A stretch of 64,000 nt of DNA. It comes from an uncultured Acidobacteriaceae bacterium. Lineage in GTDB: Bacteria > Acidobacteriota > Terriglobia > Bryobacterales > Bryobacteraceae. Below are positions 1 through 64,000 of this stretch, piece after piece. The notes below the pieces were generated by a model. It had not been told where the DNA came from. It saw only the letters and a list, made by a program, of their open reading frames with translations, and did not search any database. Position numbers and translations under genes: made by a program. The first letter of the stretch is position 1. Every line of letters starts with the position of its first letter. The stretch is from contig CAVROY010000004.1 in the NCBI GenBank assembly GCA_963722935.1, positions 1,147,495-1,211,494 on the forward strand. Direction: 5' to 3'.

Positions 1-951
1 CTCTCGATCTGCGAGTGGGGCAGCCAAAATCCCTGGTTCTGGGCTCCGGGCGTCGCGCAAGTCGAAAGCACCATCTGGCGTACGGGGGGCGACATCATTC
101 CTCCGGTTGTGGAGAGCCTGCACGATCCCGAACACGCTAAGCGGGTCATTACGGAGAAGAATGTGCTCGATTCGTTTGAGGCCGGAATGCATCCGGAAGC
201 ACAACACACCGGCTACTACAATGACCTGGACATGATGGTCATGGGTATGCGCGGCATGACCGATGGCATGGACCGAATCCACATGGGGCTGTGGGCGATT
301 TCGAGCGCCCCGTTGATGGTGGGTTCCGACCTGACGCGGCTCTCGCCGGCAACCTTGTCGCTGCTGACGAACAGGGAGGCGCTCGCAATTCACAATGACC
401 CATATGGTTTACAACCCATCAAAGTCGCCGAACCCACTACCGGCGTCCTGATTTGGGCAAAGCCTATGGCGATCGCTGGAAGGCGCGCAGTCGCCATACT
501 GAACCGCACGGACACCTCCGCGCAAGTGAAGATCGATTGGAACAAGCTTGGCCTGGACGGCACTCCGACATCGTTGCGCGACGTGTGGAACCGACGCGAT
601 CTCGCGGCGCCTGACGCGGCATTGTCCGTCCCCGCGCATGACTTCGCGCTATTAATCGTCGACCGCAAAGACAAAACACCGGCCGAGTACCTGGCAAATC
701 AATCAGAGATCGACGGGATTCAAGCAATGAAGGGTCCGACGTTTGCCCGGTTGGAGTACGCAAACATCGCCGGCCACATTGCAGTGGTGCGAGTGAAAAG
801 CACGTCGGGTCTTTCCACCGCTCTCGCCCTTCCACCGACGGCCGGATCAAACACCGGCACGGCTGGCCTCATTTTGCCCCACGGAACCGCGGACCTGTCG
901 TTCGAGGGACCGCAGGTAAATGTTCGCAAGCTGGTTGTTTATTCCTGGTGA
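1..951 (+). CDS. alpha-galactosidase, GH27 family (5'-partial, runs off the window start)
   Basis: Frame 1 is open from nt 1 (LSICEWGSQNPWFWAPGV...), so the ORF-track Met at 109 is internal. CEWG, YYNDLDMMVMG and GLWAISSAPLMVGSDL match GH27 catalytic-barrel motifs. A beta-rich C-terminal tail follows. Confidence 0.8.
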   Translation, partial: LSICEWGSQNPWFWAPGVAQVESTIWRTGGDIIPPVVESLHDPEHAKRVITEKNVLDSFEAGMHPEAQHTGYYNDLDMMVMGMRGMTDGMDRIHMGLWAISSAPLMVGSDLTRLSPATLSLLTNREALAIHNDPYGLQPIKVAEPTTGVLIWAKPMAIAGRRAVAILNRTDTSAQVKIDWNKLGLDGTPTSLRDVWNRRDLAAPDAALSVPAHDFALLIVDRKDKTPAEYLANQSEIDGIQAMKGPTFARLEYANIAGHIAVVRVKSTSGLSTALALPPTAGSNTGTAGLILPHGTADLSFEGPQVNVRKLVVYSW

Positions 952-1381
952 TCATTAGCCTCGCTTCGAAGAACTGCTGCCGCAGAACAGGAACAACCCA
1001 GCTTAACTGCCAAGCTCAGGCCGCATGTTGCCGCGGCGATCCCGATAGCCTTCCTCAGCATGCCCATAGGTTTTACTCTATTTTTGCGGAGACCAACTCA
1101 GATCCGCAGCAGTATCTGGACGTGTAACGCGCTAGGATTCAATGTCAGCAACGCCGACCACATAGAACAGTGGAATCGATGGCTGCAAAATCAAATCTTC
1201 GTGATACGATTGCACGGACAAATATTGGGAACTCGCCGCCTAGGGGGACGGCCCATATATGAACCGCTCTGCTACTCCACATGAGCGCCGCGAGCATTCG
1301 CGCTCGCCATGGACACCGCAATGTGGAGAGAGCGTGTGTTCCGACCCGGCTTTTCACGGCGGAGCGGCACCCGAGTAGATC

Positions 1382-2314
1382 ATGTCCGGGCTGACTGTTA
1401 GCAACTGGTTTGGCGACCTGGCGTCGCATCCAGAAGTCATAGTGGACGCGAACTCAGTCGAGGACATTGTGAAGGTGTTTGGAAACCCTGCGCAGTATCC
1501 GTCGCCGGTGCGGGCGGTTGGGTCGAACCACTCGACGGCTCCGTGCGGCACAGCCGATGGGGGCACGTTGATCCCGATGAAGATGAATCGGATTCTGGAC
1601 GTAGGTCCGGATGCGCTCACCGTCGAAGCGGGTGCAACTTACATCGATATGGCGCAGGAGCTCGAGAGCCGGGGTTTGCAGTTCTATGTGAATACGGAAA
1701 TCGGCAATCTGACTGCGGGAAGCGCCGCTTGTGCCGGCACGAAAGACGCCTCGTTTCCGGGCGAGTACGGTCAGGTCGGATCCTACGTATCGGGAGTGAA
1801 GTTAGTGCTGCCCTCCGGCGATCTTCTAATCGTGACCGATCAGCAGCCTGAGCTGTTGCAGAAAGTGAGATCAAGCTATGGCACTTTTGGCATCGCGTAT
1901 GAAGTGACTTACAAGATACGTAAGCAACTGCCGATGCATGTGCATCACAAAACGTTTAAGCTGGAAGATTTTCTACAGGGATTGCCGGAACTGAAGCAGC
2001 TTGGCTATTCGATGATGTACTACATGTTCCCATTCGATGATCTGATCACGGTTGAGTTCAGAAGGTACAATCCTGACGCGACGGGCGAGCCGAATCGGAA
2101 ATCCGGGCTGGACGGAATTCCTTGCGGCTTACAACCAGTTTTGCGTAGAGCGAAACGGGAAGCCGATGTTTAACCAAACTTTTGGACTATCGCCGGAAAT
2201 GGCGCAAAAGGCTCTCGGATCCAGTTAGCAACACTGGAACAAACGCGCAAGGCTTATGATCCCCAGGGACGGCTTCTTAATGATTACTTCCGTTCCATTT
2301 TAGGAAGTACATAG
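1382..2314 (+). pseudogene. FAD-binding (PCMH-type) / arabinonolactone-oxidase-like oxidase, disrupted
   Basis: The 263-aa ORF has FAD_binding_4-like features (VRAVGSNHS, LTVEAGATYIDMAQEL, YGTFGIAYEVTYKI) but stops at 2173. The expected family C-terminus (KAYDPQGRLLNDYFRSILGST*) lies in another frame and ends at 2314. The whole span is about 310 codons, versus 450 for the intact relative at 24897-26249. Confidence 0.6.
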
Positions 2315-2396
2315 CTCTCAGTTGGTCGAAATCTCGCGGCTGGAGGGGAAGGTAAGGGTGCTACGTAACCACAGATCTCGAAACCAGAAAGCGACG

Positions 2397-2801
2397 ATGA
2401 TGAGAACGGAATTGCTGCGATTCAACGGCGCTGTCGAGCGGGATCCGGCCATCGAAACGTGGATGAAAGCGCATGTAGGTGAATTGGGAGCCATCGCGCT
2501 TCAGTGGTTTGAGGTGATGCGAAAATGCGGCGACGAAGTCCGGGAGCTTTTGCACGATGGCCATCCGGTTGCATGTTTGGGAGATGCACCCTTCGGCTAC
2601 GTGAATGCATTCACTTCGCACGTAAACGTGGGGTTCTTTCACGGCGCAGCACTGCAGGATCCGGCCCGCTTGTTGGAAGGCACGGGCAAGTTCATGCGCC
2701 ATGTGAAGCTGAGACCGGAAACGGCCACCAACGCCGGAGCGCTAACCAGGCTCATCAATGCGGCGTACTCGGATATAAAGGCGCGCGTCGAAAACGGCTA
2801 G
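2397..2801 (+). CDS. DUF1801 domain-containing protein (YdhG-like)
   Basis: ATG at 2397 (MMRTELLRF...). FGYVNAFTSHVNVGFFHGAAL and FMRHVKLRPE match the DUF1801 pattern. The upstream part of the ORF (2322-2396) is probably not translated. Confidence 0.6.
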   Translation: MMRTELLRFNGAVERDPAIETWMKAHVGELGAIALQWFEVMRKCGDEVRELLHDGHPVACLGDAPFGYVNAFTSHVNVGFFHGAALQDPARLLEGTGKFMRHVKLRPETATNAGALTRLINAAYSDIKARVENG

Positions 2802-2928
2802 CTCAGAGTAGCGCCTTGAGAGGCCCGCCGCGGGAACAACGGTCGGGTTAATTGTGATCGAATTGCGCTAACGCCTGGATTGCTGGCATCGCCCTTAACC
2901 TCCGTTGAGACCGGAGCGGTGCAGAGTG

Positions 2929-4044
2929 TCATCGGCCGGCATCGGGTACGACTCCGTAAATCCAGCGGACAGCATTGTCGTGGTAGAGCTTGCGGAGCAC
3001 CTGCGGGGATAGAGCAAGACCTTGAACTTGCCGCCCATTGTATTCGAGCATCGCATCCGATGAAAAGAACGCCCAGTCAGTCGCATATTGTTTTTCCCAT
3101 GTCTTTTCCGCCTTTTCGGTATTCTGCAGGTCATATAAGGACAGATCCGTCCCGTACAAGATTCGATCTTGGTATTTGATCAGGAATTCACGAGCTTTCT
3201 CGCGTGGTTGGATGGTCAAATAAACGGTTCTCGCGGCAACATCCACCGCGAAATTCGGATAACGATCGAACCGCCGTCCGATTTCATCCAGGTTGGTCTC
3301 AAGGCTCCCAAGATGTGCTCCCACCACGCGTAGGTTGGGATTCTCTTCAAGCATGTGGTCTCGGGCCTGAATAATAGTTGCCTTCCGAGGGTGATCCGGC
3401 TGCTTGTACATGTACCATTCGGGATGCTCGTTGTAGTAGCTGTAATCGGGAGAGTTCTTGTTTGGCGGCTGCCAGCAAGAGTCGGGTTCTGCCAGATGTG
3501 CAATTAACGTCTTGCCGTGTGCCGCGATGTCCTTATAAATCGGCTCCAGGCGAGGATCATCAGGCATGACAAATCGCCCGGACTGATCCTTCAATTCCAT
3601 CCCGACGTTCTTCCATACTTTCACCGCCACGCCGCCCCAGGCGAAATCCCGATTCAGTTGCCGAATGGCGCCTTCGGCAAAGTTCGCATCGGAGAACTTG
3701 AACGGATCAAAAGTCGTACACAGAACGGCTTGCCCTCTGCTGGCCTTCACGAACGCCTTCACCGCCTCTATCTTGCTTTCCAGCCGAGGGAAACTTGGAT
3801 CGTCCTTGGTCGCAACCACAATATCGACCAGATGTAAATGAAGTCTTCGAAGGAAGTCGTAGAACTTGGGATCTGCCTTGAATGCGTGAGCATGAGTATC
3901 GATGGGTTCAAGCGATGTAAATGCCCCAAAATCGGCAGGCCAAGAAAATTCGTTCGCGGCTTCTCCCTGATTCACGGCCGCAATCGAAATCGTCGCAAAG
4001 ATCGCAACAGAGAGCACGAGGGCAGATATGAGTGTTTGTCGCAT
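2929..4044 (-). CDS. amidohydrolase-family (amidohydrolase_2 TIM-barrel) metal-dependent hydrolase, secreted
   Basis: A signal-peptide-like start MRQTLISALVLSVAIFATISIAA begins at ATG 4044. IDTHAHAF is a metal-binding motif at the start of the barrel. The ORF extension to 4194 has no coding look. Confidence 0.65.
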   Translation of the reverse strand: MRQTLISALVLSVAIFATISIAAVNQGEAANEFSWPADFGAFTSLEPIDTHAHAFKADPKFYDFLRRLHLHLVDIVVATKDDPSFPRLESKIEAVKAFVKASRGQAVLCTTFDPFKFSDANFAEGAIRQLNRDFAWGGVAVKVWKNVGMELKDQSGRFVMPDDPRLEPIYKDIAAHGKTLIAHLAEPDSCWQPPNKNSPDYSYYNEHPEWYMYKQPDHPRKATIIQARDHMLEENPNLRVVGAHLGSLETNLDEIGRRFDRYPNFAVDVAARTVYLTIQPREKAREFLIKYQDRILYGTDLSLYDLQNTEKAEKTWEKQYATDWAFFSSDAMLEYNGRQVQGLALSPQVLRKLYHDNAVRWIYGVVPDAGR

Positions 4045-4249
4045 TTCTCTATTCGAGAAGCTTACAGGAATTAACTCGGCCGGATCGCCTTTAGGGCTCA
4101 ATTTTGTTCGCTTCGAGCAGCAGGTGTTCGTGAAAGCTAGCTGTAAGACGCGGGTCCGACCGTCAAAACTGCCATGATCTTTGAAGGATCGCATCCCGGC
4201 ATCAAAGGTACCGTATGACTCGAATTTGCAGAACTTGACAAGCTGTCAT

Positions 4250-4417
4250 TCAGTCGACCCCGTAAAGCTCGGGGGTTGAATCGTGCGGCGCGATGTTCGG
4301 GAGGCAGGCTGCCGTCAAATAGCCCTTCAGCACCTGCCAGATCACCTTTTCACTCAGCCGTGGACCGCCGCAAGTCACTCGCGATAACGAGCCAACGCTG
4401 GAAGCTTGCTGGACCGG
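4250..4417 (-). pseudogene. tyrosine recombinase (phage-type integrase) C-terminal fragment
   Basis: A 55-codon open stretch, too short for the ORF track, reads PVQQASSVGSLSRVTCGGPRLSEKVIWQVLKGYLTAACLPNIAPHDSTPELYGVD*. The ...LSEKVIWQVLKGYL..A.LPNIAPHD segment fits the region just before the HDLRR box of tyrosine recombinases. The box itself and the catalytic Tyr are missing, and there is an upstream stop at 4418-4420. Confidence 0.5.
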
Positions 4418-4450
4418 TTAAGACAGGGTAGAAGCGATGGCGTATGTAAA

Positions 4451-5566
4451 CTATTTTTCGAGCGTCGCTGCGTACATCGCGTCCAACAAGTCCTGGGACT
4501 GCCCGTCATAATCGGCATCGAGAGACCACATGAACGAACCGCCCAAGCCACGCTGCCAGTCGGAATACCAGACGCGGTAATACGTCGAGAAGCTGTCGTC
4601 GTAGGTGATGTAGCCGGGTTTGCCGTCAGCCCGAAGCATATAGGGAACGAAGGCATAGGTGTCATAGAAAGTTTGCCATCCGTCCTGATCGATACGCTGC
4701 TTGATAAAAGTGCCGTAGTTTTCAGATAGCACGGTTTTGCCGCAATGAGTGCAGGGGCCGAACAGCTTGTCGACATTTTCGTAGAAATAACCGTAGAACG
4801 GTGTGCCGATGTTGAGTTTGGCGGGCGAAATATTCAATTGTTGAACATAGATGTCGATCGCTTCTTCGACACTGCCTCCCGGCTCGCACTCGTATGGCTC
4901 CGGATTAGTGGGATCTGGAAAAATAGCCGAATTGAGTTGTCCATCGTCAGTCCACGGACCCGCGCAATCGTAAGTCATGATGTTGAAGTAGTCCACGAGC
5001 CGCGTAACTTGCGGGAAATCGTATCCCGTACCTCCCCAGGGCGGCACGTCGGCGGAGAGAAGATAGCGGGGCGCTGGGAATGCGCCACGAAGCGCTTTCA
5101 TCAGAGCATAGAAGGTCTGTTCATCGAGGTCCGAAGACGGATATTCCCAGTCGATGTCAACTCCGTCGTAGCCATATTTCGCAAGAAAGCTTTGCAGGTT
5201 GCCGATCAGGTTAGGCAGGGCAGCAACATTCGTTTCGAGGCCGGTGAAATCGCCTCCCAATAAGAGAAGCACCTTGACGCCTGCCGCATGAGCTTTCGCG
5301 ATCAGTTCCGGTTCGAGGAATCCGCCTGGAATCTTTAGATTGCCTTTTGCTCCAAAGCTCACGCCCGCGTGGTTGATGTGCGTGAGTTTGTCAAAAGGAA
5401 TCTGGGCAGCGGCATAGGGCGGAACCTGGGTTCGACTCCAGTATCCGTAGTCGCCTATCAGCCGCTTCGGAACCGGCAAGTTGCCTGTATCTTGAGCGTG
5501 GACCGATCGAGTCAAAGGAAGACCTGCCAAAATGGCCGCGCAAGCGGTTATGCGAGCAAGATTCAT
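4451..5566 (-). CDS. GH18 glycoside hydrolase (chitinase-like), secreted
   Basis: Signal peptide MNLARITACAAILAGLPLTRSVHAQ starts at ATG 5566. The catalytic motif DGVDIDWEYP and the KVLLLLGG strand are present. The ORF extension to 5818 is in-frame read-through of an upstream gene remnant. Confidence 0.8.
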   Translation of the reverse strand: MNLARITACAAILAGLPLTRSVHAQDTGNLPVPKRLIGDYGYWSRTQVPPYAAAQIPFDKLTHINHAGVSFGAKGNLKIPGGFLEPELIAKAHAAGVKVLLLLGGDFTGLETNVAALPNLIGNLQSFLAKYGYDGVDIDWEYPSSDLDEQTFYALMKALRGAFPAPRYLLSADVPPWGGTGYDFPQVTRLVDYFNIMTYDCAGPWTDDGQLNSAIFPDPTNPEPYECEPGGSVEEAIDIYVQQLNISPAKLNIGTPFYGYFYENVDKLFGPCTHCGKTVLSENYGTFIKQRIDQDGWQTFYDTYAFVPYMLRADGKPGYITYDDSFSTYYRVWYSDWQRGLGGSFMWSLDADYDGQSQDLLDAMYAATLEK

Positions 5567-5649
5567 AAGAGTACCTGTGCGATGGTCAGTATATATCGGG
5601 TAGAGCTTGGGTTTATCACCAGCACCCCAAATAAAACCGACACTTAATA

Positions 5650-5942
5650 CATCACGAAGCACCAGAGTGTGTCGCCCGTTGGCTGCGATGACGTATTGAT
5701 GACCATCGAGCAATGTAGGTTTGCGGCGGATTGCTGACGTAGCCGATACGAGTGTTCTATAGCGGCGTGCCCGTTGCCGCGTCGTGAGCGACCAGGCTTC
5801 CCGCACCGTCGCCGGCAAAGACTAATCCGCCGGCAGTCGCCAACAGACCACCACCACCGCCATCATCGCTGTAATACGCGAACGAATCGAATTTCGATTT
5901 AGCGTGGCAATATGGCGAGAAGGTATTCGTCGCTGAGGTCAA
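5650..5942 (-). pseudogene. PQQ-dependent dehydrogenase, C-terminal beta-propeller remnant (frameshifted, N-terminus absent)
   Basis: Two frames together read ...GGGGGLLATAGGLVFAGDGAGSLVAHDAATGTPL / YRTLVSATSAIRRKPTLLDGHQYVIAANGRHTLVL. This matches the last blade of quinoprotein dehydrogenases (TAGGLVF.G..DG.L.A.DA.TG..LW ... P.TY..DG.QYV). No matching upstream coding sequence is seen beyond 5945. Confidence 0.5.
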
Positions 5943-6491
5943 GTCTATAACGGAGGCAAACGAAGAAAAGCAGCTGCGGCTTGGCTTAGGACAAGTACTC
6001 CGGTACGCGCATAGCTTCGGCCGAAGCGCATGTCCAGTATTGGTCGTAGAACATCGTCTTTTTGACGACAGCTGGTCAGATCTTTGTCGCCGATTGGGCG
6101 TGATACTCGCCTGGCCTGACGTTTTCGGTACATATTTCTCGTCCCATCGGAGCTCATCAAGACCTGCTGGCTGAGCGCTTCCGAACCTAAATGTAGAAAC
6201 GACAAAGCAAAAAATTATGAATTTTCCCGGATCAGTATTAACGTGTTCATAAGTCGGCTTGGAACCCGAAGCCGGTCGCCGACGGGAGGAGCCGGTCTTT
6301 TTCTCGGGATTTCCAATTCACTGGTTAGCGTGACGAGACCGGCACCGCCTGTCTCGTGGAGTCCGTTTGGAGTCCAAATAGGAATAATGCTGTTTGTGGC
6401 GTCCATTGGCGTCCAAATCGCTTGCAGGTACCTGTTGTGTTTTCAACGAGAGTATCCTCTAGGTGATTGATATTTTTTGCTTGGGGTGAAA

Positions 6492-6525
6492 GAGGTCCCG
6501 GGTTCAAATCCCGGCGGCCTGACCA
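6492..6525 (+). other. tRNA 3' fragment (T-arm, acceptor 3' strand and CCA), possible att-site scar
   Basis: GGTCCCGGGTTCAAATCCCGGCGGCCTGACCA has a T-stem CCGGG/CCCGG, T-loop TTCAAAT, 7-nt acceptor strand CGGCCTG, discriminator A and CCA. No complementary 5' acceptor strand (CAGGCCG), D-arm or anticodon arm occurs in the preceding ~90 nt. Confidence 0.6.
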
Positions 6526-6540
6526 AAACGTCGGTTCAAA

Positions 6541-7831
6541 GTGATCGAAGCCCGGAAAACGTCCCGTCGAACTGTTCTCGGTACTGTAGGCGCTAGCGGC
6601 CTCCTCTCTGTACTCCGGAGCTCTCCTATAAGCGCAGAGCAGCGGCAAACTGAGAGCTCCACCATCTCGGCTTTGAAATCGATGCGGGAGCAAGCAAAGC
6701 CGATTACGGTGGAGGAGCGCCGGACACGGATCGCAAGAGCCCAGGAGCTTATGGCGGATCACAAGATGGACGCCATATTGTTGGTTGGAGGGACTTCCCA
6801 GCTTTATTTCACGGGCATACATTGGGGCAACAGCGAGCGCCTGTTTGCTACTGTGATCCCCGCGAATGGCAAAGCATTCTGTATCTGTCCTTCTTTCGAA
6901 GAAGATCGAGCGAGAGAACAACTGAACCGGGGGCCTCTGGAAAATGCTGCAGTCATGACGTGGCATGAAAACGATAGCCCTTATAAGCTGCTGGCGTCAG
7001 GTCTTCGCGCTCTTGGCAAGTCAGGCGGCACACTCGGGATTGAAGAACGAACTCCGTGGGTCTTCAGCGATGAAATAGCCAAAGCTGCGCCGGGTCTACA
7101 GCTCACATCCGCTACGCCTGTGACGGCGGGCTGCCGGATGATCAAGAGCGCACACGAACTCGATCTGATGCGGATTGCCAATCAGGCCACGCTCAAGGTG
7201 TACGAAGCCGTTTATCGAGCGCTACAGCCGGGCCAAACGCAAGCTGAAGCGTCGGAGTTGATCTCGAGGGCCTATGCGCGGGTTGGGTTCCGGGGTGAGG
7301 CGAGCGTGGAAGTAGGCTCTTACACCGCAAATCCGCATGGTTCCGCTACTCCTCAAATCATTCGGGAAAACACGATCGTGATGATCGATGACGGCTGTCT
7401 TGTTGAAGGCTATAACTCCGATATCACGCGAACCTTTGTTCTCGGAAAGGCGACGGACAAGATGAAGCGAATCTTTCGAAATCGTCCGTCGCGCACAAGA
7501 CGCAGCGCTGGCCGCGGCAAGGCCCGGCATCGAGTGTCAGTCCATCGATGCAGCGGCCCGCAAGGTCATCACGGAAGCCGGTTATGGGCCGGACTACGGC
7601 TTTTTCACGCATCGGGTTGGTCACGGCATCGGGATGGATGGGCACGAGTGGCCGTACCTGGTGCGTGGAAACGCGCTTCCCATTCAGGCAAACATGACGT
7701 TCAGTGATGAACCTGGAATTTATCTCCGCGAGGAGTTCGGGATTCGCCTCGAGGACGACATGCGAGTTACGGAAAACGGAGCTGAGCTATTTACTCCACA
7801 AAGCCCCTCGCTTGAGCATCCGTTCGGCTAA
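6541..7831 (+). pseudogene. M24-family Xaa-Pro peptidase (Tat-exported) with a single +1 frame break
   Basis: The N-terminus is Tat-type (KTSRRTVLGTVGASG). M24 metal ligands are intact across both frames: MIDDGCLVEGYNSDITRTF, then HRVGHGIGMDGHEWP, SDEPGIY and IRLEDDM. The frame changes at about 7474-7477 (atcTTTcgaa). Deleting one nt restores KMKRIFEIVRRAQDAALAAARPG. The ORF-track pieces are 6541..7707 and 7634..7831. This may be a sequencing error rather than a true pseudogene. Confidence 0.75.
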
Positions 7832-7836
7832 TACCA

Positions 7837-8739
7837 ATGAGCACGAGGCAACCCGTGTGCTGCGCCCCAACAGGCGATCGGTGCGGCGAGGGGGTGCTTT
7901 GGCATCCCGAAGAGGAAGCCGTGTACTGGACCGACATCAATCGGTTCCTTATTCATCGATTTGATCCGGTACGTGTAGCCGTTCAATCGTGGTTCTTCGA
8001 TGAACCTGTGACTGCAGTGCTGCTGACTCAGCGTGAGAACACGCTGGCTGTGTCACTCGGATCCAAGATCATATTGTGGGAGCCGGCAACGGATTCACGC
8101 CGCGACCAGGGATTCCGGCTTCTCAATTGGCCGGCGGTTCGCCTGAACGATGCGGCTGTCGATCCCGCCGGGGCGATTTGGGTCGGTTCCATGCGCAACA
8201 ACGTCAACGCGGACGGGTCCGAGACTCAGGCTGGAGGCTTGGATGGCGTTCTTTATCGAATTGATCCAAATGGCAGCGTAAGCGAGTGGCAGAATCAAAT
8301 CGGTATTGCTAACACGCTGGTTTGGAGTCCGGATAAGACGCGCTTCTACTTTGCCGATTCTCTTACGAATATCGTGTTCGAATATAGATTCGACGTGTCC
8401 GCGGGTGCGATCGACAACCGAGGCACTTTTTTCAATGCGTTCCCGAGAGGTCTCCCGGACGGCTCAACCATTGATGAGGAGGGTTATCTGTGGAACTGTC
8501 GCTGGGGAGGCGGCTGTATTGTGCGTGTATCGCCCGTCGGAGAGGTGGACCGCATTATCGAAATGCCCACCAGAAACATCACGAACTGCACTTTTGGGGG
8601 CAAGTTGCTCGACATGCTCTACGTCACAACTGCAGCATCGCCAGGCGATCGTGGAGACCGGCTTGCCGGCAGTCTGTTTGCTGTTCAAACTGAAACTCGG
8701 GGTTTGCCGGAGAACCGATTCGGTATCGCGAGCTTATGA
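7837..8739 (+). CDS. SMP-30/gluconolactonase/LRE-family protein
   Basis: [52 protein letters not shown] and ITNCTFGG are typical six-bladed propeller lactonase motifs. Confidence 0.8.
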
Positions 8740-8773
8740 AGCACTTACTTTAGATTTAGGGATTCTCAGGAAA

Positions 8774-10711
8774 ATGAAATTACCGATACTGATTGCGCTC
8801 GCCTGCGGCCTTCTCCCCTGCTCCTTCGCACAGCAAACCAATCCGGATGCCCAGCTAATCGCAAAACGTAACGCCACCGAAAAAGAATTGGAATCTGTAG
8901 CGATCATTGACCGCAAGCTGATGATTCCCATGCGCGATGGGAAGCGTATGGCCACCGATGTTTACCGCCCCAAGGATACTTCGAAGAAATACCCGATCAT
9001 CTTCGTTCGCACGCCTTACAATTTCAACTACTGGGATGTGAAACTCGGCGCGCCCCGTGACATGACAACCGAGCTCGACGCCGTTAAGCGTGGATACGCC
9101 TATGTCGAAATCAATGAGCGCGGCCACTTCTTTTCCGAAGGAACGTACGACATTTTGGGCGCTCCGCTTTCCGACGGTGACGACGAACTGTCCTGGATGT
9201 CGAGCCAGTCCTGGTCGAACGGCAAAGTGGGGACGATTGGCTGCTCTTCCACCGCTGAATGGCAACTGGGCGTCGCCGCGTTGAACAATCCCGCATTAGC
9301 CGCCATGATCCCGCAGGGCTTTGGCGCGGGCGTTGGCCGGGTCGGTCCTTATTACGAGCAAGGCAACTGGTATCGCGGCGGAGCCGTACAAATGTTATTC
9401 ATTGCGTGGCTCTATGGCGAACAGAACCAGATACGGCCCATGTTCCCGCCTAATACTTCCCAGGAAGATTTGATTCGCGTGTCGAAGGCATTCGACCTCG
9501 CGCAACAACTGCCACCCGTGGACTGGTCAAAAGCTCTGGCGTACCTTCCCGAGATGGACATCATCAAGTCGGTAGATGGGCCTCATGGAATATTCGCCGA
9601 CCGTGCGGAAGTATCAACCGGGGGCGCCATGATTAAGCGTCAGCCGAATGATCCGGCTTGGTATCGCGGCGGTTTATGGAATGACAGTAAACCGATCAAC
9701 GTGCCCGGATTCTGGTTTATGTCCTGGTATGACGTGTCCATCGGCCCGAACCTCGCCGCTTATAACTATGTCCGCAAGACGGCGCGGCCAGAGATTGGAA
9801 ATGAACAATATGCGGTCATTGCGCCCACGCTTCATTGCTCATACAAGCGCGCGACCGAAGACACCATTGTGGGTGAGCGCAGCATGGGTGATGCGCGACT
9901 TGATTATGACGCGCTTACCTACGGCTGGTTCGATTACTTTCTGAAAGGCGAGAAGAATCAGTTCCTGGAAAAGACACCCAAGGTTCGCTACTTCACCATG
10001 GGCATGAACAAGTGGCAGACCTCGAACACCTGGCCGCCTGAAGGTGCGCAGCCGTTGACCTTCTTCCTTGCCAGTGGCGGCAAAGCGAATAGTCTGAATG
10101 GAGATGGGGTGCTGACAGCGCAGGCTGTCGATACCGACACGCCGGACAAATTTACGTACGATCCCATGAATCCAGTGCCTTCCTACGGCGGCAACGTTTG
10201 CTGCACAGGCAATGCTGTCGCTGGCGGCGCGTTCGATCAACGCAAGATGGAAGCCCGCGCCGATATTCTCGTTTATACGACGGAGCCGTTGAAAGAAGGA
10301 ATTGAAGTGAGCGGACCACTCGAAGCGACGCTCTATGTTTCATCCGATGTCAAAGACACTGATTTCACGGTGAAAGTGATCGACGTCTATCCAGATGGCA
10401 AAGCTTACAACCTGGACGAGACTATCCAGCGTGTTCGTTATCGCGAGGGCTACAACAAGCCGCCGGTTTGGATGGAAAAGGATAAGGTCTACAAACTCAC
10501 GCTGCAGCCCATGACGACCAGCAACTTCTTCCCCGCCGGCCACAGACTACGGATTGAGGTCTCCAGCAGCAATTTCCCGCGCTTCGACCGCAATATGAAT
10601 ACTGGCGGAAATAATTATGATGAGACATCCGGAGTGGTGGCGCACAACGCTGTCCATCATTCTCAACGATATCCCTCACAGATAACAGTGTCAGTCGTGA
10701 GGCGCAGTTAG
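8774..10711 (+). CDS. CocE/NonD-family hydrolase (peptidase S15-like), secreted
   Basis: Signal peptide [20 protein letters not shown] starts at ATG 8774. It has an alpha/beta-hydrolase core ([11 protein letters not shown]) and the family's C-terminal beta-sandwich ([23 protein letters not shown]). The ORF-track extension back to 8306 overlaps the previous gene and is rejected. Confidence 0.8.
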
Positions 10712-10746
10712 TCTCCTACCACGAAGCGCTCGCACGTTCGAAATAC

Positions 10747-12102
10747 TTACGCAGGGCGGAAAGGCCAATCTCGCGCTCGTCTGGCGCGCCAGAGATAAGC
10801 CAGCACGCCTCCAAATGTCACGCCGAGGCCGGTCAAGATGTAGGCAGGTCCGCTGCAGCACAGGACGAAGATCCATCCAGCGAGTGCCAGCAGAACCGGT
10901 AGGGGGTACAGCGGCATTTTGAACGGTCTCGCGATATCGGGCCGGCTACGCCGGATTACGATCAGTCCTACACATTGCGCGGCAAATTGGGTCACGATCT
11001 GAGTCACAATGAGCGTGCGAATCAGTGCATCCAGGGTTAATAAACACGCTGCCGTTGAAATGATGCCCATGGCAACCACAGAGAAAGAGGGGAAACAGCG
11101 TCTCGGGTGCACGCGAGCGAAGCACGAAAAGAATTGTCCTTGAGCCGCGGCTGCATAAGGGACACGAGTGAAACCTAGCAGCACGCAAAACACCGACGCA
11201 AACGCTATCCATAGAATCAGAGCAGTCATGAGCCGGGCGGCGTTCGAGCCATAGAGACGGGCGGTGAAGTCGGAAATGATTGCGTTAGAATTCATGGCTT
11301 CGCGCCAGGGCACGACTCCGACGATCGACAGGCTCATGGCGAGATAGAGCGCTGCAAGAATGAGAATCGAGAGCAGAATGGTGCGGGGAATTGTACGCGC
11401 AGGCTTCTCGATTTCACCTCCGATCAGACACACGTTAAAGTATCCGCTGAAATCATACGTAGTGATTAAGGTTGCCGCACCCAGACCAAGAAAGAATGCA
11501 GTCGACAAATGGAATGCACCGGAGGGGAGTTGAAACGCGCGTGCGGCCACGAAGTGCGTCGCTCCGCTCCAGATGATGATGCCCATAGCGAGCACGAGTC
11601 CAGTCCAGAGAACGACCGAAATTCGCCCGACGGCACGGATGTCTCGATACAGGAGAACGGTCGCGGCGATGCAGACCGCCATCGCCACTCCGGTATGCTG
11701 CACCGCGCTCATCGGGCGAAACAAATAGCGGGCGTAATCGGCAAAGCCGACGCCGCCCGAAGCGGCAATGAGCGGTCCGACAAGCATGACTTGCCAGAGG
11801 AACAGGAAACCCATCAGCTTGCCCAGGGACTTCGAGCCAAAAGCTTGTTGTAGATAGTCGTACGAGCCGCCGCTGTCCGGCATCGCTGCACCCAATTCAG
11901 ACCAGACCAGGCCGTCGCACAGCGAGATGAGCGCGCCGAAAATCCAACCCAGCAGAGCCTGTGGTCCGCCCATGGTGCCGAGAATGAGTGGAATCGTAAG
12001 AAACGGACCGACGCCGACCATGCTCAACATGTTCGAAGCAACGGCCGGGAAGAGGCTCATGCCTCTCTTCAAGGCGGGTGTAGCGCCCTCTTTCATCCAC
12101 AT
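10747..12102 (-). CDS. APC-superfamily amino acid permease
   Basis: The protein is hydrophobic and polytopic throughout. The N-terminus LKRGMSLFPAVASNMLSMVGVGPF is typical of amino acid/polyamine permeases. Confidence 0.75.
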   Translation of the reverse strand: MWMKEGATPALKRGMSLFPAVASNMLSMVGVGPFLTIPLILGTMGGPQALLGWIFGALISLCDGLVWSELGAAMPDSGGSYDYLQQAFGSKSLGKLMGFLFLWQVMLVGPLIAASGGVGFADYARYLFRPMSAVQHTGVAMAVCIAATVLLYRDIRAVGRISVVLWTGLVLAMGIIIWSGATHFVAARAFQLPSGAFHLSTAFFLGLGAATLITTYDFSGYFNVCLIGGEIEKPARTIPRTILLSILILAALYLAMSLSIVGVVPWREAMNSNAIISDFTARLYGSNAARLMTALILWIAFASVFCVLLGFTRVPYAAAAQGQFFSCFARVHPRRCFPSFSVVAMGIISTAACLLTLDALIRTLIVTQIVTQFAAQCVGLIVIRRSRPDIARPFKMPLYPLPVLLALAGWIFVLCCSGPAYILTGLGVTFGGVLAYLWRARRARDWPFRPA

Positions 12103-12168
12103 CCTTGCAAATGCGTTTTTTCAAGTCCGATGTAACATCCTCTCGGTGGTACTGTCACCATTTCAACT

Positions 12169-12819
12169 ATGTTCCTATTTCGACTCTTTGCTTTGCTGTC
12201 GCTTGCCACTAGTCTGCTTCCAGCAGCCGGCCAGGGCAGCTGGATCGCTCTCTTTAATGAAAAGGACCTGTCCGGATGGAAACACGTCGGGCCTGGTGGA
12301 ATGAGAGTTGAGGGCGGACTGATCCGCACGTACGGCGGGATGGGATTGCTCTACTGGACCGGCGGTACGGTCGGGAACTGCAACATTCGCGTGGTTTTCA
12401 AGATGCGGGATCATAACGACAACTCCGGCGTTTACGTGCGCATTCCAATTGAGCCCAGAGAGCCGTGGATGCCTGTGAACTACGCCTACGAGGTCCAGAT
12501 TGACAACATTGCCGAAGGCGAGGACCAATACCATATCACGGGAACGCTGTACTCTCTGACCAAACCCCTAGCGCGACCGGGAAAGCCCGGGCCCGAGTGG
12601 AACACGATGGTTATCACGCTGGACGGCCCGCATACGGTCGTCGTGGTGAATGGTGAAAAGGTGACAGATTACACCGAAGGCGATCCTGTCCCGCCGAAGA
12701 AGCTGTCGTTTGAGCCAGAGCGCGGCCGGCGACCCACTTTCGGCTTCTTTGGGCTCCAGAACCACAGCGATAACGACATCGTGTTTTTCAAATCCGTGGA
12801 GATACAACCGCTTAGATGA
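12169..12819 (+). CDS. DUF1080 domain protein (3-keto-disaccharide hydrolase-like lectin fold), secreted
   Basis: It has a signal peptide (MFLFRLFALLSLATSLLPAAG). DLSGWKHVGPGG and FGLQNHSDNDIVFFKSVEIQPL are characteristic of DUF1080. Confidence 0.75.
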   Translation: MFLFRLFALLSLATSLLPAAGQGSWIALFNEKDLSGWKHVGPGGMRVEGGLIRTYGGMGLLYWTGGTVGNCNIRVVFKMRDHNDNSGVYVRIPIEPREPWMPVNYAYEVQIDNIAEGEDQYHITGTLYSLTKPLARPGKPGPEWNTMVITLDGPHTVVVVNGEKVTDYTEGDPVPPKKLSFEPERGRRPTFGFFGLQNHSDNDIVFFKSVEIQPLR

Positions 12820-12923
12820 GGAATCCCGTCTAAAGTGAACGCGATTCCGGGATGAAGCCGAACAGTTTCAGGCCGATCCCGGAACCGCGTTCGGCCTGAT
12901 CCCGGAATGACTTCCACAGGCCA

Positions 12924-13190
12924 GTGGCGCTGGACAACACAATTACAAGCAGCCTCCTCAAGAAAAGGGACTTTGCAACTGCCTGTCTCACGCTGGCACT
13001 GCAAGGAGCCGGTCCTGGTCCGGCCCAACGAGGCGTCGAAATCGCCCGGCTCCTCTTTGTCATGGACAAGATTCCGAAGCACGAACGAGATCGAGTCAGG
13101 CGAGACCTGCTCGGCTACTGTTACCGGGATGCGCTGGCGATGGTCAGGTTAGTCGAGACTTTGGAAGGCCTGGCCCGAGTTGCTCCATGA
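12924..13190 (+). pseudogene. C-terminal remnant of a DUF2779 / YprB-type RNase H-like nuclease-family gene (tentative)
   Basis: The ending ...RDLLGYCYRDALAMVRLVETLEGL resembles the conserved C-terminal L..YC/N..D..AMV.L block of those families. No plausible N-terminal domain lies upstream and no RBS is apparent. Confidence 0.3.
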
Positions 13191-13221
13191 TGCGGCCGAC
13201 TCGGGCTTAACAAGCCCAATG

Positions 13222-13771
<550 letters not shown>

Positions 13772-14075
13772 TACGCAAGAGTACCGCCGATGGGGTAAAC
13801 AGCAAGATTACTCCGCTTCACGACTAGGAGCCACTCACGTAACGCATGACGATGACAATTTGAGAGCTTAGTACTTCCACAAGCGCGGCATTCGCGTCGT
13901 CCGAGCGGTCAATGGGATGAACGAACTCGTAGGGACGAGGGCTCAACCGGAGCGCTGGTCGCGCTTCGGGTCACTGTGTGCTGAGGTGGGGATGAAGTGA
14001 ACCACTGGAGTGAGATAGCAAGCTAAGGGGGTAATTGCTGTCGGTTGTACACGTTTTCCAAAACTGATCGAGAAT

Positions 14076-14540
14076 CTACGGCTCTGGATGAAATGGATGA
14101 ATGCGGCCTGTACTCGCAGGTTCGGGAGTTTCCATATCGAGGTTGATGACTATCGGGTCCTGGCCGCTGCGGACGACCACAGCTTCGCACGCCTCGTCTT
14201 GTTTTGCATTAATCTCCTGGTGAGGCACGTAAGGCGGAACGTAGATGAAATCGCCCGGACCCGCTTCATCGCTGAACTCCAGATGATTGCCCCACCGCAT
14301 GCGAGCGCGCCCCTTCACAATGTAGAGAACGGTTTCCAGTTCGCCGTGGTGATGAGGTCCCGTCTTTGCATCCGGCTGGACAACGACCGTACCGGCCCAA
14401 AGTTTGGTAGCCCCCGTGCATGCGTGTGTAATCGCCGCAGCTCTTTCCATGCCTGCCGTTTGCGGCGTGTTCGGGTCGAGTTCCCCGGCGCGGACGATCT
14501 TTACGCCGTGAGTTCTCCAGTCAGCGCTTCCCGCTTCCAT
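14076..14540 (-). CDS. cupin domain-containing protein
   Basis: Cupin motifs are present: GPHHHGELETVLYIVKGRA ... GDFIYVPPYVPHQEIN. Confidence 0.75.
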   Translation of the reverse strand: MEAGSADWRTHGVKIVRAGELDPNTPQTAGMERAAAITHACTGATKLWAGTVVVQPDAKTGPHHHGELETVLYIVKGRARMRWGNHLEFSDEAGPGDFIYVPPYVPHQEINAKQDEACEAVVVRSGQDPIVINLDMETPEPASTGRIHPFHPEP

Positions 14541-14638
14541 GCCTGAGATTATGACGCGGCTCGCGCGAGCGTGAGTGGGCTGTGTCGAGAGCTGGCTAAT
14601 TCAGATCAGGATCTTTGACGTTTGATAGCATCGTCCGC

Positions 14639-15100
14639 ATGTCTAAATGGATATGTATGCTCCTGGCGGCCGGGGTGGTTGCCTACGGAGTGGAGCTTCC
14701 AACCAAGCCCTATCTCGATCTGCGCACTATCAAAACCATGGTGACCGCCGCGGAAGCGGAAGCGGCTAAACGGAACGTCCATGTGAGCCTCTGCATTGTC
14801 GACGAAAGCGGCAACCTGCTGTTTCTGGAGAAAGCCGATGGCGCTCCACTCAACACCATCGAATTCGCTCAAAAGAAGGCGCGCCACGCCGCCTTTTATG
14901 GAAGTCCCTCTAAGAACGGTTTGGATGCCATCAGAGCAGGCAAACTGGACGTGCTCGCACTTCCGGATTATTTTCCCAATCAAGGCGGACTGCCGATCAA
15001 AGTAGACGGCCAACTCGTCGGCGGAGTCGCGGCCAGCGGGGCTAAGTCCGAGGTCGACGAGGCTGTTGCTCAAGCTGGCCTGGACGCTTTAGGAAAGTAA
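14639..15100 (+). CDS. GlcG/HbpS-like (DUF336) heme-binding protein, secreted
   Basis: Signal peptide MSKWICMLLAAGVVAYG starts at ATG 14639. SLCIVDESGNLL and GGLPIKVDGQLVGGVAASGA are DUF336 signatures. Confidence 0.75.
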   Translation: MSKWICMLLAAGVVAYGVELPTKPYLDLRTIKTMVTAAEAEAAKRNVHVSLCIVDESGNLLFLEKADGAPLNTIEFAQKKARHAAFYGSPSKNGLDAIRAGKLDVLALPDYFPNQGGLPIKVDGQLVGGVAASGAKSEVDEAVAQAGLDALGK

Positions 15101-15187
15101 GAACACACCAATTTTCCTCCGCCCCGGCGAATGCAGCTCCAATTGACGCGTTGTGGGATTTTCAAACTTGCTTTGTGTACAGATGCC

Positions 15188-16645
15188 TTAAGCGTATGGA
15201 AATTCGCAGGCGGCAAGTTCGGCAGGAGCGTCGCCGACCTGGGTCATCCAGTCCTTCAGACGCTCACGCAATTGTCTTTCAACTGCTACGGTCTCCTTAT
15301 GTCCCGCGAGGTTCACAAGCTGATGAGGATCTGAGCGATTGTTATAAAGCTGGAAGGATGAATAGCGAGCGGCGTTTGGCGCCGGCTGAAAGTGTTCGTC
15401 CTGGCGAGGGGCTGCGAGTGCATAGGTCCACTCGTCTGTCCTGAGCGCACGCGCCACCCAGAATTCCGACATTTGGATAAAAACCTCTTTTCGCCAGCCA
15501 TGATTGTCGTCGTGTATCAAGGGCAACGTACTCTTGCCCTGCATTGTGCCTGGAATCGGAAGTCCCGCAGCATCGAGCAGCGTTGGCGTCACATCCACCA
15601 TGCTGACGAGTTCCGGAATTTCCCGGCCGCCCTCAAACCCCGGCCCTTCGACGATCAGGGGAATGTGCGTAGAAGCGTCATGGGCGCTGCGCTTATATTC
15701 GGTGTTCCGCGTCATGAAGTGACAGCCATGATCGCTGACAAAAGCCACAATCGCGTTGCTGTCGAGCGCCGTTTCTTTCAGGGTTGCGCCAATCTCGCCG
15801 ATGGCTTCGTCGATGCGCTTGAGACAGCCATAGTAATCGGGCAATTGTTCCTGCCAATTTCCCGGTAATCGTCTCAAATCTTCAGGAACGTACGGATTTT
15901 GGTAGCGCTCTCTGTACAGGTTCGGCGCAACCATCCGGCCCATGTCATTCTGCTGGTGCGGTTCTAGATACGAGACGACCAGGAGAAAAGGAGACGCTTT
16001 GCTGGCGTTCTTCAAGAATCGTTTAACTCGGCTGGTTAAGAAATCCACGCGATACTGCTCGGCAAAGTGAATCGGCCGGCCATCCGTGTCGTAGATATCG
16101 CCTTCGTACGGATGCGACGTTAGTTCAAGCATGTTTGCCGCCTCCCAGAGGTCGAGGAAGCCGCCCCGATTCGCGGGAGTCACAGGCCCGGAAGGTCCCG
16201 CTGCCAGGTGCCACTTTCCGATGTAATTCGCCGAGTAACCTGCTTTTCGGCATTCCGTCGCGATGGTTGTCGTCGAAGGAGGTAAGCCCAACGCGGCGCT
16301 GGCGTTTTTCCAGACACCGTGTTTGGCCGGATATTCACCCGTGAAGAGGCTCGCGCGGGAAGGGCTGCAGACCGGTTGATTGGTGAACATGTTCCGGTAA
16401 AGCGTCCCGCGACCCGCCATGGCGTCGAGATTCGGGGTCAACTGCATCGGATTGATCCCGTATGCGCCGATGGCATCCCATCGCACCTGGTCCGCAATGA
16501 TGATCAGCAAATTGGGCTTCACGGAAGGCCGCGTCTCGGGTTCATTTGCTTTCAACAGCGGTACCGCTGCCAAAGATCCTGACGCGCTCAGAAGCGTGCG
16601 CCGCGAGACCCGGTCAGCGTTGGTTGTGCCTGGTATCGAAGCCAT
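15188..16645 (-). CDS. sulfatase (formylglycine-dependent arylsulfatase family), Tat signal
   Basis: The Tat motif is [17 protein letters not shown]. The formylglycine motif CSPSRASLFTG is present, along with NLLIIIADQVRWD and the metal-binding region FVSDHGCH. Confidence 0.85.
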   Translation of the reverse strand: MASIPGTTNADRVSRRTLLSASGSLAAVPLLKANEPETRPSVKPNLLIIIADQVRWDAIGAYGINPMQLTPNLDAMAGRGTLYRNMFTNQPVCSPSRASLFTGEYPAKHGVWKNASAALGLPPSTTTIATECRKAGYSANYIGKWHLAAGPSGPVTPANRGGFLDLWEAANMLELTSHPYEGDIYDTDGRPIHFAEQYRVDFLTSRVKRFLKNASKASPFLLVVSYLEPHQQNDMGRMVAPNLYRERYQNPYVPEDLRRLPGNWQEQLPDYYGCLKRIDEAIGEIGATLKETALDSNAIVAFVSDHGCHFMTRNTEYKRSAHDASTHIPLIVEGPGFEGGREIPELVSMVDVTPTLLDAAGLPIPGTMQGKSTLPLIHDDNHGWRKEVFIQMSEFWVARALRTDEWTYALAAPRQDEHFQPAPNAARYSSFQLYNNRSDPHQLVNLAGHKETVAVERQLRERLKDWMTQVGDAPAELAACEFPYA

Positions 16646-16655
16646 AAATAACCGA

Positions 16656-18314
16656 TCACGATGTCTTTAGATTCTCGATCAGATACTCCGAGGTACGCAG
16701 GGAGAAAGCCAATATGGAAATGGTGGTCGTTTTATCGGTGCAATTGGGAAACACGCTGGCGTCGCAGATATAAAGATTCGGGATGTCGTGGGTTTGCCCG
16801 AAGCGGTTCGTGGCAAACTTCTTTGGATCATGGCCCATACGGCACGTTCCGGTTTCGTGCAGACTGGTGCCCGGCATATCGATTTCTCCGGCGCCCAGGT
16901 ATTCGGCGCCACTGGCGCGCAACAGTTTTTCACACGCCTGTTTCCCGTGCTCCCACATCAGCAGAGTGTTTTTGTCCCAGGCGAAGTGAATGCGAGCGGC
17001 GGGAATTCCATAACGATCTTTTACTACTGGATCGATGTCGATGTAATTGGAATCGCTGCGTTGTGTGGGCGCCTGGATGTAGAAATTGACCGGAGTCGGA
17101 TAGCGGCGTTTGATTTCCCGTTTGAAGTCGCGGCCGAAGCCCTCAATCTGGTCGAAGTAGGATGGAAATCCGGCGCAACCGCCATCCGGGTACACGGAAT
17201 AGCCGCGAATGAACTTCTCGTTGTGCGGGTTTTCCAGGTTTTGCCAGCGCGGCATCCAGGCAACGGTACTCGACGAGACGTTGTCGGGAAAACTCGGTTG
17301 CCCGAGCAGTTGGGGAAAGTAGCCGCGAGCGGTTGTCCCGTAGAGGTGATCGCAGAGGTTCCGGCCCACCTGTCCGCTGGAATTGGCCATGCCTGCAGGC
17401 CAATGCCGCGACTTAGAGTTCAATAAAATGCGTGCAGATTCGACGCAGGAAGCGGCCACAACCACGGCTTTCGCGTAAACTTCCAGCTCCTGGCCGGTCG
17501 TTCGGTCGATGTAGCTGACACCCGAAGCGCGCCCGTTTTCGTCCGCGATGATGTTCCTGACAAGCGCATTCGTCCTGATTTCCAGGTTTCCGGACTTCTC
17601 CGCCTGTGGCAGAAAGAACCAGGGCGAGGAAAAGAACGAGCCGGTGTCACAGCCTTCCGTGCAATTGCCGCAGAAGTGGCAGGCGGGGTGGCCACCGAGC
17701 GGGCGGGTGAGTTGCGCGATGCGATCCGGCAGATACGGGATGCCGATTTTCGCAGCGCCGCTTTCGAGAATGCGATCGATGCAGCGGAAGTTCATGGGCG
17801 GCAGATATTCGCCGTCTGGGTTGCTGGGACGATTCTGCACCGTGCTGGCGACGCCGATCATGCGCTCGACGCGGCTGTAATAAGGAGCGATTTCCTCGTA
17901 AGCGATCGGCCAATCGACGTCATAGCCGTCCCGGCTGGCGGCTTTGAAATCGATCTCGCTGAAGCGTGCCGAGGACCGGCCCCAGAAGTTCGTCTTGCCG
18001 CCGACCGCAAAGCAGCGGCGCCAGGTCCATTCCGTTCCCGGTGCCGTGGTGAACGCGATCTCGTGTTCCCAAATACCGTCGGTGTATTCGTTGTCCATGT
18101 AGCCGATGGACTGCTTGCGTTTCTTGGGATCGTTGAAGCCGCGGAACTTCATGTCGTACGGCTGCTTGTGGTTTCGGAAGTCCTTGCGCGGATCAAGTCG
18201 GCGACCGGCATTCAACGCGCATACTTTCGCGCCGGCCTGGCACAGCGTGTGGATCGCCATTCCGCCACCCGCGCCGGTACCGATCACGATCACATCGAAT
18301 GTTTGTTTGGCCAT
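16656..18314 (-). CDS. GMC-family FAD-dependent oxidoreductase
   Basis: The N-terminus is DVIVIGTGAGGG (GxGxxG). The C-terminus has HETGTCRMG and ICDASVFP. The gene abuts the upstream small-subunit gene with no gap (18314/18315). Confidence 0.85.
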   Translation of the reverse strand: MAKQTFDVIVIGTGAGGGMAIHTLCQAGAKVCALNAGRRLDPRKDFRNHKQPYDMKFRGFNDPKKRKQSIGYMDNEYTDGIWEHEIAFTTAPGTEWTWRRCFAVGGKTNFWGRSSARFSEIDFKAASRDGYDVDWPIAYEEIAPYYSRVERMIGVASTVQNRPSNPDGEYLPPMNFRCIDRILESGAAKIGIPYLPDRIAQLTRPLGGHPACHFCGNCTEGCDTGSFFSSPWFFLPQAEKSGNLEIRTNALVRNIIADENGRASGVSYIDRTTGQELEVYAKAVVVAASCVESARILLNSKSRHWPAGMANSSGQVGRNLCDHLYGTTARGYFPQLLGQPSFPDNVSSSTVAWMPRWQNLENPHNEKFIRGYSVYPDGGCAGFPSYFDQIEGFGRDFKREIKRRYPTPVNFYIQAPTQRSDSNYIDIDPVVKDRYGIPAARIHFAWDKNTLLMWEHGKQACEKLLRASGAEYLGAGEIDMPGTSLHETGTCRMGHDPKKFATNRFGQTHDIPNLYICDASVFPNCTDKTTTISILAFSLRTSEYLIENLKTS

Positions 18315-18926
18315 CTAAAGCCTCGGCGGAGGAAGCCGACGATGCTCGGGATCTTCCTTGTGGGGGCATTCGGGTGAGACTGAATAGATTTTCAATCCCG
18401 GGTAATCGAGTTGCTCCAGTCCCATCCGGCTCGTGTAGTAGCCCATCACCGTGTATTCGCGAAGCAGTTTGAAGAACTCCTGGCCTTGCATTTCAGTGGG
18501 AGATTGCTGGTTCCGATAGGCCAACCTGCTCAGGAGCGCTTCCTGCTCCCCTGTGGCAAGCGCGCAAAAGCCGCGCCCATATTTTTCCGTCGCGAAGGCA
18601 TCCAGCCATGCCAGGCCCGTGCGGAAGGCGTACTGGATCTCATCGTCATGGGCGACCATGAAATCGATAAACTCGCTCACCCCGGCATCTCTTGCGCCGG
18701 GGCTGTCGTCGCGCGGAATGATCCGTTCCGTCGATTGATCGACGATTTCGTATTCTGCCGGCGTGAAGAATTGAACGCGGTAGGCTCCCGGTTTCGGTTC
18801 AGTAGATTCGCTATGCGTGTGGTCCGCCGCGCAAACCCAACGGGTGAATCCAGGAAATTGACCGACAGCGGCGACCCGGGCGAGCATCGTGAGAATTTCG
18901 CGCCGATCTGGTGATTGGTTGGCCAC
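18315..18926 (-). CDS. gluconate 2-dehydrogenase subunit 3-family protein (Tat signal)
   Basis: The Tat motif is PDRREILTMLARVAAVG. FFTPAEYEIVDQSTERIIPRDDSPGARDAGVSEFIDFMV matches the family core. The gene sits directly upstream of the GMC partner. Confidence 0.75.
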   Translation of the reverse strand: MANQSPDRREILTMLARVAAVGQFPGFTRWVCAADHTHSESTEPKPGAYRVQFFTPAEYEIVDQSTERIIPRDDSPGARDAGVSEFIDFMVAHDDEIQYAFRTGLAWLDAFATEKYGRGFCALATGEQEALLSRLAYRNQQSPTEMQGQEFFKLLREYTVMGYYTSRMGLEQLDYPGLKIYSVSPECPHKEDPEHRRLPPPRL

Positions 18927-18943
18927 GGCCTGGAATCGCAGAG

Positions 18944-21668
18944 TTACTGGGGCTTATCGTCCTCGATCACTACCGTGCGTGTCTGGCCCATTGTTTCGGT
19001 GGCGGCGCGTGCCGTTTCGAGCGGTGAGTTGCCGGCATAAACGAGAACCATGTGGGTCGAATCGAGCGGATTCTTCGCCGAATAGATCAGTCCGTTGCGC
19101 TCGGAAGCGTACGTCTCGCCTTCCGCTTTGAACACAGCGCCTTCGTACTCGAGGCCAATCTTCCCGCGCCACATGGCGAGCGCGGAATTTGCTTCGGGCC
19201 GTCCGACGAAGATCACGTCTTTGTGCATGAGCAGCGCATCGTCGACCTCGAAATCTTTGAAGACGGGAACATCGCGTTGATTGCGGTCGCGATACCCGGC
19301 TTGCAGTTGCTCGGCTACGTAGCGATTGGTTCCGGCTTCGCGCGCGGTCCCATAGACGATCACGGCGGAAGCGAGCCTACGCCTGATGTCGCGCGGAAGA
19401 TACGCGGGCCCGTCGCCCGGATCGGGAACTTCGTACTTAACTCCGGCGGCTTCGAGGAAGGATTGCGCCGCGACGGTCTTGGTGGTGTGGGCGGCGAAGT
19501 AGCCGTTCATCAGTTTCAAAAAAGCGTCGTCGCCGAGCTTGCGGCGCAGAGAATCGAGGAAGAGCGTACCGGCGCATTCTTGAAGCTCGAAACGAGTTTG
19601 CGGCGTTTCAGGCGAAAGTTTCAGGCCGCGGTAGCGAATTTTTTCAGCATCAATCGCCTTTTCGACGTCAGGCGATTGCAGCAGATCGTAGTAGGCGGCA
19701 GATCCGGCGACAAACCACGTGTCGGCATCGGAGACGGGAAGAATCCAGCCCTTCCAGAGCTTTTCTGGGTGCTCACGCCAGGAAACCGGCTTGGGTTTCC
19801 CGGCTCTCTGCGCGGTGTTTTCCGTGTCTAAACGCGCTTGTTCGTTCGCGGCGATGGAGGCGCTGAGCGCTTCGGAAGGCTCGGCATTTAAAAGATAGTA
19901 ACCGCCGGGAAAAAGACCGTAATTCGACTCGCGCGGCGGTGCGACGCTCTCGTTCGGGCGGCCGAATGCGGCCCAGACCATCATGTGATTCGCCATATCG
20001 GCAGTCGCGATCTTCGAAATCCATGGTGCTGGACGAGATGAGCGGGGCGCTATCGAAGGCTTTGAAGCCGAACTGCTCGTCAATCTGGCCCTTGTACCTC
20101 TTGTACAGGTCCATCCAGGCGAGATCACGCGTGCCGGGCACGTAGGGAATGTATCCGGGCTCGCCCTGCGGATCGGGCCTGTATTCGAGATTGATGCTGA
20201 GGTCTTTCGCGTTGTTGTCGCCCCAGTAGAAACCCGGAGTATCGCCGAACCATTCATTTTTCGAGCTGCGCCACAGTTTCGTATGGTTCGTGCCGAGCTC
20301 GTACATGGCAATTTCGTTGTTCTTCGCGTCGCCGATGATCCACTCGTTCGTGTAAAGGCCGTTGTTGCGCGTGCCGAGTTGGTTGACGACTTCATCGATA
20401 TCGCCACCATACTGGATCGCCATGCGAGCGCGGAAAGCAACCGGGGTGCCTTGCACATTGAAAGGCGTCTGGTCAATGGTGGTTTCCGTGAGAATGATGC
20501 CGGCGTCGTTCTGATACCAATCCGTACCGCTTTCAATTCCGCCCGGGTAGCTTTGGATGAGCATGCGATGGCCCTTTTCGGGCTTGATGTCGAGCATGAC
20601 GTTCGTCTGCTCAGCGAGAGTTTGCGACCACCAGGTGACGTGACCGATCACCATCTTGCCGTCGCGCGTGGCAGCACCGGTGGCAGCGAAGGCGCTGCAG
20701 TGATCCATGGGCGCATCGTGTTTGGAGGCATAAGGCGGGAGATTGAAATGACTGCCTTCCATGCCGGTGGGAGTCCTGGGCATGGCGGATGCGAGCTCGC
20801 CCATTTCGACAGTGGTGTTGGCGAGCACGATATCGATGAGGTCGAGCTTGCGGCCCAGAAATTTCGCGCCGCCGGCATTGGCGCCATCGGCGATACCACG
20901 CATTTCTTCCAGAATCTCGCGATCGAATCCGCGCAGGAAGAGCGCATCGGCGGTGGTGCGATAGGTATTCCAGGTCTTCTCGTCGGCCTTGCCCGCGAGA
21001 CTGATTGCGCAGCGCGTGAGGTATTCGGGGATTTCTTTCGCCATTAGATAGCCGTGCTGATAGCCGCGCTCATAGGGCTTACCTTCGATGTGCAGATAAA
21101 TCCATCCGGCGGCGGGATACCGGTAAGCGGGGCCGAAGGTCCGCACAGCATCGCGAGCAGGCCAGCTTTCGGCAGGAGAGGCTTCGTCGATATTGACACG
21201 ATCGAACCAGGCTTTGCCCTGGAGTGCGCCACCATTTCCGGCAGTGAGAAGGATGTGATCTTCAGCGCGAGTGGCGACAAACCGAAGCGAAAGATGCGTC
21301 CAATCGCGAGTGCCGGCGAGCGACACGGAATGCACATCGAACGGCATGGATTCCATCGTGAGCGCGGCGCCTGAGGCGATGGGAGAGCGGTCGAGATCCT
21401 TTACCGTGAGATTTTCGGTGCGTACCCAGCCGCTGAGCTCGTAGGTTTTACCAATGATGAGGTTAACGGTGTTCGAGCGAGCGCTGGCGTCAGGACTCGA
21501 GCCGGTAGCTTCGAGGCGCAATGAGCGATTGTCATCCCGGTGGACGGAAGAATCGAAAACAGCCGAACCGTGCACTGCTGTCCAGGCGTTGTCGGATTGG
21601 TCCTGAAAAAGAGGACTAGCGGCGGGAAGGCTTAGGGCGGCGCAGAGGAAGAGGACGAGACGAATCAC
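18944..21668 (-). pseudogene. large secreted C45-family (acyl-CoA:6-APA acyltransferase-like) hydrolase with one frame break
   Basis: A signal peptide (MIRLVLFLCAALSLPAAS) and an N-terminal beta-sandwich precede the C45 core (DHCSAFAATGAATRDGKMVIGHVTWW). The span is 2725 nt, which is 3n+1. ORF-track pieces 19773..21668 and 18944..20536 overlap. The coding look switches at about 20013-20020 (minus strand gaTTTcgaag). Deleting one T gives ...SSSTMDSKIATADMANHMMVWAAFGRP.... This may be a sequencing error. Confidence 0.7.
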
Positions 21669-21740
21669 AGTAGCGCTCCTTATGTGTTATCAGCATAAAG
21701 CAAACGGGCAACCTCTTGCTTGGTTCACAACCGTAACCAT

Positions 21741-21750
21741 CTTGTACAAG
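21741..21750. promoter_or_regulatory. perfect 10-bp palindrome CTTGTACAAG upstream of the PadR gene (candidate operator)
   Basis: The palindrome was read directly from the sequence. It lies about 100 nt upstream of the PadR start, in an AT-richer intergenic stretch. Its function is not established. Confidence 0.25.
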
Positions 21751-21847
21751 TCGATAATCATTTGAGCGAAGCATATGTATGTTCAATTGCTCCGCACGGG
21801 CGTCGGGTTGCTTCAGAAGATCATCGAGTGGAGTATATTTGAACTAC

Positions 21848-22198
21848 ATGCCAAGGCGCGAGTCCCCCCTTCAAAGCGAGATGCTTCAAGGAACCCTCGA
21901 TATGCTGGTCCTTCAGACGCTCATTCTTGGACCCGCTCACGGTCACACGATTGCGCACGCGATTGAGCACGGGTCAGAGGATGTCCTCCAAATTGAGCAT
22001 GGGTCCCTATACCCGGCTTTGCATCGGCTCGAGGATCGTGGCTGGATCGCATCCTTCTGGGGAACGTCGGAAAACAATCGCAAGGCGCGGTACTACCGCC
22101 TGACACCAACTGGGCGAAAACAGTTGGTTGCGCAGACGACGCGCTGGGAACAGGTGGTCCGAGCGATAGGCCGGATTTTGAAACCGGCCTTGGAGTAA
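21848..22198 (+). CDS. PadR-family transcriptional regulator
   Basis: LQGTLDMLVLQTLILGPAHGHTIAHAIE...IEHGSLYPALHRLEDRGWI is the PadR winged-helix signature. The ATG is at 21848. Confidence 0.85.
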   Translation: MPRRESPLQSEMLQGTLDMLVLQTLILGPAHGHTIAHAIEHGSEDVLQIEHGSLYPALHRLEDRGWIASFWGTSENNRKARYYRLTPTGRKQLVAQTTRWEQVVRAIGRILKPALE

Positions 22199-22203
22199 AG
22201 GCG

Positions 22204-24891
22204 ATGGGTTTAGGGCGTTTCTTCCGGCGGACGAAATGGGATCGAGAACGGCTCGAGGAGATTGAGTCGTACGTTCAGATCGAGACGGATGAAAACGTTG
22301 CACGCGGAATGCAGTACCGCGAGGCTCGCACCGCCGCTCGCCGGAAATTCGGGAACAGCACGCTGATCCGAGAGGAAATTTATAGCATGAACACGATCAC
22401 TTTCCTGGATGCGCTGGCGCGCGACGTGCGCTACGGGCTACGCATGCTGCGCCGCAGTCCGATGTTCACGGCGGTCGCGTTACTGACGCTGGCGATCGGA
22501 ATCGGCGCCAACACGGCCGTCTTCAGCGTGGTGAACAACGTGCTACTGAAGCCCTTGCGTTACCCGAACGCGCAAGAACTGGTGGCGCTGCGGCAAATCG
22601 CTCCTGGCGCCGCCGGACTGGCGAATTTCTCTGAGGGCCTTCCTCTCTCGCCCTCTATGTATTTCACCTACGCCGAGCATAACCGTACCTTTCAATCGGT
22701 GGGCGTCTGGGTCAACGACAGGGTGAATGTCACTGGCTTAGCTGAGCCGGAACAAGTCCGCGTCGTCGCCGTTACTGATGGTGTACTTCAGGCACTCGAC
22801 GTTTCGCCCGTGGCCGGTCGCTGGCTCTCAGCGGCCGACCAGGTTGCGCACGGTCCGGAATCCGTGATGCTCAGCTACGGATATTGGCAGCGGCGCTTTG
22901 GAGGAGATCGGTCGGCCATCGGCCGCAATATTCGAGTCGATTCCCGGCCCCGGCAAATCGTCGGCGTGATGCCTCGGGACTTCCGAGTGGTGAATTCGGA
23001 TTTCGATCTGATTGTGCCGCTCGCCTTCGATCGCAGCAAGCTCGTCCTGGCCGGGTTCGGCTTTCAGGGCGTCGCACGGCTCAAACCGGGAGTTACGATC
23101 GCGCAAGCGAATTTCGATGTTGCGCGAATGATGCCGATCTGGATGGACTCCTGGTCAAACGGCCCCGGCACCAATCCCCGCTTTTATGAAACGTGGAGAA
23201 TTACGCCCGTGATTTGTTCTCTTAAACAAGAAGCGATCGGCAATGTCGGCAGCGTGCTGTGGGTGGTGATGGGCACCATTGGGATGGTGATGCTGATCGC
23301 CTGCGCCAACGTCGCGAATCTGTTGCTAGTGCGAGCGGAGGCCCGGCAGCAAGAGCTTGCGATTCGATCTGCGCTCGGGGCCGGACGGGGGCGAATTGTA
23401 CGCGAACTGCTGCTTGAAAGCGTGTTGCTATCTCTGATCGGCGGCGCGCTCGGAGTGGCAGTGGCTTATGAAGGTCTGCGCCTTCTGGTGGCAATCGGCC
23501 CGGCAAACCTGCCGCGTTTGAGCGAAATCTCTCTAGATGCGCGAGCGCTCGGGTTCACTCTGATTCTTTCATTGCTGTCTGGCCTGCTATTCGGATTAAT
23601 TCCGGCTCTGAAATATGCTGGGCCACGGATTTCCGTAGCTCTTCGGAGCGGTGGCCGGACCGCGAGCATGAGCCGGGAGCGTCATCACTCTCGCAATTTC
23701 CTGGTTGTGGCTCAGGTCGCGATGGCGCTGGTACTTCTCGTCAGTGCCGGGCTGATGATTCGCACCTTCCAGACGCTGCGAACGGTCGAGCCGGGATTCA
23801 CGCAGGCGGAGCACCTCCAGACCATGCGCATCTCTATCCCCCCTTCTCTCGTGGCCGAACCACAGCGAGTGGCGCGAACACAGAACGACATTGCCGAGAA
23901 ACTGGCCGCCATTCCGGGCGTGACCTCGGTTGGATTCGCGAGCGCGATGCCGATGGAAGGGATCGAGCCCAACTGGGACATGATTTTTGTAGAGGGCAAG
24001 CCTTCCTCTCGCGAGGTCCCGCCTCTGCGCGTATTTAAATATGTCTCGCCCGGGTTTTTTCATACCGCAGGCACGAGAATCATGGCGGGCCGCGAGCTGA
24101 CATGGACCGAGGTCTACGGCCTCCGGCCGGTGGCGATCGTTTCCGAGAATTTGGCGCGTGAATTGTGGGGCACACCGTCTGCTGCTATCGGCAAACGATT
24201 CCGCGAGTTTCCAAGCATGCCATGGCATGAGGTGATCGGCGTCGTGCAGAACGTTCGCGAAAATGGTGTTCAAGAAAACGCGCCTGCCATCGTGTACTGG
24301 CCGTCGATGATGGCCAATCTCTACGGGCCCGAGCCACTGGACGCCGTCCGCACGGTGACATTTGCGGTCCGAAGCGATCGGGCCGGGACCGAAAGCTTCC
24401 TCAGCGAGATCCAGCAAGCCGTTTGGTCCGCGAACTCGAGCCTGCCGCTGGCGTCCGTACGGACAATGCAGCAAATTTACGATCAATCGATGGCGCGAAC
24501 TTCCTTTACGCTGGTGATGTTGGGAATCGCCGGTGCGATGGCGCTGGTGCTCGGAATCATCGGCATCTACGGTGTGATCTCCTATGCGGTATCGCAGCGC
24601 AGACGCGAAATGGGAATTCGATTGGCGCTCGGCGCGCAGCAAAGTGAGCTAAGGCGGATGTTCGTGCGCTCCGGATTGGCGCTTGCGGCGATCGGTGTGG
24701 CAATCGGCCTGATGACAGCGATCGCGCTGATGCGACTCATGAAATCGTTGCTGTTCGGGATTAGTCCCTTAGACCCGATTACATATATTGCGGTGCCGCT
24801 TGTTTTAGTGATGGCCGCTGTGCTGGCCAGCTATCTGCCGGCTCGACGTGCAGCGGCGGTCGATCCGGTGGAAGCTCTGAAGGCGGAGTAA
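22204..24891 (+). CDS. duplicated MacB/FtsX-type permease (ADOP family)
   Basis: The gene is 5 nt downstream of PadR. It has two MacB-like periplasmic domains, each followed by an FtsX-like four-helix module. The C-terminus is YLPARRAAAVDPVEALKAE. This PadR-plus-permease pairing is characteristic of Acidobacteriota. Confidence 0.8.
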   Translation: MGLGRFFRRTKWDRERLEEIESYVQIETDENVARGMQYREARTAARRKFGNSTLIREEIYSMNTITFLDALARDVRYGLRMLRRSPMFTAVALLTLAIGIGANTAVFSVVNNVLLKPLRYPNAQELVALRQIAPGAAGLANFSEGLPLSPSMYFTYAEHNRTFQSVGVWVNDRVNVTGLAEPEQVRVVAVTDGVLQALDVSPVAGRWLSAADQVAHGPESVMLSYGYWQRRFGGDRSAIGRNIRVDSRPRQIVGVMPRDFRVVNSDFDLIVPLAFDRSKLVLAGFGFQGVARLKPGVTIAQANFDVARMMPIWMDSWSNGPGTNPRFYETWRITPVICSLKQEAIGNVGSVLWVVMGTIGMVMLIACANVANLLLVRAEARQQELAIRSALGAGRGRIVRELLLESVLLSLIGGALGVAVAYEGLRLLVAIGPANLPRLSEISLDARALGFTLILSLLSGLLFGLIPALKYAGPRISVALRSGGRTASMSRERHHSRNFLVVAQVAMALVLLVSAGLMIRTFQTLRTVEPGFTQAEHLQTMRISIPPSLVAEPQRVARTQNDIAEKLAAIPGVTSVGFASAMPMEGIEPNWDMIFVEGKPSSREVPPLRVFKYVSPGFFHTAGTRIMAGRELTWTEVYGLRPVAIVSENLARELWGTPSAAIGKRFREFPSMPWHEVIGVVQNVRENGVQENAPAIVYWPSMMANLYGPEPLDAVRTVTFAVRSDRAGTESFLSEIQQAVWSANSSLPLASVRTMQQIYDQSMARTSFTLVMLGIAGAMALVLGIIGIYGVISYAVSQRRREMGIRLALGAQQSELRRMFVRSGLALAAIGVAIGLMTAIALMRLMKSLLFGISPLDPITYIAVPLVLVMAAVLASYLPARRAAAVDPVEALKAE

Positions 24892-24896
24892 CTCCC

Positions 24897-26249
24897 TCAG
24901 GCGAAGAGATTCGTATTTAAGAAATCGTTTCGGAACTTGCCGTTCGGATCGTACTTGGCGACTAATTTCAAAAAATCGTCCAGCTTTTCATAGCGCGATC
25001 TGAGTTCGGCTGGGGCCATCGTGAACAACTTGCCCCAGTGCGGCCGCGGCTGAAAGGGAGACAACTCTCTTTCGACGATCGGAAGAACGCGCCTCACCGC
25101 AGGCCAGTCCGGCTTCCACGTAAAGTGAATGGCGACGCTCGGCCGGCGGTAACACGTGCTCATCCAGAGGTCGTCGGCTGCGATGGTGCGGATCTCCGAA
25201 ATCAACAAGTGCGGGCTCACCTGTTCCTGCAGCCGCTCCACAGCCAGAATCGCCTCGACGGCGTGGCGCCGCGGCAGCAGATATTCCGTCTGAAGTTCTT
25301 TACCGGCGCTTGGAGTAAAGCCCATGCGGAAGTGCGGCAGGCGGTCATACCATGGGCCGGGCACTCCCATCTGCTCTGTGCAGTTCTCCGCGGAGAGTCC
25401 GGCGATCGGGTGCAGATTGTGGTGCGCCAATTTCGAGCCGAACAATTCCTGTGGCGCCGAGAACGGCCGCCCTTCTCCCTCGCGGCTCTTGATCCATAGT
25501 TCGCTGATCTTCTTCCCCCGCCAATCGGTAAATAGACTGACGCTGTAGCCGCTCGCCTGGATCTCATCGAAATGGTCCTGCATCTGGCGGAGCGGCAAAT
25601 CCTGATAGACGTACTGGCGCACCCGGTAGGTCGGTTGAACTTTGAGCGTCACGCGAGTGATGACGCCCAGCGCGCCTAGCCCGACGACAGCGCCCGGAAA
25701 CTCCGCTCCATTCGACTCGCGGCTGAGTTTCACCAGGTCGCCCGCCGCCGTCACCAGTTCGAGGCCGGCGACCACGCTCGCGAGATTCCCGTTCTTCTCG
25801 CCCGATCCATGGGTCGCCGTGCTGCAGGCACCGGCAACCGAGATATGCGGCAAGGAAGCCAGATTGTGCAGTGCAAATCCTTTCGAGTCTAGATATGGGC
25901 CGAGTTGTCCATATTTCACACCGGCGCCAACCGTGACGGTGCCGCGCGAGGCGTCCAGCGTCATCTCCTGCATCGGCTTCAGCGAAAGCAGGTTGTAGCG
26001 GCTATCCGCGATTGAGTTGAAACAGTGCCGCGTACCAAGCACTTTCAATTTGTCCTCAGAGCGCAGGTGCGATCGAATTTCCTCGACAGTCGACGCTTCA
26101 TGTAGGCGGTCCGTACTGTAGGCGATGTTGCCCGCCCAGTTGGTGAGCGGTTCGCTGGCCAGCATGGTGGAAATTCGCCCAAGAAAAGGACTTGCGATCG
26201 CGGAGGAGAGCACCCGGAGAAAGCTTCGTTTGTTCACTGTCGCCCACAA
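24897..26249 (-). CDS. FAD-binding oxidase, D-arabinono-1,4-lactone oxidase / alditol oxidase-like
   Basis: TNWAGNIAYS, KVLGTRHCFN and ISVAGACSTATHGSG indicate FAD_binding_4. The ALO-type C-terminus is PHWGKLF...KYDPNGKFRNDFL. The N-terminus (NKRSFLRVLSSAIASPFLG) looks like an export signal. Confidence 0.8.
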   Translation of the reverse strand: MWATVNKRSFLRVLSSAIASPFLGRISTMLASEPLTNWAGNIAYSTDRLHEASTVEEIRSHLRSEDKLKVLGTRHCFNSIADSRYNLLSLKPMQEMTLDASRGTVTVGAGVKYGQLGPYLDSKGFALHNLASLPHISVAGACSTATHGSGEKNGNLASVVAGLELVTAAGDLVKLSRESNGAEFPGAVVGLGALGVITRVTLKVQPTYRVRQYVYQDLPLRQMQDHFDEIQASGYSVSLFTDWRGKKISELWIKSREGEGRPFSAPQELFGSKLAHHNLHPIAGLSAENCTEQMGVPGPWYDRLPHFRMGFTPSAGKELQTEYLLPRRHAVEAILAVERLQEQVSPHLLISEIRTIAADDLWMSTCYRRPSVAIHFTWKPDWPAVRRVLPIVERELSPFQPRPHWGKLFTMAPAELRSRYEKLDDFLKLVAKYDPNGKFRNDFLNTNLFA

Positions 26250-26298
26250 ATCCTATCAGACTGGGCAGCGGTCCGATCCGCTAATACGCCAGTTCCCC

Positions 26299-26327
26299 TT
26301 GACTTCAGCCATAAAGTGACATAAAGT
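26299..26327 (+). promoter_or_regulatory. candidate sigma70-type promoter for the xylanase gene
   Basis: TTGACT (26299-26304), a 17-nt spacer and TAAAGT (26322-26327) sit in an AT-rich tract about 60 nt upstream of the ORF start. The match is to the consensus only. Confidence 0.3.
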
Positions 26328-26385
26328 TTGATACGCAAACTAAAGGCGTACTCAAACATGTCTCCGTTGACCCGTAGAAAACACA

Positions 26386-28785
26386 GTGAAGCTGGCTGGA
26401 CGACGCACAATGCGGACGTGCGTCTTGGGAGTGAATATCCTGGCGCTGAGCCTCATGGCCGTAAGCGCGGCAGGGGCGCAGACTCTCGTGCAAGATGGTT
26501 TTGAGGATGGCACCACGCAGGGTTGGGGTCCGTTCGGCGGCGTGACAGTGGCAAACTCAACCGACGTCGCTCATTCCGGAGCCCATAGCCTGAAAACGAC
26601 CAACCGCACGGCTACCTGGAATGGCCCGAGCGTGGATCTGACCAGCAAGCTGGTGGCGGGCGCAACCTACCAGATTTCGGCGTATGTGCGGCTGGTTTCG
26701 GGAGGATCGCCGGCCACCCTGAACATGACAATGAAGCGAACCCCGACGGGCGGAAGCACAGCATACGATTCAATTGCCTCTACCGCTACGGATGCCGTGA
26801 CGGATACGGGCTGGGTTCAAATCGAGGGCCAGTATTCGTTCAGCGGCAGTGTTTCCGATTTACTGCTCTACATCCAGAGCGACAGCACGACGGATTCGTA
26901 TTACGTTGACGATTTCATAGTCACGGAGATTGCCGGACCGCCGGGCGGCCCGCAGGACAACTCGGGAATCACGACGAACTTCGAGGATGGCAAGACCGAC
27001 GGCTGGTTCCCGCGGATCGGCGACGAAACTTTGACCGTCACAACTGCCGATGAGCACAGTGGCAGTTACAGTCTGTTAACAACCGGACGGCAGCATGCCT
27101 ATGACGGTCCGGCCATCAGCGTGAATAACAAGATGTACAACGGATCGCAATACCAGGTCACGGTGTGGGCGAAATTGGCGCCAGGGGAGCCGTCGAGCAC
27201 GCTGCGGGTCAGCTTGCAGGTGACGCTCGGTGGAACTACCAACTACTACACAGTGGCTCCGAATACAACAGTGACCGCAAACGCATGGGTGGAACTCACG
27301 GCGACCTACAACATGGCTTCCAACTATGATTCGGCCTCGCTGTACGTCGAGTCGGCAAGCGGCACGGTCTCGTTTTACATCGACGATTTTCAACTCACGT
27401 ACATCCCGCCGGTTCAGATTCAGGCCGATATCGCGTCCGTCTACGAGACGCTGCAATCGTATTTTCCGGTGGGCGCGGCGATAGACAGTTCGGATCTTTC
27501 GGGAGTGCATGCACAACTATTGACGAAGCATTTTAACGACATTACGTCTGGCAACGATATGAAATGGGACGCGACGGAGCCGTCGGAGGGGAACTTTACT
27601 TTTACAACAGCCGATGCGGAAGTAAAGTTCGCGCAGACGAATCATATGCTGATTCGCGGACACAATCTGGTGTGGCATCAACAGATCCCCTCATGGGTGT
27701 TTCTGGATGCGAACGGCAATCCGATGACGGCGACGCCCGGAAACAAGGCGTTGCTGCTGCAGCGGATGCAGAACCATATCAATGCGGTCGTGGGTCATTT
27801 CGGAAGCGCTGTCTACGTCTGGGATGTCGTCAATGAGCCGATCGATGAGACCCAGCCGGACGGACTTCGCCACAACATCTGGTATCAGATCATTGGCCCG
27901 GAGTACATCGATGATGCGTTCCGGTTTGCGCGGGAGGCCGCTCCGTACGGCGTGAAGCTGTTCGTGAACGACTACAATACACAAGATCCGGCGCGCCGAA
28001 CCGCTCTCTACAATCTGGTCACCGGGATGCAGAGCCGCGGAGTGCCGATTGACGGCATCGGGCATGAGATGCACAGCAATATTCAATACCCGTCGGCCCA
28101 GTCGATCATCGACGCAGTCAATTTGTTCTCCAGTATCGGCCTCGATAACGAAATAACCGAGCTGGACATGAGCATCTACACCGACAGCACGTCCAAATAC
28201 ACGACCGTTCCGGATTCAATTCTGGCCGAACAAGGCTACCGGTATCGAGACTATTTCCAGGCGTTCCGCGAACTGAAGGGTAAGATCAGCTCCCTGACGT
28301 TGTGGGGACTGGCGGATGACAATACCTGGCTCGACACCACGCCGATCACGCGGCTCGATATGCCATTGCTGTTCGACACAAAACTGCAGGCGAAGCCCGC
28401 ATATTGGGGAGTTGTCGATCCTTCGCAATTGCCTGGATCAGGGCTCACGGGTTCCATCGCGAGCAAATCGGGCACGCCGAATGCGCGCACGTGGACGATT
28501 ACGATGAGCAATCCGGGTCCGGGAATTGCCTACGCCACGCAGATTACAGGTTTCACGCTTACGCAGACGGCGCCGGCACATCCGGTCTGCACGCCGGTGA
28601 TCAAAAGCCCGGCCCCATTTCCGATTGTGCTCGGCGATATCGCGGCGGGAGGATCGGCGAACGCATCGTTTGTGATCGACTTCACCGGCTGCTCAGGCAT
28701 CGCCCGCTTTAGCTTAAACGTGCCCTACAATTCCACGGGCGGTGCGAACACCGGCAGCATCGTCCGGAACAACGAGTTTCGCTAG
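26386..28785 (+). CDS. endo-1,4-beta-xylanase, GH10, with two N-terminal CBM4_9/CBM22-like modules
   Basis: Signal peptide MRTCVLGVNILALSLMAVSAAGAQ (an alternative ATG is at 26410). Two repeats run FEDG..GW...G......HSG..SL...R...W.GP......YYVDDF. GH10 core motifs are RGHNLVWHQQIPSWV, WDVVNEP (acid/base Glu) and ITELDMS (nucleophile Glu). An extra, unassigned C-terminal domain of about 120 aa follows. Confidence 0.85.
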   Translation: MKLAGRRTMRTCVLGVNILALSLMAVSAAGAQTLVQDGFEDGTTQGWGPFGGVTVANSTDVAHSGAHSLKTTNRTATWNGPSVDLTSKLVAGATYQISAYVRLVSGGSPATLNMTMKRTPTGGSTAYDSIASTATDAVTDTGWVQIEGQYSFSGSVSDLLLYIQSDSTTDSYYVDDFIVTEIAGPPGGPQDNSGITTNFEDGKTDGWFPRIGDETLTVTTADEHSGSYSLLTTGRQHAYDGPAISVNNKMYNGSQYQVTVWAKLAPGEPSSTLRVSLQVTLGGTTNYYTVAPNTTVTANAWVELTATYNMASNYDSASLYVESASGTVSFYIDDFQLTYIPPVQIQADIASVYETLQSYFPVGAAIDSSDLSGVHAQLLTKHFNDITSGNDMKWDATEPSEGNFTFTTADAEVKFAQTNHMLIRGHNLVWHQQIPSWVFLDANGNPMTATPGNKALLLQRMQNHINAVVGHFGSAVYVWDVVNEPIDETQPDGLRHNIWYQIIGPEYIDDAFRFAREAAPYGVKLFVNDYNTQDPARRTALYNLVTGMQSRGVPIDGIGHEMHSNIQYPSAQSIIDAVNLFSSIGLDNEITELDMSIYTDSTSKYTTVPDSILAEQGYRYRDYFQAFRELKGKISSLTLWGLADDNTWLDTTPITRLDMPLLFDTKLQAKPAYWGVVDPSQLPGSGLTGSIASKSGTPNARTWTITMSNPGPGIAYATQITGFTLTQTAPAHPVCTPVIKSPAPFPIVLGDIAAGGSANASFVIDFTGCSGIARFSLNVPYNSTGGANTGSIVRNNEFR

Positions 28786-28822
28786 CGCAATATCGCGCCG
28801 GGCAAGCGATAGGAGATCAAGA

Positions 28823-29374
28823 ATGAAACGAGCGATTTTCGCATTCGCATTGAGCGGATTGTTTGGCATCTGCGCGCAGGCCACTGTGTCGCTTCAACTC
28901 GCCCCCTCCGGCGGAGTTGTTTCCGGGATGCCGGGATCAATGGTGGGCTGGGGCTTTAGCCTGACGAACAACGCCGACTATCTGGTTGTAACCGGCTCGT
29001 CATTCGTTCCGGCGAGCCTCTACGGTACGTATCAGGACTACATTAGTACAGATAACTTCATTGTTGTGGGTCCCTCGCCCGAAAACACGACGGTCAGTCA
29101 ATTATTCGATCCGGTGGCGCTTACTGGCGTCGGAGCGTTTACCATCGACAGCACAGCGCCCGATAACATTTCGATAGGCGGGAACCTGGTGATCGATTAC
29201 AGCTTATTTTCGCAAGACCCGAATAACCCAGCTTTCGACCCCGGGTCGTTGATTACGGCAGATGGGGTCATCTCGGCGCCGGCGAAGGTGAACATTACGC
29301 CCGAGCCGGCACCTGTTCTTTTGACGATCATAGGCGCGCTGGCGCTGCTAGCTTCAGGGCGTAATCGTCATTAA
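28823..29374 (+). CDS. PEP-CTERM sorting-domain protein
   Basis: It has a signal peptide (MKRAIFAFALSGLFGICAQA). The C-terminus ...VNITPEPAPVLLTIIGALALLASGRNRH* has the PEP motif, a hydrophobic helix and a basic tail. Confidence 0.75.
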   Translation: MKRAIFAFALSGLFGICAQATVSLQLAPSGGVVSGMPGSMVGWGFSLTNNADYLVVTGSSFVPASLYGTYQDYISTDNFIVVGPSPENTTVSQLFDPVALTGVGAFTIDSTAPDNISIGGNLVIDYSLFSQDPNNPAFDPGSLITADGVISAPAKVNITPEPAPVLLTIIGALALLASGRNRH

Positions 29375-29399
29375 CGGCTACGCGAGGCGCCGGCGGTCC

Positions 29400-31595
29400 T
29401 CATTGGCTGGATGAGCGACAGGCCACAGGATCGGAGATCGCGGTCCACTGACCCCATCCGACCCCTTGATCGTTTGCGACAACCCGAACGTGTTTGACCG
29501 AAGGCGGGAACGCGAAGCGCCAGAATTCCCATAGCAATTGCCCTTCCTGCATAGGAGCGCGTCCGACGATTTGGTTGTTGTCTGCATCCATTAACTCGAC
29601 GGATTGTCCGCCAATGTAAGGTCCCGGAAAGACCGGCAGAATCAGGCAGCCATTCGAGGGAGTTGCGAACGTATTCGAAACGAGCTGGCCTGTATGGAGA
29701 CTGGACCCGCTCCAACTGCTGTACACATTGCCCGGAGGATTGACTCCAAACGTGGTGAGGGGCGGAATTCCGTTTAACGTCCAGGTCGCGCTGGTCTGCC
29801 AGTGAATGCCGGGGAGGACCGGTCCAAGCTCATTTGGACTAACAGACGAAACCTGCGGGGCTGAAAACGAGCCCGGAATCGGGATGAGACTCGAATTGTC
29901 GATGACGTAGGCGGAATAGACGAGTCCCGTGTATTGAAAGTTCACAAACCCGACCCAACCGAGCGAGTAAGCGACGTTGGACGAGCGCAAGTGCTGAGGG
30001 AACCCTGCAGGCAACTTCCGCGCGAAGCCAACGATTCGATCCTTCTCATTCGTCAGCAAAAGCCATTGCGGAGGATGGCTCCGATCGGATTGATCGACCC
30101 ACCCGACGACCTCGAGACCGGACTGGAGCGGGAAAACGTATGAGACCTGGCCGGCCGCAGGCTCGCGCACCTTGCGGCCGAACCGTGTGGCCGGTTGTCC
30201 TAGCCATTTTCTGCGATCGTCGGCAAACACCGATAGGTGATTTTCACGAAGGTAAGAGATCAGTGGGAAGAGGAACTCGGCCTGGGGGAAGGTCTTGCGC
30301 AGCAGAAGCCGTTCCAGGAGGCCATCTTCCACGCTGAGGGCGGATAACTGCTCGCTCGCATACCGGTCGCCGACTCTCTGGAACCACCATTTCAATTTGG
30401 GAGCCGCAAGGCCGAACAGCAACAGGCAGAAGAGAATGATCGCGACCGGTGGCGCAATCCTCCAGTTGCGTCGCGCGGAGATCCAGACGGTTATCAATAT
30501 TAGAACTGCCCAGGTCACCAGAGGAAAGATGCAATAGCGAGGCGCCTTCGCATCCGCAAACGAGGGATCGTTGGGCGCCATTCGACCGGCGGCGGTGAGG
30601 ACTACGCTCATTAGAGCGAACACATACCAACCAAACAGCACGATCCCTACGGGACTGAGGAGCAGGCGATCCCGTTTCGCGACAACCGCCAGAACGATTG
30701 CGATGGCGAGACTGGACACGCCAACATAAGCACCGAAGTTGAGGCTCTTTATGTCGCCGAACGGCATGCTGAGATAGGAGCCGATAAAGCCCAGTGCGTA
30801 GAACGGGTGTAAGAAGAAATTAGCGAGATTCAATCGGTTCGGGGATCGATAACCGACAAAGAACAATCCTCCAAAGACGAGACCGGACGCGACGATGAAA
30901 AAGATCTGCTGCCGCTTCAGCCGGAGAAGCAAACCAGCAGCAAGCAACAGCGGCCACAGCAGCAAGCCGTTTGCGGAGGAATAGGTGGCGACGGCGGAAG
31001 CGAGAATGGCTCCAGCCAAATAGATATTCCGCGAGGTAATTGCAAGCCGCGCCAGAGAGGCGAAAGCAAGCACGGCGCTTAACTCGAGAAACGTCCACTG
31101 GAGTTGAAATGCAGTGGCAAGCGCCGCAGCCGACGCCTTAAAACCGATGACGATGCCTGCCAGCAACACCGCCATCCAGCGCAGGTCGAGAGCGATCATG
31201 CTCTCCGAAAGAAACGTCCGGGCGAGTACCACCCAAACGCCGAAATAGCAGAGAAAGCTGACGGTGAGCGGTAAAATCTGGCGCCCGCGGAAGAACAAAA
31301 TGTCCAGCACAAAGACGACTTCCTGGCAGATAATCCGATGCTCATTGTGCTGACCGAGAAATACGCGGAGCCCGGACGTTTTCGATAAAACCATGTCGGA
31401 CTGAACGCGCCAGTAATCCCAAGCTGGAAGCGGCGAGTAAAAGTGTAGAACGGCTTCAACCGTCTGGGCCCAATTCCAAACGAACCAGGCAGCCAGCAAC
31501 AGGATCAGGGCCGGTATAGAGCGCGACCAAGCGATCTTCGGGAGCACCTTGTGCAAGAGTACTGGATGGCACCTGTAAAATCGTCTTTTGTGCAA
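29400..31595 (-). CDS. large polytopic membrane protein with a C-terminal extracytoplasmic beta-rich domain (possible GT-C-type glycosyltransferase)
   Basis: The N-terminal ~470 aa of very hydrophobic sequence suggest at least 10 predicted TM helices, followed by a soluble Trp/Gly/Ser-rich region of about 250 aa. No family motif is recognised with certainty. The start is uncertain: TTG at 31595 or GTG at 31547. The gene is divergent from the SDR-SDR-GT2 operon. Confidence 0.45.
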
Positions 31596-32672
31596 AGAAA
31601 AGCGCTAGTAACCGGTTCGTGCGGACTTATCGGATCCGAAGTCTGCCTACATTTAGCGCGCCATGGGTTCCGAGTATTCGGAATCGATAACAACCAGCGC
31701 GCCGTATTTTTTGGACCTGAAGGCGATACGAGCTGGTCACTCGAGAGACTTCGAACGGAGATTGACGGCTATACGCATTTCGATCTCGATATCCGCGATC
31801 GGGCGGGCGTTCTACGGATGGTAAAGGAAGTTACGCCCGATGCCGTGATTCACACGGCGGCGCAGCCTTCGCATGACCGGGCGGCGGCCATTCCTTTCGA
31901 CGATTTCGATACGAACGCGGGCGGTACGTTAAATCTTCTGGAGGCAGCGCGCCGTGCGTGTCCCGAATCGCCGTTTGTACACATGTTGACGAACAAAGTG
32001 TATGGGGACCTGCCGAATTCCATTGCACTCGAAGAGCTGGAGACGCGATGGGAGTATGCGGATCCACAGTACGCTGAGGGCATTCCCGAGACGTTTTCGA
32101 TCGATCAATCCAAGCACTCCTTATTTGGCGCATCGAAGGTTGCCTCCGACGTGATGGTACAGGAATACGGCCGGTATTTCGGAATGCCGACGTGCTGTCT
32201 GCGTGGGGGATGTCTCACGGGACCGAATCATTCAGGCGTGGAACTGCACGGCTTTCTCAGTTATCTGGTGCGATGCAACATCGAAGAACGCGAATATAAG
32301 GTTTTTGGCTACAAAGGAAAACAAGTTCGAGACAATATCCATTCGGAAGACGTCGCAAATTTCATTTTGGACTTTTGCGAAGCGCCACGTTGCGGGGACG
32401 TGTACAACATCGGAGGCGGCAAGCCGAATTCCTGCTCGATTCTGGAAGCCTTTCGAATGGTAGAGGAGCTGACGGGAAAGCCGCAGCGGTACAGCTATAT
32501 CGAGCAGAACCGGGTGGGAGATCACATCTGCTATTACAGCGATCTTCGAAAGATGAAAGCGCATTATCCGCGTTGGGACATCACGCGCACGCTCCAGGAC
32601 GTGTTTGAAGAGATTGTCGAATCCTGGCGCGTGCGCCTGAGCGCGCGACCGGCGATGAGCGCCGACGGATGA
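31566..32672 (+). CDS. extended-SDR NAD-dependent epimerase/dehydratase (CDP-paratose 2-epimerase-like), atypical active site
   Basis: The Rossmann motif is [19 protein letters not shown] and [14 protein letters not shown] resemble the family. The YxxxK position reads FGASK, with the Phe codon ttt at 32124-32126. Possible starts are GTG 31551, ATG 31566 and GTG 31590. Confidence 0.7.
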
Positions 32673-33736
32673 AAATCCTCATCACCGGAATTTGCGGATT
32701 CGTCGGAAGCCGCCTGGCGATTGCTCTTCAAGAGCGCATGGAAGGGGCGGAGATCGCGGGAATCGATAATCTGTTGCGGCCCGGCTCGGAGGGAAACCGG
32801 AGCGAGTTGCGGTCGAGAGGGATTCAATTCGTGCATGGCGACTTGCGGCTGCGCAGCGATGTGGAGGCATTGCCGGCGTGCGCGTGGGTGATCGATGCGG
32901 CTGCGAACCCCAGCGTTCTGGCAGGCGTGGATGGGCGATCGAGTCCGCGGCAGTTGAGCGAGCACAATCTTTCCGGAACACTGAATATTCTGGAATATTG
33001 CCGTGAGCGACACGCCGGGCTCGTGCTACTGAGCACGAATCGCGTTTACTCCATCAAAGATCTCGCGGCGATTCCGATGCGGATCGAGGATCGGCGCTTC
33101 GCCCCCGACGTCACGCAAACCTTACCGTCAGGCGTGAGCGAAGCCGGAATTGCCGAGAACTTCTCCACGCGCCAGCCGATATCGCTGTACGGAGCAACGA
33201 AGCTCGCGTCCGAGGTTATGGCGATCGAATACGGGCAGAGCTTTGGATTTGCGGTTTGGATCGACCGTTGCGGAGTACTCGCGGGGGCAGGCCAGTTTGG
33301 CACGGCGGAACAAGGGATCTTTTCGTATTGGCTGCATGCGCATGCGGCCCGTGCGCCCCTTCGCTATATCGGCTACGGAGGCCACGGATATCAAGTGCGG
33401 GACGCGCTGCACCCGAGCGACCTGGCAGATCTCGTTTATAAACAGATACGCCGCGATCCTCCATCGGACGCGATTTTTCATGCCGGGGGAGGCGCGGAAA
33501 ATGCTCTGTCGCTGGCTGAGTTGACCGCCTGGTGCGATGCGCGATTTGGCGAATACGCGCCACAGCCCGATGTGAAACCGCGACCGTTCGATGTTCCCTG
33601 GCTGGTGATGGATTGTTCGCGCGCGCACGAAGAGCTTGGATGGCGGCCCACCCGATCTGCCGACGCGATTCTCGATGAGATCGCCGCGCACGTTGATGCA
33701 CATCCGGATTGGCTAGAGCACAGCGGAGCGGTATGA
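32669..33736 (+). CDS. extended-SDR NAD-dependent epimerase/dehydratase (CDP-paratose 2-epimerase-like)
   Basis: [17 protein letters not shown] and a canonical YGATK are present. [14 protein letters not shown] is paralogous to the preceding gene. The start overlaps the upstream stop (ATGA at 32669-32672). Confidence 0.8.
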
Positions 33737-34503
33737 AGTCCCCGCCACCAGACGCGGACAACAGCCCGTTGCATCTGCTCAGCATCGTGATTCCAGCTCG
33801 TGACGAAGAGGGTTGCATCGCGGCTACAGTGGAGCATCTTTTCGTCGAATTGCGTTTGCAGGAAATTCCGCACGAAATTGTGGTGGTGGACGACGGAAGC
33901 ACGGATTCGACGTGGCGCAAGCTCGAGGACCTGAGGGAGCGCGTTCCTACGCTCCGGCCGGTCAAGAACGAGGGGCTGCATGGGTTCGGACGAGCCATTA
34001 TTTGCGGGCTTAATCGCATGAATGGCGATGCAGTCGTGGTGATGATGGCTGACGAATCCGACGATTGCCGCGATGTGGTGCGTTACTGGCAGCTATTGAA
34101 TGAGGGCTGGGACGCGGTGTTCGGCTCGCGTTTTATCAAAGGCGGAGGCGTGATCGACTATCCGTGGCTAAAGCTCAAGGTGAACAGGCTCGCTAACCTT
34201 TTCATCCGCCTCATGTTCGGCATCAAGCTGAATGACACGACGAACGCGTTCAAAGCTTATAGAAGGACGGTGATTGAAGGATGCCGGCCGCTTCTTGCGC
34301 CGCACTTCAACCTCACGGTCGAACTGCCGCTCAAAACCATCGTCCGGAAGTATAGCTGGACGGTCATCCCGATCACCTGGCGCAACCGCCGGGCCGGCAC
34401 ACCCAAATTGAAGATCAAAGAAATGGGCAGCCGTTATCTTTTCATCTGCCTCTACGTTTGGCTCGAAAAGTATTTCAGCGCCGGCGATTATCGCAAGACG
34501 TGA
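33733..34503 (+). CDS. GT2-family glycosyltransferase (polyprenyl-phosphate sugar synthase-like, DPM1/ArnC type)
   Basis: LSIVIPARDEEG, VVVDDGSTDST and VVVMMADESDD are the GT-A DxD region. The size is short (about 256 aa). An ATGA overlap with the upstream gene lies at 33733-33736. Confidence 0.75.
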   Translation: MKSPPPDADNSPLHLLSIVIPARDEEGCIAATVEHLFVELRLQEIPHEIVVVDDGSTDSTWRKLEDLRERVPTLRPVKNEGLHGFGRAIICGLNRMNGDAVVVMMADESDDCRDVVRYWQLLNEGWDAVFGSRFIKGGGVIDYPWLKLKVNRLANLFIRLMFGIKLNDTTNAFKAYRRTVIEGCRPLLAPHFNLTVELPLKTIVRKYSWTVIPITWRNRRAGTPKLKIKEMGSRYLFICLYVWLEKYFSAGDYRKT

Positions 34504-34520
34504 CAATGCTGCGCGATTCG

Positions 34521-36134
34521 TCAGTTGTGCTGGTTACTTGCAACGAGCGTATTGCCCCGCATGGCTTTGATAGCCGCCTGAACCTGTGGATCGGACTGCG
34601 CCTGAATTTCGTCTCCTTTATCCACGCCACGCGCCTGCGTGACGATTTCCTCCTTTAACCGCCTTGTGATCCAGACGCGATCCTGGCTCCATTCCCCCAC
34701 CGTTGGCTGGATATCGCGGGCGGCGAGAAACACTTTGAACTCGTCGAGAATGTCGGGAGTAATTTGAAACAGGTCCGGAATCCCGGGGTGTCCGGAAAGA
34801 TATTGGGTCGCGAAGGAAGTAACGGCCCCGCTGGCGTCCAGCACGGTTTCCAGCCGGCTCAGGGCAGGTGGGTAGACGCGGATATCAGGTTGTATTCCGC
34901 CGCCGCCGGTCACAATGCGTCCACTGTCGGTCTTATAAACCGGGCGCTCTTCTGTTGAATTGCTGAAGGTTTCCGAAAGAGCGGAATTGCGCAGGGGGCG
35001 TTGAATGGAGCGTCCGCTTGGAGTGTAATAGAACGCCGTGGTGATGGCTAGTCCGGCTCCGTCCGACAGCGGCATGACGCTCTGAACTAATCCCTTTCCA
35101 TAGCTCGGCTCCCCGACAATAACCGCTCGATCATGATCCTGGAGAGCACCTGAGAGGATTTCCGAAGCGCTCGCGGTTTTGTCGTTGATCAGCACCGCGA
35201 GCTTGAACTGAAAAGGTTTGGCGTTCTTAGGAACACCGGCCGTCTCACTCTGGGTGGAGCGGCCCTTCGTGGTAAGAATCAACTGGCCAGGTTGCAAGAA
35301 CATCGCGGCCACGTCGAGAGCGGCTTTGACGACACCCCCAGGGTTATTACGAAGGTCCAGAACAAGACCGGACATCTGAGCGGCGCCGAGCTTTTCGACG
35401 GCATCGTGTAATTGCTTCGCTGTTTGCAAATCCCAACTGGCCACCCGAATGTATCCGAATCCGGGCTCCAGAAAGAATGCGCGATCGACACTGGGCGAAT
35501 CGACGAGCTCAGGCGTGAGGGTAAATTGCAGAACCCGCGGAGCACCCTGCCTGCGAATATAAGCGACAATCTTTTGTTGCCGGGCCTCGGTCAGCAGCTC
35601 GATAATTTGTTCGCGCTCGAGCGACCGAATCGCAACGTTATTGACGGCGATCAGCTCGTCGCCGGCCTGGATGCCCGCCTTATTCGATGGAGTTCCCGGA
35701 AGGGTCTGCAAAAAGATCACTTGGCCGGGCAGCACTGAAACGATGCTGCCGAAGCCCTTCTGCTCCGACTGTTCCATCTGCCGGAGCTGTTCGAACTGCC
35801 CCGGATCGAAAAACTGCGTGTGCGGATCCAATTGCCGCAACATCGAAGGAATCGCACCGGTGTAGATCAGCTTGTCGGCCTGCTGCGGGTCTGCAGCTTC
35901 GGCGTTCACGACGGAAAAGATTTTGATGAATTCGTCCAGAAGCGGAACGAGATCCTTGGCAGGATCGGGCGCAGAAACCGCGGATGGAGGAATCGCCGCG
36001 GCGGGAGCGGCGCTATTGGCGGGCGGGAGGATCGGCTGGGAGCCACCCTGGGGCGGCGGAGTTTGCGCTGCCATCGCGCAAGCGAGCGCAACCGAGCAGA
36101 AGAGGGAGCGCGGGGTGAGTCTCAAATGGAGCAA
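34521..36134 (-). CDS. S41-family C-terminal processing peptidase (PDZ-containing)
   Basis: It has a signal peptide and a PDZ segment (GTPSNKAGIQAGDELIAVNN). The catalytic region contains DKTASASEILSGAL (Ser) and YGKGLVQ (Lys). Confidence 0.85.
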   Translation of the reverse strand: MLHLRLTPRSLFCSVALACAMAAQTPPPQGGSQPILPPANSAAPAAAIPPSAVSAPDPAKDLVPLLDEFIKIFSVVNAEAADPQQADKLIYTGAIPSMLRQLDPHTQFFDPGQFEQLRQMEQSEQKGFGSIVSVLPGQVIFLQTLPGTPSNKAGIQAGDELIAVNNVAIRSLEREQIIELLTEARQQKIVAYIRRQGAPRVLQFTLTPELVDSPSVDRAFFLEPGFGYIRVASWDLQTAKQLHDAVEKLGAAQMSGLVLDLRNNPGGVVKAALDVAAMFLQPGQLILTTKGRSTQSETAGVPKNAKPFQFKLAVLINDKTASASEILSGALQDHDRAVIVGEPSYGKGLVQSVMPLSDGAGLAITTAFYYTPSGRSIQRPLRNSALSETFSNSTEERPVYKTDSGRIVTGGGGIQPDIRVYPPALSRLETVLDASGAVTSFATQYLSGHPGIPDLFQITPDILDEFKVFLAARDIQPTVGEWSQDRVWITRRLKEEIVTQARGVDKGDEIQAQSDPQVQAAIKAMRGNTLVASNQHN

Positions 36135-36221
36135 CTTCCATTTTCACCTGCCCGGCACAAAACGAAAGGCCACCGCGACGGATTGCCGTCCCGATGGCCT
36201 CGCGTAATAGTTGAGATGCGG

Positions 36222-36899
36222 CTACTTTCGGGAGGATGCCCTGTCGAGCGTGTGAACAAACTGCCGCGCTTCCGCCGGCGTCCTCAGGTGCGAATCGTTG
36301 AGGATATCTTTGTTACTGATCTCGGAGCCATAGAGTTCGCGGTTGGTATCTTTATCTGCGGTGACCGCGGCGCCACTAAGATCCAAACCACCAAAGATGC
36401 CGCGGCTGCGAGAGTACGTCAGAATTTCGGCATGCATCATCGCATCAGTCATCGCGGAAGCGTCTCGTCCCACAGGTCCAGCGGCCGCAGAAGCTTCCCC
36501 GCCAACCTGAAACTTATCGCTCAGCAGGTGCTCCATACCAGTCTGATTCATGACAAGCATGATCACATCGGTTTCGGCCGCACCGATCAGGAGACCGAAT
36601 TTACCGCCGGAAATTCTGACCGCTCCAGGAGCGCTCCAGCCTACGCCACTCGGTCTACGGCATGTGAAAAAACCCTTGCCGTATTCGGCGCCAATGATAA
36701 AGCCACCCTTTTTCAGATTCGGTATGACGACGACGCAAGTTGCTTTATTAAGCAGATCCTGTGGGATTCCTTTGTCTCCCGCGTTCATCATCGCTTCCAA
36801 TGTCTCTGTAGCTGCTCTTAGCCGTTGAGATGTGTCTTTTTGTGCAAAGGCCGGAACGGCAACCAGGGCAGCAGCCAACATGCCCACAAGAATCTTCAT
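36222..36899 (-). CDS. SYLF (Ysc84/DUF500) lipid-binding domain protein, secreted
   Basis: It has a signal peptide (MKILVGMLAAALVAVPAFA). Motifs are GGFIIGAEYGKGF, GGKFGLLIG and YSRSRGIFGGLDLSGAAV. A GGAGGA Shine-Dalgarno sequence lies about 8 nt upstream of the ATG. Confidence 0.75.
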   Translation of the reverse strand: MKILVGMLAAALVAVPAFAQKDTSQRLRAATETLEAMMNAGDKGIPQDLLNKATCVVVIPNLKKGGFIIGAEYGKGFFTCRRPSGVGWSAPGAVRISGGKFGLLIGAAETDVIMLVMNQTGMEHLLSDKFQVGGEASAAAGPVGRDASAMTDAMMHAEILTYSRSRGIFGGLDLSGAAVTADKDTNRELYGSEISNKDILNDSHLRTPAEARQFVHTLDRASSRK

Positions 36900-37076
36900 G
36901 AATTACTCCTCCAACTTACTGAATTGGTCTCCAACTTGAGTTCGCTCTCCAGTACTAGAGACGTAGGTTGCACCCAAGATTAAACATGCAGATTTGGTTC
37001 TAACCTGCAGCCGGGACGTGAAATTCTCTTCACGAAAGAAGAAGGTTCCGAACCAACCGGCGGCAGAAATGGCGAA

Positions 37077-38453
37077 CTACTGCGCGCCCTCTTCAAAAAT
37101 GCGCTTCGCCGTTTCTTTGGCCAGCCGCAGGCAATCGGGTATGCCCACACCATCATATGCATTTCCGGCCAAGTGCAGCCCGGGATGTCCCTTCAGCAGG
37201 TCCGCAATTGTGGCCAAACGGTGCCGATGTCCAACGACGTACTGAGGCATTGACGAAGGCCAAGCATGGACCTTCGCGTGAAGTGGCGGCGCTTCGATGT
37301 GCATCAGCCGCCGAAGATCCGCTTGAGCGTGTGCGAGCACATCTTCGTGGGCGACGTGCATTAGATTGGACGCTTCGGGATCTACGATAAACGCCCGAAT
37401 CGCGAAGAGATGAGAGGGAATTCTGGATGGAAATTTGGTGGAAACCCAAGTGGCGGCCGCGATGGTCTTTCGCTCCGCGCGGGGCACGAGGAAACCGAAG
37501 CCGTCCAGCGGAGGGGCGATTTCGGCGCGGCTGTAAATGAACGTAGTCAGAATCGTAGAGGAATATGGAATGGCGGCCAGTTCGGAGGCGAGCGGCTGCG
37601 CAAAGCTCTGAAGTATTTCCGCGGCGGCATGTGCGGGGCAGGCGAGGACCAGGTGCGCGGCATCCAAATGGCCGTCGGCCGTGAGCACCCGCCATCCGGT
37701 TGCTCGTTTTTCAACTCCGAGGGCGCGAGTGTACGAGACTTTGGTGCTGGAAGTAATCGCTTTACCAAGCGAATCGGTCAGCATCTGCATGCCTTCTGCA
37801 AAAGAGAGGAACAGGCTGGCTCGCGACTGCGAATGCCGCTCCCGTCTCACGCCGCGAATCAGGCTGCCGTAGCGCTGTTCGAACGCGACAAAACGCGGCA
37901 GAACGCTTTGGGCGCTGAGGCTCGAGGAATCACCGCCATAAACCCCCGCCAGCAGAGGATCGGCGAGATAGTCCAGCACTTCCTGGCCGAAGTGGTCGCG
38001 GACGAGTTCCGCTACGGAGATGTCGCCGGATCGGGCGCGTGGCGGCGTGAACGGCTCCTGCAGAAAGCGCAGCTTTGTTTTCGCGCTGAAGAGATTCGAT
38101 CGCAAAATCGGCAGCCACTCTCCGGGGGCGATCATGATCATGCCCTTTGGCAGGGCGATTAATTTTTCACCGCGGGCCACGAATATTCGGCGCTGGCGGT
38201 CATTCGAACCAATGATCTGACCCTTGAGGCCGTTGATTTCTTCGGTGAGCTCGGTGACCTCCGGCTTTGCGGCCAGATAGCTGTCCGGTCCGGCTTCCAA
38301 GCGGCAGCCTTCCACGAGCTCCGTCCGAATAAGTCCGCCAAGCCGATTTGATTTCTCGAGAATGGTCGACCGGATTCCGTGCTTCGAGAGGAAGTACGCC
38401 GTACTCAGGCCCGAAACACCGCCGCCGATAATGACTACGGAAGCGGGGGCCAC
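37077..38453 (-). CDS. hemY: protoporphyrinogen/coproporphyrinogen III oxidase, HemY (FAD amine-oxidase) family
   Basis: VVIIGGGVSGLSTAYFL...LEKSNRLGGLIRT is the dinucleotide fold. The C-terminus reads LHLAGNAYDGVGIPDC. The gene is 2 nt downstream of hemE. Confidence 0.8.
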   Translation of the reverse strand: MAPASVVIIGGGVSGLSTAYFLSKHGIRSTILEKSNRLGGLIRTELVEGCRLEAGPDSYLAAKPEVTELTEEINGLKGQIIGSNDRQRRIFVARGEKLIALPKGMIMIAPGEWLPILRSNLFSAKTKLRFLQEPFTPPRARSGDISVAELVRDHFGQEVLDYLADPLLAGVYGGDSSSLSAQSVLPRFVAFEQRYGSLIRGVRRERHSQSRASLFLSFAEGMQMLTDSLGKAITSSTKVSYTRALGVEKRATGWRVLTADGHLDAAHLVLACPAHAAAEILQSFAQPLASELAAIPYSSTILTTFIYSRAEIAPPLDGFGFLVPRAERKTIAAATWVSTKFPSRIPSHLFAIRAFIVDPEASNLMHVAHEDVLAHAQADLRRLMHIEAPPLHAKVHAWPSSMPQYVVGHRHRLATIADLLKGHPGLHLAGNAYDGVGIPDCLRLAKETAKRIFEEGAQ

Positions 38454-38455
38454 CG

Positions 38456-39493
38456 TTAACGACGGAATTCGCGGACGATCTGAACGACCGCTTTCACGTT
38501 TTCGACCGGCGTGTCGGGCAGAATTCCGTGTCCCAGATTGACAATGTGACCCGGACGCGTCCCTGTGCGGCGGAGAAGATCCGTCACTTTCGTGCGAAGC
38601 TCAGGCAGCGGTGCGAACAAGGCGGCAGGGTCCAGATTTCCTTGAATGGCGGAACGGTAGCCAATATCCATCCATGCCTGATCTATATTGATACGCCAAT
38701 CCACGCCAAGGACGTCACCACCGGCGGCATGGAGCTCACGAAAAAAACCGGCCGCCCCAGTACCGAAATGGATGACAGGAACGCTCAAAGCGCGACTACG
38801 TTCGATCAAGGCGCGGGAATACGGCTGAACGAAGCGCACGTAATCTTCGGGACTTAATGCCCCCACCCAGCTATCAAAGATTTGGAGTGCGCGCGCCCCT
38901 GCAGTAACTTGCAATTTGGCAAAATCGCCCAAAACATCCACCAGCTTCCCCATCAGCCGGCGCCACATGGTTTCATCGCCAAACATCAGCTTCTTGGTCT
39001 TCAGGAAGGTTTTGGACGGACCTCCCTCGATCATATAGCTCGCCAGTGTAAAAGGAGCGCCGACAAATCCTATGATGGGAACCCGGCCGGCCAGCGCGCG
39101 GGAGACGTGCTTGATTGCCTCGCCAACGTAGCCTAGATCGTCCGTTCGCGTAGTGGACAGGGCGTCTATATCTTCGGGCGCCGCAATGGGATTTTGGATG
39201 GAAGGACCTTCGCCAGTGATGAACTCCAGTTTGAGGCCCATCGGTTCTACGGGCAGCAGAAGGTCGGCGAAAATGATAGCGGCATCTACATCGAGAATTT
39301 CGACCGGCTGTATTGTTACCGCAGCGGCGAGCTCCGGTTTCTTGCAGATGTCAAGAATGCCATGTTTGGCTCGAATGTCTCGATAGGATTTCAAATAGCG
39401 GCCGGCCTGGCGCATGAACCATACAGGCCGGACGTCGTTTGGACGGCGCCGGCATTCATCGAGGAAACGGCCTGCTACGGGAGCCAAACGCAT
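38456..39493 (-). CDS. hemE: uroporphyrinogen decarboxylase
   Basis: RPVWFMRQAGRYL is the signature motif. DAAIIFADLLLP and VNLGHGILPDTP are also present. Confidence 0.9.
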   Translation of the reverse strand: MRLAPVAGRFLDECRRRPNDVRPVWFMRQAGRYLKSYRDIRAKHGILDICKKPELAAAVTIQPVEILDVDAAIIFADLLLPVEPMGLKLEFITGEGPSIQNPIAAPEDIDALSTTRTDDLGYVGEAIKHVSRALAGRVPIIGFVGAPFTLASYMIEGGPSKTFLKTKKLMFGDETMWRRLMGKLVDVLGDFAKLQVTAGARALQIFDSWVGALSPEDYVRFVQPYSRALIERSRALSVPVIHFGTGAAGFFRELHAAGGDVLGVDWRINIDQAWMDIGYRSAIQGNLDPAALFAPLPELRTKVTDLLRRTGTRPGHIVNLGHGILPDTPVENVKAVVQIVREFRR

Positions 39494-39527
39494 GAACCCC
39501 GGGGTTTCTCTTCACTCATGCTTTGCC

Positions 39528-39911
39528 TTAGAGTTTAGCTTGGGAGTCTTCCTCACGCGGCCGGCCGCGCCGGATTCGTTTCAGCAGATGATCCATTTTG
39601 CGGCCCGAATCCGCGCTCACATCCGCTTCAAAGTGCAGCTCCGGAATGCGGTAAAGATTTAGGCGCTCCGTGAGCTGGTGGCGTAGGAAACGCCTAGCGC
39701 CTTCCAGAGCCTGTATAGTGTCCTGCTGTTCCGCCAAAGTGGCCCCCAGATGCAGACGTACTTGCGCGTGCCGCATATCGGGAGACACCAGCACCTCAGT
39801 TACGGTGGCATCGCCGATGCGCGGATCGGAAAGCTCATAGGCGATTAACTCGCCAAGCTCCTCGCGCAACAGTTCTGAAACCCGCTCAAGCCGGTGGGCA
39901 GCCATCCTCAA
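39528..39911 (-). CDS. rbfA: ribosome-binding factor A
   Basis: RLERVSELLREELGELI...DPRIG.ATVTEVLVSPDMRHAQV is an RbfA KH-like pattern. The position downstream of infB also fits. Confidence 0.85.
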   Translation of the reverse strand: MRMAAHRLERVSELLREELGELIAYELSDPRIGDATVTEVLVSPDMRHAQVRLHLGATLAEQQDTIQALEGARRFLRHQLTERLNLYRIPELHFEADVSADSGRKMDHLLKRIRRGRPREEDSQAKL

Positions 39912-39981
39912 CCCTCCATTCTGAGTTTAGAAGGCCCGTCGCCGGACGGACGCAAAGACGCGTAGATCATATCCATTTCGG

Positions 39982-40266
39982 TCAGATCCATTCGACCGCC
40001 GTTCCGGCCAGGGCGCCGCCTAAAACACCGGCAGCGTGCGCTTCCACGGCTTGCAGGATTTTTTCGGCGTGAACCCGGTCATTCGAGATGGCGACTGCCG
40101 CGACGACCGAATTCTGCCAGGAATCGAGACCGTCAATCTCAGCCACCGAGACGTTGAACCGCTCCCGCAGCCGGTCCTTGAGGCTCTTGATGACGTGACG
40201 CTTCTCTTTTAGAGAATGCGAATACTCGACGTGAATCTCAAGCGTCAGGACGCCGATAGCAGGCAC
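39982..40266 (-). CDS. DUF503 domain-containing protein (YlxP-like)
   Basis: A GTG start at 40266 gives MPAIGVLTLEIHVEYSHSLKEKRHVIKSLKDRLRERFNVSVAEID, the classic DUF503 start. It occupies the conserved slot between infB and rbfA. The longer ORF-track version overlaps infB. Confidence 0.8.
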   Translation of the reverse strand: MPAIGVLTLEIHVEYSHSLKEKRHVIKSLKDRLRERFNVSVAEIDGLDSWQNSVVAAVAISNDRVHAEKILQAVEAHAAGVLGGALAGTAVEWI

Positions 40267-40285
40267 AATCCGGATGTTCGCCGGC

Positions 40286-43200
40286 CTAGGAAACAGCCGG
40301 GGCTGGCAATTCCGCTGCGATTCGCTCCATCGTGAACGCTTCGAAAACGTCACCCACCTGAACGCCATTGAAGTTGCTCAGCGAAATTCCACATTCGAGA
40401 CCGTTCTTCACTTCGCTGGCGTCGTTCTTGAACCGCTTTAATGAATCGATGCGGCCGGTATGGACGACCTCGCCGCCGCGCAACACGCGAATTTGATTAT
40501 CGCGGCGAATCACGCCGTCGGAAACATAGCAGCCGGCGACGGTGCCGACCTTGCTGATTCGGAACGTGTCGCGGACTTCCGCATGACCGAGTATGGTTTG
40601 CCGGTAAACCGGTTCCAACAGACCCGTCATGGCGAGCTTCACCTCGTCCATCAACTCGTAGATGATGCTGTGAAGGCGGATCTCGATCTTCTGCTGGTCG
40701 GCAAGAGCCTGGGCGCTGCGCTCCGGGCGAGCGTTGAATCCGACTACCAATGCATCGGAAGCGGAAGCGAGCAGCACATCGTCTTCGGTGATCGCTCCGA
40801 CGCCCGCGCGAAGCACGCGAACACGAACTTTTTCGTTGGAAAGCGCCTGCAGGGTATCCGAGAGCACCTCCGCGGTACCGCCGACGTCCGCTTTGATAAT
40901 GAGATTGAGGTCCTTCAACTCGCCTTCTTTGAACTGGCGATGCAAAGAATCGAGTGTCGCGACGCGAGCGCCTCTTGCCATGGCCGCATCGCGCGCCTTA
41001 GACTCGCGATACATGACAATCTGCTTGGCCTTGGAGGTATCGGAGACCACCTGGAAGCCATCGCCTACTTCAGGCAGGCTTTCCAGGCCAATCACCTCGA
41101 CCGGCATAGAAGGTTCGGCGTCTTTGGCGGGGTTTCCGCGGTCGTCGAACATAGCCCGCACCTTGTTGAACAGCGCTCCGCAGATGAAGAAATCCCCCAC
41201 GTGCAGCGTTCCATTCCTCACCAGCATGGTGGCCACGGGGCCGCGGCCTTTGTCGAGTTTTGCTTCGAGAACGGTTCCCAGGGCGGGACGGTTCGGGGTT
41301 GCTTTCAGCTCGAGCAGATCCGCCATCAGCAGAATCATTTCGAGCAACAGATCCAGATTCTGACCCGTCTTGGCTGAGACCGGGACCGTGACAACCTCGC
41401 CGCCCCAATCTTCGGCCAGTAGTCCGCGATCGGCGAGTTGTTGCTTCACCCGTTCGGGCTGGGCATCCGCCTTGTCGATTTTATTGATAGCCACCAGAAT
41501 GGGCACGTTGGCGGCTCGGGCATGATCAATCGCCTCCAAGGTCTGGGGCATGACCCCGTCATCGGCAGAGACGACCAGCACGACGATATCGGTGACTTTC
41601 GCACCGCGGGCACGCATGCGTGTAAACGCCTGGTGACCGGGTGTGTCGATAAAAACGATTTTGCGGCCATTCTTTTCGACGTGGTAAGCGCCAATGTGCT
41701 GCGTTATGCCGCCAGCCTCGCGGGCGGCCACATTGGTCTGGCGGATGGCATCGAGCAGAGAGGTTTTTCCGTGATCGACGTGACCCATGATGGTGACCAC
41801 GGGAGCGCGCTTGACCTGACCCTGCGTTTCTTCGGCGAGCTCGAGTTCCTGGGTGGTCTCTTCTTCGTAGCTGACCTGGTTGGTCGAAGCGCCGAACTCG
41901 CGCGCCAACTCCTCAGCTAATTTCACATCGAGAGTCTGGTTGATCGTCGCGAAAACCTTTTTCGTATCGACCAGCTTCTTGATAACAAGGTTCGCCTTGA
42001 CACCGAGCTTTTCAGAAAGCTCTTTGACGGTTACGCCTTCGGCGACGGTGATTTCGCGATCGATGGGCGGCGGTTCGAGGATGGCCTGGCGTTTGGCGAC
42101 ACGCTCGCGGAGCCGTCCCTCTTCGACGTCTTCGCGCTTGCGAAGTCCACCTCTGGCGAGCGGTTTGGCCTGATGGCGCCTTTGCTGCTCACCGGCCGGC
42201 AGTATCGCGGGCTCGGGACGCAGGGTGGTCGGATGCATCGGGCGCAAGCCGGGACGCCTCTGGCCGGGCAGCGTGGGTACTCCCGGACCGCGCATCAGCG
42301 GCTGACCCGGTCGAATCGGGCCACGATAAAGGGGTTGGCCTGGAGCCGCAACTGGTCTGCCAGGAGCGGCTGGGCGCGGGGCTGTCGGTGCTCCGGGCGC
42401 GGGACGAGCCTGCTGTTTCAGGCGCTGCACTAAATCCGGACGTGGCGGCACGACGGGACGTGCCGCTGGTTGATTCGCAATACCGGGTCGTGCACCGGCC
42501 GGGCGGGGCGCGATCGGCGCACCCGGAGTAAGTCCGGGACGTGGTGCGGCCGGACGGGGCGGAATCGGGGCTCCTGGCGTCGCGGGACCGGTGGGACCCG
42601 GCGCCACCATGTGAGTGGGCGGCAGAGGACTTCTCGGTTGCGGGGGCGCAGCAGGAGCGGACTGGGGTTCTGCGGAGGCCTCCATGGGCTGAGTAACGCG
42701 AGAAGGACGAGGCGGAATCGGTACCGTTGGACGCGGCGTTTCGGCGGGAAGTGGCTGTCTGGGGCCACTAGGCGGCGCAATGGGCGCGCCGGGACCAACT
42801 CTCGGCCCCTGCTGCGGCAGCGGACGCGCTGGAATGGCAACACCGCGAGAACCGGCCGGTTGTGCGAGCGGTGGATGAAGAGCGCTTCCTTTACCCAACG
42901 GCGGACGCAATGGATGGAATTTTGGAATCGCGCGCTCTGCCTCGTCCGCAGTTTCTATGGAAGAGGCAGCTACGGGAGCCTGGACCTCCGACGGGGCCGC
43001 GGGTGCGCTTTCGGTTCTTGCCTGTAAGTCGGATGAAGCGACCCGAGGCTCTGTCGGCGCAGGAGCGGAAGTAACGGCATCCTGCGGAGGAGGTTGCTGT
43101 GGGCGCGGAGTTCTGGGCTCGTACGGGACTTCCTCCGGCAGTTCACTAACCGCCGTGGCGCCATCATGCTGCGCAGCGGCGCTGGAAGGTTCATGGATGT

Positions 43201-43399
43201 AGCCGTTGGAGGCTTCCGCGCCGTCACCGGGTACACCAGTACCCATCAGACGCTGTCGTAGGACGATTGCGACGTCTTCGTCAATCGAGCTCGAATGCGT
43301 CTTCTTCTCTTGCACGCCCAATTCCGGCAGCATGTCCAGAATGACGCCGGGCTTCACTTCCAATTCGCGCGCCAGCTCATTAATTCGAATTTTCTTCAT
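40286..43399 (-). CDS. infB: translation initiation factor IF-2
   Basis: The N-terminus is [15 protein letters not shown]. The G domain contains [22 protein letters not shown] and NKID. Domains follow through to the C-terminus. A very long Pro/Ala-rich linker lies after the N-domain. Confidence 0.95.
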
Positions 43400-43436
43400 A
43401 GAAGGGACTGCTAATAACTCCTTACACCACTGCTAC

Positions 43437-45032
43437 TTAGGTGTTCGCCCCGGGTTTTTCTATGGTACCAGACTCGCCGGTTTCCTTATCTTCACCCGAT
43501 CCAACCATTTCCCGCAAACTGGAGGGGGCGCCGGATAAACCTTCTACCCGCCCCAGATCGAGCACTTCACCTTCGTCGGTTTCTTCGAGAAGTGCGGCGT
43601 CATGGCGGGCAATATCCTGCTCCAATACCCCTGTTTCGATGTTTTCAAATGCTCCCGGGTTGTCGGCATAATCAACACCTTCCGGATTTTCCACCGGTCC
43701 CGGGTTGGCATCAATCGCCGCTTCGATTTCTTCGGGTTCCACGGGAACAACTTCGTCCTGGGCTTCTTCGTACTGGCCGTAAAACGACACGATAGACGAC
43801 TGAATCTGCCTCACGATAGACTCGTCGATGCCTGGTATGGCTTCCAATTCTTCGGGGGTCATAGAGCCAAGCCGTTCGACTGTGCCTATTCCCGCAGAGA
43901 CCAGTTTTTCCACCATCGCCTCGTCCATTCCGTGATCGAGGAGAACCGACACCGGCGCACCGGAGATGACCATGTCCGCCATCCGGGATTCCAATTCCCG
44001 GCGTTTTTCTTCTTCGCTCTTGATGTCGATCTTCCAGCCCATCAGTTTAGCCGCCAAGCGGACGTTCTGGCCGCGCTTTCCTATGGCCAGCGAGAGTTGT
44101 AGATCGTCGACGACCACTTCCATCTGCTTTTCGGCGCTATCCATAATCGTGACGCGCGATATTTTGGCCGGGCTGAGCGCTTTGGTGACGTACTGAACCG
44201 GGTCGTCCGAATATTCGATGATGTCGATCTTTTCGCCTCGAAGTTCTCGAATGATGGATTGTACGCGCATGCCCTTCATGCCGACACACGCTCCTACGCA
44301 ATCCACATCCCGATCGCGGCTGAATACGGCGATTTTTGTACGTTCGCCGGCCTCGCGGGCACAGGCCTTAATCGATACCGTGCCGTCGTAGATTTCCGGA
44401 ACTTCCTGCTCGAAGAGGCGCATGACCAACTCCGGCGCAGCACGCGAAACGATGACGCCGGAGCTCTTGCCACCCCGCTCGATGCCCTTGATAACACACC
44501 GGACACGATCTCCCATGCTGAAGGTTTCGACGCGCGATTGCTCTTTTTTAGGAAGCCGGGCTTCGGTTTTGCCCATATCGACCATATAGTCGAGCGCCTC
44601 GACGCGCTTGATCGAGCAATTGACCAGCTCACCCTGGCGTCCCTGAAACTCGGTGAATACACTATCCCGCTCAGCTTCCCGAACCTTCTGCAGGATGACC
44701 TGCTTGGCGGTCTGGGCTGAAATGCGGCCCAGCGCGTCCGTTGGTTTGGGTTCCCGAATCTCGGCGCCCACTTCGGCATTCTTGTCGATCTTCTTTGCGG
44801 CCGGGAGACTGATCTGCTTCAAAGGATCGTCCACCGCGTCTACCACCTGCTTGACGCTGTAAATCTGGATATTTCCCGTGCTCTGGTCCAAGTCGGCGAT
44901 GAGATCTTCTTGCGAACGGAAGTGCTTGCGCGCCGCTGCGAGCATGGCGTCTTTGACGGCGTCCAGGACGATCTGGGGATCGATTCCCTTCTCTTTGCTC
45001 AATATCTCGATGGACTGATAGATGGAAGCCAC
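43437..45032 (-). CDS. nusA: transcription termination/antitermination factor NusA
   Basis: The N-terminal domain, an S1 domain (GELVNCSIKRV), two KH domains (LAIGKRGQNVRLA) and one HhH/AR-like repeat are present. An acidic C-terminal tail of about 110 aa follows. Confidence 0.95.
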   Translation of the reverse strand: MASIYQSIEILSKEKGIDPQIVLDAVKDAMLAAARKHFRSQEDLIADLDQSTGNIQIYSVKQVVDAVDDPLKQISLPAAKKIDKNAEVGAEIREPKPTDALGRISAQTAKQVILQKVREAERDSVFTEFQGRQGELVNCSIKRVEALDYMVDMGKTEARLPKKEQSRVETFSMGDRVRCVIKGIERGGKSSGVIVSRAAPELVMRLFEQEVPEIYDGTVSIKACAREAGERTKIAVFSRDRDVDCVGACVGMKGMRVQSIIRELRGEKIDIIEYSDDPVQYVTKALSPAKISRVTIMDSAEKQMEVVVDDLQLSLAIGKRGQNVRLAAKLMGWKIDIKSEEEKRRELESRMADMVISGAPVSVLLDHGMDEAMVEKLVSAGIGTVERLGSMTPEELEAIPGIDESIVRQIQSSIVSFYGQYEEAQDEVVPVEPEEIEAAIDANPGPVENPEGVDYADNPGAFENIETGVLEQDIARHDAALLEETDEGEVLDLGRVEGLSGAPSSLREMVGSGEDKETGESGTIEKPGANT

Positions 45033-45089
45033 GTAAAAACCTCAATAGACTCAAACTGGATCTCTATTACGAGCGAAGACCTGTGCGAC

Positions 45090-45566
45090 TTACCACTCGA
45101 ACTTCAACTTCGCTTTTTGCACCTGTTCAAGCGGAACCGGGACCAGGTGACCGGGTGCGGTTTCTACCTGGAGAGTTCCGCCGGCGAAATCGGCGAGTTT
45201 GCCTTCGAAGCTTGTCCGGCCTTCGATGGGTTCGCGAATCAGCAGGCGGACTTTCTGCCCGATGACGCGCTCGAAGTCACGCGGCCGCGAGAGCTTTCGC
45301 TCCACGCCCGGTGAACTGACCTCCAGCGTATAGCTGTCGCCCGGCATAGCGTCTTCTTCGTCGAGCAATTGGCTCAACCGTTGAGAAATCAATTCACAAT
45401 CGCCATGGGTGACGCCGCCCGGCTTGTCGATATAGACCCGCAGAAGACGAGCCTTCCCGGCGCCCCGCAACTCCAGCTCCGCAATTTCGATACCCGTACC
45501 CGCGGCGGCGCGCTCACCCAGTTGGTTGAGCTTCTCCAAAAGTCCGGATTGTTCTGCTGCGGGCAT
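45090..45566 (-). CDS. rimP: ribosome maturation factor RimP
   Basis: LLRVYIDKPGGVTHGDCELISQRLSQLLD and YTLEVSSPGVERKL are RimP signatures. The gene is first in the rimP-nusA-infB order. Confidence 0.9.
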   Translation of the reverse strand: MPAAEQSGLLEKLNQLGERAAAGTGIEIAELELRGAGKARLLRVYIDKPGGVTHGDCELISQRLSQLLDEEDAMPGDSYTLEVSSPGVERKLSRPRDFERVIGQKVRLLIREPIEGRTSFEGKLADFAGGTLQVETAPGHLVPVPLEQVQKAKLKFEW

Positions 45567-45581
45567 TCTTACTCGAATTGC

Positions 45582-45610
45582 AATAAAAAAGTGGGCTTTT
45601 CGCCCACTTT
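45582..45610 (-). terminator. intrinsic terminator hairpin, bidirectional in form, 16 nt upstream of the rimP start
   Basis: The minus-strand RNA would be AAAGUGGGC-GAAAA-GCCCACUUU followed by UUUAUU. This is a 9-bp stem (45588-45596 / 45602-45610) with a 5-nt loop. It lies about 70 nt downstream of the VOC gene stop. Confidence 0.65.
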
Positions 45611-45631
45611 CCGTTTCGATGCTACACCTCT

Positions 45632-45661
45632 ATTAAAGCACCGGGAGAGGTCATTCCGCAA
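45632..45661 (-). promoter_or_regulatory. candidate promoter upstream of the rimP-leader hairpin
   Basis: On the minus strand, TTGCGG (45661-45656), an 18-nt spacer and TTTAAT (45637-45632). The match is weak and to the consensus only. Confidence 0.2.
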
Positions 45662-45678
45662 ATTTTGAAGCTGTAGAA

Positions 45679-46470
45679 CTACCGATTGCGAGGCGTGGGC
45701 TGGAACAGCGCAAAAACCGCTCCTTGCGGGTCCTTGAGAATCGCCATTCGACCCACATTTTGTACATCCTGTGGGATTAGAAGTAATTCGGCTCCCCGGT
45801 CTTTTCCTTTCTGGGCGGACGGATCGCAACTCGATACCTGGAAATAGAGGAGCCAGTGGGGTGGAACCTGCGGATTCCGGAAAGCGGCCGGAGGGATGCC
45901 GCCAATGAATTCCTCGCCGCTTTTGATGTGAAGATAGCCGGAAGAATCATGTTCCGATTTGCTGACTTGCCAGCCGAATAATCCGCTGTAGAACTCAGCC
46001 GCCTTTTCCGCATCGGAGGTGCTCAGGTCGGCCCAACACACGGTCCCATCTACGCCCGTGATCCTGGTACCGATGTGGTTCTTCGGTTGCCAGACGGAGA
46101 AGACGGCCCCGGTGGGATCGGCAAGTACGGCCATCCGGCCAAATTCCATTACGTCGAAGGCCGGCGCGAAAATCTTGCCTCCAAGCTCAGCAGCGCGCCG
46201 GGCGGCTTCGTCCGCGCTCTGAACAGCCACATAGAGCATCCAGTGCGGCGGAACACCTTGCGAACGCTGGTCGGGACGCAACGTGTAAGCCGCGCCAACG
46301 TCGAGCCCCTCGAGCTTGAACATGGAATAGAAATCGGTGGGGCCCATGGGGAAGTCAGTCACCGACCAGCCAAACAGAGACGTGTAAAATTCCTTGGCGG
46401 CCACCTGATCTGTCGTGGCCAGTTCAAACCAGCAGAACGTACCGGGGGCATGTTTTTCCACAGTAGGCAT
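45679..46470 (-). CDS. VOC-family (glyoxalase/bleomycin-resistance fold) protein, two tandem domains
   Basis: Two repeats of the pattern F.W.EL.T.D...A..FY..LFGW.......Y......G....G occur (HAPGTFCWFELATTD... and GTVCWADLSTSD...). Confidence 0.8.
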   Translation of the reverse strand: MPTVEKHAPGTFCWFELATTDQVAAKEFYTSLFGWSVTDFPMGPTDFYSMFKLEGLDVGAAYTLRPDQRSQGVPPHWMLYVAVQSADEAARRAAELGGKIFAPAFDVMEFGRMAVLADPTGAVFSVWQPKNHIGTRITGVDGTVCWADLSTSDAEKAAEFYSGLFGWQVSKSEHDSSGYLHIKSGEEFIGGIPPAAFRNPQVPPHWLLYFQVSSCDPSAQKGKDRGAELLLIPQDVQNVGRMAILKDPQGAVFALFQPTPRNR

Positions 46471-46541
46471 GCAGAGAGTATATAAAGCTCCTGTTGCGCG
46501 TTAATGACTCAAAAGCGCGGAGCAGCAGCCCGTGGCGGAAG

Positions 46542-46990
46542 TCATAATCCCAGCCGCTGCAAGCGTTCGACCAGCTTACGTGTGACCTTGGGCTTGTCTT
46601 GCTGATCATAGTGGTCGGCCCCGAACTCTGTGTAGACGGTGCCGTCGCGAAGCACGTGAAAAAGAATCGTCAACAGTTCATGCGCTTGCCGCCGCTCTCG
46701 CGATTGCCTGGGCACACGGCGGCCCAACTGGCCAGATGATCGGCATCCTCAAACACGCTCATATCGGTTCCGATCTCGGCCAACACCGTCCAGGCCGTGA
46801 TCCGGTCAAAGCCCGGGATGGTATCGATCCGCCGCAGAACGTCCTCGTACCGGGCAACGCGCTTCTCAATCTCAGCCGTCAGTTCCACAATCCGCTGTTC
46901 TAATGCGTTCATCTGCTGGAGCAGACGCGCCAGTACGCTCCGCTGATTGCATGTTGTCCTCTCTGCCGCCGCGCGAAGGGACGCTGGTAC
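46542..46990 (-). mobile_element. IS110-family transposase remnant (C-terminal Transposase_20 region only, frameshifted and internally deleted)
   Basis: ...QRSVLARLLQQMNALEQRIVELTAEIEKRV...IDTIPGFDRITAWTVLAEIGTDMSVFEDADHLASWAAVCPGNRESGGKR then jumps, in another frame, to ...HELLTILFHVLRDGTVYTEFGADHYDQQDKPKVTRKLVERLQRLG. No N-terminal DEDD domain is found and no terminal repeats are identified. Confidence 0.7.
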
Positions 46991-47176
46991 AGAAAATCGT
47001 CAATCCTACACGTGTTCACCGCCGGCGGCGGGACAACAATTGCTACTTCCGCTAAAAACGCGTCCCCGGGCACATTCACAGCGGACTCTTAGGCGCCCAC
47101 GCGCGACCGGCCTTCGATTCGCTGGGGCGACCTTATCAGTTTCCTCCATGCTCGCGCCATTTTTCATTCCCGCCAC

Positions 47177-47200
47177 TGCGCGACCCCGCAGGGTCGCGCA
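47177..47200. repeat. perfect 10-bp inverted repeat TGCGCGACCC-cgca-GGGTCGCGCA (hairpin, function unknown)
   Basis: Read directly from the sequence. It lies in the non-coding stretch between the IS110 remnant and the orphan gene. Confidence 0.6.
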
Positions 47201-47276
47201 ATCGTGTTCACCAAAGTTCGAAAAACCCGATCTCCTGCCCCTGCTCCCACTTAGCGGGACCCGATAAGCATTTCTC

Positions 47277-47302
47277 AGTTCTTAGTCCTTTAACTAAGAA
47301 CT
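47277..47302 (+). promoter_or_regulatory. perfect 10-bp AT-rich inverted repeat AGTTCTTAGT-ccttta-ACTAAGAACT abutting the ATG at 47303
   Basis: Read directly from the sequence. The 3' arm ends at the nucleotide before the start codon, so the hairpin or operator covers the whole ribosome-binding region. Confidence 0.4.
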
Positions 47303-47944
47303 ATGGCTTCTAAATCTCAGCTCGCAGCCAACCGCGCCAACGCGCAAAAAAGTACCGGGCCCCGCACCGAAACAGGCCAGGAAAAGGTCTCCCAAAACGG
47401 CCGCAAGCACGGTCTTTGCGGCACCTTCAAAGTGCTCTCATGTGAAAGCCAGCCCGAGTATAACGACCTGCTGGAGCGCTATATGCAAGCCGAACAGCCG
47501 GCTGACGATGTGGAACGCGAGCTGGTCGCCAAAATGGTCCGCCACACCTGGACGTCGGACCGCGCCGTTCGTCTCCAGGAAGCCTGCTTCCTGGTCCAGC
47601 CGCGCACGGACGAAAATATCGCCAAGGGCCAAGAAGGAATCTGCGTGCGCGCCGATATCGATCTCTATATCCGCTATCAGACGGCCCAGGATCGGGCCTA
47701 TCAGCGCGCCGCCAGTGAGCTGGCAAAGAGAAGGAAAGAAAGGCGGCAAGCCGAGATTGGCTTTGCTTCGCAGAAACGGGCTCAGGCCCAGGAAGAACGT
47801 CGTCAGGAACAGCACGCGCAACGCAACGAGCTCCATCCCTACAAGGTGGTTACAGCGGAAGTTCGCCTCCAGGAGCAAAAAGAACGATACTTCGCCGCCA
47901 ATTCCACCGTGCAGGCCCCCGACACGGCCCCAATCGCCGCCTGA
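47303..47944 (+). CDS. hypothetical protein (basic, predicted helical; N-terminal NRANAQKSTGPRT motif)
   Basis: It is a 213-aa ORF with a coding-like composition. The N-terminus is MASKSQLAANRANAQKSTGPRTETGQEKVSQNGRKHGL. The C-terminal half is charged and coiled-coil-like (KRRKERRQAEIGFASQKRAQAQEERRQEQHAQRNE). I cannot assign a family. Confidence 0.55.
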   Translation: MASKSQLAANRANAQKSTGPRTETGQEKVSQNGRKHGLCGTFKVLSCESQPEYNDLLERYMQAEQPADDVERELVAKMVRHTWTSDRAVRLQEACFLVQPRTDENIAKGQEGICVRADIDLYIRYQTAQDRAYQRAASELAKRRKERRQAEIGFASQKRAQAQEERRQEQHAQRNELHPYKVVTAEVRLQEQKERYFAANSTVQAPDTAPIAA

Positions 47945-48037
47945 ATCCGGAACCAATTCGCTCGCTCGTGCGCAGCAACGCCACAAGTGCCTCACGACAG
48001 AGATGGGATGGGATGGGAGCGGGTTTTGCCCTGGCTG

Positions 48038-49069
48038 CTACGTGGTGGCCGTTTTGAAGGCCTGGCCGACGTGCAGAACGGCGGAAACGGCGCGGCTATA
48101 GTTCATCCGCATGGGCCCAAGCACGGCGACGTGCGCTTCGAGGCCGTTGGGCAGCATCAGACGAACGCCGATCAGAGATAGTTCACTCATGCTGGGATGA
48201 ACGTCGGCAAGTCCGACCTGGATCGAGAGCTCGCCATCGCCCTGCTCGAGAAAACGTTCCAGGAGCTGCAACACGCGCTTTTTCTCTTCAAGCGCCCGAA
48301 ACAAGTCGCGCATGCGCTCGCGTGTGAGGTGGAGATCGAGGCCGATCAGATATTCTGCGCCCTCGAAGTGCACCTCGGGCATCAACCCGAGATCGAACAA
48401 ACCATTCGAATAGAACAGCCGCACGCGCCTGAGAATTGCATCGTACGTGGCGCTCTCGAGCTCCAGGCGGCGCTTCAATTCCCGATGGATATTGTGTAGA
48501 ACCCATCCGCCGAAATTGTAGTTAATGTAATTGCGGATGGAGACGAGTTCATCCTGAGAGATGTGATCGTCGATGGTGATCACCTTGTTTCGCACCAGAC
48601 GATCGCGCGTGACGACCACCATCAGGATGCGGCGGTCGGGCAGCGCGATGAGCTCCACCTGATGAAGACTCTGGTTCTCATTGGGAATCGCCGCGGCAAT
48701 ACCGAACGTACGAGTAATCTCGGTCAGAAGCTTCGACGAGCGCTCGATCCGCGCTTCCACGCCACCGGCTTTGAGAATCTCTGTCTGCAGCCGGTCCAGC
48801 TCGGCTTGCACCATCCGGTTGCCCACCAGCGTATTTGCATAACTTTGATAGGCGCGCTCAGTCGGGACTCGCCCGGCGGACGTGTGCGGCTGCGACAGAT
48901 AGCCCTGTTCCAATAAACAGGCCATCATGTTGCGAATCGAAGCCGAGCTCATCGGATACTTACGCGCGATGGTCTGGGAGGACACCGGCTCCCCGGTTTC
49001 TATGTAATTGTGAACGATGGCATGTAGGACGTCGAAGTGACGCGGGGTCAGCGTTCCGAGAGGATTCAT
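48038..49069 (-). CDS. hrcA: heat-inducible transcriptional repressor HrcA
   Basis: The winged-helix N-terminus is LTPRHFDVLHAIVHNYIETGEPVSSQTIA...MSSASIRNMMACLLEQGYLSQPHTSAGRVPT. Length and the C-terminal pattern (VAVLGPMRMNYS) also fit. Confidence 0.9.
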   Translation of the reverse strand: MNPLGTLTPRHFDVLHAIVHNYIETGEPVSSQTIARKYPMSSASIRNMMACLLEQGYLSQPHTSAGRVPTERAYQSYANTLVGNRMVQAELDRLQTEILKAGGVEARIERSSKLLTEITRTFGIAAAIPNENQSLHQVELIALPDRRILMVVVTRDRLVRNKVITIDDHISQDELVSIRNYINYNFGGWVLHNIHRELKRRLELESATYDAILRRVRLFYSNGLFDLGLMPEVHFEGAEYLIGLDLHLTRERMRDLFRALEEKKRVLQLLERFLEQGDGELSIQVGLADVHPSMSELSLIGVRLMLPNGLEAHVAVLGPMRMNYSRAVSAVLHVGQAFKTATT

Positions 49070-49138
49070 CTGTTTATCAACGGATAGAATCTACGCTACT
49101 TCCTGCGGATGTGAACGTTAGAGACAAACCTCGACCTA

Positions 49139-49167
49139 ACTATAAAGGGTGCAGCATTAGTGCTCAA
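49139..49167 (-). promoter_or_regulatory. candidate sigma70-type promoter for hrcA
   Basis: On the minus strand, TTGAGC (49167-49162), a 17-nt spacer and TATAGT (49144-49139), about 70 nt upstream of the hrcA ATG. The match is to the consensus only. Confidence 0.3.
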
Positions 49168-49200
49168 TTGTCAATACACCGTTAACAGCGGGCTAAGGTG

Positions 49201-49593
49201 TCAGGCTGTTACCGTCGCAAAATCCGCGATCTTGGCGTGCCGCCACAGGCGCTCCAGATCGTAGTAGGCGCGTGCAGTTTCCGAGAACACGTGCACGATG
49301 AAATCGCCGTAATCCATCAGAATCCATTCGGCCGTGTCATATCCCTCAATGCTGATGGGCAGTTCGCCTATGGCTTTTAGCTGTTTTTCGATTTCGTCCG
49401 ACACGGCATGGCCCTGGCGCGGATTCGCGACCGAACAGATCACGAAAAAATCGGTAAACGAAGTAGCTTCCCGCAAGTCCAGAACGCGTAAATCCGTGGC
49501 TTTCTTGGATTCCGCGGCATTGGCAGCCGCCAGCCAACTCCGGATTTCGGGAGGCGTAACGGCGGATTCGCGATGAACAGAACGGCGTGTCAG
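49201..49593 (-). CDS. rsfS: ribosome silencing factor RsfS (start codon uncertain)
   Basis: DFFVICSVANPRQGHAVSDEI...EWILMDYGDFIVHVFSETARAYYDLERLW is the RsfS core. Homology clearly continues upstream of the ORF-track TTG at 49476 (PPEIRSWLAAANAAESKKATDLRVLDL). No in-frame ATG, GTG or TTG exists before the stop at about 49640. CTG at 49593 is the only near-cognate candidate. Confidence 0.75.
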   Translation of the reverse strand: MTRRSVHRESAVTPPEIRSWLAAANAAESKKATDLRVLDLREATSFTDFFVICSVANPRQGHAVSDEIEKQLKAIGELPISIEGYDTAEWILMDYGDFIVHVFSETARAYYDLERLWRHAKIADFATVTA

Positions 49594-49709
49594 ACTGGTT
49601 GAAACGTGCTCCTGCGCCTAGCGTACTACAGAAACCGGCGCGTCGGCCAGAGCTTCTGAAAAGACCCCAGTTCGTATCTTTGCGGGAGGGCTCGTCGTCT
49701 AAACAGTGC

Positions 49710-50600
49710 ATGGCTGGCCGATCGAAATGGCAGGGCGGTAGATTTTGCGCCTGGCTTCTCTGCAGCCTTGCTGCGGTGCCCTGGTTGTGCGCCGCAACCG
49801 ATACAGCGGCCGCAAGATATGACGCGCTGGCCAACACACTGCTGGAGCGTGCACAGAGCGAAGTAACCCGTATTCAGGCGCTAGTCGAACAAGGGACTCT
49901 GCCCAAGAGCCAGCTCGAAGAAGCGAAGTTGCGGCTGGCTGATGCCGAAGACGAAGCCACTCTGGCGCGAACGCTTTACGGACCCGTCCGGCTGCAGGAT
50001 ATGGCCCCGGAGGACGTGAAATCGATGGTCGAGGCGGCGCAGAGGCGAGTGGACCGGCAAGCAAAAATCGTTCAAGATCGTCGTGTACTGCTGGATTCCG
50101 GAATCCTGGCCAAATCGGAATTCAATGCGTTTCAGGACGAGCTGGATTCTCGAAGGCGCGTTCTGGAGCTGGCGCAGAATCGCTTGACGCTCCTCGAGGA
50201 GCTTCGGCAAATGGCGGCCATGGAGCAGCGTCTCACACAGGCGGCGCAGATGGATGCGGCCGAATTGAAGAACCTAATGATCCGATACGACGGCAATGGC
50301 TTATTCGATCTGAAGGAACTCCCGACTATCTCCGCCGACTTCGAAAAGCACTTTCATCACGCGTTGCCGATCAGCGCGCTAGGTCAGACGCAGGTGCACA
50401 CATCCATGGGTCTGGACCACCGGAATCGCGTGGATGTGGCGCTGAATCCCGATCAGCCGGAGGGTATCTGGTTGCGCCAATTGCTTGAAAAGTTGCGAGT
50501 CCCCTATCTGGCATTCCGCAGCGCGATCGCAGGAGCGGCCACGGCCCCTCACATACACATCGGAACGGGCAGCAGCAGGTTAAAGCTGGCGGCGAGATAA
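49710..50600 (+). CDS. secreted coiled-coil protein with a C-terminal His/Asp-rich globular domain (hypothetical)
   Basis: ATG 49710 gives MAGRSKWQGGRFCAWLLCSLAAVPWLCAA, which is signal-like. About 190 aa of heptad-like Leu/Glu/Arg/Gln sequence follow. Then comes VHTSMGLDHRNRVDVAL...APHIHIG. Confidence 0.5.
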   Translation: MAGRSKWQGGRFCAWLLCSLAAVPWLCAATDTAAARYDALANTLLERAQSEVTRIQALVEQGTLPKSQLEEAKLRLADAEDEATLARTLYGPVRLQDMAPEDVKSMVEAAQRRVDRQAKIVQDRRVLLDSGILAKSEFNAFQDELDSRRRVLELAQNRLTLLEELRQMAAMEQRLTQAAQMDAAELKNLMIRYDGNGLFDLKELPTISADFEKHFHHALPISALGQTQVHTSMGLDHRNRVDVALNPDQPEGIWLRQLLEKLRVPYLAFRSAIAGAATAPHIHIGTGSSRLKLAAR

Positions 50601-50613
50601 GCTCGCTCCTCGC

Positions 50614-51168
50614 GTGCGGAGGTTCGCTACCATTGCAGCAATGTCCGCTGCCCAAGAACGCGTTCTACTCTCTACCACGCAGATCCAGCAGCGCGTTCGA
50701 GAGCTCGCGCAGCAGATAGAGGCAGATTATCCGAACGGCCCGATCTATCTCGTCTCGGTTCTGAAGGGCGCCTTCATGTTTGTGGCCGACTTGGCCCGAG
50801 CCATTCAGCGTCCTTCCGTGCGCATCGAGTTCATGGGGATTTCAAGTTACGGCGCCGAGAAGACAAGTTCCGGCCAGGTGAAGGTCACGCGCGATCTCGA
50901 CGTCAATATCGAGGGCCAGCACGTATTGATCGTGGAAGACATCATCGACAGCGGCGTAACGCTAAGTTATCTCGCCAGACTCTTGCAACAGCGCAGGCCG
51001 AAATCTCTCGAAATCGTGACGCTGCTCGATAAACCGGAGCGCCGCGTTCGACCCGTGACCGTGAAGTATGTTGGATTTCAAATCCCAGACGAATTTGTTG
51101 TTGGGTACGGTCTGGATTATGCGGAAGATTATCGCAACCTGAGCGATATTCGCGTACTCAGCGCATGA
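50614..51168 (+). CDS. hpt: hypoxanthine phosphoribosyltransferase
   Basis: The PRPP-binding loop is VLIVEDIIDSGVTLSYL. LVSVLKGAFMFVADL and VVGYGLDYAEDYRNL are also present. An alternative ATG lies at 50641. Confidence 0.9.
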   Translation: MRRFATIAAMSAAQERVLLSTTQIQQRVRELAQQIEADYPNGPIYLVSVLKGAFMFVADLARAIQRPSVRIEFMGISSYGAEKTSSGQVKVTRDLDVNIEGQHVLIVEDIIDSGVTLSYLARLLQQRRPKSLEIVTLLDKPERRVRPVTVKYVGFQIPDEFVVGYGLDYAEDYRNLSDIRVLSA

Positions 51169-51955
51169 CGAGGGCCGATGGAGCCTTCATGCTTCGCACT
51201 GGCGAGTAAAGAACCTCGAGCACATCACGCACGTACTGTTCCGAACTGAGCTGATCGATGGAGTCTGCAGGAAACTCGACCAGCGAATGAAAATAGGAAG
51301 CGAGTTCATTGAACAGCAGCACCCGTGCGCGATCTTCAAGACGGTCACGACTCAGCAGCGCATCGAGCGCGAGTGCGGCGGCAGGTGCAGGAACGCGCTG
51401 CCGGAGCCGCGCGCATAGAAGTTGGTGGTCGAGAAGGGAATTGTAGCGGCTTTTGCCCAGAGCATCGATATTCATTCTGGTCGCGCCCCGCATTCGGACC
51501 ACGATGGTGCCCGCCGCTAAATCGCCTAGCCTCTGAAGCCGGCGATTCGAGAGCATAGTGATTGCTCCGACGAGGCCGAAGATAGGGAGCAAGTCGAAGG
51601 CGCGAATCAGATTACGAACGGCGACCTGGTAGAACCGCAGCTCTAAGCCGGCCATATCCATGACGCGGAGTCCAAACAGCCATTTGCCGATCGTCTGGCC
51701 GCTCCAGTAGTACTCGCAAATCATTCCGTAGAGCAGCCAGGCAGCGAGGTAGAAGACGATCAGAATTCCGGCGCCGAGATCCTGCTGAATGAACCGGATA
51801 ACGGTACTGATTTGTTCAAAGGCCGTGGCGAGAGCGGAAATCACGCATACGTCAATCAGGAAGGCCAGACAGCGGGTCACCGGTCCGCCAAGCGGCAGGG
51901 CGAAGGTCACGCCTTCGGGGAGCCGGATTTCGAGCTTCTGACGGTCTCGAATCAT
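51158..51955 (-). CDS. RDD-family membrane protein
   Basis: RCLAFLIDVCVI..., GQTIGKWLFGLRVMD and RLGDLAAGTIVV form the RDD-domain pattern. This is the last gene of the 12-gene array. Confidence 0.75.
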   Translation of the reverse strand: MIRDRQKLEIRLPEGVTFALPLGGPVTRCLAFLIDVCVISALATAFEQISTVIRFIQQDLGAGILIVFYLAAWLLYGMICEYYWSGQTIGKWLFGLRVMDMAGLELRFYQVAVRNLIRAFDLLPIFGLVGAITMLSNRRLQRLGDLAAGTIVVRMRGATRMNIDALGKSRYNSLLDHQLLCARLRQRVPAPAAALALDALLSRDRLEDRARVLLFNELASYFHSLVEFPADSIDQLSSEQYVRDVLEVLYSPVRSMKAPSALVMR

Positions 51956-51956
51956 C

Positions 51957-52955
51957 TCAACGGTTCAGTTTCGTCGCGTGTCGGCCGGCTCGGGCGAAGA
52001 ACCATCCCAGGAGCAGCAACTCCACGAATCCGAAGATAATTTTGAAGGCGTATGGCAGCACAGGCTCGTGGTACTGCGAGATACACGCTTCGATCAATCC
52101 GGCCCAAACGAGCATCAACGCGGCTCCCATGCTCAGGTGAAACACGTCCGGAGCGGCGGCGCGCAGACGCTCGGATTGGGGAGAACGCGTTCGCGAGCCG
52201 ATGAGCGCGCTCGCCAGCAGGAGTCCGGCTTGGCTCGCCACAAGCAATGCCGGTATTTCAAATGCGCCGTGGGGCAGAAGCCAGCCGACCAGGAATTTGG
52301 TTTGCCCGGCATGGACGTAATCGGCGCAGACGGCGCCAAGATCCACGCCGTTGGTGAACAACAATAAGATCGTGCCGACACCGAAGCTCATGCCTGCCGC
52401 CATCGAAAAAAAGGCAACGCTGATGTTGTGCGTCATCAAAGAAGCCGAAAACGCGATCTGATGGCCGGTGATGTATTTCCCGCGGTCCTTTTCCTCCTGC
52501 TTTACGCGCTCGGCGGGATCGTTCATCAGATGAGGGAAGGGCATCAGAACCGATTTTGCTTCGCGATCGATATTCATGAGGGCCACACCCGTGGCGCAGC
52601 CAACGGACATCAGAGCGGTTGCGAGTGCAAATGCGCGCCAGCGGCGGCGAAAGACGATCGGCAAGGTGCGCGTGAGCCACTCGAATGGTTTGAACGAGCG
52701 GCGTCTGCGAAAAGAGTGAATCTGCGCGTAGGCGCGTGCAACCAGCGCTTCGAGAAAGGCCGACAGCTCGGGCTGCGATGTCTCCTGTAAACGAGCGAGG
52801 GCCGCGGCACAGTGTTGATAAAGATCGAAGAGCCGCACAGATTCCTCGAGCGACGGGCGATGGAAACGGTCCCTCTCGAAGGGAAGCAGCATACGTTCGA
52901 GCTCTTCCCATTTAGGACGCTCGCGAGCGACGAAACGCTCAAGGTCCAGAATCAT
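51957..52955 (-). CDS. SpoIIM-like (DUF95) membrane protein
   Basis: The ATG at 52955 gives MILDLERFVARERPKWEELE. ...THNISVAFFSMAAGMSFGVGTILLLFTNGVDLGAV...LLPHGAFEIPALLVASQAG is the DUF95/SpoIIM signature. The longer ORF-track version runs into the upstream gene. Confidence 0.75.
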   Translation of the reverse strand: MILDLERFVARERPKWEELERMLLPFERDRFHRPSLEESVRLFDLYQHCAAALARLQETSQPELSAFLEALVARAYAQIHSFRRRRSFKPFEWLTRTLPIVFRRRWRAFALATALMSVGCATGVALMNIDREAKSVLMPFPHLMNDPAERVKQEEKDRGKYITGHQIAFSASLMTHNISVAFFSMAAGMSFGVGTILLLFTNGVDLGAVCADYVHAGQTKFLVGWLLPHGAFEIPALLVASQAGLLLASALIGSRTRSPQSERLRAAAPDVFHLSMGAALMLVWAGLIEACISQYHEPVLPYAFKIIFGFVELLLLGWFFARAGRHATKLNR

Positions 52956-52974
52956 CGCGGCTTCAGCCTCCGGT

Positions 52975-54321
52975 TCAAAGCGCTTGTCTCGCTTTGATGT
53001 CCAGGTACTGGGTCGCGGCCACCAGGCCGAGCCGCCCTGGGGCCACGGTATGCATTCGAACACCGACCCTGGCGAGTTGCGCGCGCACTTCAGCCACTTT
53101 CTTCCAAAGCATGTGACCTGCGAGTTTACCGTAAATGTCATCGAGGTCGTCCACTTGCAAATCGGAGAACAGAGGTGCTGTGTGGGCGTCGGTCGGAGAA
53201 GCGACGACCAGTAGATGTTGGCGGACGAGCAAGCGGCTCGCCTCAAAAAAAAGGTCCGCAAGCTGCGGCTCGGCGAGAGAAGTGAAGAAAATTATCAGCG
53301 CCCGGTGTTTAACTCTGGTGCGCAGGGTCGTGCAGAGATCGTCGTAAGCGGGCGCTACCATGCGCGGACGCAAAGGATAGAGAACCCGGCGAAACAGTCG
53401 ATCGAAGTCTGCCGCGTGGCTCGCTTTGACGAAAGACTCCAACTTATTGCTGAAAGTAGCGAAGCCGAAGCGGTCGCCCGTTTCGCGAACGGCGAAGTGG
53501 AGCATGAGGGCGGAACGGATGTATTCGTCCAGAACGGTGGCTGTCTCGCCGTCTTTACGCAGAACCCGGCGGCCGGAGAGGCGCGAAAAATCGATGCATG
53601 CGTAGATGTCCTGAGTGCGCTCAATCTGGTATTCGCGAACGATCGGAGTGCGGCGTCGGGCGGTCGCTTTCCAGTCAATGTCGCCAAAATCGTCGCTTGG
53701 TATGTACTCCCGGAGCTGTTCGAACTCGCGGCCATGACCCTTGCGAGCGATGATGCGGTGACCCGCGCTTTGCTGTGAAGCCAGCAGCCGCGCGGCTTCT
53801 TTGTAGATTTGCCGTACGGGCGGTTCGACCAAAATCATCGATTGCGCGGGTATGGTGCGGCGCAGATGCCAAAGGCCAAGGCGGGATGGACCGCCGACAA
53901 ACGCCTGCGCAACAAAAAACCTTCCACGTTCCCGGCCAAGCAGGGACATTTCGCTCTGTAAACCTTGCCGCGCACCCGGCGAAGGCATGACGATGTCATC
54001 GCGAATGGCCTCGACATCGGGCGGCAGCGCGATTGCGACGCGGACGTGACGAGGCGCAGGCGAGGCGGAGGCGTCGCGATGAAGCTCAATTGCAAAAGTG
54101 GCCGCTTCGTTCACGGTTGCACGGATAGTTTCCGGCAGCACGAGCGAAAAACTGCTCAACCAGCGCTGGGAGAGGAGAAAATCGCAGACGCAAACCGCAC
54201 ACAGGGCCAGGGTGCACAGGGCCAGGTAGAGTTTTCCGCCCGGCAAAATCGCCGGCAGCAGGCAGGCCGGTAGGAAGACGAGACCGGTGAGCCAGAGCAG
54301 GCGGACAGACGGCGTGACCAT
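52975..54321 (-). CDS. DUF58 domain-containing protein
   Basis: It has two N-terminal TM helices. REYIPSDDFGDIDWKATARRRTPIVREYQIERTQDIY is the DUF58 hallmark. The gene is directly downstream of MoxR. Confidence 0.85.
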   Translation of the reverse strand: MVTPSVRLLWLTGLVFLPACLLPAILPGGKLYLALCTLALCAVCVCDFLLSQRWLSSFSLVLPETIRATVNEAATFAIELHRDASASPAPRHVRVAIALPPDVEAIRDDIVMPSPGARQGLQSEMSLLGRERGRFFVAQAFVGGPSRLGLWHLRRTIPAQSMILVEPPVRQIYKEAARLLASQQSAGHRIIARKGHGREFEQLREYIPSDDFGDIDWKATARRRTPIVREYQIERTQDIYACIDFSRLSGRRVLRKDGETATVLDEYIRSALMLHFAVRETGDRFGFATFSNKLESFVKASHAADFDRLFRRVLYPLRPRMVAPAYDDLCTTLRTRVKHRALIIFFTSLAEPQLADLFFEASRLLVRQHLLVVASPTDAHTAPLFSDLQVDDLDDIYGKLAGHMLWKKVAEVRAQLARVGVRMHTVAPGRLGLVAATQYLDIKARQAL

Positions 54322-54340
54322 TCGTCGAGCCTAGAATCGC

Positions 54341-55306
54341 TCAGCGCGGGACCGGCACGTCCGAGAGAAGCTGCTTCACGAGCTCCGTTGCCGTGGCGCC
54401 TTCCAGCTCGAATTCCGGCTTGAGAACGAGCCGATGTTCGAGCACCGGCGCAGCCAGCGAGCGGACATCGTCGGGCGTCACGAAGTCACGAGCTTCCAGC
54501 GCCGCGAAAGCGCGGCTCGCGAGCAAAAGCGCCTGCGTGGCCCGCGGTCCCGCGCCGGAAAGAATGCCTTCGTGCGTGCGGGTTCGACGAACCAGATCCA
54601 CCACGTAGGCGGTAAGTTCCTCTCGGACCGTCACGTGATTCAGGTCGCCCCGTAGGCGATCGATTTGATCGGGCTCGAGGACGATGGCAACTTCGCCTCG
54701 CTCCAGAACGGCTTCGGGTGACTCGCCCGCCAGCATGCGGTGAGCAAGTTCCAATTCGTCGTCACGTTCCGGCCAGCCGATCGCGATTTTCATAAGAAAA
54801 CGATCCTTCTGGGCTTCCGGGAGCGGGTAAGTGCCCTCGAATTCGATCGGGTTCTGCGTGGCGAAAACAGTAAAGGCGGAGGACAGTTGATGAGTCACCC
54901 CGTCGACGCTTACCGTTCGTTCCTGCATTGCCTGCAGCAAAGCGGCCTGCGTTTTCGCGGGTGCGCGATTAATCTCGTCGGCCAGCAGAAACGAAGTAAA
55001 GATGGGGCCGCGGCGAAATTCGAACACACCATCCCGCAGATTGAAAATACTTGTTCCCGTGATATCGGAAGGCATTAAGTCGGGTGTGAACTGAATGCGC
55101 TGGAAATCACAGCGCATGATTCGCGCCAGCGTTCTAACTAGCAATGTCTTGGCCAGACCCGGCACGCCTTCGACCAGCGCATGCTGGCCCGTGAGGATCG
55201 CAATGAGTGAGAAGCGAACAGCGTCGTCCTGGCCGATGATGACTTTGCCTACTTCTCTCTTAATGTCCGCAAGTGTGTCCTGCAGCGTAGCGGTCTCTGC
55301 GTTCAA
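54341..55306 (-). CDS. MoxR-family AAA+ ATPase
   Basis: Walker A is GVPGLAKT and Walker B is LLADEINRA. RIQFTPDLMPSDITG and PEAQKDRF are MoxR-specific motifs. Confidence 0.9.
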   Translation of the reverse strand: MNAETATLQDTLADIKREVGKVIIGQDDAVRFSLIAILTGQHALVEGVPGLAKTLLVRTLARIMRCDFQRIQFTPDLMPSDITGTSIFNLRDGVFEFRRGPIFTSFLLADEINRAPAKTQAALLQAMQERTVSVDGVTHQLSSAFTVFATQNPIEFEGTYPLPEAQKDRFLMKIAIGWPERDDELELAHRMLAGESPEAVLERGEVAIVLEPDQIDRLRGDLNHVTVREELTAYVVDLVRRTRTHEGILSGAGPRATQALLLASRAFAALEARDFVTPDDVRSLAAPVLEHRLVLKPEFELEGATATELVKQLLSDVPVPR

Positions 55307-55355
55307 AGATGGTGTACCTGGCCCGAATCTCTAGTTTATTGCGCGGTGAAACTTC

Positions 55356-56486
55356 TCATCCTCGATGCGTAGACTTTACGCGTTCCCCCATCCATCTGAA
55401 CTCATCGGGGGCACGCGCGGGCTCGATTACGGACAAACGGCTCAGGTCCTCAGTCGGCAGCGGATGCGTGAATCCTTGGGAGTACTTGCCGCTATGGTTC
55501 CATTCTTCGGCGCAGACGCGAAGGATGGATGTATTTGGGACACTTTGCATCAGGAGATTGGTCAGCGCGGAGTGGGCATCGCGACCGGCTACTGTCGTGC
55601 TGGGGCGACCCGGAAAGCGCGGCACGAAACTGATTGCGCTGTACCAGATGTAGAGGATAGCCAAAACAAGAAAGCCCAGCAGCGCCCATTCGAGGCCATG
55701 CTTCACAGCCAGGCCGGTTACCGTGCCACTATCTTCGAGACCAAGATGGCTCTCATCGAAGATCACCGGGCGCCGCGGGCCGGAAACCTGGGCGAGCAAT
55801 TGAGCATCGGGGTGAAGCAATAATGCCCGATTCGTAAAGTAACTTGCGTTCGAGATGAGCAGTATACTGCCTCGGCCGAAATCCCGCTCCAGTAACTGCG
55901 GGTGGCTGTCTCGAACCTCCAAAGGAACCCACTTATTATTCCAGGACGCGAACCAATATACAGCGCGAAAGAAGTTCAATTTCGTGAGGATCGTGCTGTC
56001 GGAGCTGTCGCGATGCAGTTCACTGAAGCCGAGCTCAACACCCCATCGGGTCTTCAGCGTGTTCTCGGGTACTGGCTGTTTGGATAGATCCCGCCTCCGG
56101 AGTTCGGTGTCAGACCTGGCCAGGATGCTGTAGGGATCGAATGCGATGAGGATGCGGCCTCCTTGTGTGGCCAGATCCTCGAGCTGTTTCAGATCTTTTG
56201 CATCCGAATAGCGAAAGCTCGTCAGCGATGTACCGGCGAAAAAGACGGTGGCTCGCGTGCCGGCGAGTTTGTGGAGCGGCAAGTAGTTACGTGAGGTCTG
56301 GTAACCAAGCGCGCGGAGAGCTTCGAAATATGCCTTAATACCGTCCGAACTGTTGTTCAGTGAAGAGTACGCGGGATAGTTATAAGTGCTCTCGGCGCGC
56401 CGCAGAACGGATCGTACGATAACGACAAAAAACGACAGAGCGAGCGCTAGAACCGCCGCTAACGTGAATCGCCGGCGCGTGTCCAT
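55356..56486 (-). CDS. DUF4350 domain-containing membrane-anchored protein
   Basis: The ATG at 56486 gives MDTRRRFTLAAVLALALSFFVVIV, an N-terminal anchor. GIKAYFEALRALGYQT......FFAGTS.....DAKDLKQLEDLATQGGRILIAFDP fits the DUF4350 pattern. A C-terminal TM helix is also present. Confidence 0.65.
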   Translation of the reverse strand: MDTRRRFTLAAVLALALSFFVVIVRSVLRRAESTYNYPAYSSLNNSSDGIKAYFEALRALGYQTSRNYLPLHKLAGTRATVFFAGTSLTSFRYSDAKDLKQLEDLATQGGRILIAFDPYSILARSDTELRRRDLSKQPVPENTLKTRWGVELGFSELHRDSSDSTILTKLNFFRAVYWFASWNNKWVPLEVRDSHPQLLERDFGRGSILLISNASYFTNRALLLHPDAQLLAQVSGPRRPVIFDESHLGLEDSGTVTGLAVKHGLEWALLGFLVLAILYIWYSAISFVPRFPGRPSTTVAGRDAHSALTNLLMQSVPNTSILRVCAEEWNHSGKYSQGFTHPLPTEDLSRLSVIEPARAPDEFRWMGERVKSTHRG

Positions 56487-56494
56487 GTAAGGTT

Positions 56495-57706
56495 TCAGGC
56501 CGAGGCCGCCTTCCATGGCTTCTTGCCTGTTCGTTTCAGATACAGGTGCGCTGTCACGAAGAGAGCCGAAATTGTGAATACCAGAAGAAGTATCTGCTGC
56601 CACCATGGCAGATTCGGGTCGGCATCCGTGCTCAGGGCATCGCCGCCAACGCAGCACAGTACGTGGACGCAGAAGACTTCTATAGAAGCTAAACCGAGTA
56701 TCGCCAGATAGGGAACAAACGGAAGCGCGGCTATACGCGATCCAAACCGCACGAGTACGATCGTCAGAGCCGCGAAGTTGATCAGACGCACGGGCGCAAG
56801 ATGCCATTTGTCGATCAGCCATCCATACGCGTTTGGATCCATCCAGTGATCCAGCGGGCAATAGCGGAGCACGAGACACACCGCGGCTATCACGATGCTG
56901 AGCTTCAGCAACCATCTAGGAATTCGTGTTTCCGAATCCTCTTGAGGGCTTGCACTTGCGCCGGAGAGACTGCCGGCATACAGGCTTCCGAGCGCAATAC
57001 CAACCATCCACAGAAACTGCCACGCATAACTGTCGAAAGCCCCGGTCGAGTTTTCCGGCACGGACAGTCCGAAGAAGTTCATGTGCTGGTGAATCCATGC
57101 TCGGAGCCCAAATTGTGCGGCCGCCCAAACGGCCAGGCTGGGATAGATCACATAGTCCCAACCCCAGCGGCCTGCGATCTCGCGTGCGAATGGAGTCAGA
57201 ATCATGAACACGATGTACATCGGCAGGATATCCAGGAGAGAAGGACGGTATTGCAGGAGCGCGCCTGCGATCACCGCGTTAGTTGGACGCTGCAGGTAGA
57301 ACGAGAGGAGATTTTGAAGAGCCAGCCGGTGGAAGGAAATGCCGAATTCCGCCACCAAGGTGAAGGCAATCGCGAGCAGCCCGCAGTGATACAAGTAGAT
57401 GCGCGCCGTTCTCTTCGCGAGATCGCGCAGGGTGGCGAGTTGGCCGGCTCTTTGTTCGATTCGATGCTCGAGTTGGCCCAGCATAAAGGCAGAAAGAAAG
57501 ATGAATCCTTCGGCGCCGGAAACGAACCCGAAGGTCTGATTTGAAATCAGGCTGGCCTTGGTGGGTAAGTGGGTGAGCGCCATCCAAAGCAGCAGGAATC
57601 CGCGAAGAATATCCAACTCGATAATGCGGCGGTGAGGCTTTTGCCCGGCGTCGACTTGGCCGTCGCTCGGACTTCCTGAAACCGGGATGGGTTGGGCAGA
57701 TGCCAT
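56495..57706 (-). CDS. OpgC / acyltransferase-3-like polytopic membrane protein
   Basis: RRIIELDILRGFLLLWMALTHLP is an N-terminal motif typical of OpgC/DUF1624/acyltransferase_3 proteins. About 10 hydrophobic helices are present. Confidence 0.5.
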   Translation of the reverse strand: MASAQPIPVSGSPSDGQVDAGQKPHRRIIELDILRGFLLLWMALTHLPTKASLISNQTFGFVSGAEGFIFLSAFMLGQLEHRIEQRAGQLATLRDLAKRTARIYLYHCGLLAIAFTLVAEFGISFHRLALQNLLSFYLQRPTNAVIAGALLQYRPSLLDILPMYIVFMILTPFAREIAGRWGWDYVIYPSLAVWAAAQFGLRAWIHQHMNFFGLSVPENSTGAFDSYAWQFLWMVGIALGSLYAGSLSGASASPQEDSETRIPRWLLKLSIVIAAVCLVLRYCPLDHWMDPNAYGWLIDKWHLAPVRLINFAALTIVLVRFGSRIAALPFVPYLAILGLASIEVFCVHVLCCVGGDALSTDADPNLPWWQQILLLVFTISALFVTAHLYLKRTGKKPWKAASA

Positions 57707-57762
57707 CGACTTACCTACAATCTAGGACAGTGGGCGCAACGCGGGAACACTCTTCGCCGTAC

Positions 57763-59379
57763 TTACAGAGATTCCCGCAAACGAGCGGAGTTGCGCAAAA
57801 ACCGATCGAGCATCTCTTCGCTGGCCGGATGCTCTCCGTACCAGCAACGCTCAAACATCTGAACGTTCCCACGAAACAACTCGATCGCGGTAGAACCGAA
57901 GCGCCTGGCCCGGCGTTGCAGCTCTCGCAAATAATCCAGATTGGATTTGCCTCGCGCGAGTGAAATCAAACCGCCGCGCCCCAGGGTCGCAAGATTCGAG
58001 AGATATAACGCGCGAAGGGCCAATCGGAAATCGCCGTTGGCCCGATAACGATCGGCTAAGCGCGCCCACTCGTCCTCGCTTTGGGCGGCCGCCTCTGACT
58101 GATCGGCAGGCAGACTAACCTGTGGAAGCGCGCCGGCCTGTACCACGGGAGCGCGATAGGGCGGCGCGCGGCGCCGCCAGCCAAATATCACGACAGCCAT
58201 TAACAACAGGGCCGAAAAGCAGCCAATCACGATCAATGCGTCGGCTTTCGATACGGTGTGCGGCTTCCGAGCTTCGGTATCTTCACCGTGCGAAAAGATC
58301 CTATGAATCCAGTTTTCGAAAGCCTGAATCGCGGAGCCCAGCTGATCCCACAGCTTACCGGCTTGATCGACAAGGGAATCCATAAACGCGTCGAAGGGAC
58401 CGGAGGCCTGTTTGCGGGATTCCACAACAGGAAGATCCCAGGAATTGCCAGGATCGTGGAACACCCGAGACACGGCTCTCTTCATCTGCTCCGGCGAAAC
58501 ACGGCCAGGCGCGGACGCCGGAGGCGCGTCAGCCGAAATCCGTGCGGGTACGCAAAATAATACAGCCATCAGGAGCGCGACGGCCGCGACACTGCGCACG
58601 GCATTTAGTTTCAGCTGCAGGTCTCCGCCCGATGTTTCCGATTCACGAGCGAATCTTCGCAGGATGCACGCTGCTTTCGCGATCGGATCAAGACTCAAGT
58701 AGCAAAGAATCAGCAATGCGGCGACGGAGGCTGGATTCAGTAGAATTTGCGGCGCGCGCGTGATCTTGGATTCAATGCCGGTGAACGTCTTCCACAACTC
58801 AGGGACAACGAAAAGCGTGATAAACAGATTGATGGCGAGCACGGCACGCATGAGAAAGACAATGACTACGATTGAAACGGCTTGGGCTTGCCGGTACACG
58901 GCATCGCGTACAGCTTCCGCAAAGAGAGTCTTCCTCGAACGGGTCTGGGGTCCTTCGGAGGCGAGCAAAGAATGCTGATAAAACATCGCTACAGCCGGAT
59001 AGGGGACGACCAGCGCCAAGGCGGCGGGCCAGCACAGCAGCTTCGTTCCTGCGAGAAGAGGCTGGGTCGCCAATGCCGCGTGGAACTGCACGCCCAGCGA
59101 GCTTTCCTGCTCTGTCAGAGTGCAGTACATCCGAGCACAAAAGATCGATTGGCAGATGTTCAGCCAGAGATATAGAAGAGCAAGAATCAGAGCGATCCGA
59201 ATAAGCCGGTCGGCCGCAAACGGGTTTTGGAGTATGTCGTTGATCTCATAAAGTAGCGTTCCGAAGAAAGGGACAACGCCGCTGAGGTATATGAACCAAG
59301 CCACTGGGTCCGCGCTCTTCACGAGAAGCAGCGCCTCTTCAAGAATTCGAATTGCGGAGGGGAACCCGGCTTCCTTCAT
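57763..59379 (-). CDS. polytopic membrane protein with a C-terminal DUF4129 domain
   Basis: The ATG at 59379 overlaps the upstream stop (ATGA at 59376-59379). The N-terminal half has multiple TM helices. The C-terminal region, WARLADRYRANGDFRLALRALYLSNLATLGRGGLISLARGKSNLDYLREL...FERCWYGEHPAS, matches the DUF4129 pattern. Confidence 0.65.
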   Translation of the reverse strand: MKEAGFPSAIRILEEALLLVKSADPVAWFIYLSGVVPFFGTLLYEINDILQNPFAADRLIRIALILALLYLWLNICQSIFCARMYCTLTEQESSLGVQFHAALATQPLLAGTKLLCWPAALALVVPYPAVAMFYQHSLLASEGPQTRSRKTLFAEAVRDAVYRQAQAVSIVVIVFLMRAVLAINLFITLFVVPELWKTFTGIESKITRAPQILLNPASVAALLILCYLSLDPIAKAACILRRFARESETSGGDLQLKLNAVRSVAAVALLMAVLFCVPARISADAPPASAPGRVSPEQMKRAVSRVFHDPGNSWDLPVVESRKQASGPFDAFMDSLVDQAGKLWDQLGSAIQAFENWIHRIFSHGEDTEARKPHTVSKADALIVIGCFSALLLMAVVIFGWRRRAPPYRAPVVQAGALPQVSLPADQSEAAAQSEDEWARLADRYRANGDFRLALRALYLSNLATLGRGGLISLARGKSNLDYLRELQRRARRFGSTAIELFRGNVQMFERCWYGEHPASEEMLDRFLRNSARLRESL

Positions 59380-59702
59380 GTGACCTTTTGCGCAGCGAGC
59401 GAACCTGTCTCCGCGATGGGCACACGATCGCGAAACGCGAGAATCGTCCAGCCCGCAAGGTAGATCAATAACCAGGCGATCAGCAATCCGCACACTGCTA
59501 AAACGATTCCCCCTGAACCAATCCGGACTTCAGGCGCGAGTGCCTCTTGGCCGGAGTTTTGGGCGAGGCAAGCCGCGCACAGCATGCGCGATTCGAACAA
59601 CACGACGCATTCGCGGCAGAAGAAGTTTCCGCAGGATAAGCAGCGGGAAACCGCCTCACGCGTCTCGTGGTGTAAACAACGTCTGGTCGCAAGCGTGGAC
59701 AT
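59376..59702 (-). CDS. B-box-type zinc-finger protein with a C-terminal membrane anchor
   Basis: The eight-ligand module is C-x2-H-x8-C-x2-C-x4-C-x2-C-x9-C-x2-C (RCLHHETREAVSRCLSCGNFFCRECVVLFESRMLCAACL). It is followed by a hydrophobic helix (GGIVLAVCGLLIAWLLIYLAGWTIL). Confidence 0.6.
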   Translation of the reverse strand: MSTLATRRCLHHETREAVSRCLSCGNFFCRECVVLFESRMLCAACLAQNSGQEALAPEVRIGSGGIVLAVCGLLIAWLLIYLAGWTILAFRDRVPIAETGSLAAQKVT

Positions 59703-59717
59703 GCGTCTACCGGGATG

Positions 59718-60614
59718 TTAACTCAAACCGAGCAGGCTGGTGCTTCTGGTCTGGTGTTTCGATTGCTGCAGAGACCGGTGGTAAATAGCGGCGATTCCGA
59801 ATAGACTGAACAGGATGGTCAGGACGCTAAATTCCATGTTGAAGGGTAGCCGGCGCGCGCCAATGACTAGAAAGGGGAGTTGAAAATAGAGCAGCCAAAA
59901 GGAAATTTGAAGCAGGGCGAGGATCTGGCTCATCACGGCGGCGGCCCGAATGGCGAATGGGAATTCGAAATCCTGCTGCCGAAAGTAAAGCAAAACGAGA
60001 AGTCCGTAATAGGCGACCAAGATAACTTTCGTCAAAGGCGCCAGCAGACCCAAGGCAAAAGTGATGGCGTGCCAAACCAACACGGGCTCCTGAAGTGCCG
60101 CGCCGGCCTGATTTCCGAGAAACGCCGTCCCGGTGGTTTCGACAACTGACGAATCTGCGGGATATGGCAATTGCGTGGATTCAACGCGCCCCTTGAGTTC
60201 TTCGACTACGCGCCTTGATGAGGAGAGCGACGGCCGTAAGGGAAATCGATAGGCACTCAGCCGCGTAGATATCTCACAGGCCCAGTTCGGCCGCGTCAAA
60301 CGCCACAATCCGTACCAGGCAACAAACACACCGGCATAAATGGATCCCCAGAACGCACTCACCAATAACGGTGCGGAAACAGCGGCGGCGAGGACGCAGG
60401 CGATCTCAAAGGCGAGCATGAACCTGCGCGGGTGGTCGAGAGAATACAGCAGAATGGCCTGGACATCATTCCAATAGATTCTCGCGTAGATTTCGCGAAA
60501 CGCGCGGTCTTTAATAGCGAGCACGTGATCGCGCGCGAGCCACATTTTGCACCGGCCGCCCGGGAACGGGCGTTGGCCGCTGGCCGGCCGATAGACGGTA
60601 GTGGATTTCGCCAT
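59718..60614 (-). CDS. hypothetical polytopic membrane protein
   Basis: It is a 298-aa ORF with at least six hydrophobic segments. It is tightly packed between neighbours, with 8-nt and 15-nt gaps. No family is recognised. Confidence 0.5.
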   Translation of the reverse strand: MAKSTTVYRPASGQRPFPGGRCKMWLARDHVLAIKDRAFREIYARIYWNDVQAILLYSLDHPRRFMLAFEIACVLAAAVSAPLLVSAFWGSIYAGVFVAWYGLWRLTRPNWACEISTRLSAYRFPLRPSLSSSRRVVEELKGRVESTQLPYPADSSVVETTGTAFLGNQAGAALQEPVLVWHAITFALGLLAPLTKVILVAYYGLLVLLYFRQQDFEFPFAIRAAAVMSQILALLQISFWLLYFQLPFLVIGARRLPFNMEFSVLTILFSLFGIAAIYHRSLQQSKHQTRSTSLLGLS

Positions 60615-60622
60615 AGCGGCAC

Positions 60623-61246
60623 TCAGCGCGCCGGTCCTGGCGGGGCGAACACGGTGTTACGCCGGAAGGCCCAGACAAAGAAGACTGCCCAGCCTACGAT
60701 GGTTGCGAGTGAAAACATCAGCGCCAGAACAAAGCGAATCTTCGTGCGCGGCGCGATGCTGCACTCCTTGCGGAAAGTGAAAAGCGTGAACCCGAGTGCA
60801 ATGGGCGCCGTCAGAACACTGAAAAAACCAGTCAACACTCCGGCCGTGCTGATCGTCAGCGCCAGAGAATCGAAATGAAAGCGAGTCGACGCCAAAGTAT
60901 CGGCCCCCTCCCGCGTCCTCGCCGCTTCGAGACATGCGGCGCAAACATCTTCACCAGCCCAGTCGATGCGGCAGAGCGGGCAGAGGAATCTTCCGCAGCG
61001 TGTGCACGTAAACGCGGCCACTCGGCCCGCGTGGAAGTAGCACGTAGCTTCGGCACCGAGGGCGGCTTCGCCGATCGCAGCCTCGCGCGATTGGGTCATT
61101 GCGCGGCGTTGGAATGCGGGGAAAATTGTCAGCTCAATCCGCGACTCGCAATGCCGGCACTGAATGCCACCACCATTGAGCGACTCGTTTTCGATCAGGA
61201 ATCCACAGCTCGGACAGAGAAATGTGAGCGTCTCAAGATCGATCAT
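60623..61246 (-). CDS. zinc-ribbon plus B-box-type zinc-finger membrane protein
   Basis: The ATG at 61246 overlaps the upstream stop (ATGA at 61243-61246). The ribbon CPSCGFLIENESLNGGGIQCRHC is followed by CYFHAGRVAAFTCTRCGRFLCPLCRIDWAGEDVCAACL. The second module has the same C-x2-H-x8-C-x2-C-x4-C-x2-C-x9-C-x2-C spacing as the gene at 59376-59702. Two TM helices follow. Confidence 0.6.
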   Translation of the reverse strand: MIDLETLTFLCPSCGFLIENESLNGGGIQCRHCESRIELTIFPAFQRRAMTQSREAAIGEAALGAEATCYFHAGRVAAFTCTRCGRFLCPLCRIDWAGEDVCAACLEAARTREGADTLASTRFHFDSLALTISTAGVLTGFFSVLTAPIALGFTLFTFRKECSIAPRTKIRFVLALMFSLATIVGWAVFFVWAFRRNTVFAPPGPAR

Positions 61247-62025
61247 GCAGACTTGTACACGACGCGAGTGTCGCAGATATGATCGTGAAGAGCGCGCTTC
61301 TCTCCGTCGAAAGCCGCCATGATGTACCCGATCATCAAAGTAAAGCTGCTCACGATTGTTGCCAGATAACGGCCGCAACCTCTCGCGAAAGAGAGTCTGT
61401 CGCCATTGGAGCGCAACACACGCAGACCGCAGACCAGTTTCCCCGGCGTTCCACCCCGGCGCGATAAGAACCAGGCCTCGTACAGCATTGCCAATGTCCA
61501 GGAAAACAGACTGATGATGCCAAATCCGGCGAACAGCGGCGCAAAGGTCCGCAGATCTGCGGGATTCGGATTGCGTGTTTGCAGCAGCGGATTGATGATT
61601 AGCCCGAGTGCATAGCTCAGCGGCAGGAAGGCGACGTACAAAATGACACCATCGAGGACCTTCGCCAAGAAACGAATCCAAAAACCGCCGTAGCGCTGGA
61701 ATCTTTTTGGCGCAGCGGCTGCGGCGCCCTGTTCGCGCACCCGCTGGAAGAAGACGTCCTTGCATCCCGCACATACTCGCGCGGCTCCAAACGATATGAC
61801 GTCTTCAGGGGCAAATCGGCGCCCGCATTCCGTGCAGAACGCCTCGTCGGACGTTTCGTTGCAAAGGAACGCCGGCTGGACAGCGCTGAGTGGTTGCCAT
61901 TCGGCCATGCCGGCCGTCCAAATCAATGTATCCGGCCGCACCTTCCCAGACGCGCAAACAGCCTGAAAATCGGACTCTTCAAAGGGCCCGGTACGCTGCC
62001 CGCCATCTACGTAGTACCACTGCAT
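61243..62025 (-). CDS. GYF_2 (DUF4339) - zinc ribbon - RDD domain fusion membrane protein
   Basis: The ATG at 62025 gives MQWYYVDGGQRTGPFEESDFQAVCASGKVRPDTLIWTAGMAEWQPL (GYF_2 pattern). Next is the ribbon CTECGRRFAPEDVISFGAARVCAGC. The RDD domain follows (FWIRFLAKVLDGVILYV...TPGKLVCGLRVL...ALHDHICDTRVV). Confidence 0.7.
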   Translation of the reverse strand: MQWYYVDGGQRTGPFEESDFQAVCASGKVRPDTLIWTAGMAEWQPLSAVQPAFLCNETSDEAFCTECGRRFAPEDVISFGAARVCAGCKDVFFQRVREQGAAAAAPKRFQRYGGFWIRFLAKVLDGVILYVAFLPLSYALGLIINPLLQTRNPNPADLRTFAPLFAGFGIISLFSWTLAMLYEAWFLSRRGGTPGKLVCGLRVLRSNGDRLSFARGCGRYLATIVSSFTLMIGYIMAAFDGEKRALHDHICDTRVVYKSA

Positions 62026-62074
62026 ACGATCCTGATCGGCTGAGGTATGGGGCTCTGAATAGTAAATGATGATC

Positions 62075-62305
62075 TCAGATCTTTGGCTGTGGCGGAGGTA
62101 AGTCACGCGCTTTGCAGTAGGAATTAAAGCCTTGGCGACCGTGAGAGCCGTCGCAGAAAGGCTTATTTTCGGCCATCCCGCAGCGGCACAGCGAGATCAC
62201 CGATCTACCGCCCAGCCCGTAAGAATTCCCCTCGGAATCCTGGATGATGAATTCACCTTCGATCCGGATGGGACCGTTGTTCACAATAGTGACTTTTACA
62301 GCCAT
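62075..62305 (-). CDS. CDGSH iron-sulfur domain-containing protein
   Basis: The ATG at 62305 gives MAVKVTIVNNGPIRIEG.... CRCGMAENKPFCDGSHG is the CDGSH 2Fe-2S motif. The longer ORF-track start at 62428 is unlikely. Confidence 0.8.
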   Translation of the reverse strand: MAVKVTIVNNGPIRIEGEFIIQDSEGNSYGLGGRSVISLCRCGMAENKPFCDGSHGRQGFNSYCKARDLPPPQPKI

Positions 62306-62406
62306 GCTGCACCGATGGTAACAGGCAGATTGAGGTCTCGATGTGGCTCGATTCGTGCCGCAAAAACCCGCCGTCTGCACAACGTGACGCCTCTGTTTCC
62401 TTATAA

Positions 62407-63591
62407 TTGTCATCGCGGGTATCGACATTGATCCAGTTCATCTACGAATCCGACAGAGAGCTATTCGAGCACGCGATAACCTTCGCTCAGAAACAGGTCA
62501 AACGCCTTACCGAAACCTACCCTGACCTCTATCCGATGTACACGGTAGCGGGCAAATGGAAGCACGAAGGTCCAGCCTGGACGCATTGGTGCGATGGATT
62601 CCTGCCAGGCATGATGTGGTTGTTCTACAAATACATCGGTCCCGATAAGCCGGACTCCAAGTTCTGGATGGAACAGGCGATTCGGTACAGTAAGCCGCTC
62701 GAATCGAGAAAAACGGATACCGATGTCCACGACCTCGGTTTCATTTTTTTCTCCACCTACTACCGTTGGTATCGCGCCACGCGAGATAACGCGATCCGCG
62801 ACGTGGTGATCCAGGCCGGAAGAACACTTGCCAAGCGATTTAACGAAACCGGCCACTATCTTCGTTCGTTTGTGGCTGAAGATTCCATCTTCATCGACAT
62901 CATGATGAACGTCGGGATTATTTTCTACGCTGCCCGCGAATCGAATGATAAACATCTGCGGGATCTCGCCGTGCGTCACTGCATGACGACGAGACGCTTT
63001 CTGGTGCGAGGCGACGGCTCAACCGCTCACGAGGGGATTTTCGACCTCGAAACGGGCGAGTTCCTTCGGCAGTCCACCCAGCAGGGATATCGCGGGGATT
63101 CCTGTTGGACACGCGGCCTGGCATGGGCACTGTACGGCTTTACGACCTCATACGAATACAGCCGCGACCCTCGTTTTCTGCAAACCGCCGAAGGATGCGC
63201 GGACTACTACATCACGCACACGCCTGGCGATGGCGTTCCCCCCTGGGATTACAATGCACCTCCCGAGAACCGGTCGCTTGTGGATACATCCGCGGCGGCG
63301 ATCACGGCGGCCGGAATGCTGCGCCTCTGCCGGCAGATCACCGATCCAATGAAAGGCCACTTCTACTGGTCCACCGCCATCCACATTCTGCGCAACCTCT
63401 GCTCGAAATACCTCGCCAGCGACGATCCTGCGTGGGAAGGCGTTTTGAAGGGCGGCGTTTATCACATCCACAAAGGCTTGGGAGTGGATGAATCGGTGAT
63501 GTGGGGCGAATACTTTTTTGTCGAGGCGCTCGAGGACGCGCTCAACATACTGAGGGCGCCAAACCGCTTCCCGACACGTTGGCTTCAATAA
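62407..63591 (+). CDS. GH88-family unsaturated glucuronyl hydrolase
   Basis: [43 protein letters not shown] and [25 protein letters not shown] match the GH88/GH105 (alpha/alpha)6 barrel. The start is uncertain: TTG at 62407 or TTG at 62428. Confidence 0.8.
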
Positions 63592-63606
63592 ATCGCGCCA
63601 GTTCGC

Positions 63607-64000
63607 CTACTTAGGCGTGCAACTCGCCAGCGTTTGCATGTCAAGCTCGGTAGCTGGACGAACGTCGGCCTTCAGCATCGATTTCATCTGTTCGATTGCA
63701 TTGTCGTGCTCTAGCGCATTGCACGCCGCCACGCAATCCTCGGGAACGACCAACTCCATGTCGCGCATATAGGCGTCGTTGGCGGTAAACAAAACGCAGC
63801 TATTTGTAGCGACACCCGTGAGGATGAGCCGTTGTGCGCCCAAATGCTTCAGCAAGAGCTCGAGCGGGGTTTGGTAAAAGCCCGAATGCTTCGGTTTCAG
63901 GACAAAGTAATCGTGCTCTCCTGGAACCAGCGCCTCGACAAATCGACGCCCACGCACATTCTTTTCCAGGCAGTGCTTCACAATCTGTTCAAATCGCGAC
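63607..64000 (-). CDS. isochorismatase-family cysteine hydrolase (5'-partial, runs off the window end)
   Basis: FVLKPKHSGFYQTPLELLLKHLGAQRLILTGVATNSCVLFTANDAYMRD includes the catalytic Cys motif. The frame stays open to nt 64000. Confidence 0.8.
   Translation of the reverse strand, partial: SRFEQIVKHCLEKNVRGRRFVEALVPGEHDYFVLKPKHSGFYQTPLELLLKHLGAQRLILTGVATNSCVLFTANDAYMRDMELVVPEDCVAACNALEHDNAIEQMKSMLKADVRPATELDMQTLASCTPK

Follow-up and report, generated by a model that had tools for sequence, protein, structure and literature searches.

Metalloenzymes are the targets of several characterised MoxR-vWA pairs, and to our knowledge all MoxR-family ATPases characterised to date are chaperones or maturases, with none serving as a protease-feeding unfoldase. 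In TgpA-type proteins the DUF4129 domain sits C-terminal to transglutaminase-like (TGL) domains, and prokaryotic B-boxes have reportedly been tied to membrane peptidases by Burroughs 2011. MoxR-vWA pairs have been handled as a functional module (PMC5898192, PMC3495828). For the MoxR-vWA-TGL operon of Zhang and Aravind a role in membrane-proximal degradation has been predicted (PMC3495828), and Makarova et al. predicted that DUF4350, MoxR and vWA proteins constitute a novel secretion or membrane-remodelling complex, with SpoIIM homologues also predicted to act in membrane remodelling (PMC5898192). MoxR-vWA ternary conflict systems, some of them membrane-associated, have been described by Kaur et al. 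2020 (PMC7159879). The mycobacterial genes Rv3689-Rv3695 carry the same annotations as the core of the array described here and are reported in the literature to be co-regulated in M. chelonae; of their products in Mtb, the SpoIIM-like Rv3694c and the RDD protein Rv3695 co-purified with the divisome protein Rv0954 (PMC8093794).

The window, a 64,000-nucleotide stretch of DNA from an uncultured Acidobacteriaceae bacterium, contains a related array of twelve genes, numbered here in transcription order. All twelve ORFs lie on the minus strand at the coordinates given by an earlier, sequence-only reading of this DNA, and the domains and junctions it listed were also as claimed: ATGA overlaps occur at 61243-61246 (genes 2/3) and 59376-59379 (genes 5/6), the gap between the DUF95 gene (gene 11) and the RDD gene (gene 12) is 1 nt, and the widest intergenic gap is 56 nt. 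The chosen start codons agree with the genes called in the public genome for 9/10 products tested, the exception being the DUF4350 protein. Eleven terminator-like hairpins were found in the array region against 15.0 +/- 4.3 expected from shuffled sequence, and all 11 lie within coding sequence, in agreement with the earlier statement that no hairpin terminator was seen inside the array. The 101-nt intergenic region at 62306..62406 separates the CDGSH start from a divergent GH88-like gene (62407-63591, plus strand) and is probably the sole candidate region for a promoter serving all twelve genes; it gave no sigma-70-like match, so the promoter is assigned by position alone. At the other end, the stop codon of gene 12 falls within the 3' end of a convergent phosphoribosyltransferase gene (50614-51168). 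The base composition of the array equals the window average, its flanks are syntenic inside its own clade, and PADLOC detected no system in it, returning a single domain-level RDD match; the array is not a mobile or defence island.

Conservation of the arrangement was assessed with two independent anchors, gene 6 (DUF4129) in 185,579 species genomes and the small B-box gene (gene 5) in metagenomes. Both recovered the same recurrent order: GYF-RDD, Zn-ribbon-B-box, the Pfam-less polytopic protein, B-box, polytopic-DUF4129, DUF4350, MoxR, DUF58, SpoIIM and RDD (genes 2-6 and 8-12). Of the genome loci that extend far enough to either side of gene 6, 41/52 contain the complete collinear set, as do 11/12 such metagenome loci around gene 5, which bears out the view of a genuine, tightly packed, co-directional MoxR/DUF58-centred array. 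The loci span at least seven phylum-level groups, with hosts in Acidobacteriota, Desulfobacterota, Verrucomicrobiota, Nitrospirota, SAR324, Methylomirabilota and Proteobacteria. Such an arrangement far exceeds what chance would give, with the identical order repeating in 160 independent loci drawn from several phyla. Arrays have a median span of 9.8 kb, against a coding total of ~9.5 kb for the ten genes of the window. Where contig extent permits, genes 2-5 never occurred apart from gene 6 (61/63 and 29/29 loci), and their tie to it (61/63) is closer than that of the MoxR half (48/58). Gene 2 opens the array at its 5' end in 61/63 genome loci where there is room for it. Bracketing of the array by RDD proteins at both ends, as the earlier reading had observed, is a conserved trait. 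No flanking gene is conserved across phyla, which sets the module limits at genes 2 and 12, and no gene fusions that would support contacts were found among the array families. The ten genes are a self-contained module passed on as one block in many bacterial phyla, of which the window carries the Acidobacteriaceae version.

The two remaining genes of the proposed twelve-gene system are additions limited to an Acidobacteriaceae-like clade and lie outside this pan-phylum module. Gene 1 (62075..62305, minus strand) encodes a 76-aa CDGSH [2Fe-2S] protein (Pfam zf-CDGSH, 62.4 bits) with a conserved C-terminal LPPPxPKI tail, and its 90%-identity cluster has 147 members. A CDGSH gene is located 5' of gene 2 only in loci L001-L006, L008, L015 and L084. 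Of the six upstream genes whose linkage to the core was in question, the four from GYF-RDD through B-box travel with it across phyla and the CDGSH gene does not. Gene 7 (56495..57706, minus strand) encodes an OpgC-like polytopic protein of the acyltransferase family (Pfam OpgC_C, 195.8 bits); L001-L006 and L008 are the only loci that have it, as an insertion between genes 6 and 8. A single operon, also proposed, is plausible for the window, but some relatives are split after the DUF4129 gene (L015, L084, L095) or the DUF4350 gene (L004, L006, L055), and nine metagenome loci carry the GYF-RDD gene in the opposite orientation. The genes therefore need not be strictly co-transcribed, and parts of the module may function on their own. 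A minimal version, L083, consists of B-box-TM, DUF4129, DUF4350, MoxR and DUF58 genes. We read genes 6, 8, 11 and 12 together with MoxR/DUF58 as the constant core and genes 2-5 as its extension.

Gene 9 (54341..55306, minus strand, TTG start) encodes a soluble, bona fide MoxR AAA+ ATPase of the MoxR-proper type (AAA_3, 209.8 bits; AAA_lid_2, 75 bits) whose nearest structure is 2R44 (E 7e-80). Walker A (GVPGLAKT) and Walker B (LLADEINR) motifs are visible in its sequence. The earlier reading held that the vWA partner typical of MoxR systems was missing here, but this role falls to the adjacent DUF58 protein, gene 10 (52975..54321, minus strand; Pfam DUF58, 51 bits), in which an N-terminal TM hairpin is predicted to precede a cytoplasmic vWA-like domain. 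Because 13/20 DUF58 orthologues match VWA_2 (best 9.4e-6) and the MIDAS-like residues D244, S246, S249, T347 and D/E351 are conserved in the pattern D-x-S-x-x-S...T...D, DUF58 is, on this sequence evidence, the vWA-type partner of MoxR; the non-canonical MIDAS spacing (DxSxxS) makes metal-dependent client binding uncertain.

The other core products are predicted to be integral membrane proteins. Gene 6 (57763..59379, minus strand) encodes a polytopic, all-helical protein that exceeds the Pfam DUF4129 cut-off narrowly (25.7 bits, cut-off 24.8). In the predicted topology a loop of ~100 aa lies outside the cytoplasm, and the last TM helix is followed by a C-terminal DUF4129 helical bundle on the cytoplasmic side. 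In its AF2 model (pLDDT 74.8) the membrane part matches no PDB fold, and the C-terminal bundle resembles HEPN-fold bundles (TMt 0.6), with the Rx4-6H motif not conserved. A transglutaminase assignment for gene 6 was rejected, since it has no invariant Cys or His and no Transglut_core match. Gene 8 (55356..56486, minus strand; Pfam DUF4350, 45.3 bits) encodes a protein with a predicted N-terminal TM anchor (residues 9-27), a ~230-aa extracytoplasmic domain, a second TM segment (~259-288) and a conserved cytoplasmic tail, and it bears a conserved FDExHLG motif; DUF4350 has been assigned a GldG-like/flavodoxin-like fold by HHpred (PMC5898192). The SpoIIM-like (DUF95) polytopic protein, gene 11 (51957..52955, minus strand; Pfam SpoIIM, 118 bits), has a helical N-terminal domain of ~100 aa, predicted to be cytoplasmic, and conserved motifs LMTHN, PHGxxEIPA and SQYHEP. 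Its orthologue in L081 carries PF28475 on the N terminus. The final product, the RDD protein of gene 12 (51158..51955, minus strand; Pfam RDD, 71.6 bits), ends in a conserved, putatively cytoplasmic domain of ~110 aa. The conserved polar intramembrane motifs of SpoIIM and RDD could also reflect an enzymatic or transport activity, which would lie outside the machine model presented below.

The extension begins with gene 2 (61243..62025, minus strand), which combines GYF_2 (Pfam, 62 bits), a zinc ribbon and a 3-TM RDD domain (85.9 bits). Its ribbon cysteines are kept in 67-68/71 sequences, and the CxxC...CxxC pattern is conserved in the ribbons of both gene 2 and gene 3. Gene 3 (60623..61246, minus strand) encodes a protein with a zinc ribbon at the N terminus, a B-box-like finger of eight ligands and a pair of TM helices at the C terminus; its ligands C11/C14/C30/C33 and C69/H72/C81/C84/C89/C92/C102/C105 are at least 90% conserved, and it cross-matches gene 5. 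Gene 5 (59376..59702, minus strand) encodes a 108-aa protein with a B-box-like finger, one TM helix and a short tail predicted to be extracytoplasmic, and it is always directly upstream of gene 6, even in the minimal array. C9, H12, C21, C24, C29, C32, C42 and C45 are invariant among 19 diverse gene 5 orthologues. The zf-B_box scores of genes 3 and 5 (17.9 and 19.0 bits) fall below the Pfam gathering score of 24.1, but C-x2-H-x8-C-x2-C-x4-C-x2-C-x9-C-x2-C is invariant or >90% conserved in 70+ orthologues of the two genes, and the top PDB match of the B-box profile is MID1 B-box1 (E 0.015). Gene 4 (59718..60614, minus strand) encodes a membrane protein with no Pfam or NCBIfam match, belonging to a family of ~1,900 clusters at 50% identity (1,903 representatives, E<=1e-10). 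H30, R45, D50, T117 and Q148 are invariant. Its AF2 model, built from nine sequences (pLDDT 56), contains 4 strands, a TM hairpin, 2 strands and a helix, and its best Foldseek matches are PH domains (prob up to 0.99, E 0.03-0.1); the conserved N-terminal module (residues ~22-148) thus looks PH-like in the model, interrupted by the TM hairpin. The C-terminal half is polytopic, variable and missing in some lineages.

We favour, with a probability of roughly 0.45, the reading that the ten products make up one inner-membrane machine for MoxR/vWA-driven assembly or remodelling. Its motor would be a MoxR hexamer paired with DUF58 as membrane-anchored vWA-type co-chaperone, docked on a platform of genes 6, 8, 11 and 12, in which DUF4350 alone would place a sizeable domain outside the cytoplasm. 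As in other MoxR-vWA pairs, ATP hydrolysis would serve to assemble, remodel or dismantle protein complexes, not to synthesise metabolites, and the output would be chaperone-like and non-proteolytic; peptidase, nuclease and transporter ATPase domains are all absent from the array products. The four membrane-tethered proteins of genes 2-5, with soluble parts all predicted to be cytoplasmic, may act through their GYF, zinc-ribbon, B-box and PH-like modules as protein- or peptide-binding adaptors that recruit or hold clients for the MoxR/DUF58 pair. Such a role has precedents in a membrane-tethered bacterial GYF domain that binds a proline-rich partner (GltJ-AglZ; PMC11135422) and in the assignment of prokaryotic B-boxes to membrane-protein folding, stability and proteolysis (Burroughs 2011, as relayed in PMC4506424). 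The CDGSH and OpgC-like proteins are accessories gained in one acidobacterial clade only.

The strongest of the alternatives, in our judgement still unlikely, is membrane-proximal protein triage and degradation in a variant of the Zhang and Aravind system. The B-box, GYF and zinc-ribbon modules would capture the cytoplasmic tails of membrane proteins, DUF58 would hold them, and MoxR would unfold or extract them for a peptidase that acts in trans or is a membrane subunit, SpoIIM or RDD for example, whose catalytic role has gone unrecognised. The prediction made for the TGL operon, the position of DUF4129 in TgpA-type proteins, the reported peptidase link of B-boxes and the conserved intramembrane His/Glu/Asn motifs of SpoIIM are consistent with this, but Pfam and NCBIfam show no peptidase domain in 12/12 products, gene 6 lacks transglutaminase features, and the MoxR-family ATPases known to us are chaperones or maturases. 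Envelope-directed secretion, surface assembly or glycan handling, with the GldG/GIFT-like DUF4350 domain and the gene 6 loop acting on polymers or proteins of the periplasm or cell surface and cytoplasmic MoxR/DUF58 powering or gating the process, appears less likely again. It fits the predictions of Makarova et al. for DUF4350 and SpoIIM, the divisome association of Rv3694c and Rv3695, and the insertion, exactly between genes 6 and 8, of an OpgC-like gene whose family is required for periplasmic glucan succinylation; that insertion is confined to a single clade, however, the predictions put nearly all the soluble mass, DUF4350 and one loop of ~100 aa excepted, in the cytoplasm, and the array has no channel-forming, outer-membrane or secretin-like component, no cargo gene and no conserved flanking genes.

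Maturation of a metalloprotein, as by NorQ-NorD, CoxD-CoxE and CbbQ-CbbO, with CDGSH and the Cys-rich fingers sensing metal or redox state or acting as donors, is improbable. Four Cys-rich zinc modules in the array, the 2Fe-2S CDGSH protein in the window, the conserved MIDAS-like residues of DUF58 and the metalloenzyme targets of other MoxR-vWA pairs speak for it, but no metalloenzyme client gene lies in or beside the array in any phylum, and the ligand patterns of the B-boxes and zinc ribbons are those of structural zinc sites, more plausibly protein-binding modules. As the only obvious redox module, CDGSH, is lineage-specific, the metal/redox-sensing inputs suggested by the earlier reading are not a trait of the conserved system. 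It is slightly more improbable that two or three independent operons (genes 1-6, 7-8 and 9-12) became adjacent by chance in this lineage: the breaks after genes 6 and 8, the inverted gene 2 and a Rhizobium core array without genes 2-5 are as expected from such an origin, but single-strand order with almost no intergenic space is kept in distant phyla, and genes 2-5 never occurred apart from gene 6 where the contigs reached far enough. A conflict or anti-phage function of the Kaur et al. type, to which a Pfam bpMoxR match (42.7 bits) might point, is very improbable given the negative PADLOC result, the rigidly conserved gene content, the native composition and the stable, housekeeping-like chromosomal context.

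A literature search found no functional characterisation of this gene set, in accord with the earlier description of the core as a neighbourhood of unassigned function. The Kaur et al. systems differ from the ten-gene array, which has no beta-propeller, effector or variable component. The MoxR-vWA-TGL system has a transglutaminase-like part, whereas gene 6 of the array keeps DUF4129 without Transglut_core. Core-only arrays also exist: that of Rhizobium pRL11, which consists of DUF805, short DUF4129, DUF4350, MoxR, DUF58, SpoIIM and RDD genes, and the mycobacterial variant known from the literature, which, unlike the array in the window, lacks the B-box/GYF genes. The ten-gene array is a B-box/GYF-extended variant of this already known core arrangement.

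The array on the minus strand at 51158-62305 comprises twelve genes, numbered here in order of transcription: those for a CDGSH protein (gene 1), a GYF-zinc ribbon-RDD protein (gene 2), a zinc ribbon-B-box protein (gene 3), a polytopic protein with no Pfam match (gene 4), a B-box protein with a transmembrane (TM) segment (gene 5), a polytopic DUF4129 protein (gene 6), an OpgC-like protein (gene 7), and DUF4350 (gene 8), MoxR (gene 9), DUF58 (gene 10), SpoIIM (DUF95; gene 11) and RDD (gene 12) proteins. All twelve open reading frames (ORFs) claimed in the sequence-only reading were found on this strand with the same coordinates, its start codons coincide with public gene calls for nine of the ten products tested, and Pfam agrees with its domain names for CDGSH, GYF_2 plus RDD, DUF4129, OpgC_C, DUF4350, AAA_3/AAA_lid_2, DUF58, SpoIIM and RDD. 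Its description of the junctions (two ATGA overlaps, one 1-nt gap and a largest gap of 56 nt) is exact, and the claim that no terminator lies inside the array held up, with 11 hairpins found against 15 +/- 4.3 expected, all of them within coding sequence. NCBIfam supplied no family-level name for any component other than MoxR, and neither Pfam nor NCBIfam detected peptidase, nuclease, ABC or secretin-type domains in the twelve products. The composition of the array matches the window average, and the nearest relatives of the gene 6 product come from Acidobacteriaceae/Terriglobia and "Bryobacteraceae"-labelled MAGs, which identifies the window as acidobacterial. The RDD gene and a convergent phosphoribosyltransferase gene (50614-51168, plus strand) share 11 nt at their 3' ends (51158-51168), leaving no space for a terminator between them. 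Beyond this gene are an ORF at 49587-50600 (plus strand), whose sole hit, to an outer-membrane-efflux-protein, is weak, and an hrcA-like repressor gene at 48038-49069 (minus strand). A tRNA scan detected no tRNA genes in the whole 64-kb window, and no Rfam family reached its gathering score there.

Conservation of the array was assessed from two independent anchors. The first was an alignment of 21 gene 6 homologues, searched against one genome per species (185,579 species) with 10-kb flanks; 102 stretches were confirmed and 80 loci retained. By their taxon labels these loci belong to the Acidobacteriota (24), Desulfobacterota ("delta"; 26), Verrucomicrobiota/Lentisphaerales (16) and Nitrospirota (3), with one each from SAR324, Methylomirabilota, a gammaproteobacterium, an alphaproteobacterium and a Saccharimonadales-labelled contig, and six unclassified. 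Neighbours were detected by phmmer comparison of the twelve window proteins with the six-frame ORFs of the loci, followed by one round with family HMMs, and both yielded the same strictly collinear and co-directional series, 02-03-04-05-06-08-09-10-11-12. Where enough sequence was available upstream, all of genes 2-5 accompany gene 6 in 61 of 63 loci; downstream, all of genes 8-12 are present in 48/58, and the array is complete in 41 of the 52 loci with enough sequence on both sides. The second anchor was the small B-box gene 5, which matched at least 600 stretches in metagenome contigs; in all 80 loci retained, the neighbours are unchanged up to the ends of the contigs (among the matches listed, 29/29 upstream, 13/15 downstream and 11/12 complete). 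The median span of the array across loci is 9.8 kb, compared with a total of ~9.5 kb for the ten coding sequences in the window, and the genes are therefore packed as tightly elsewhere as they are here. No flanking gene family is conserved across phyla, the flanks being lineage-specific only, and the module is thus bounded by gene 2 and gene 12.

The twelve-gene system proposed from the sequence is accordingly real and conserved, but it consists of ten genes rather than twelve, since the CDGSH and OpgC-like genes (genes 1 and 7) were found only in an Acidobacteriaceae-like clade (loci L001-L006, L008, L015 and L084 among the homologous loci fetched from genomes and metagenomes). Within this clade the flanks (a GH88-like gene, HrcA and the phosphoribosyltransferase) are also syntenic, which points to vertical inheritance of the array in a stable chromosomal context. 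One 5.3-kb contig binned as Candidatus Saccharimonadales, of the CPR (L036; DASRLE010000143.1), carries array genes 2-8; given its small size and the nature of the other carriers, the CPR label probably reflects faulty binning and not a true CPR carrier.

Several departures from the full arrangement were observed. The array is split after gene 6 at L015 (CAWJUG01), L084 and L095 and after gene 8 at L004 (DATJUG01), L006 and L055, the next genes in each case being unrelated and on the opposite strand; because it ends after DUF4129 or DUF4350 in these genomes, genes 2-6, 7-8 and 9-12 are suggested to be separable blocks. Gene 2 is adjacent but inverted, divergent from the rest, in nine metagenome loci (L086, L091, L092, L097, L106, L110, L111, L120 and L146), and a minimal array at L083 contains only the B-box-TM, DUF4129, DUF4350, MoxR and DUF58 genes. 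L141 has, upstream of the array and facing the other way, a second MoxR-DUF58 pair (1349-~7000 of that locus).

The DUF4129/DUF4350/MoxR/DUF58/SpoIIM/RDD core had been described as a recurrent neighbourhood, and it proves to be a real and wider one: the six families are adjacent, co-directional and above the Pfam gathering score, and they occur in the same order in a core-only array on plasmid pRL11 of Rhizobium ruizarguesonis (L164; NZ_CP084698.1, 91673-98371). The pRL11 genes encode, in order, DUF805, a short DUF4129 protein of 251 aa, DUF4350, MoxR, DUF58, SpoIIM and RDD, and no GYF, B-box or gene-4-like genes are present in that array. The DUF805 membrane protein occupies the position held by genes 2-5 in the extended variant, and its standing in for them suggests that modules can be exchanged at this upstream position. 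A comparison of DUF4350 with plasmids gave no match. The mycobacterial genes Rv3689-Rv3695 (MAB_0386c-0392c) are annotated in the same way and show co-regulation in M. chelonae. Judged by its sequence, the array is a member of this uncharacterised neighbourhood, contains a MoxR-vWA(DUF58) dyad and would work like one, and the window holds a distinct extended variant of it, in which a long polytopic DUF4129 protein is accompanied by genes 2-5.

The gene 9 product is classified as a standard ATPase of the MoxR-proper subfamily: it matches AAA_3 with 209.8 bits (cut-off 27) and AAA_lid_2 with 75 bits, its Walker A (GVPGLAKT) and Walker B (LLADEINR) motifs are intact in sequence, and its nearest structure is 2R44 (E 7e-80). 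The DUF58 gene lies 19 nt downstream, and its product is anchored by an N-terminal TM hairpin. The array had been said to lack the vWA partner; this was incorrect, because DUF58 is itself a vWA-type partner whose orthologues also match Pfam VWA_2 (13/20, best 9.4e-6) and keep MIDAS-like residues, with D244, S246, S249, T347 and D/E351 conserved. The adjacent vWA-fold partner with MIDAS residues by which a MoxR-vWA dyad is recognised is thus present, though with the spacing DxSxxS. No solved homologue of DUF58 was found in PDB searches with either the single sequence or the profile.

Gene 6 (57763-59379, minus strand) encodes an all-helical polytopic protein (AF2 pLDDT 74.8). A Foldseek search with the model returned nothing significant for the membrane part, which has no solved relative, and a likeness of the DUF4129 bundle (residues ~435-537) to the HEPN structures 2hsb and 2q00 (TMt about 0.6, E 0.2-1). 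The window protein contains R511-x5-H517; the Rx4-6H residues are not conserved, and HEPN was therefore rejected as a functional identity. With R511 in only 49/80 and H517 in only 50/80 orthologues, a nuclease role for the bundle is unlikely. The gene 6 family has no invariant Cys or His. DUF4350 (gene 8) is predicted to start with an N-terminal anchor and to end in a conserved cytoplasmic tail, a ~230-aa domain lying between its two TM helices; its profile retrieved no solved homologue from the PDB, and the family has been likened by HHpred to GldG plus flavodoxin-like domains (Makarova et al. 2015, PMC5898192).

Gene 4 (59718-60614, minus strand) has no Pfam match, bPH included, and no NCBIfam match, yet its profile, searched against 1.84 billion proteins, recovered 2,535 representatives at 50% identity, of which 1,903 are at E<=1e-10, and we class it as a large family without a Pfam model. 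An N-terminal module of ~150 residues is conserved (Y8, D29-H30, E41, Y43, R45, D50, T117 and Q148), and the C-terminal polytopic half is variable, a short form without that half occurring at L011, L041, L050, L054, L067 and L081. The AF2 model, made from an alignment that was shallow because word-indexed homologue searches gave only 4 and 8 proteins, has four strands, then a TM hairpin followed by two further strands and a helix, with a pLDDT of 70-80 locally and 56 overall. Its top Foldseek hits, at weak E values of 0.03-0.1, are almost all PH domains, including the bacterial 3dcx. A full PH-like fold has a beta-sandwich of seven strands with a C-terminal helix as its cap; with 4+2 strands and a helix in the model, the conserved part of gene 4 is a candidate PH-like domain with a TM hairpin inserted between strands.

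The products of genes 3 and 5 score 17.9 and 19.0 bits as B-boxes, under the Pfam gathering score of 24.1. Both contain the ligand pattern C-x2-H-x8-C-x2-C-x4-C-x2-C-x9-C-x2-C with identical spacing, and the eight ligands are invariant or >90% conserved in orthologues; in the PDB the gene 5 profile found MID1 B-box1 best (E 0.015) and RING-like fingers next. The two zinc ribbons appear as conserved CxxC...CxxC pairs. The GYF domain of gene 2 matches the GltJ model at E 4.8e-6, where 26 bits against a family cut-off of 450 denote a domain-level likeness only. As for a proline-rich GYF ligand inside the array, no conserved component is enriched in such sequence, and only the tail of the clade-specific CDGSH protein (62075-62305, minus strand) stands out. 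This protein scores 62.4 bits in Pfam and contains the motif C-x-C-x2-(S/T)-x3-P-x-C-D-G-(S/A/T)-H as CRCGMAENKPFCDGSH; its tail is conserved and proline-rich (LPPPKPKI, with variants LAPPKPKI and LDPPKPKI, in L001-L006, L008 and L015) and, because the CDGSH gene immediately precedes that of the GYF protein, is a possible ligand of the GYF domain. The CDGSH protein is also far more conserved than its neighbours, belonging to a 90%-identity cluster of n=147 while the other array proteins are singletons. The OpgC-like product of gene 7 matches OpgC_C with 195.8 bits over 352/358 profile positions. OpgC functions in glucan succinylation; no opgGH-like genes were seen in the neighbourhood of gene 7.

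The co-inherited set amounts to one soluble AAA+ ATPase and nine integral membrane proteins. Its soluble modules are the GYF domain, two zinc ribbons, two B-boxes, the PH-like, DUF4129 and vWA-like domains, the SpoIIM N-domain and the RDD C-domain; almost all that are recognisable lack signal peptides, and the zinc sites are Cys-rich, which is consistent with a position in the cytoplasm. A substantial extracytoplasmic part is predicted only for DUF4350 and for one loop of gene 6. By analogy with other MoxR-vWA pairs, the reading we prefer, at a probability of roughly 0.45, is that the products form one inner-membrane assembly or remodelling machine. The MoxR hexamer would dock via the membrane-anchored DUF58 and use ATP for the assembly, remodelling or disassembly of protein clients, and genes 2-5 would serve as membrane-tethered peptide- or protein-binding adaptors. 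Assembly or remodelling is the role that MoxR-vWA pairs are thought to have generally (PMC5898192, PMC3495828). Experimental precedent for the adaptor role comes from Myxococcus GltJ, in which a membrane-tethered GYF domain binds a proline-rich segment of AglZ and the adjoining zinc ribbon acts as a switch (PMC11135422), and PMC4506424 cites Burroughs 2011 for the in silico assignment of prokaryotic B-boxes to membrane-protein folding, stability and proteolysis. Gene fusions between the ten families, which would supply Rosetta-stone evidence of contact, were not found.

Other explanations for the array were considered. The machine could instead carry out triage or degradation with a peptidase acting in trans, which we find unlikely as no peptidase is encoded. 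A system for envelope secretion or glycan handling would agree with the GldG-like domain of DUF4350, with the prediction by Makarova et al. (PMC5898192) and with the OpgC insertion; lacking both a channel and a cargo, it seems somewhat less likely again. Metal or redox sensing had been suggested as a property of the system, but it is not a conserved feature, the CDGSH protein being clade-specific, and with no client enzyme present, metal-cofactor insertion or redox sensing is improbable. About as improbable is that independent operons are merely adjacent, as the gene order is maintained across distant phyla. A conflict system can practically be dismissed, given no effector, no propeller and no PADLOC match to a defence system; the MoxR-vWA-beta-propeller type in particular was ruled out, bpMoxR scoring 42.7 bits against 209.8 for AAA_3.

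The MoxR/DUF58 remodelling machine can also be stated in a more ambitious and decidedly speculative form, as an undescribed, widespread inner-membrane machine in which a MoxR motor and B-box, GYF, zinc-ribbon and PH-like adaptors select, remodel or extract specific membrane proteins; we hold this doubtful. MoxR AAA+ proteins are prokaryotic relatives of midasin and dynein, and in eukaryotes this set of domains is typical of protein triage and trafficking. If true, bacteria would possess a dedicated ATP-driven system for membrane-protein selection, distinct from FtsH, YidC or Sec, and the adaptor logic would be older than the employment of these domains in eukaryotes.

Few bacterial gene pairs whose function is not understood are as widespread as MoxR-DUF58 operons. 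The present analysis overturns nothing; what it gives, in place of a vague "MoxR neighbourhood", is a sharply defined machine of ten components, widely distributed and unusually rich in recognisable, testable interaction modules (two B-boxes, a GYF domain, two zinc ribbons and a PH-like domain). The gene set of this sharply bounded variant does not vary among Acidobacteriota, Desulfobacterota, Verrucomicrobiota and Nitrospirota, which are abundant soil and sediment phyla. It provides a parts list for complex prediction, pull-downs and genetics and a natural test case for the roles of bacterial B-box and GYF domains, and could reveal the role of the core machinery in mycobacteria and rhizobia, where genetics is available. 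Neither the ten-gene array nor the gene 4 family is described in the searchable literature, where no functional study of them was found, although an earlier in silico description is possible; the paper of Burroughs, Iyer and Aravind from 2011 (Mol Biosyst 7:2261) may already depict a B-box/MoxR neighbourhood, and is the main uncertainty on novelty.

Among known systems, RavA-ViaA, NorQ-NorD and CbbQ-CbbO each pair a MoxR-family hexamer with a vWA adaptor, which acts on a client complex to remodel or mature it. They are two-gene units, soluble or peripheral, and have known clients; in the array the vWA protein is anchored in the membrane and eight more membrane proteins are co-inherited. Bat-type operons (Bacteroides batI/batII-BatA-E, Borrelia BB0170-0176, Francisella, Rhizobium RL3499-3502), mutants of which affect envelope integrity and stress tolerance, likewise run from a MoxR-proper ATPase through DUF58 to membrane proteins. 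They differ in having BatA/BatB-type vWA-TM proteins, TPR proteins and BatD, all absent here, and their membrane partners are entirely different; a Bat operon was ruled out, as none of the twelve products matches a BatA, VWA-TM or TPR family. The context of the Borrelia operon is treated in PMC5700661.

TgpA-type proteins end in DUF4129, and the array shares with the YebA/TgpA operon a MoxR and DUF58 dyad adjoining a polytopic membrane protein. It differs in having seven more membrane proteins and a gene 6 product without a transglutaminase core or Cys-His-Asp; no match to Transglut_core or TgpA_N was obtained in 21 gene 6 orthologues at E<=1, and a TgpA/YebA system was ruled out for want of the transglutaminase core. 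The MoxR-vWA(DUF58)-YebA/TgpA transglutaminase-like operon is predicted to be membrane-proximal (Zhang and Aravind 2012, PMC3495828), and the combination of MoxR, vWA and a membrane TGL protein described there is one in silico precedent for the present array, as are the DUF4350 + MoxR + vWA and SpoIIM + MoxR + vWA combinations (PMC5898192). For the first of the latter, archaeal arCOG01314 (DUF4350)-MoxR-vWA, Makarova et al. (2015, PMC5898192) predicted a role as a complex for secretion or membrane remodelling. The same triad is present in the window, and in both systems most components are membrane or extracytoplasmic proteins. The archaeal system, itself a prediction only, includes S-layer/Ig-like proteins, for which no Pfam match was found among the window products, and is without DUF4129, SpoIIM, RDD, B-box and GYF components. 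GltJ resembles gene 2 in its membrane-tethered GYF and zinc-ribbon module, but lacks an RDD body and is a component of the machinery for Agl-Glt gliding. The core-only arrays of pRL11 and mycobacteria likewise have no known function, and that of pRL11 preserves the six-family order from DUF4129 to RDD. They differ in being without the GYF-RDD, zinc ribbon-B-box, PH-like and B-box genes, in their short DUF4129 protein (251 aa), which is without the long polytopic N-terminal body of gene 6, and in carrying DUF805 or another membrane protein upstream instead of genes 2-5.
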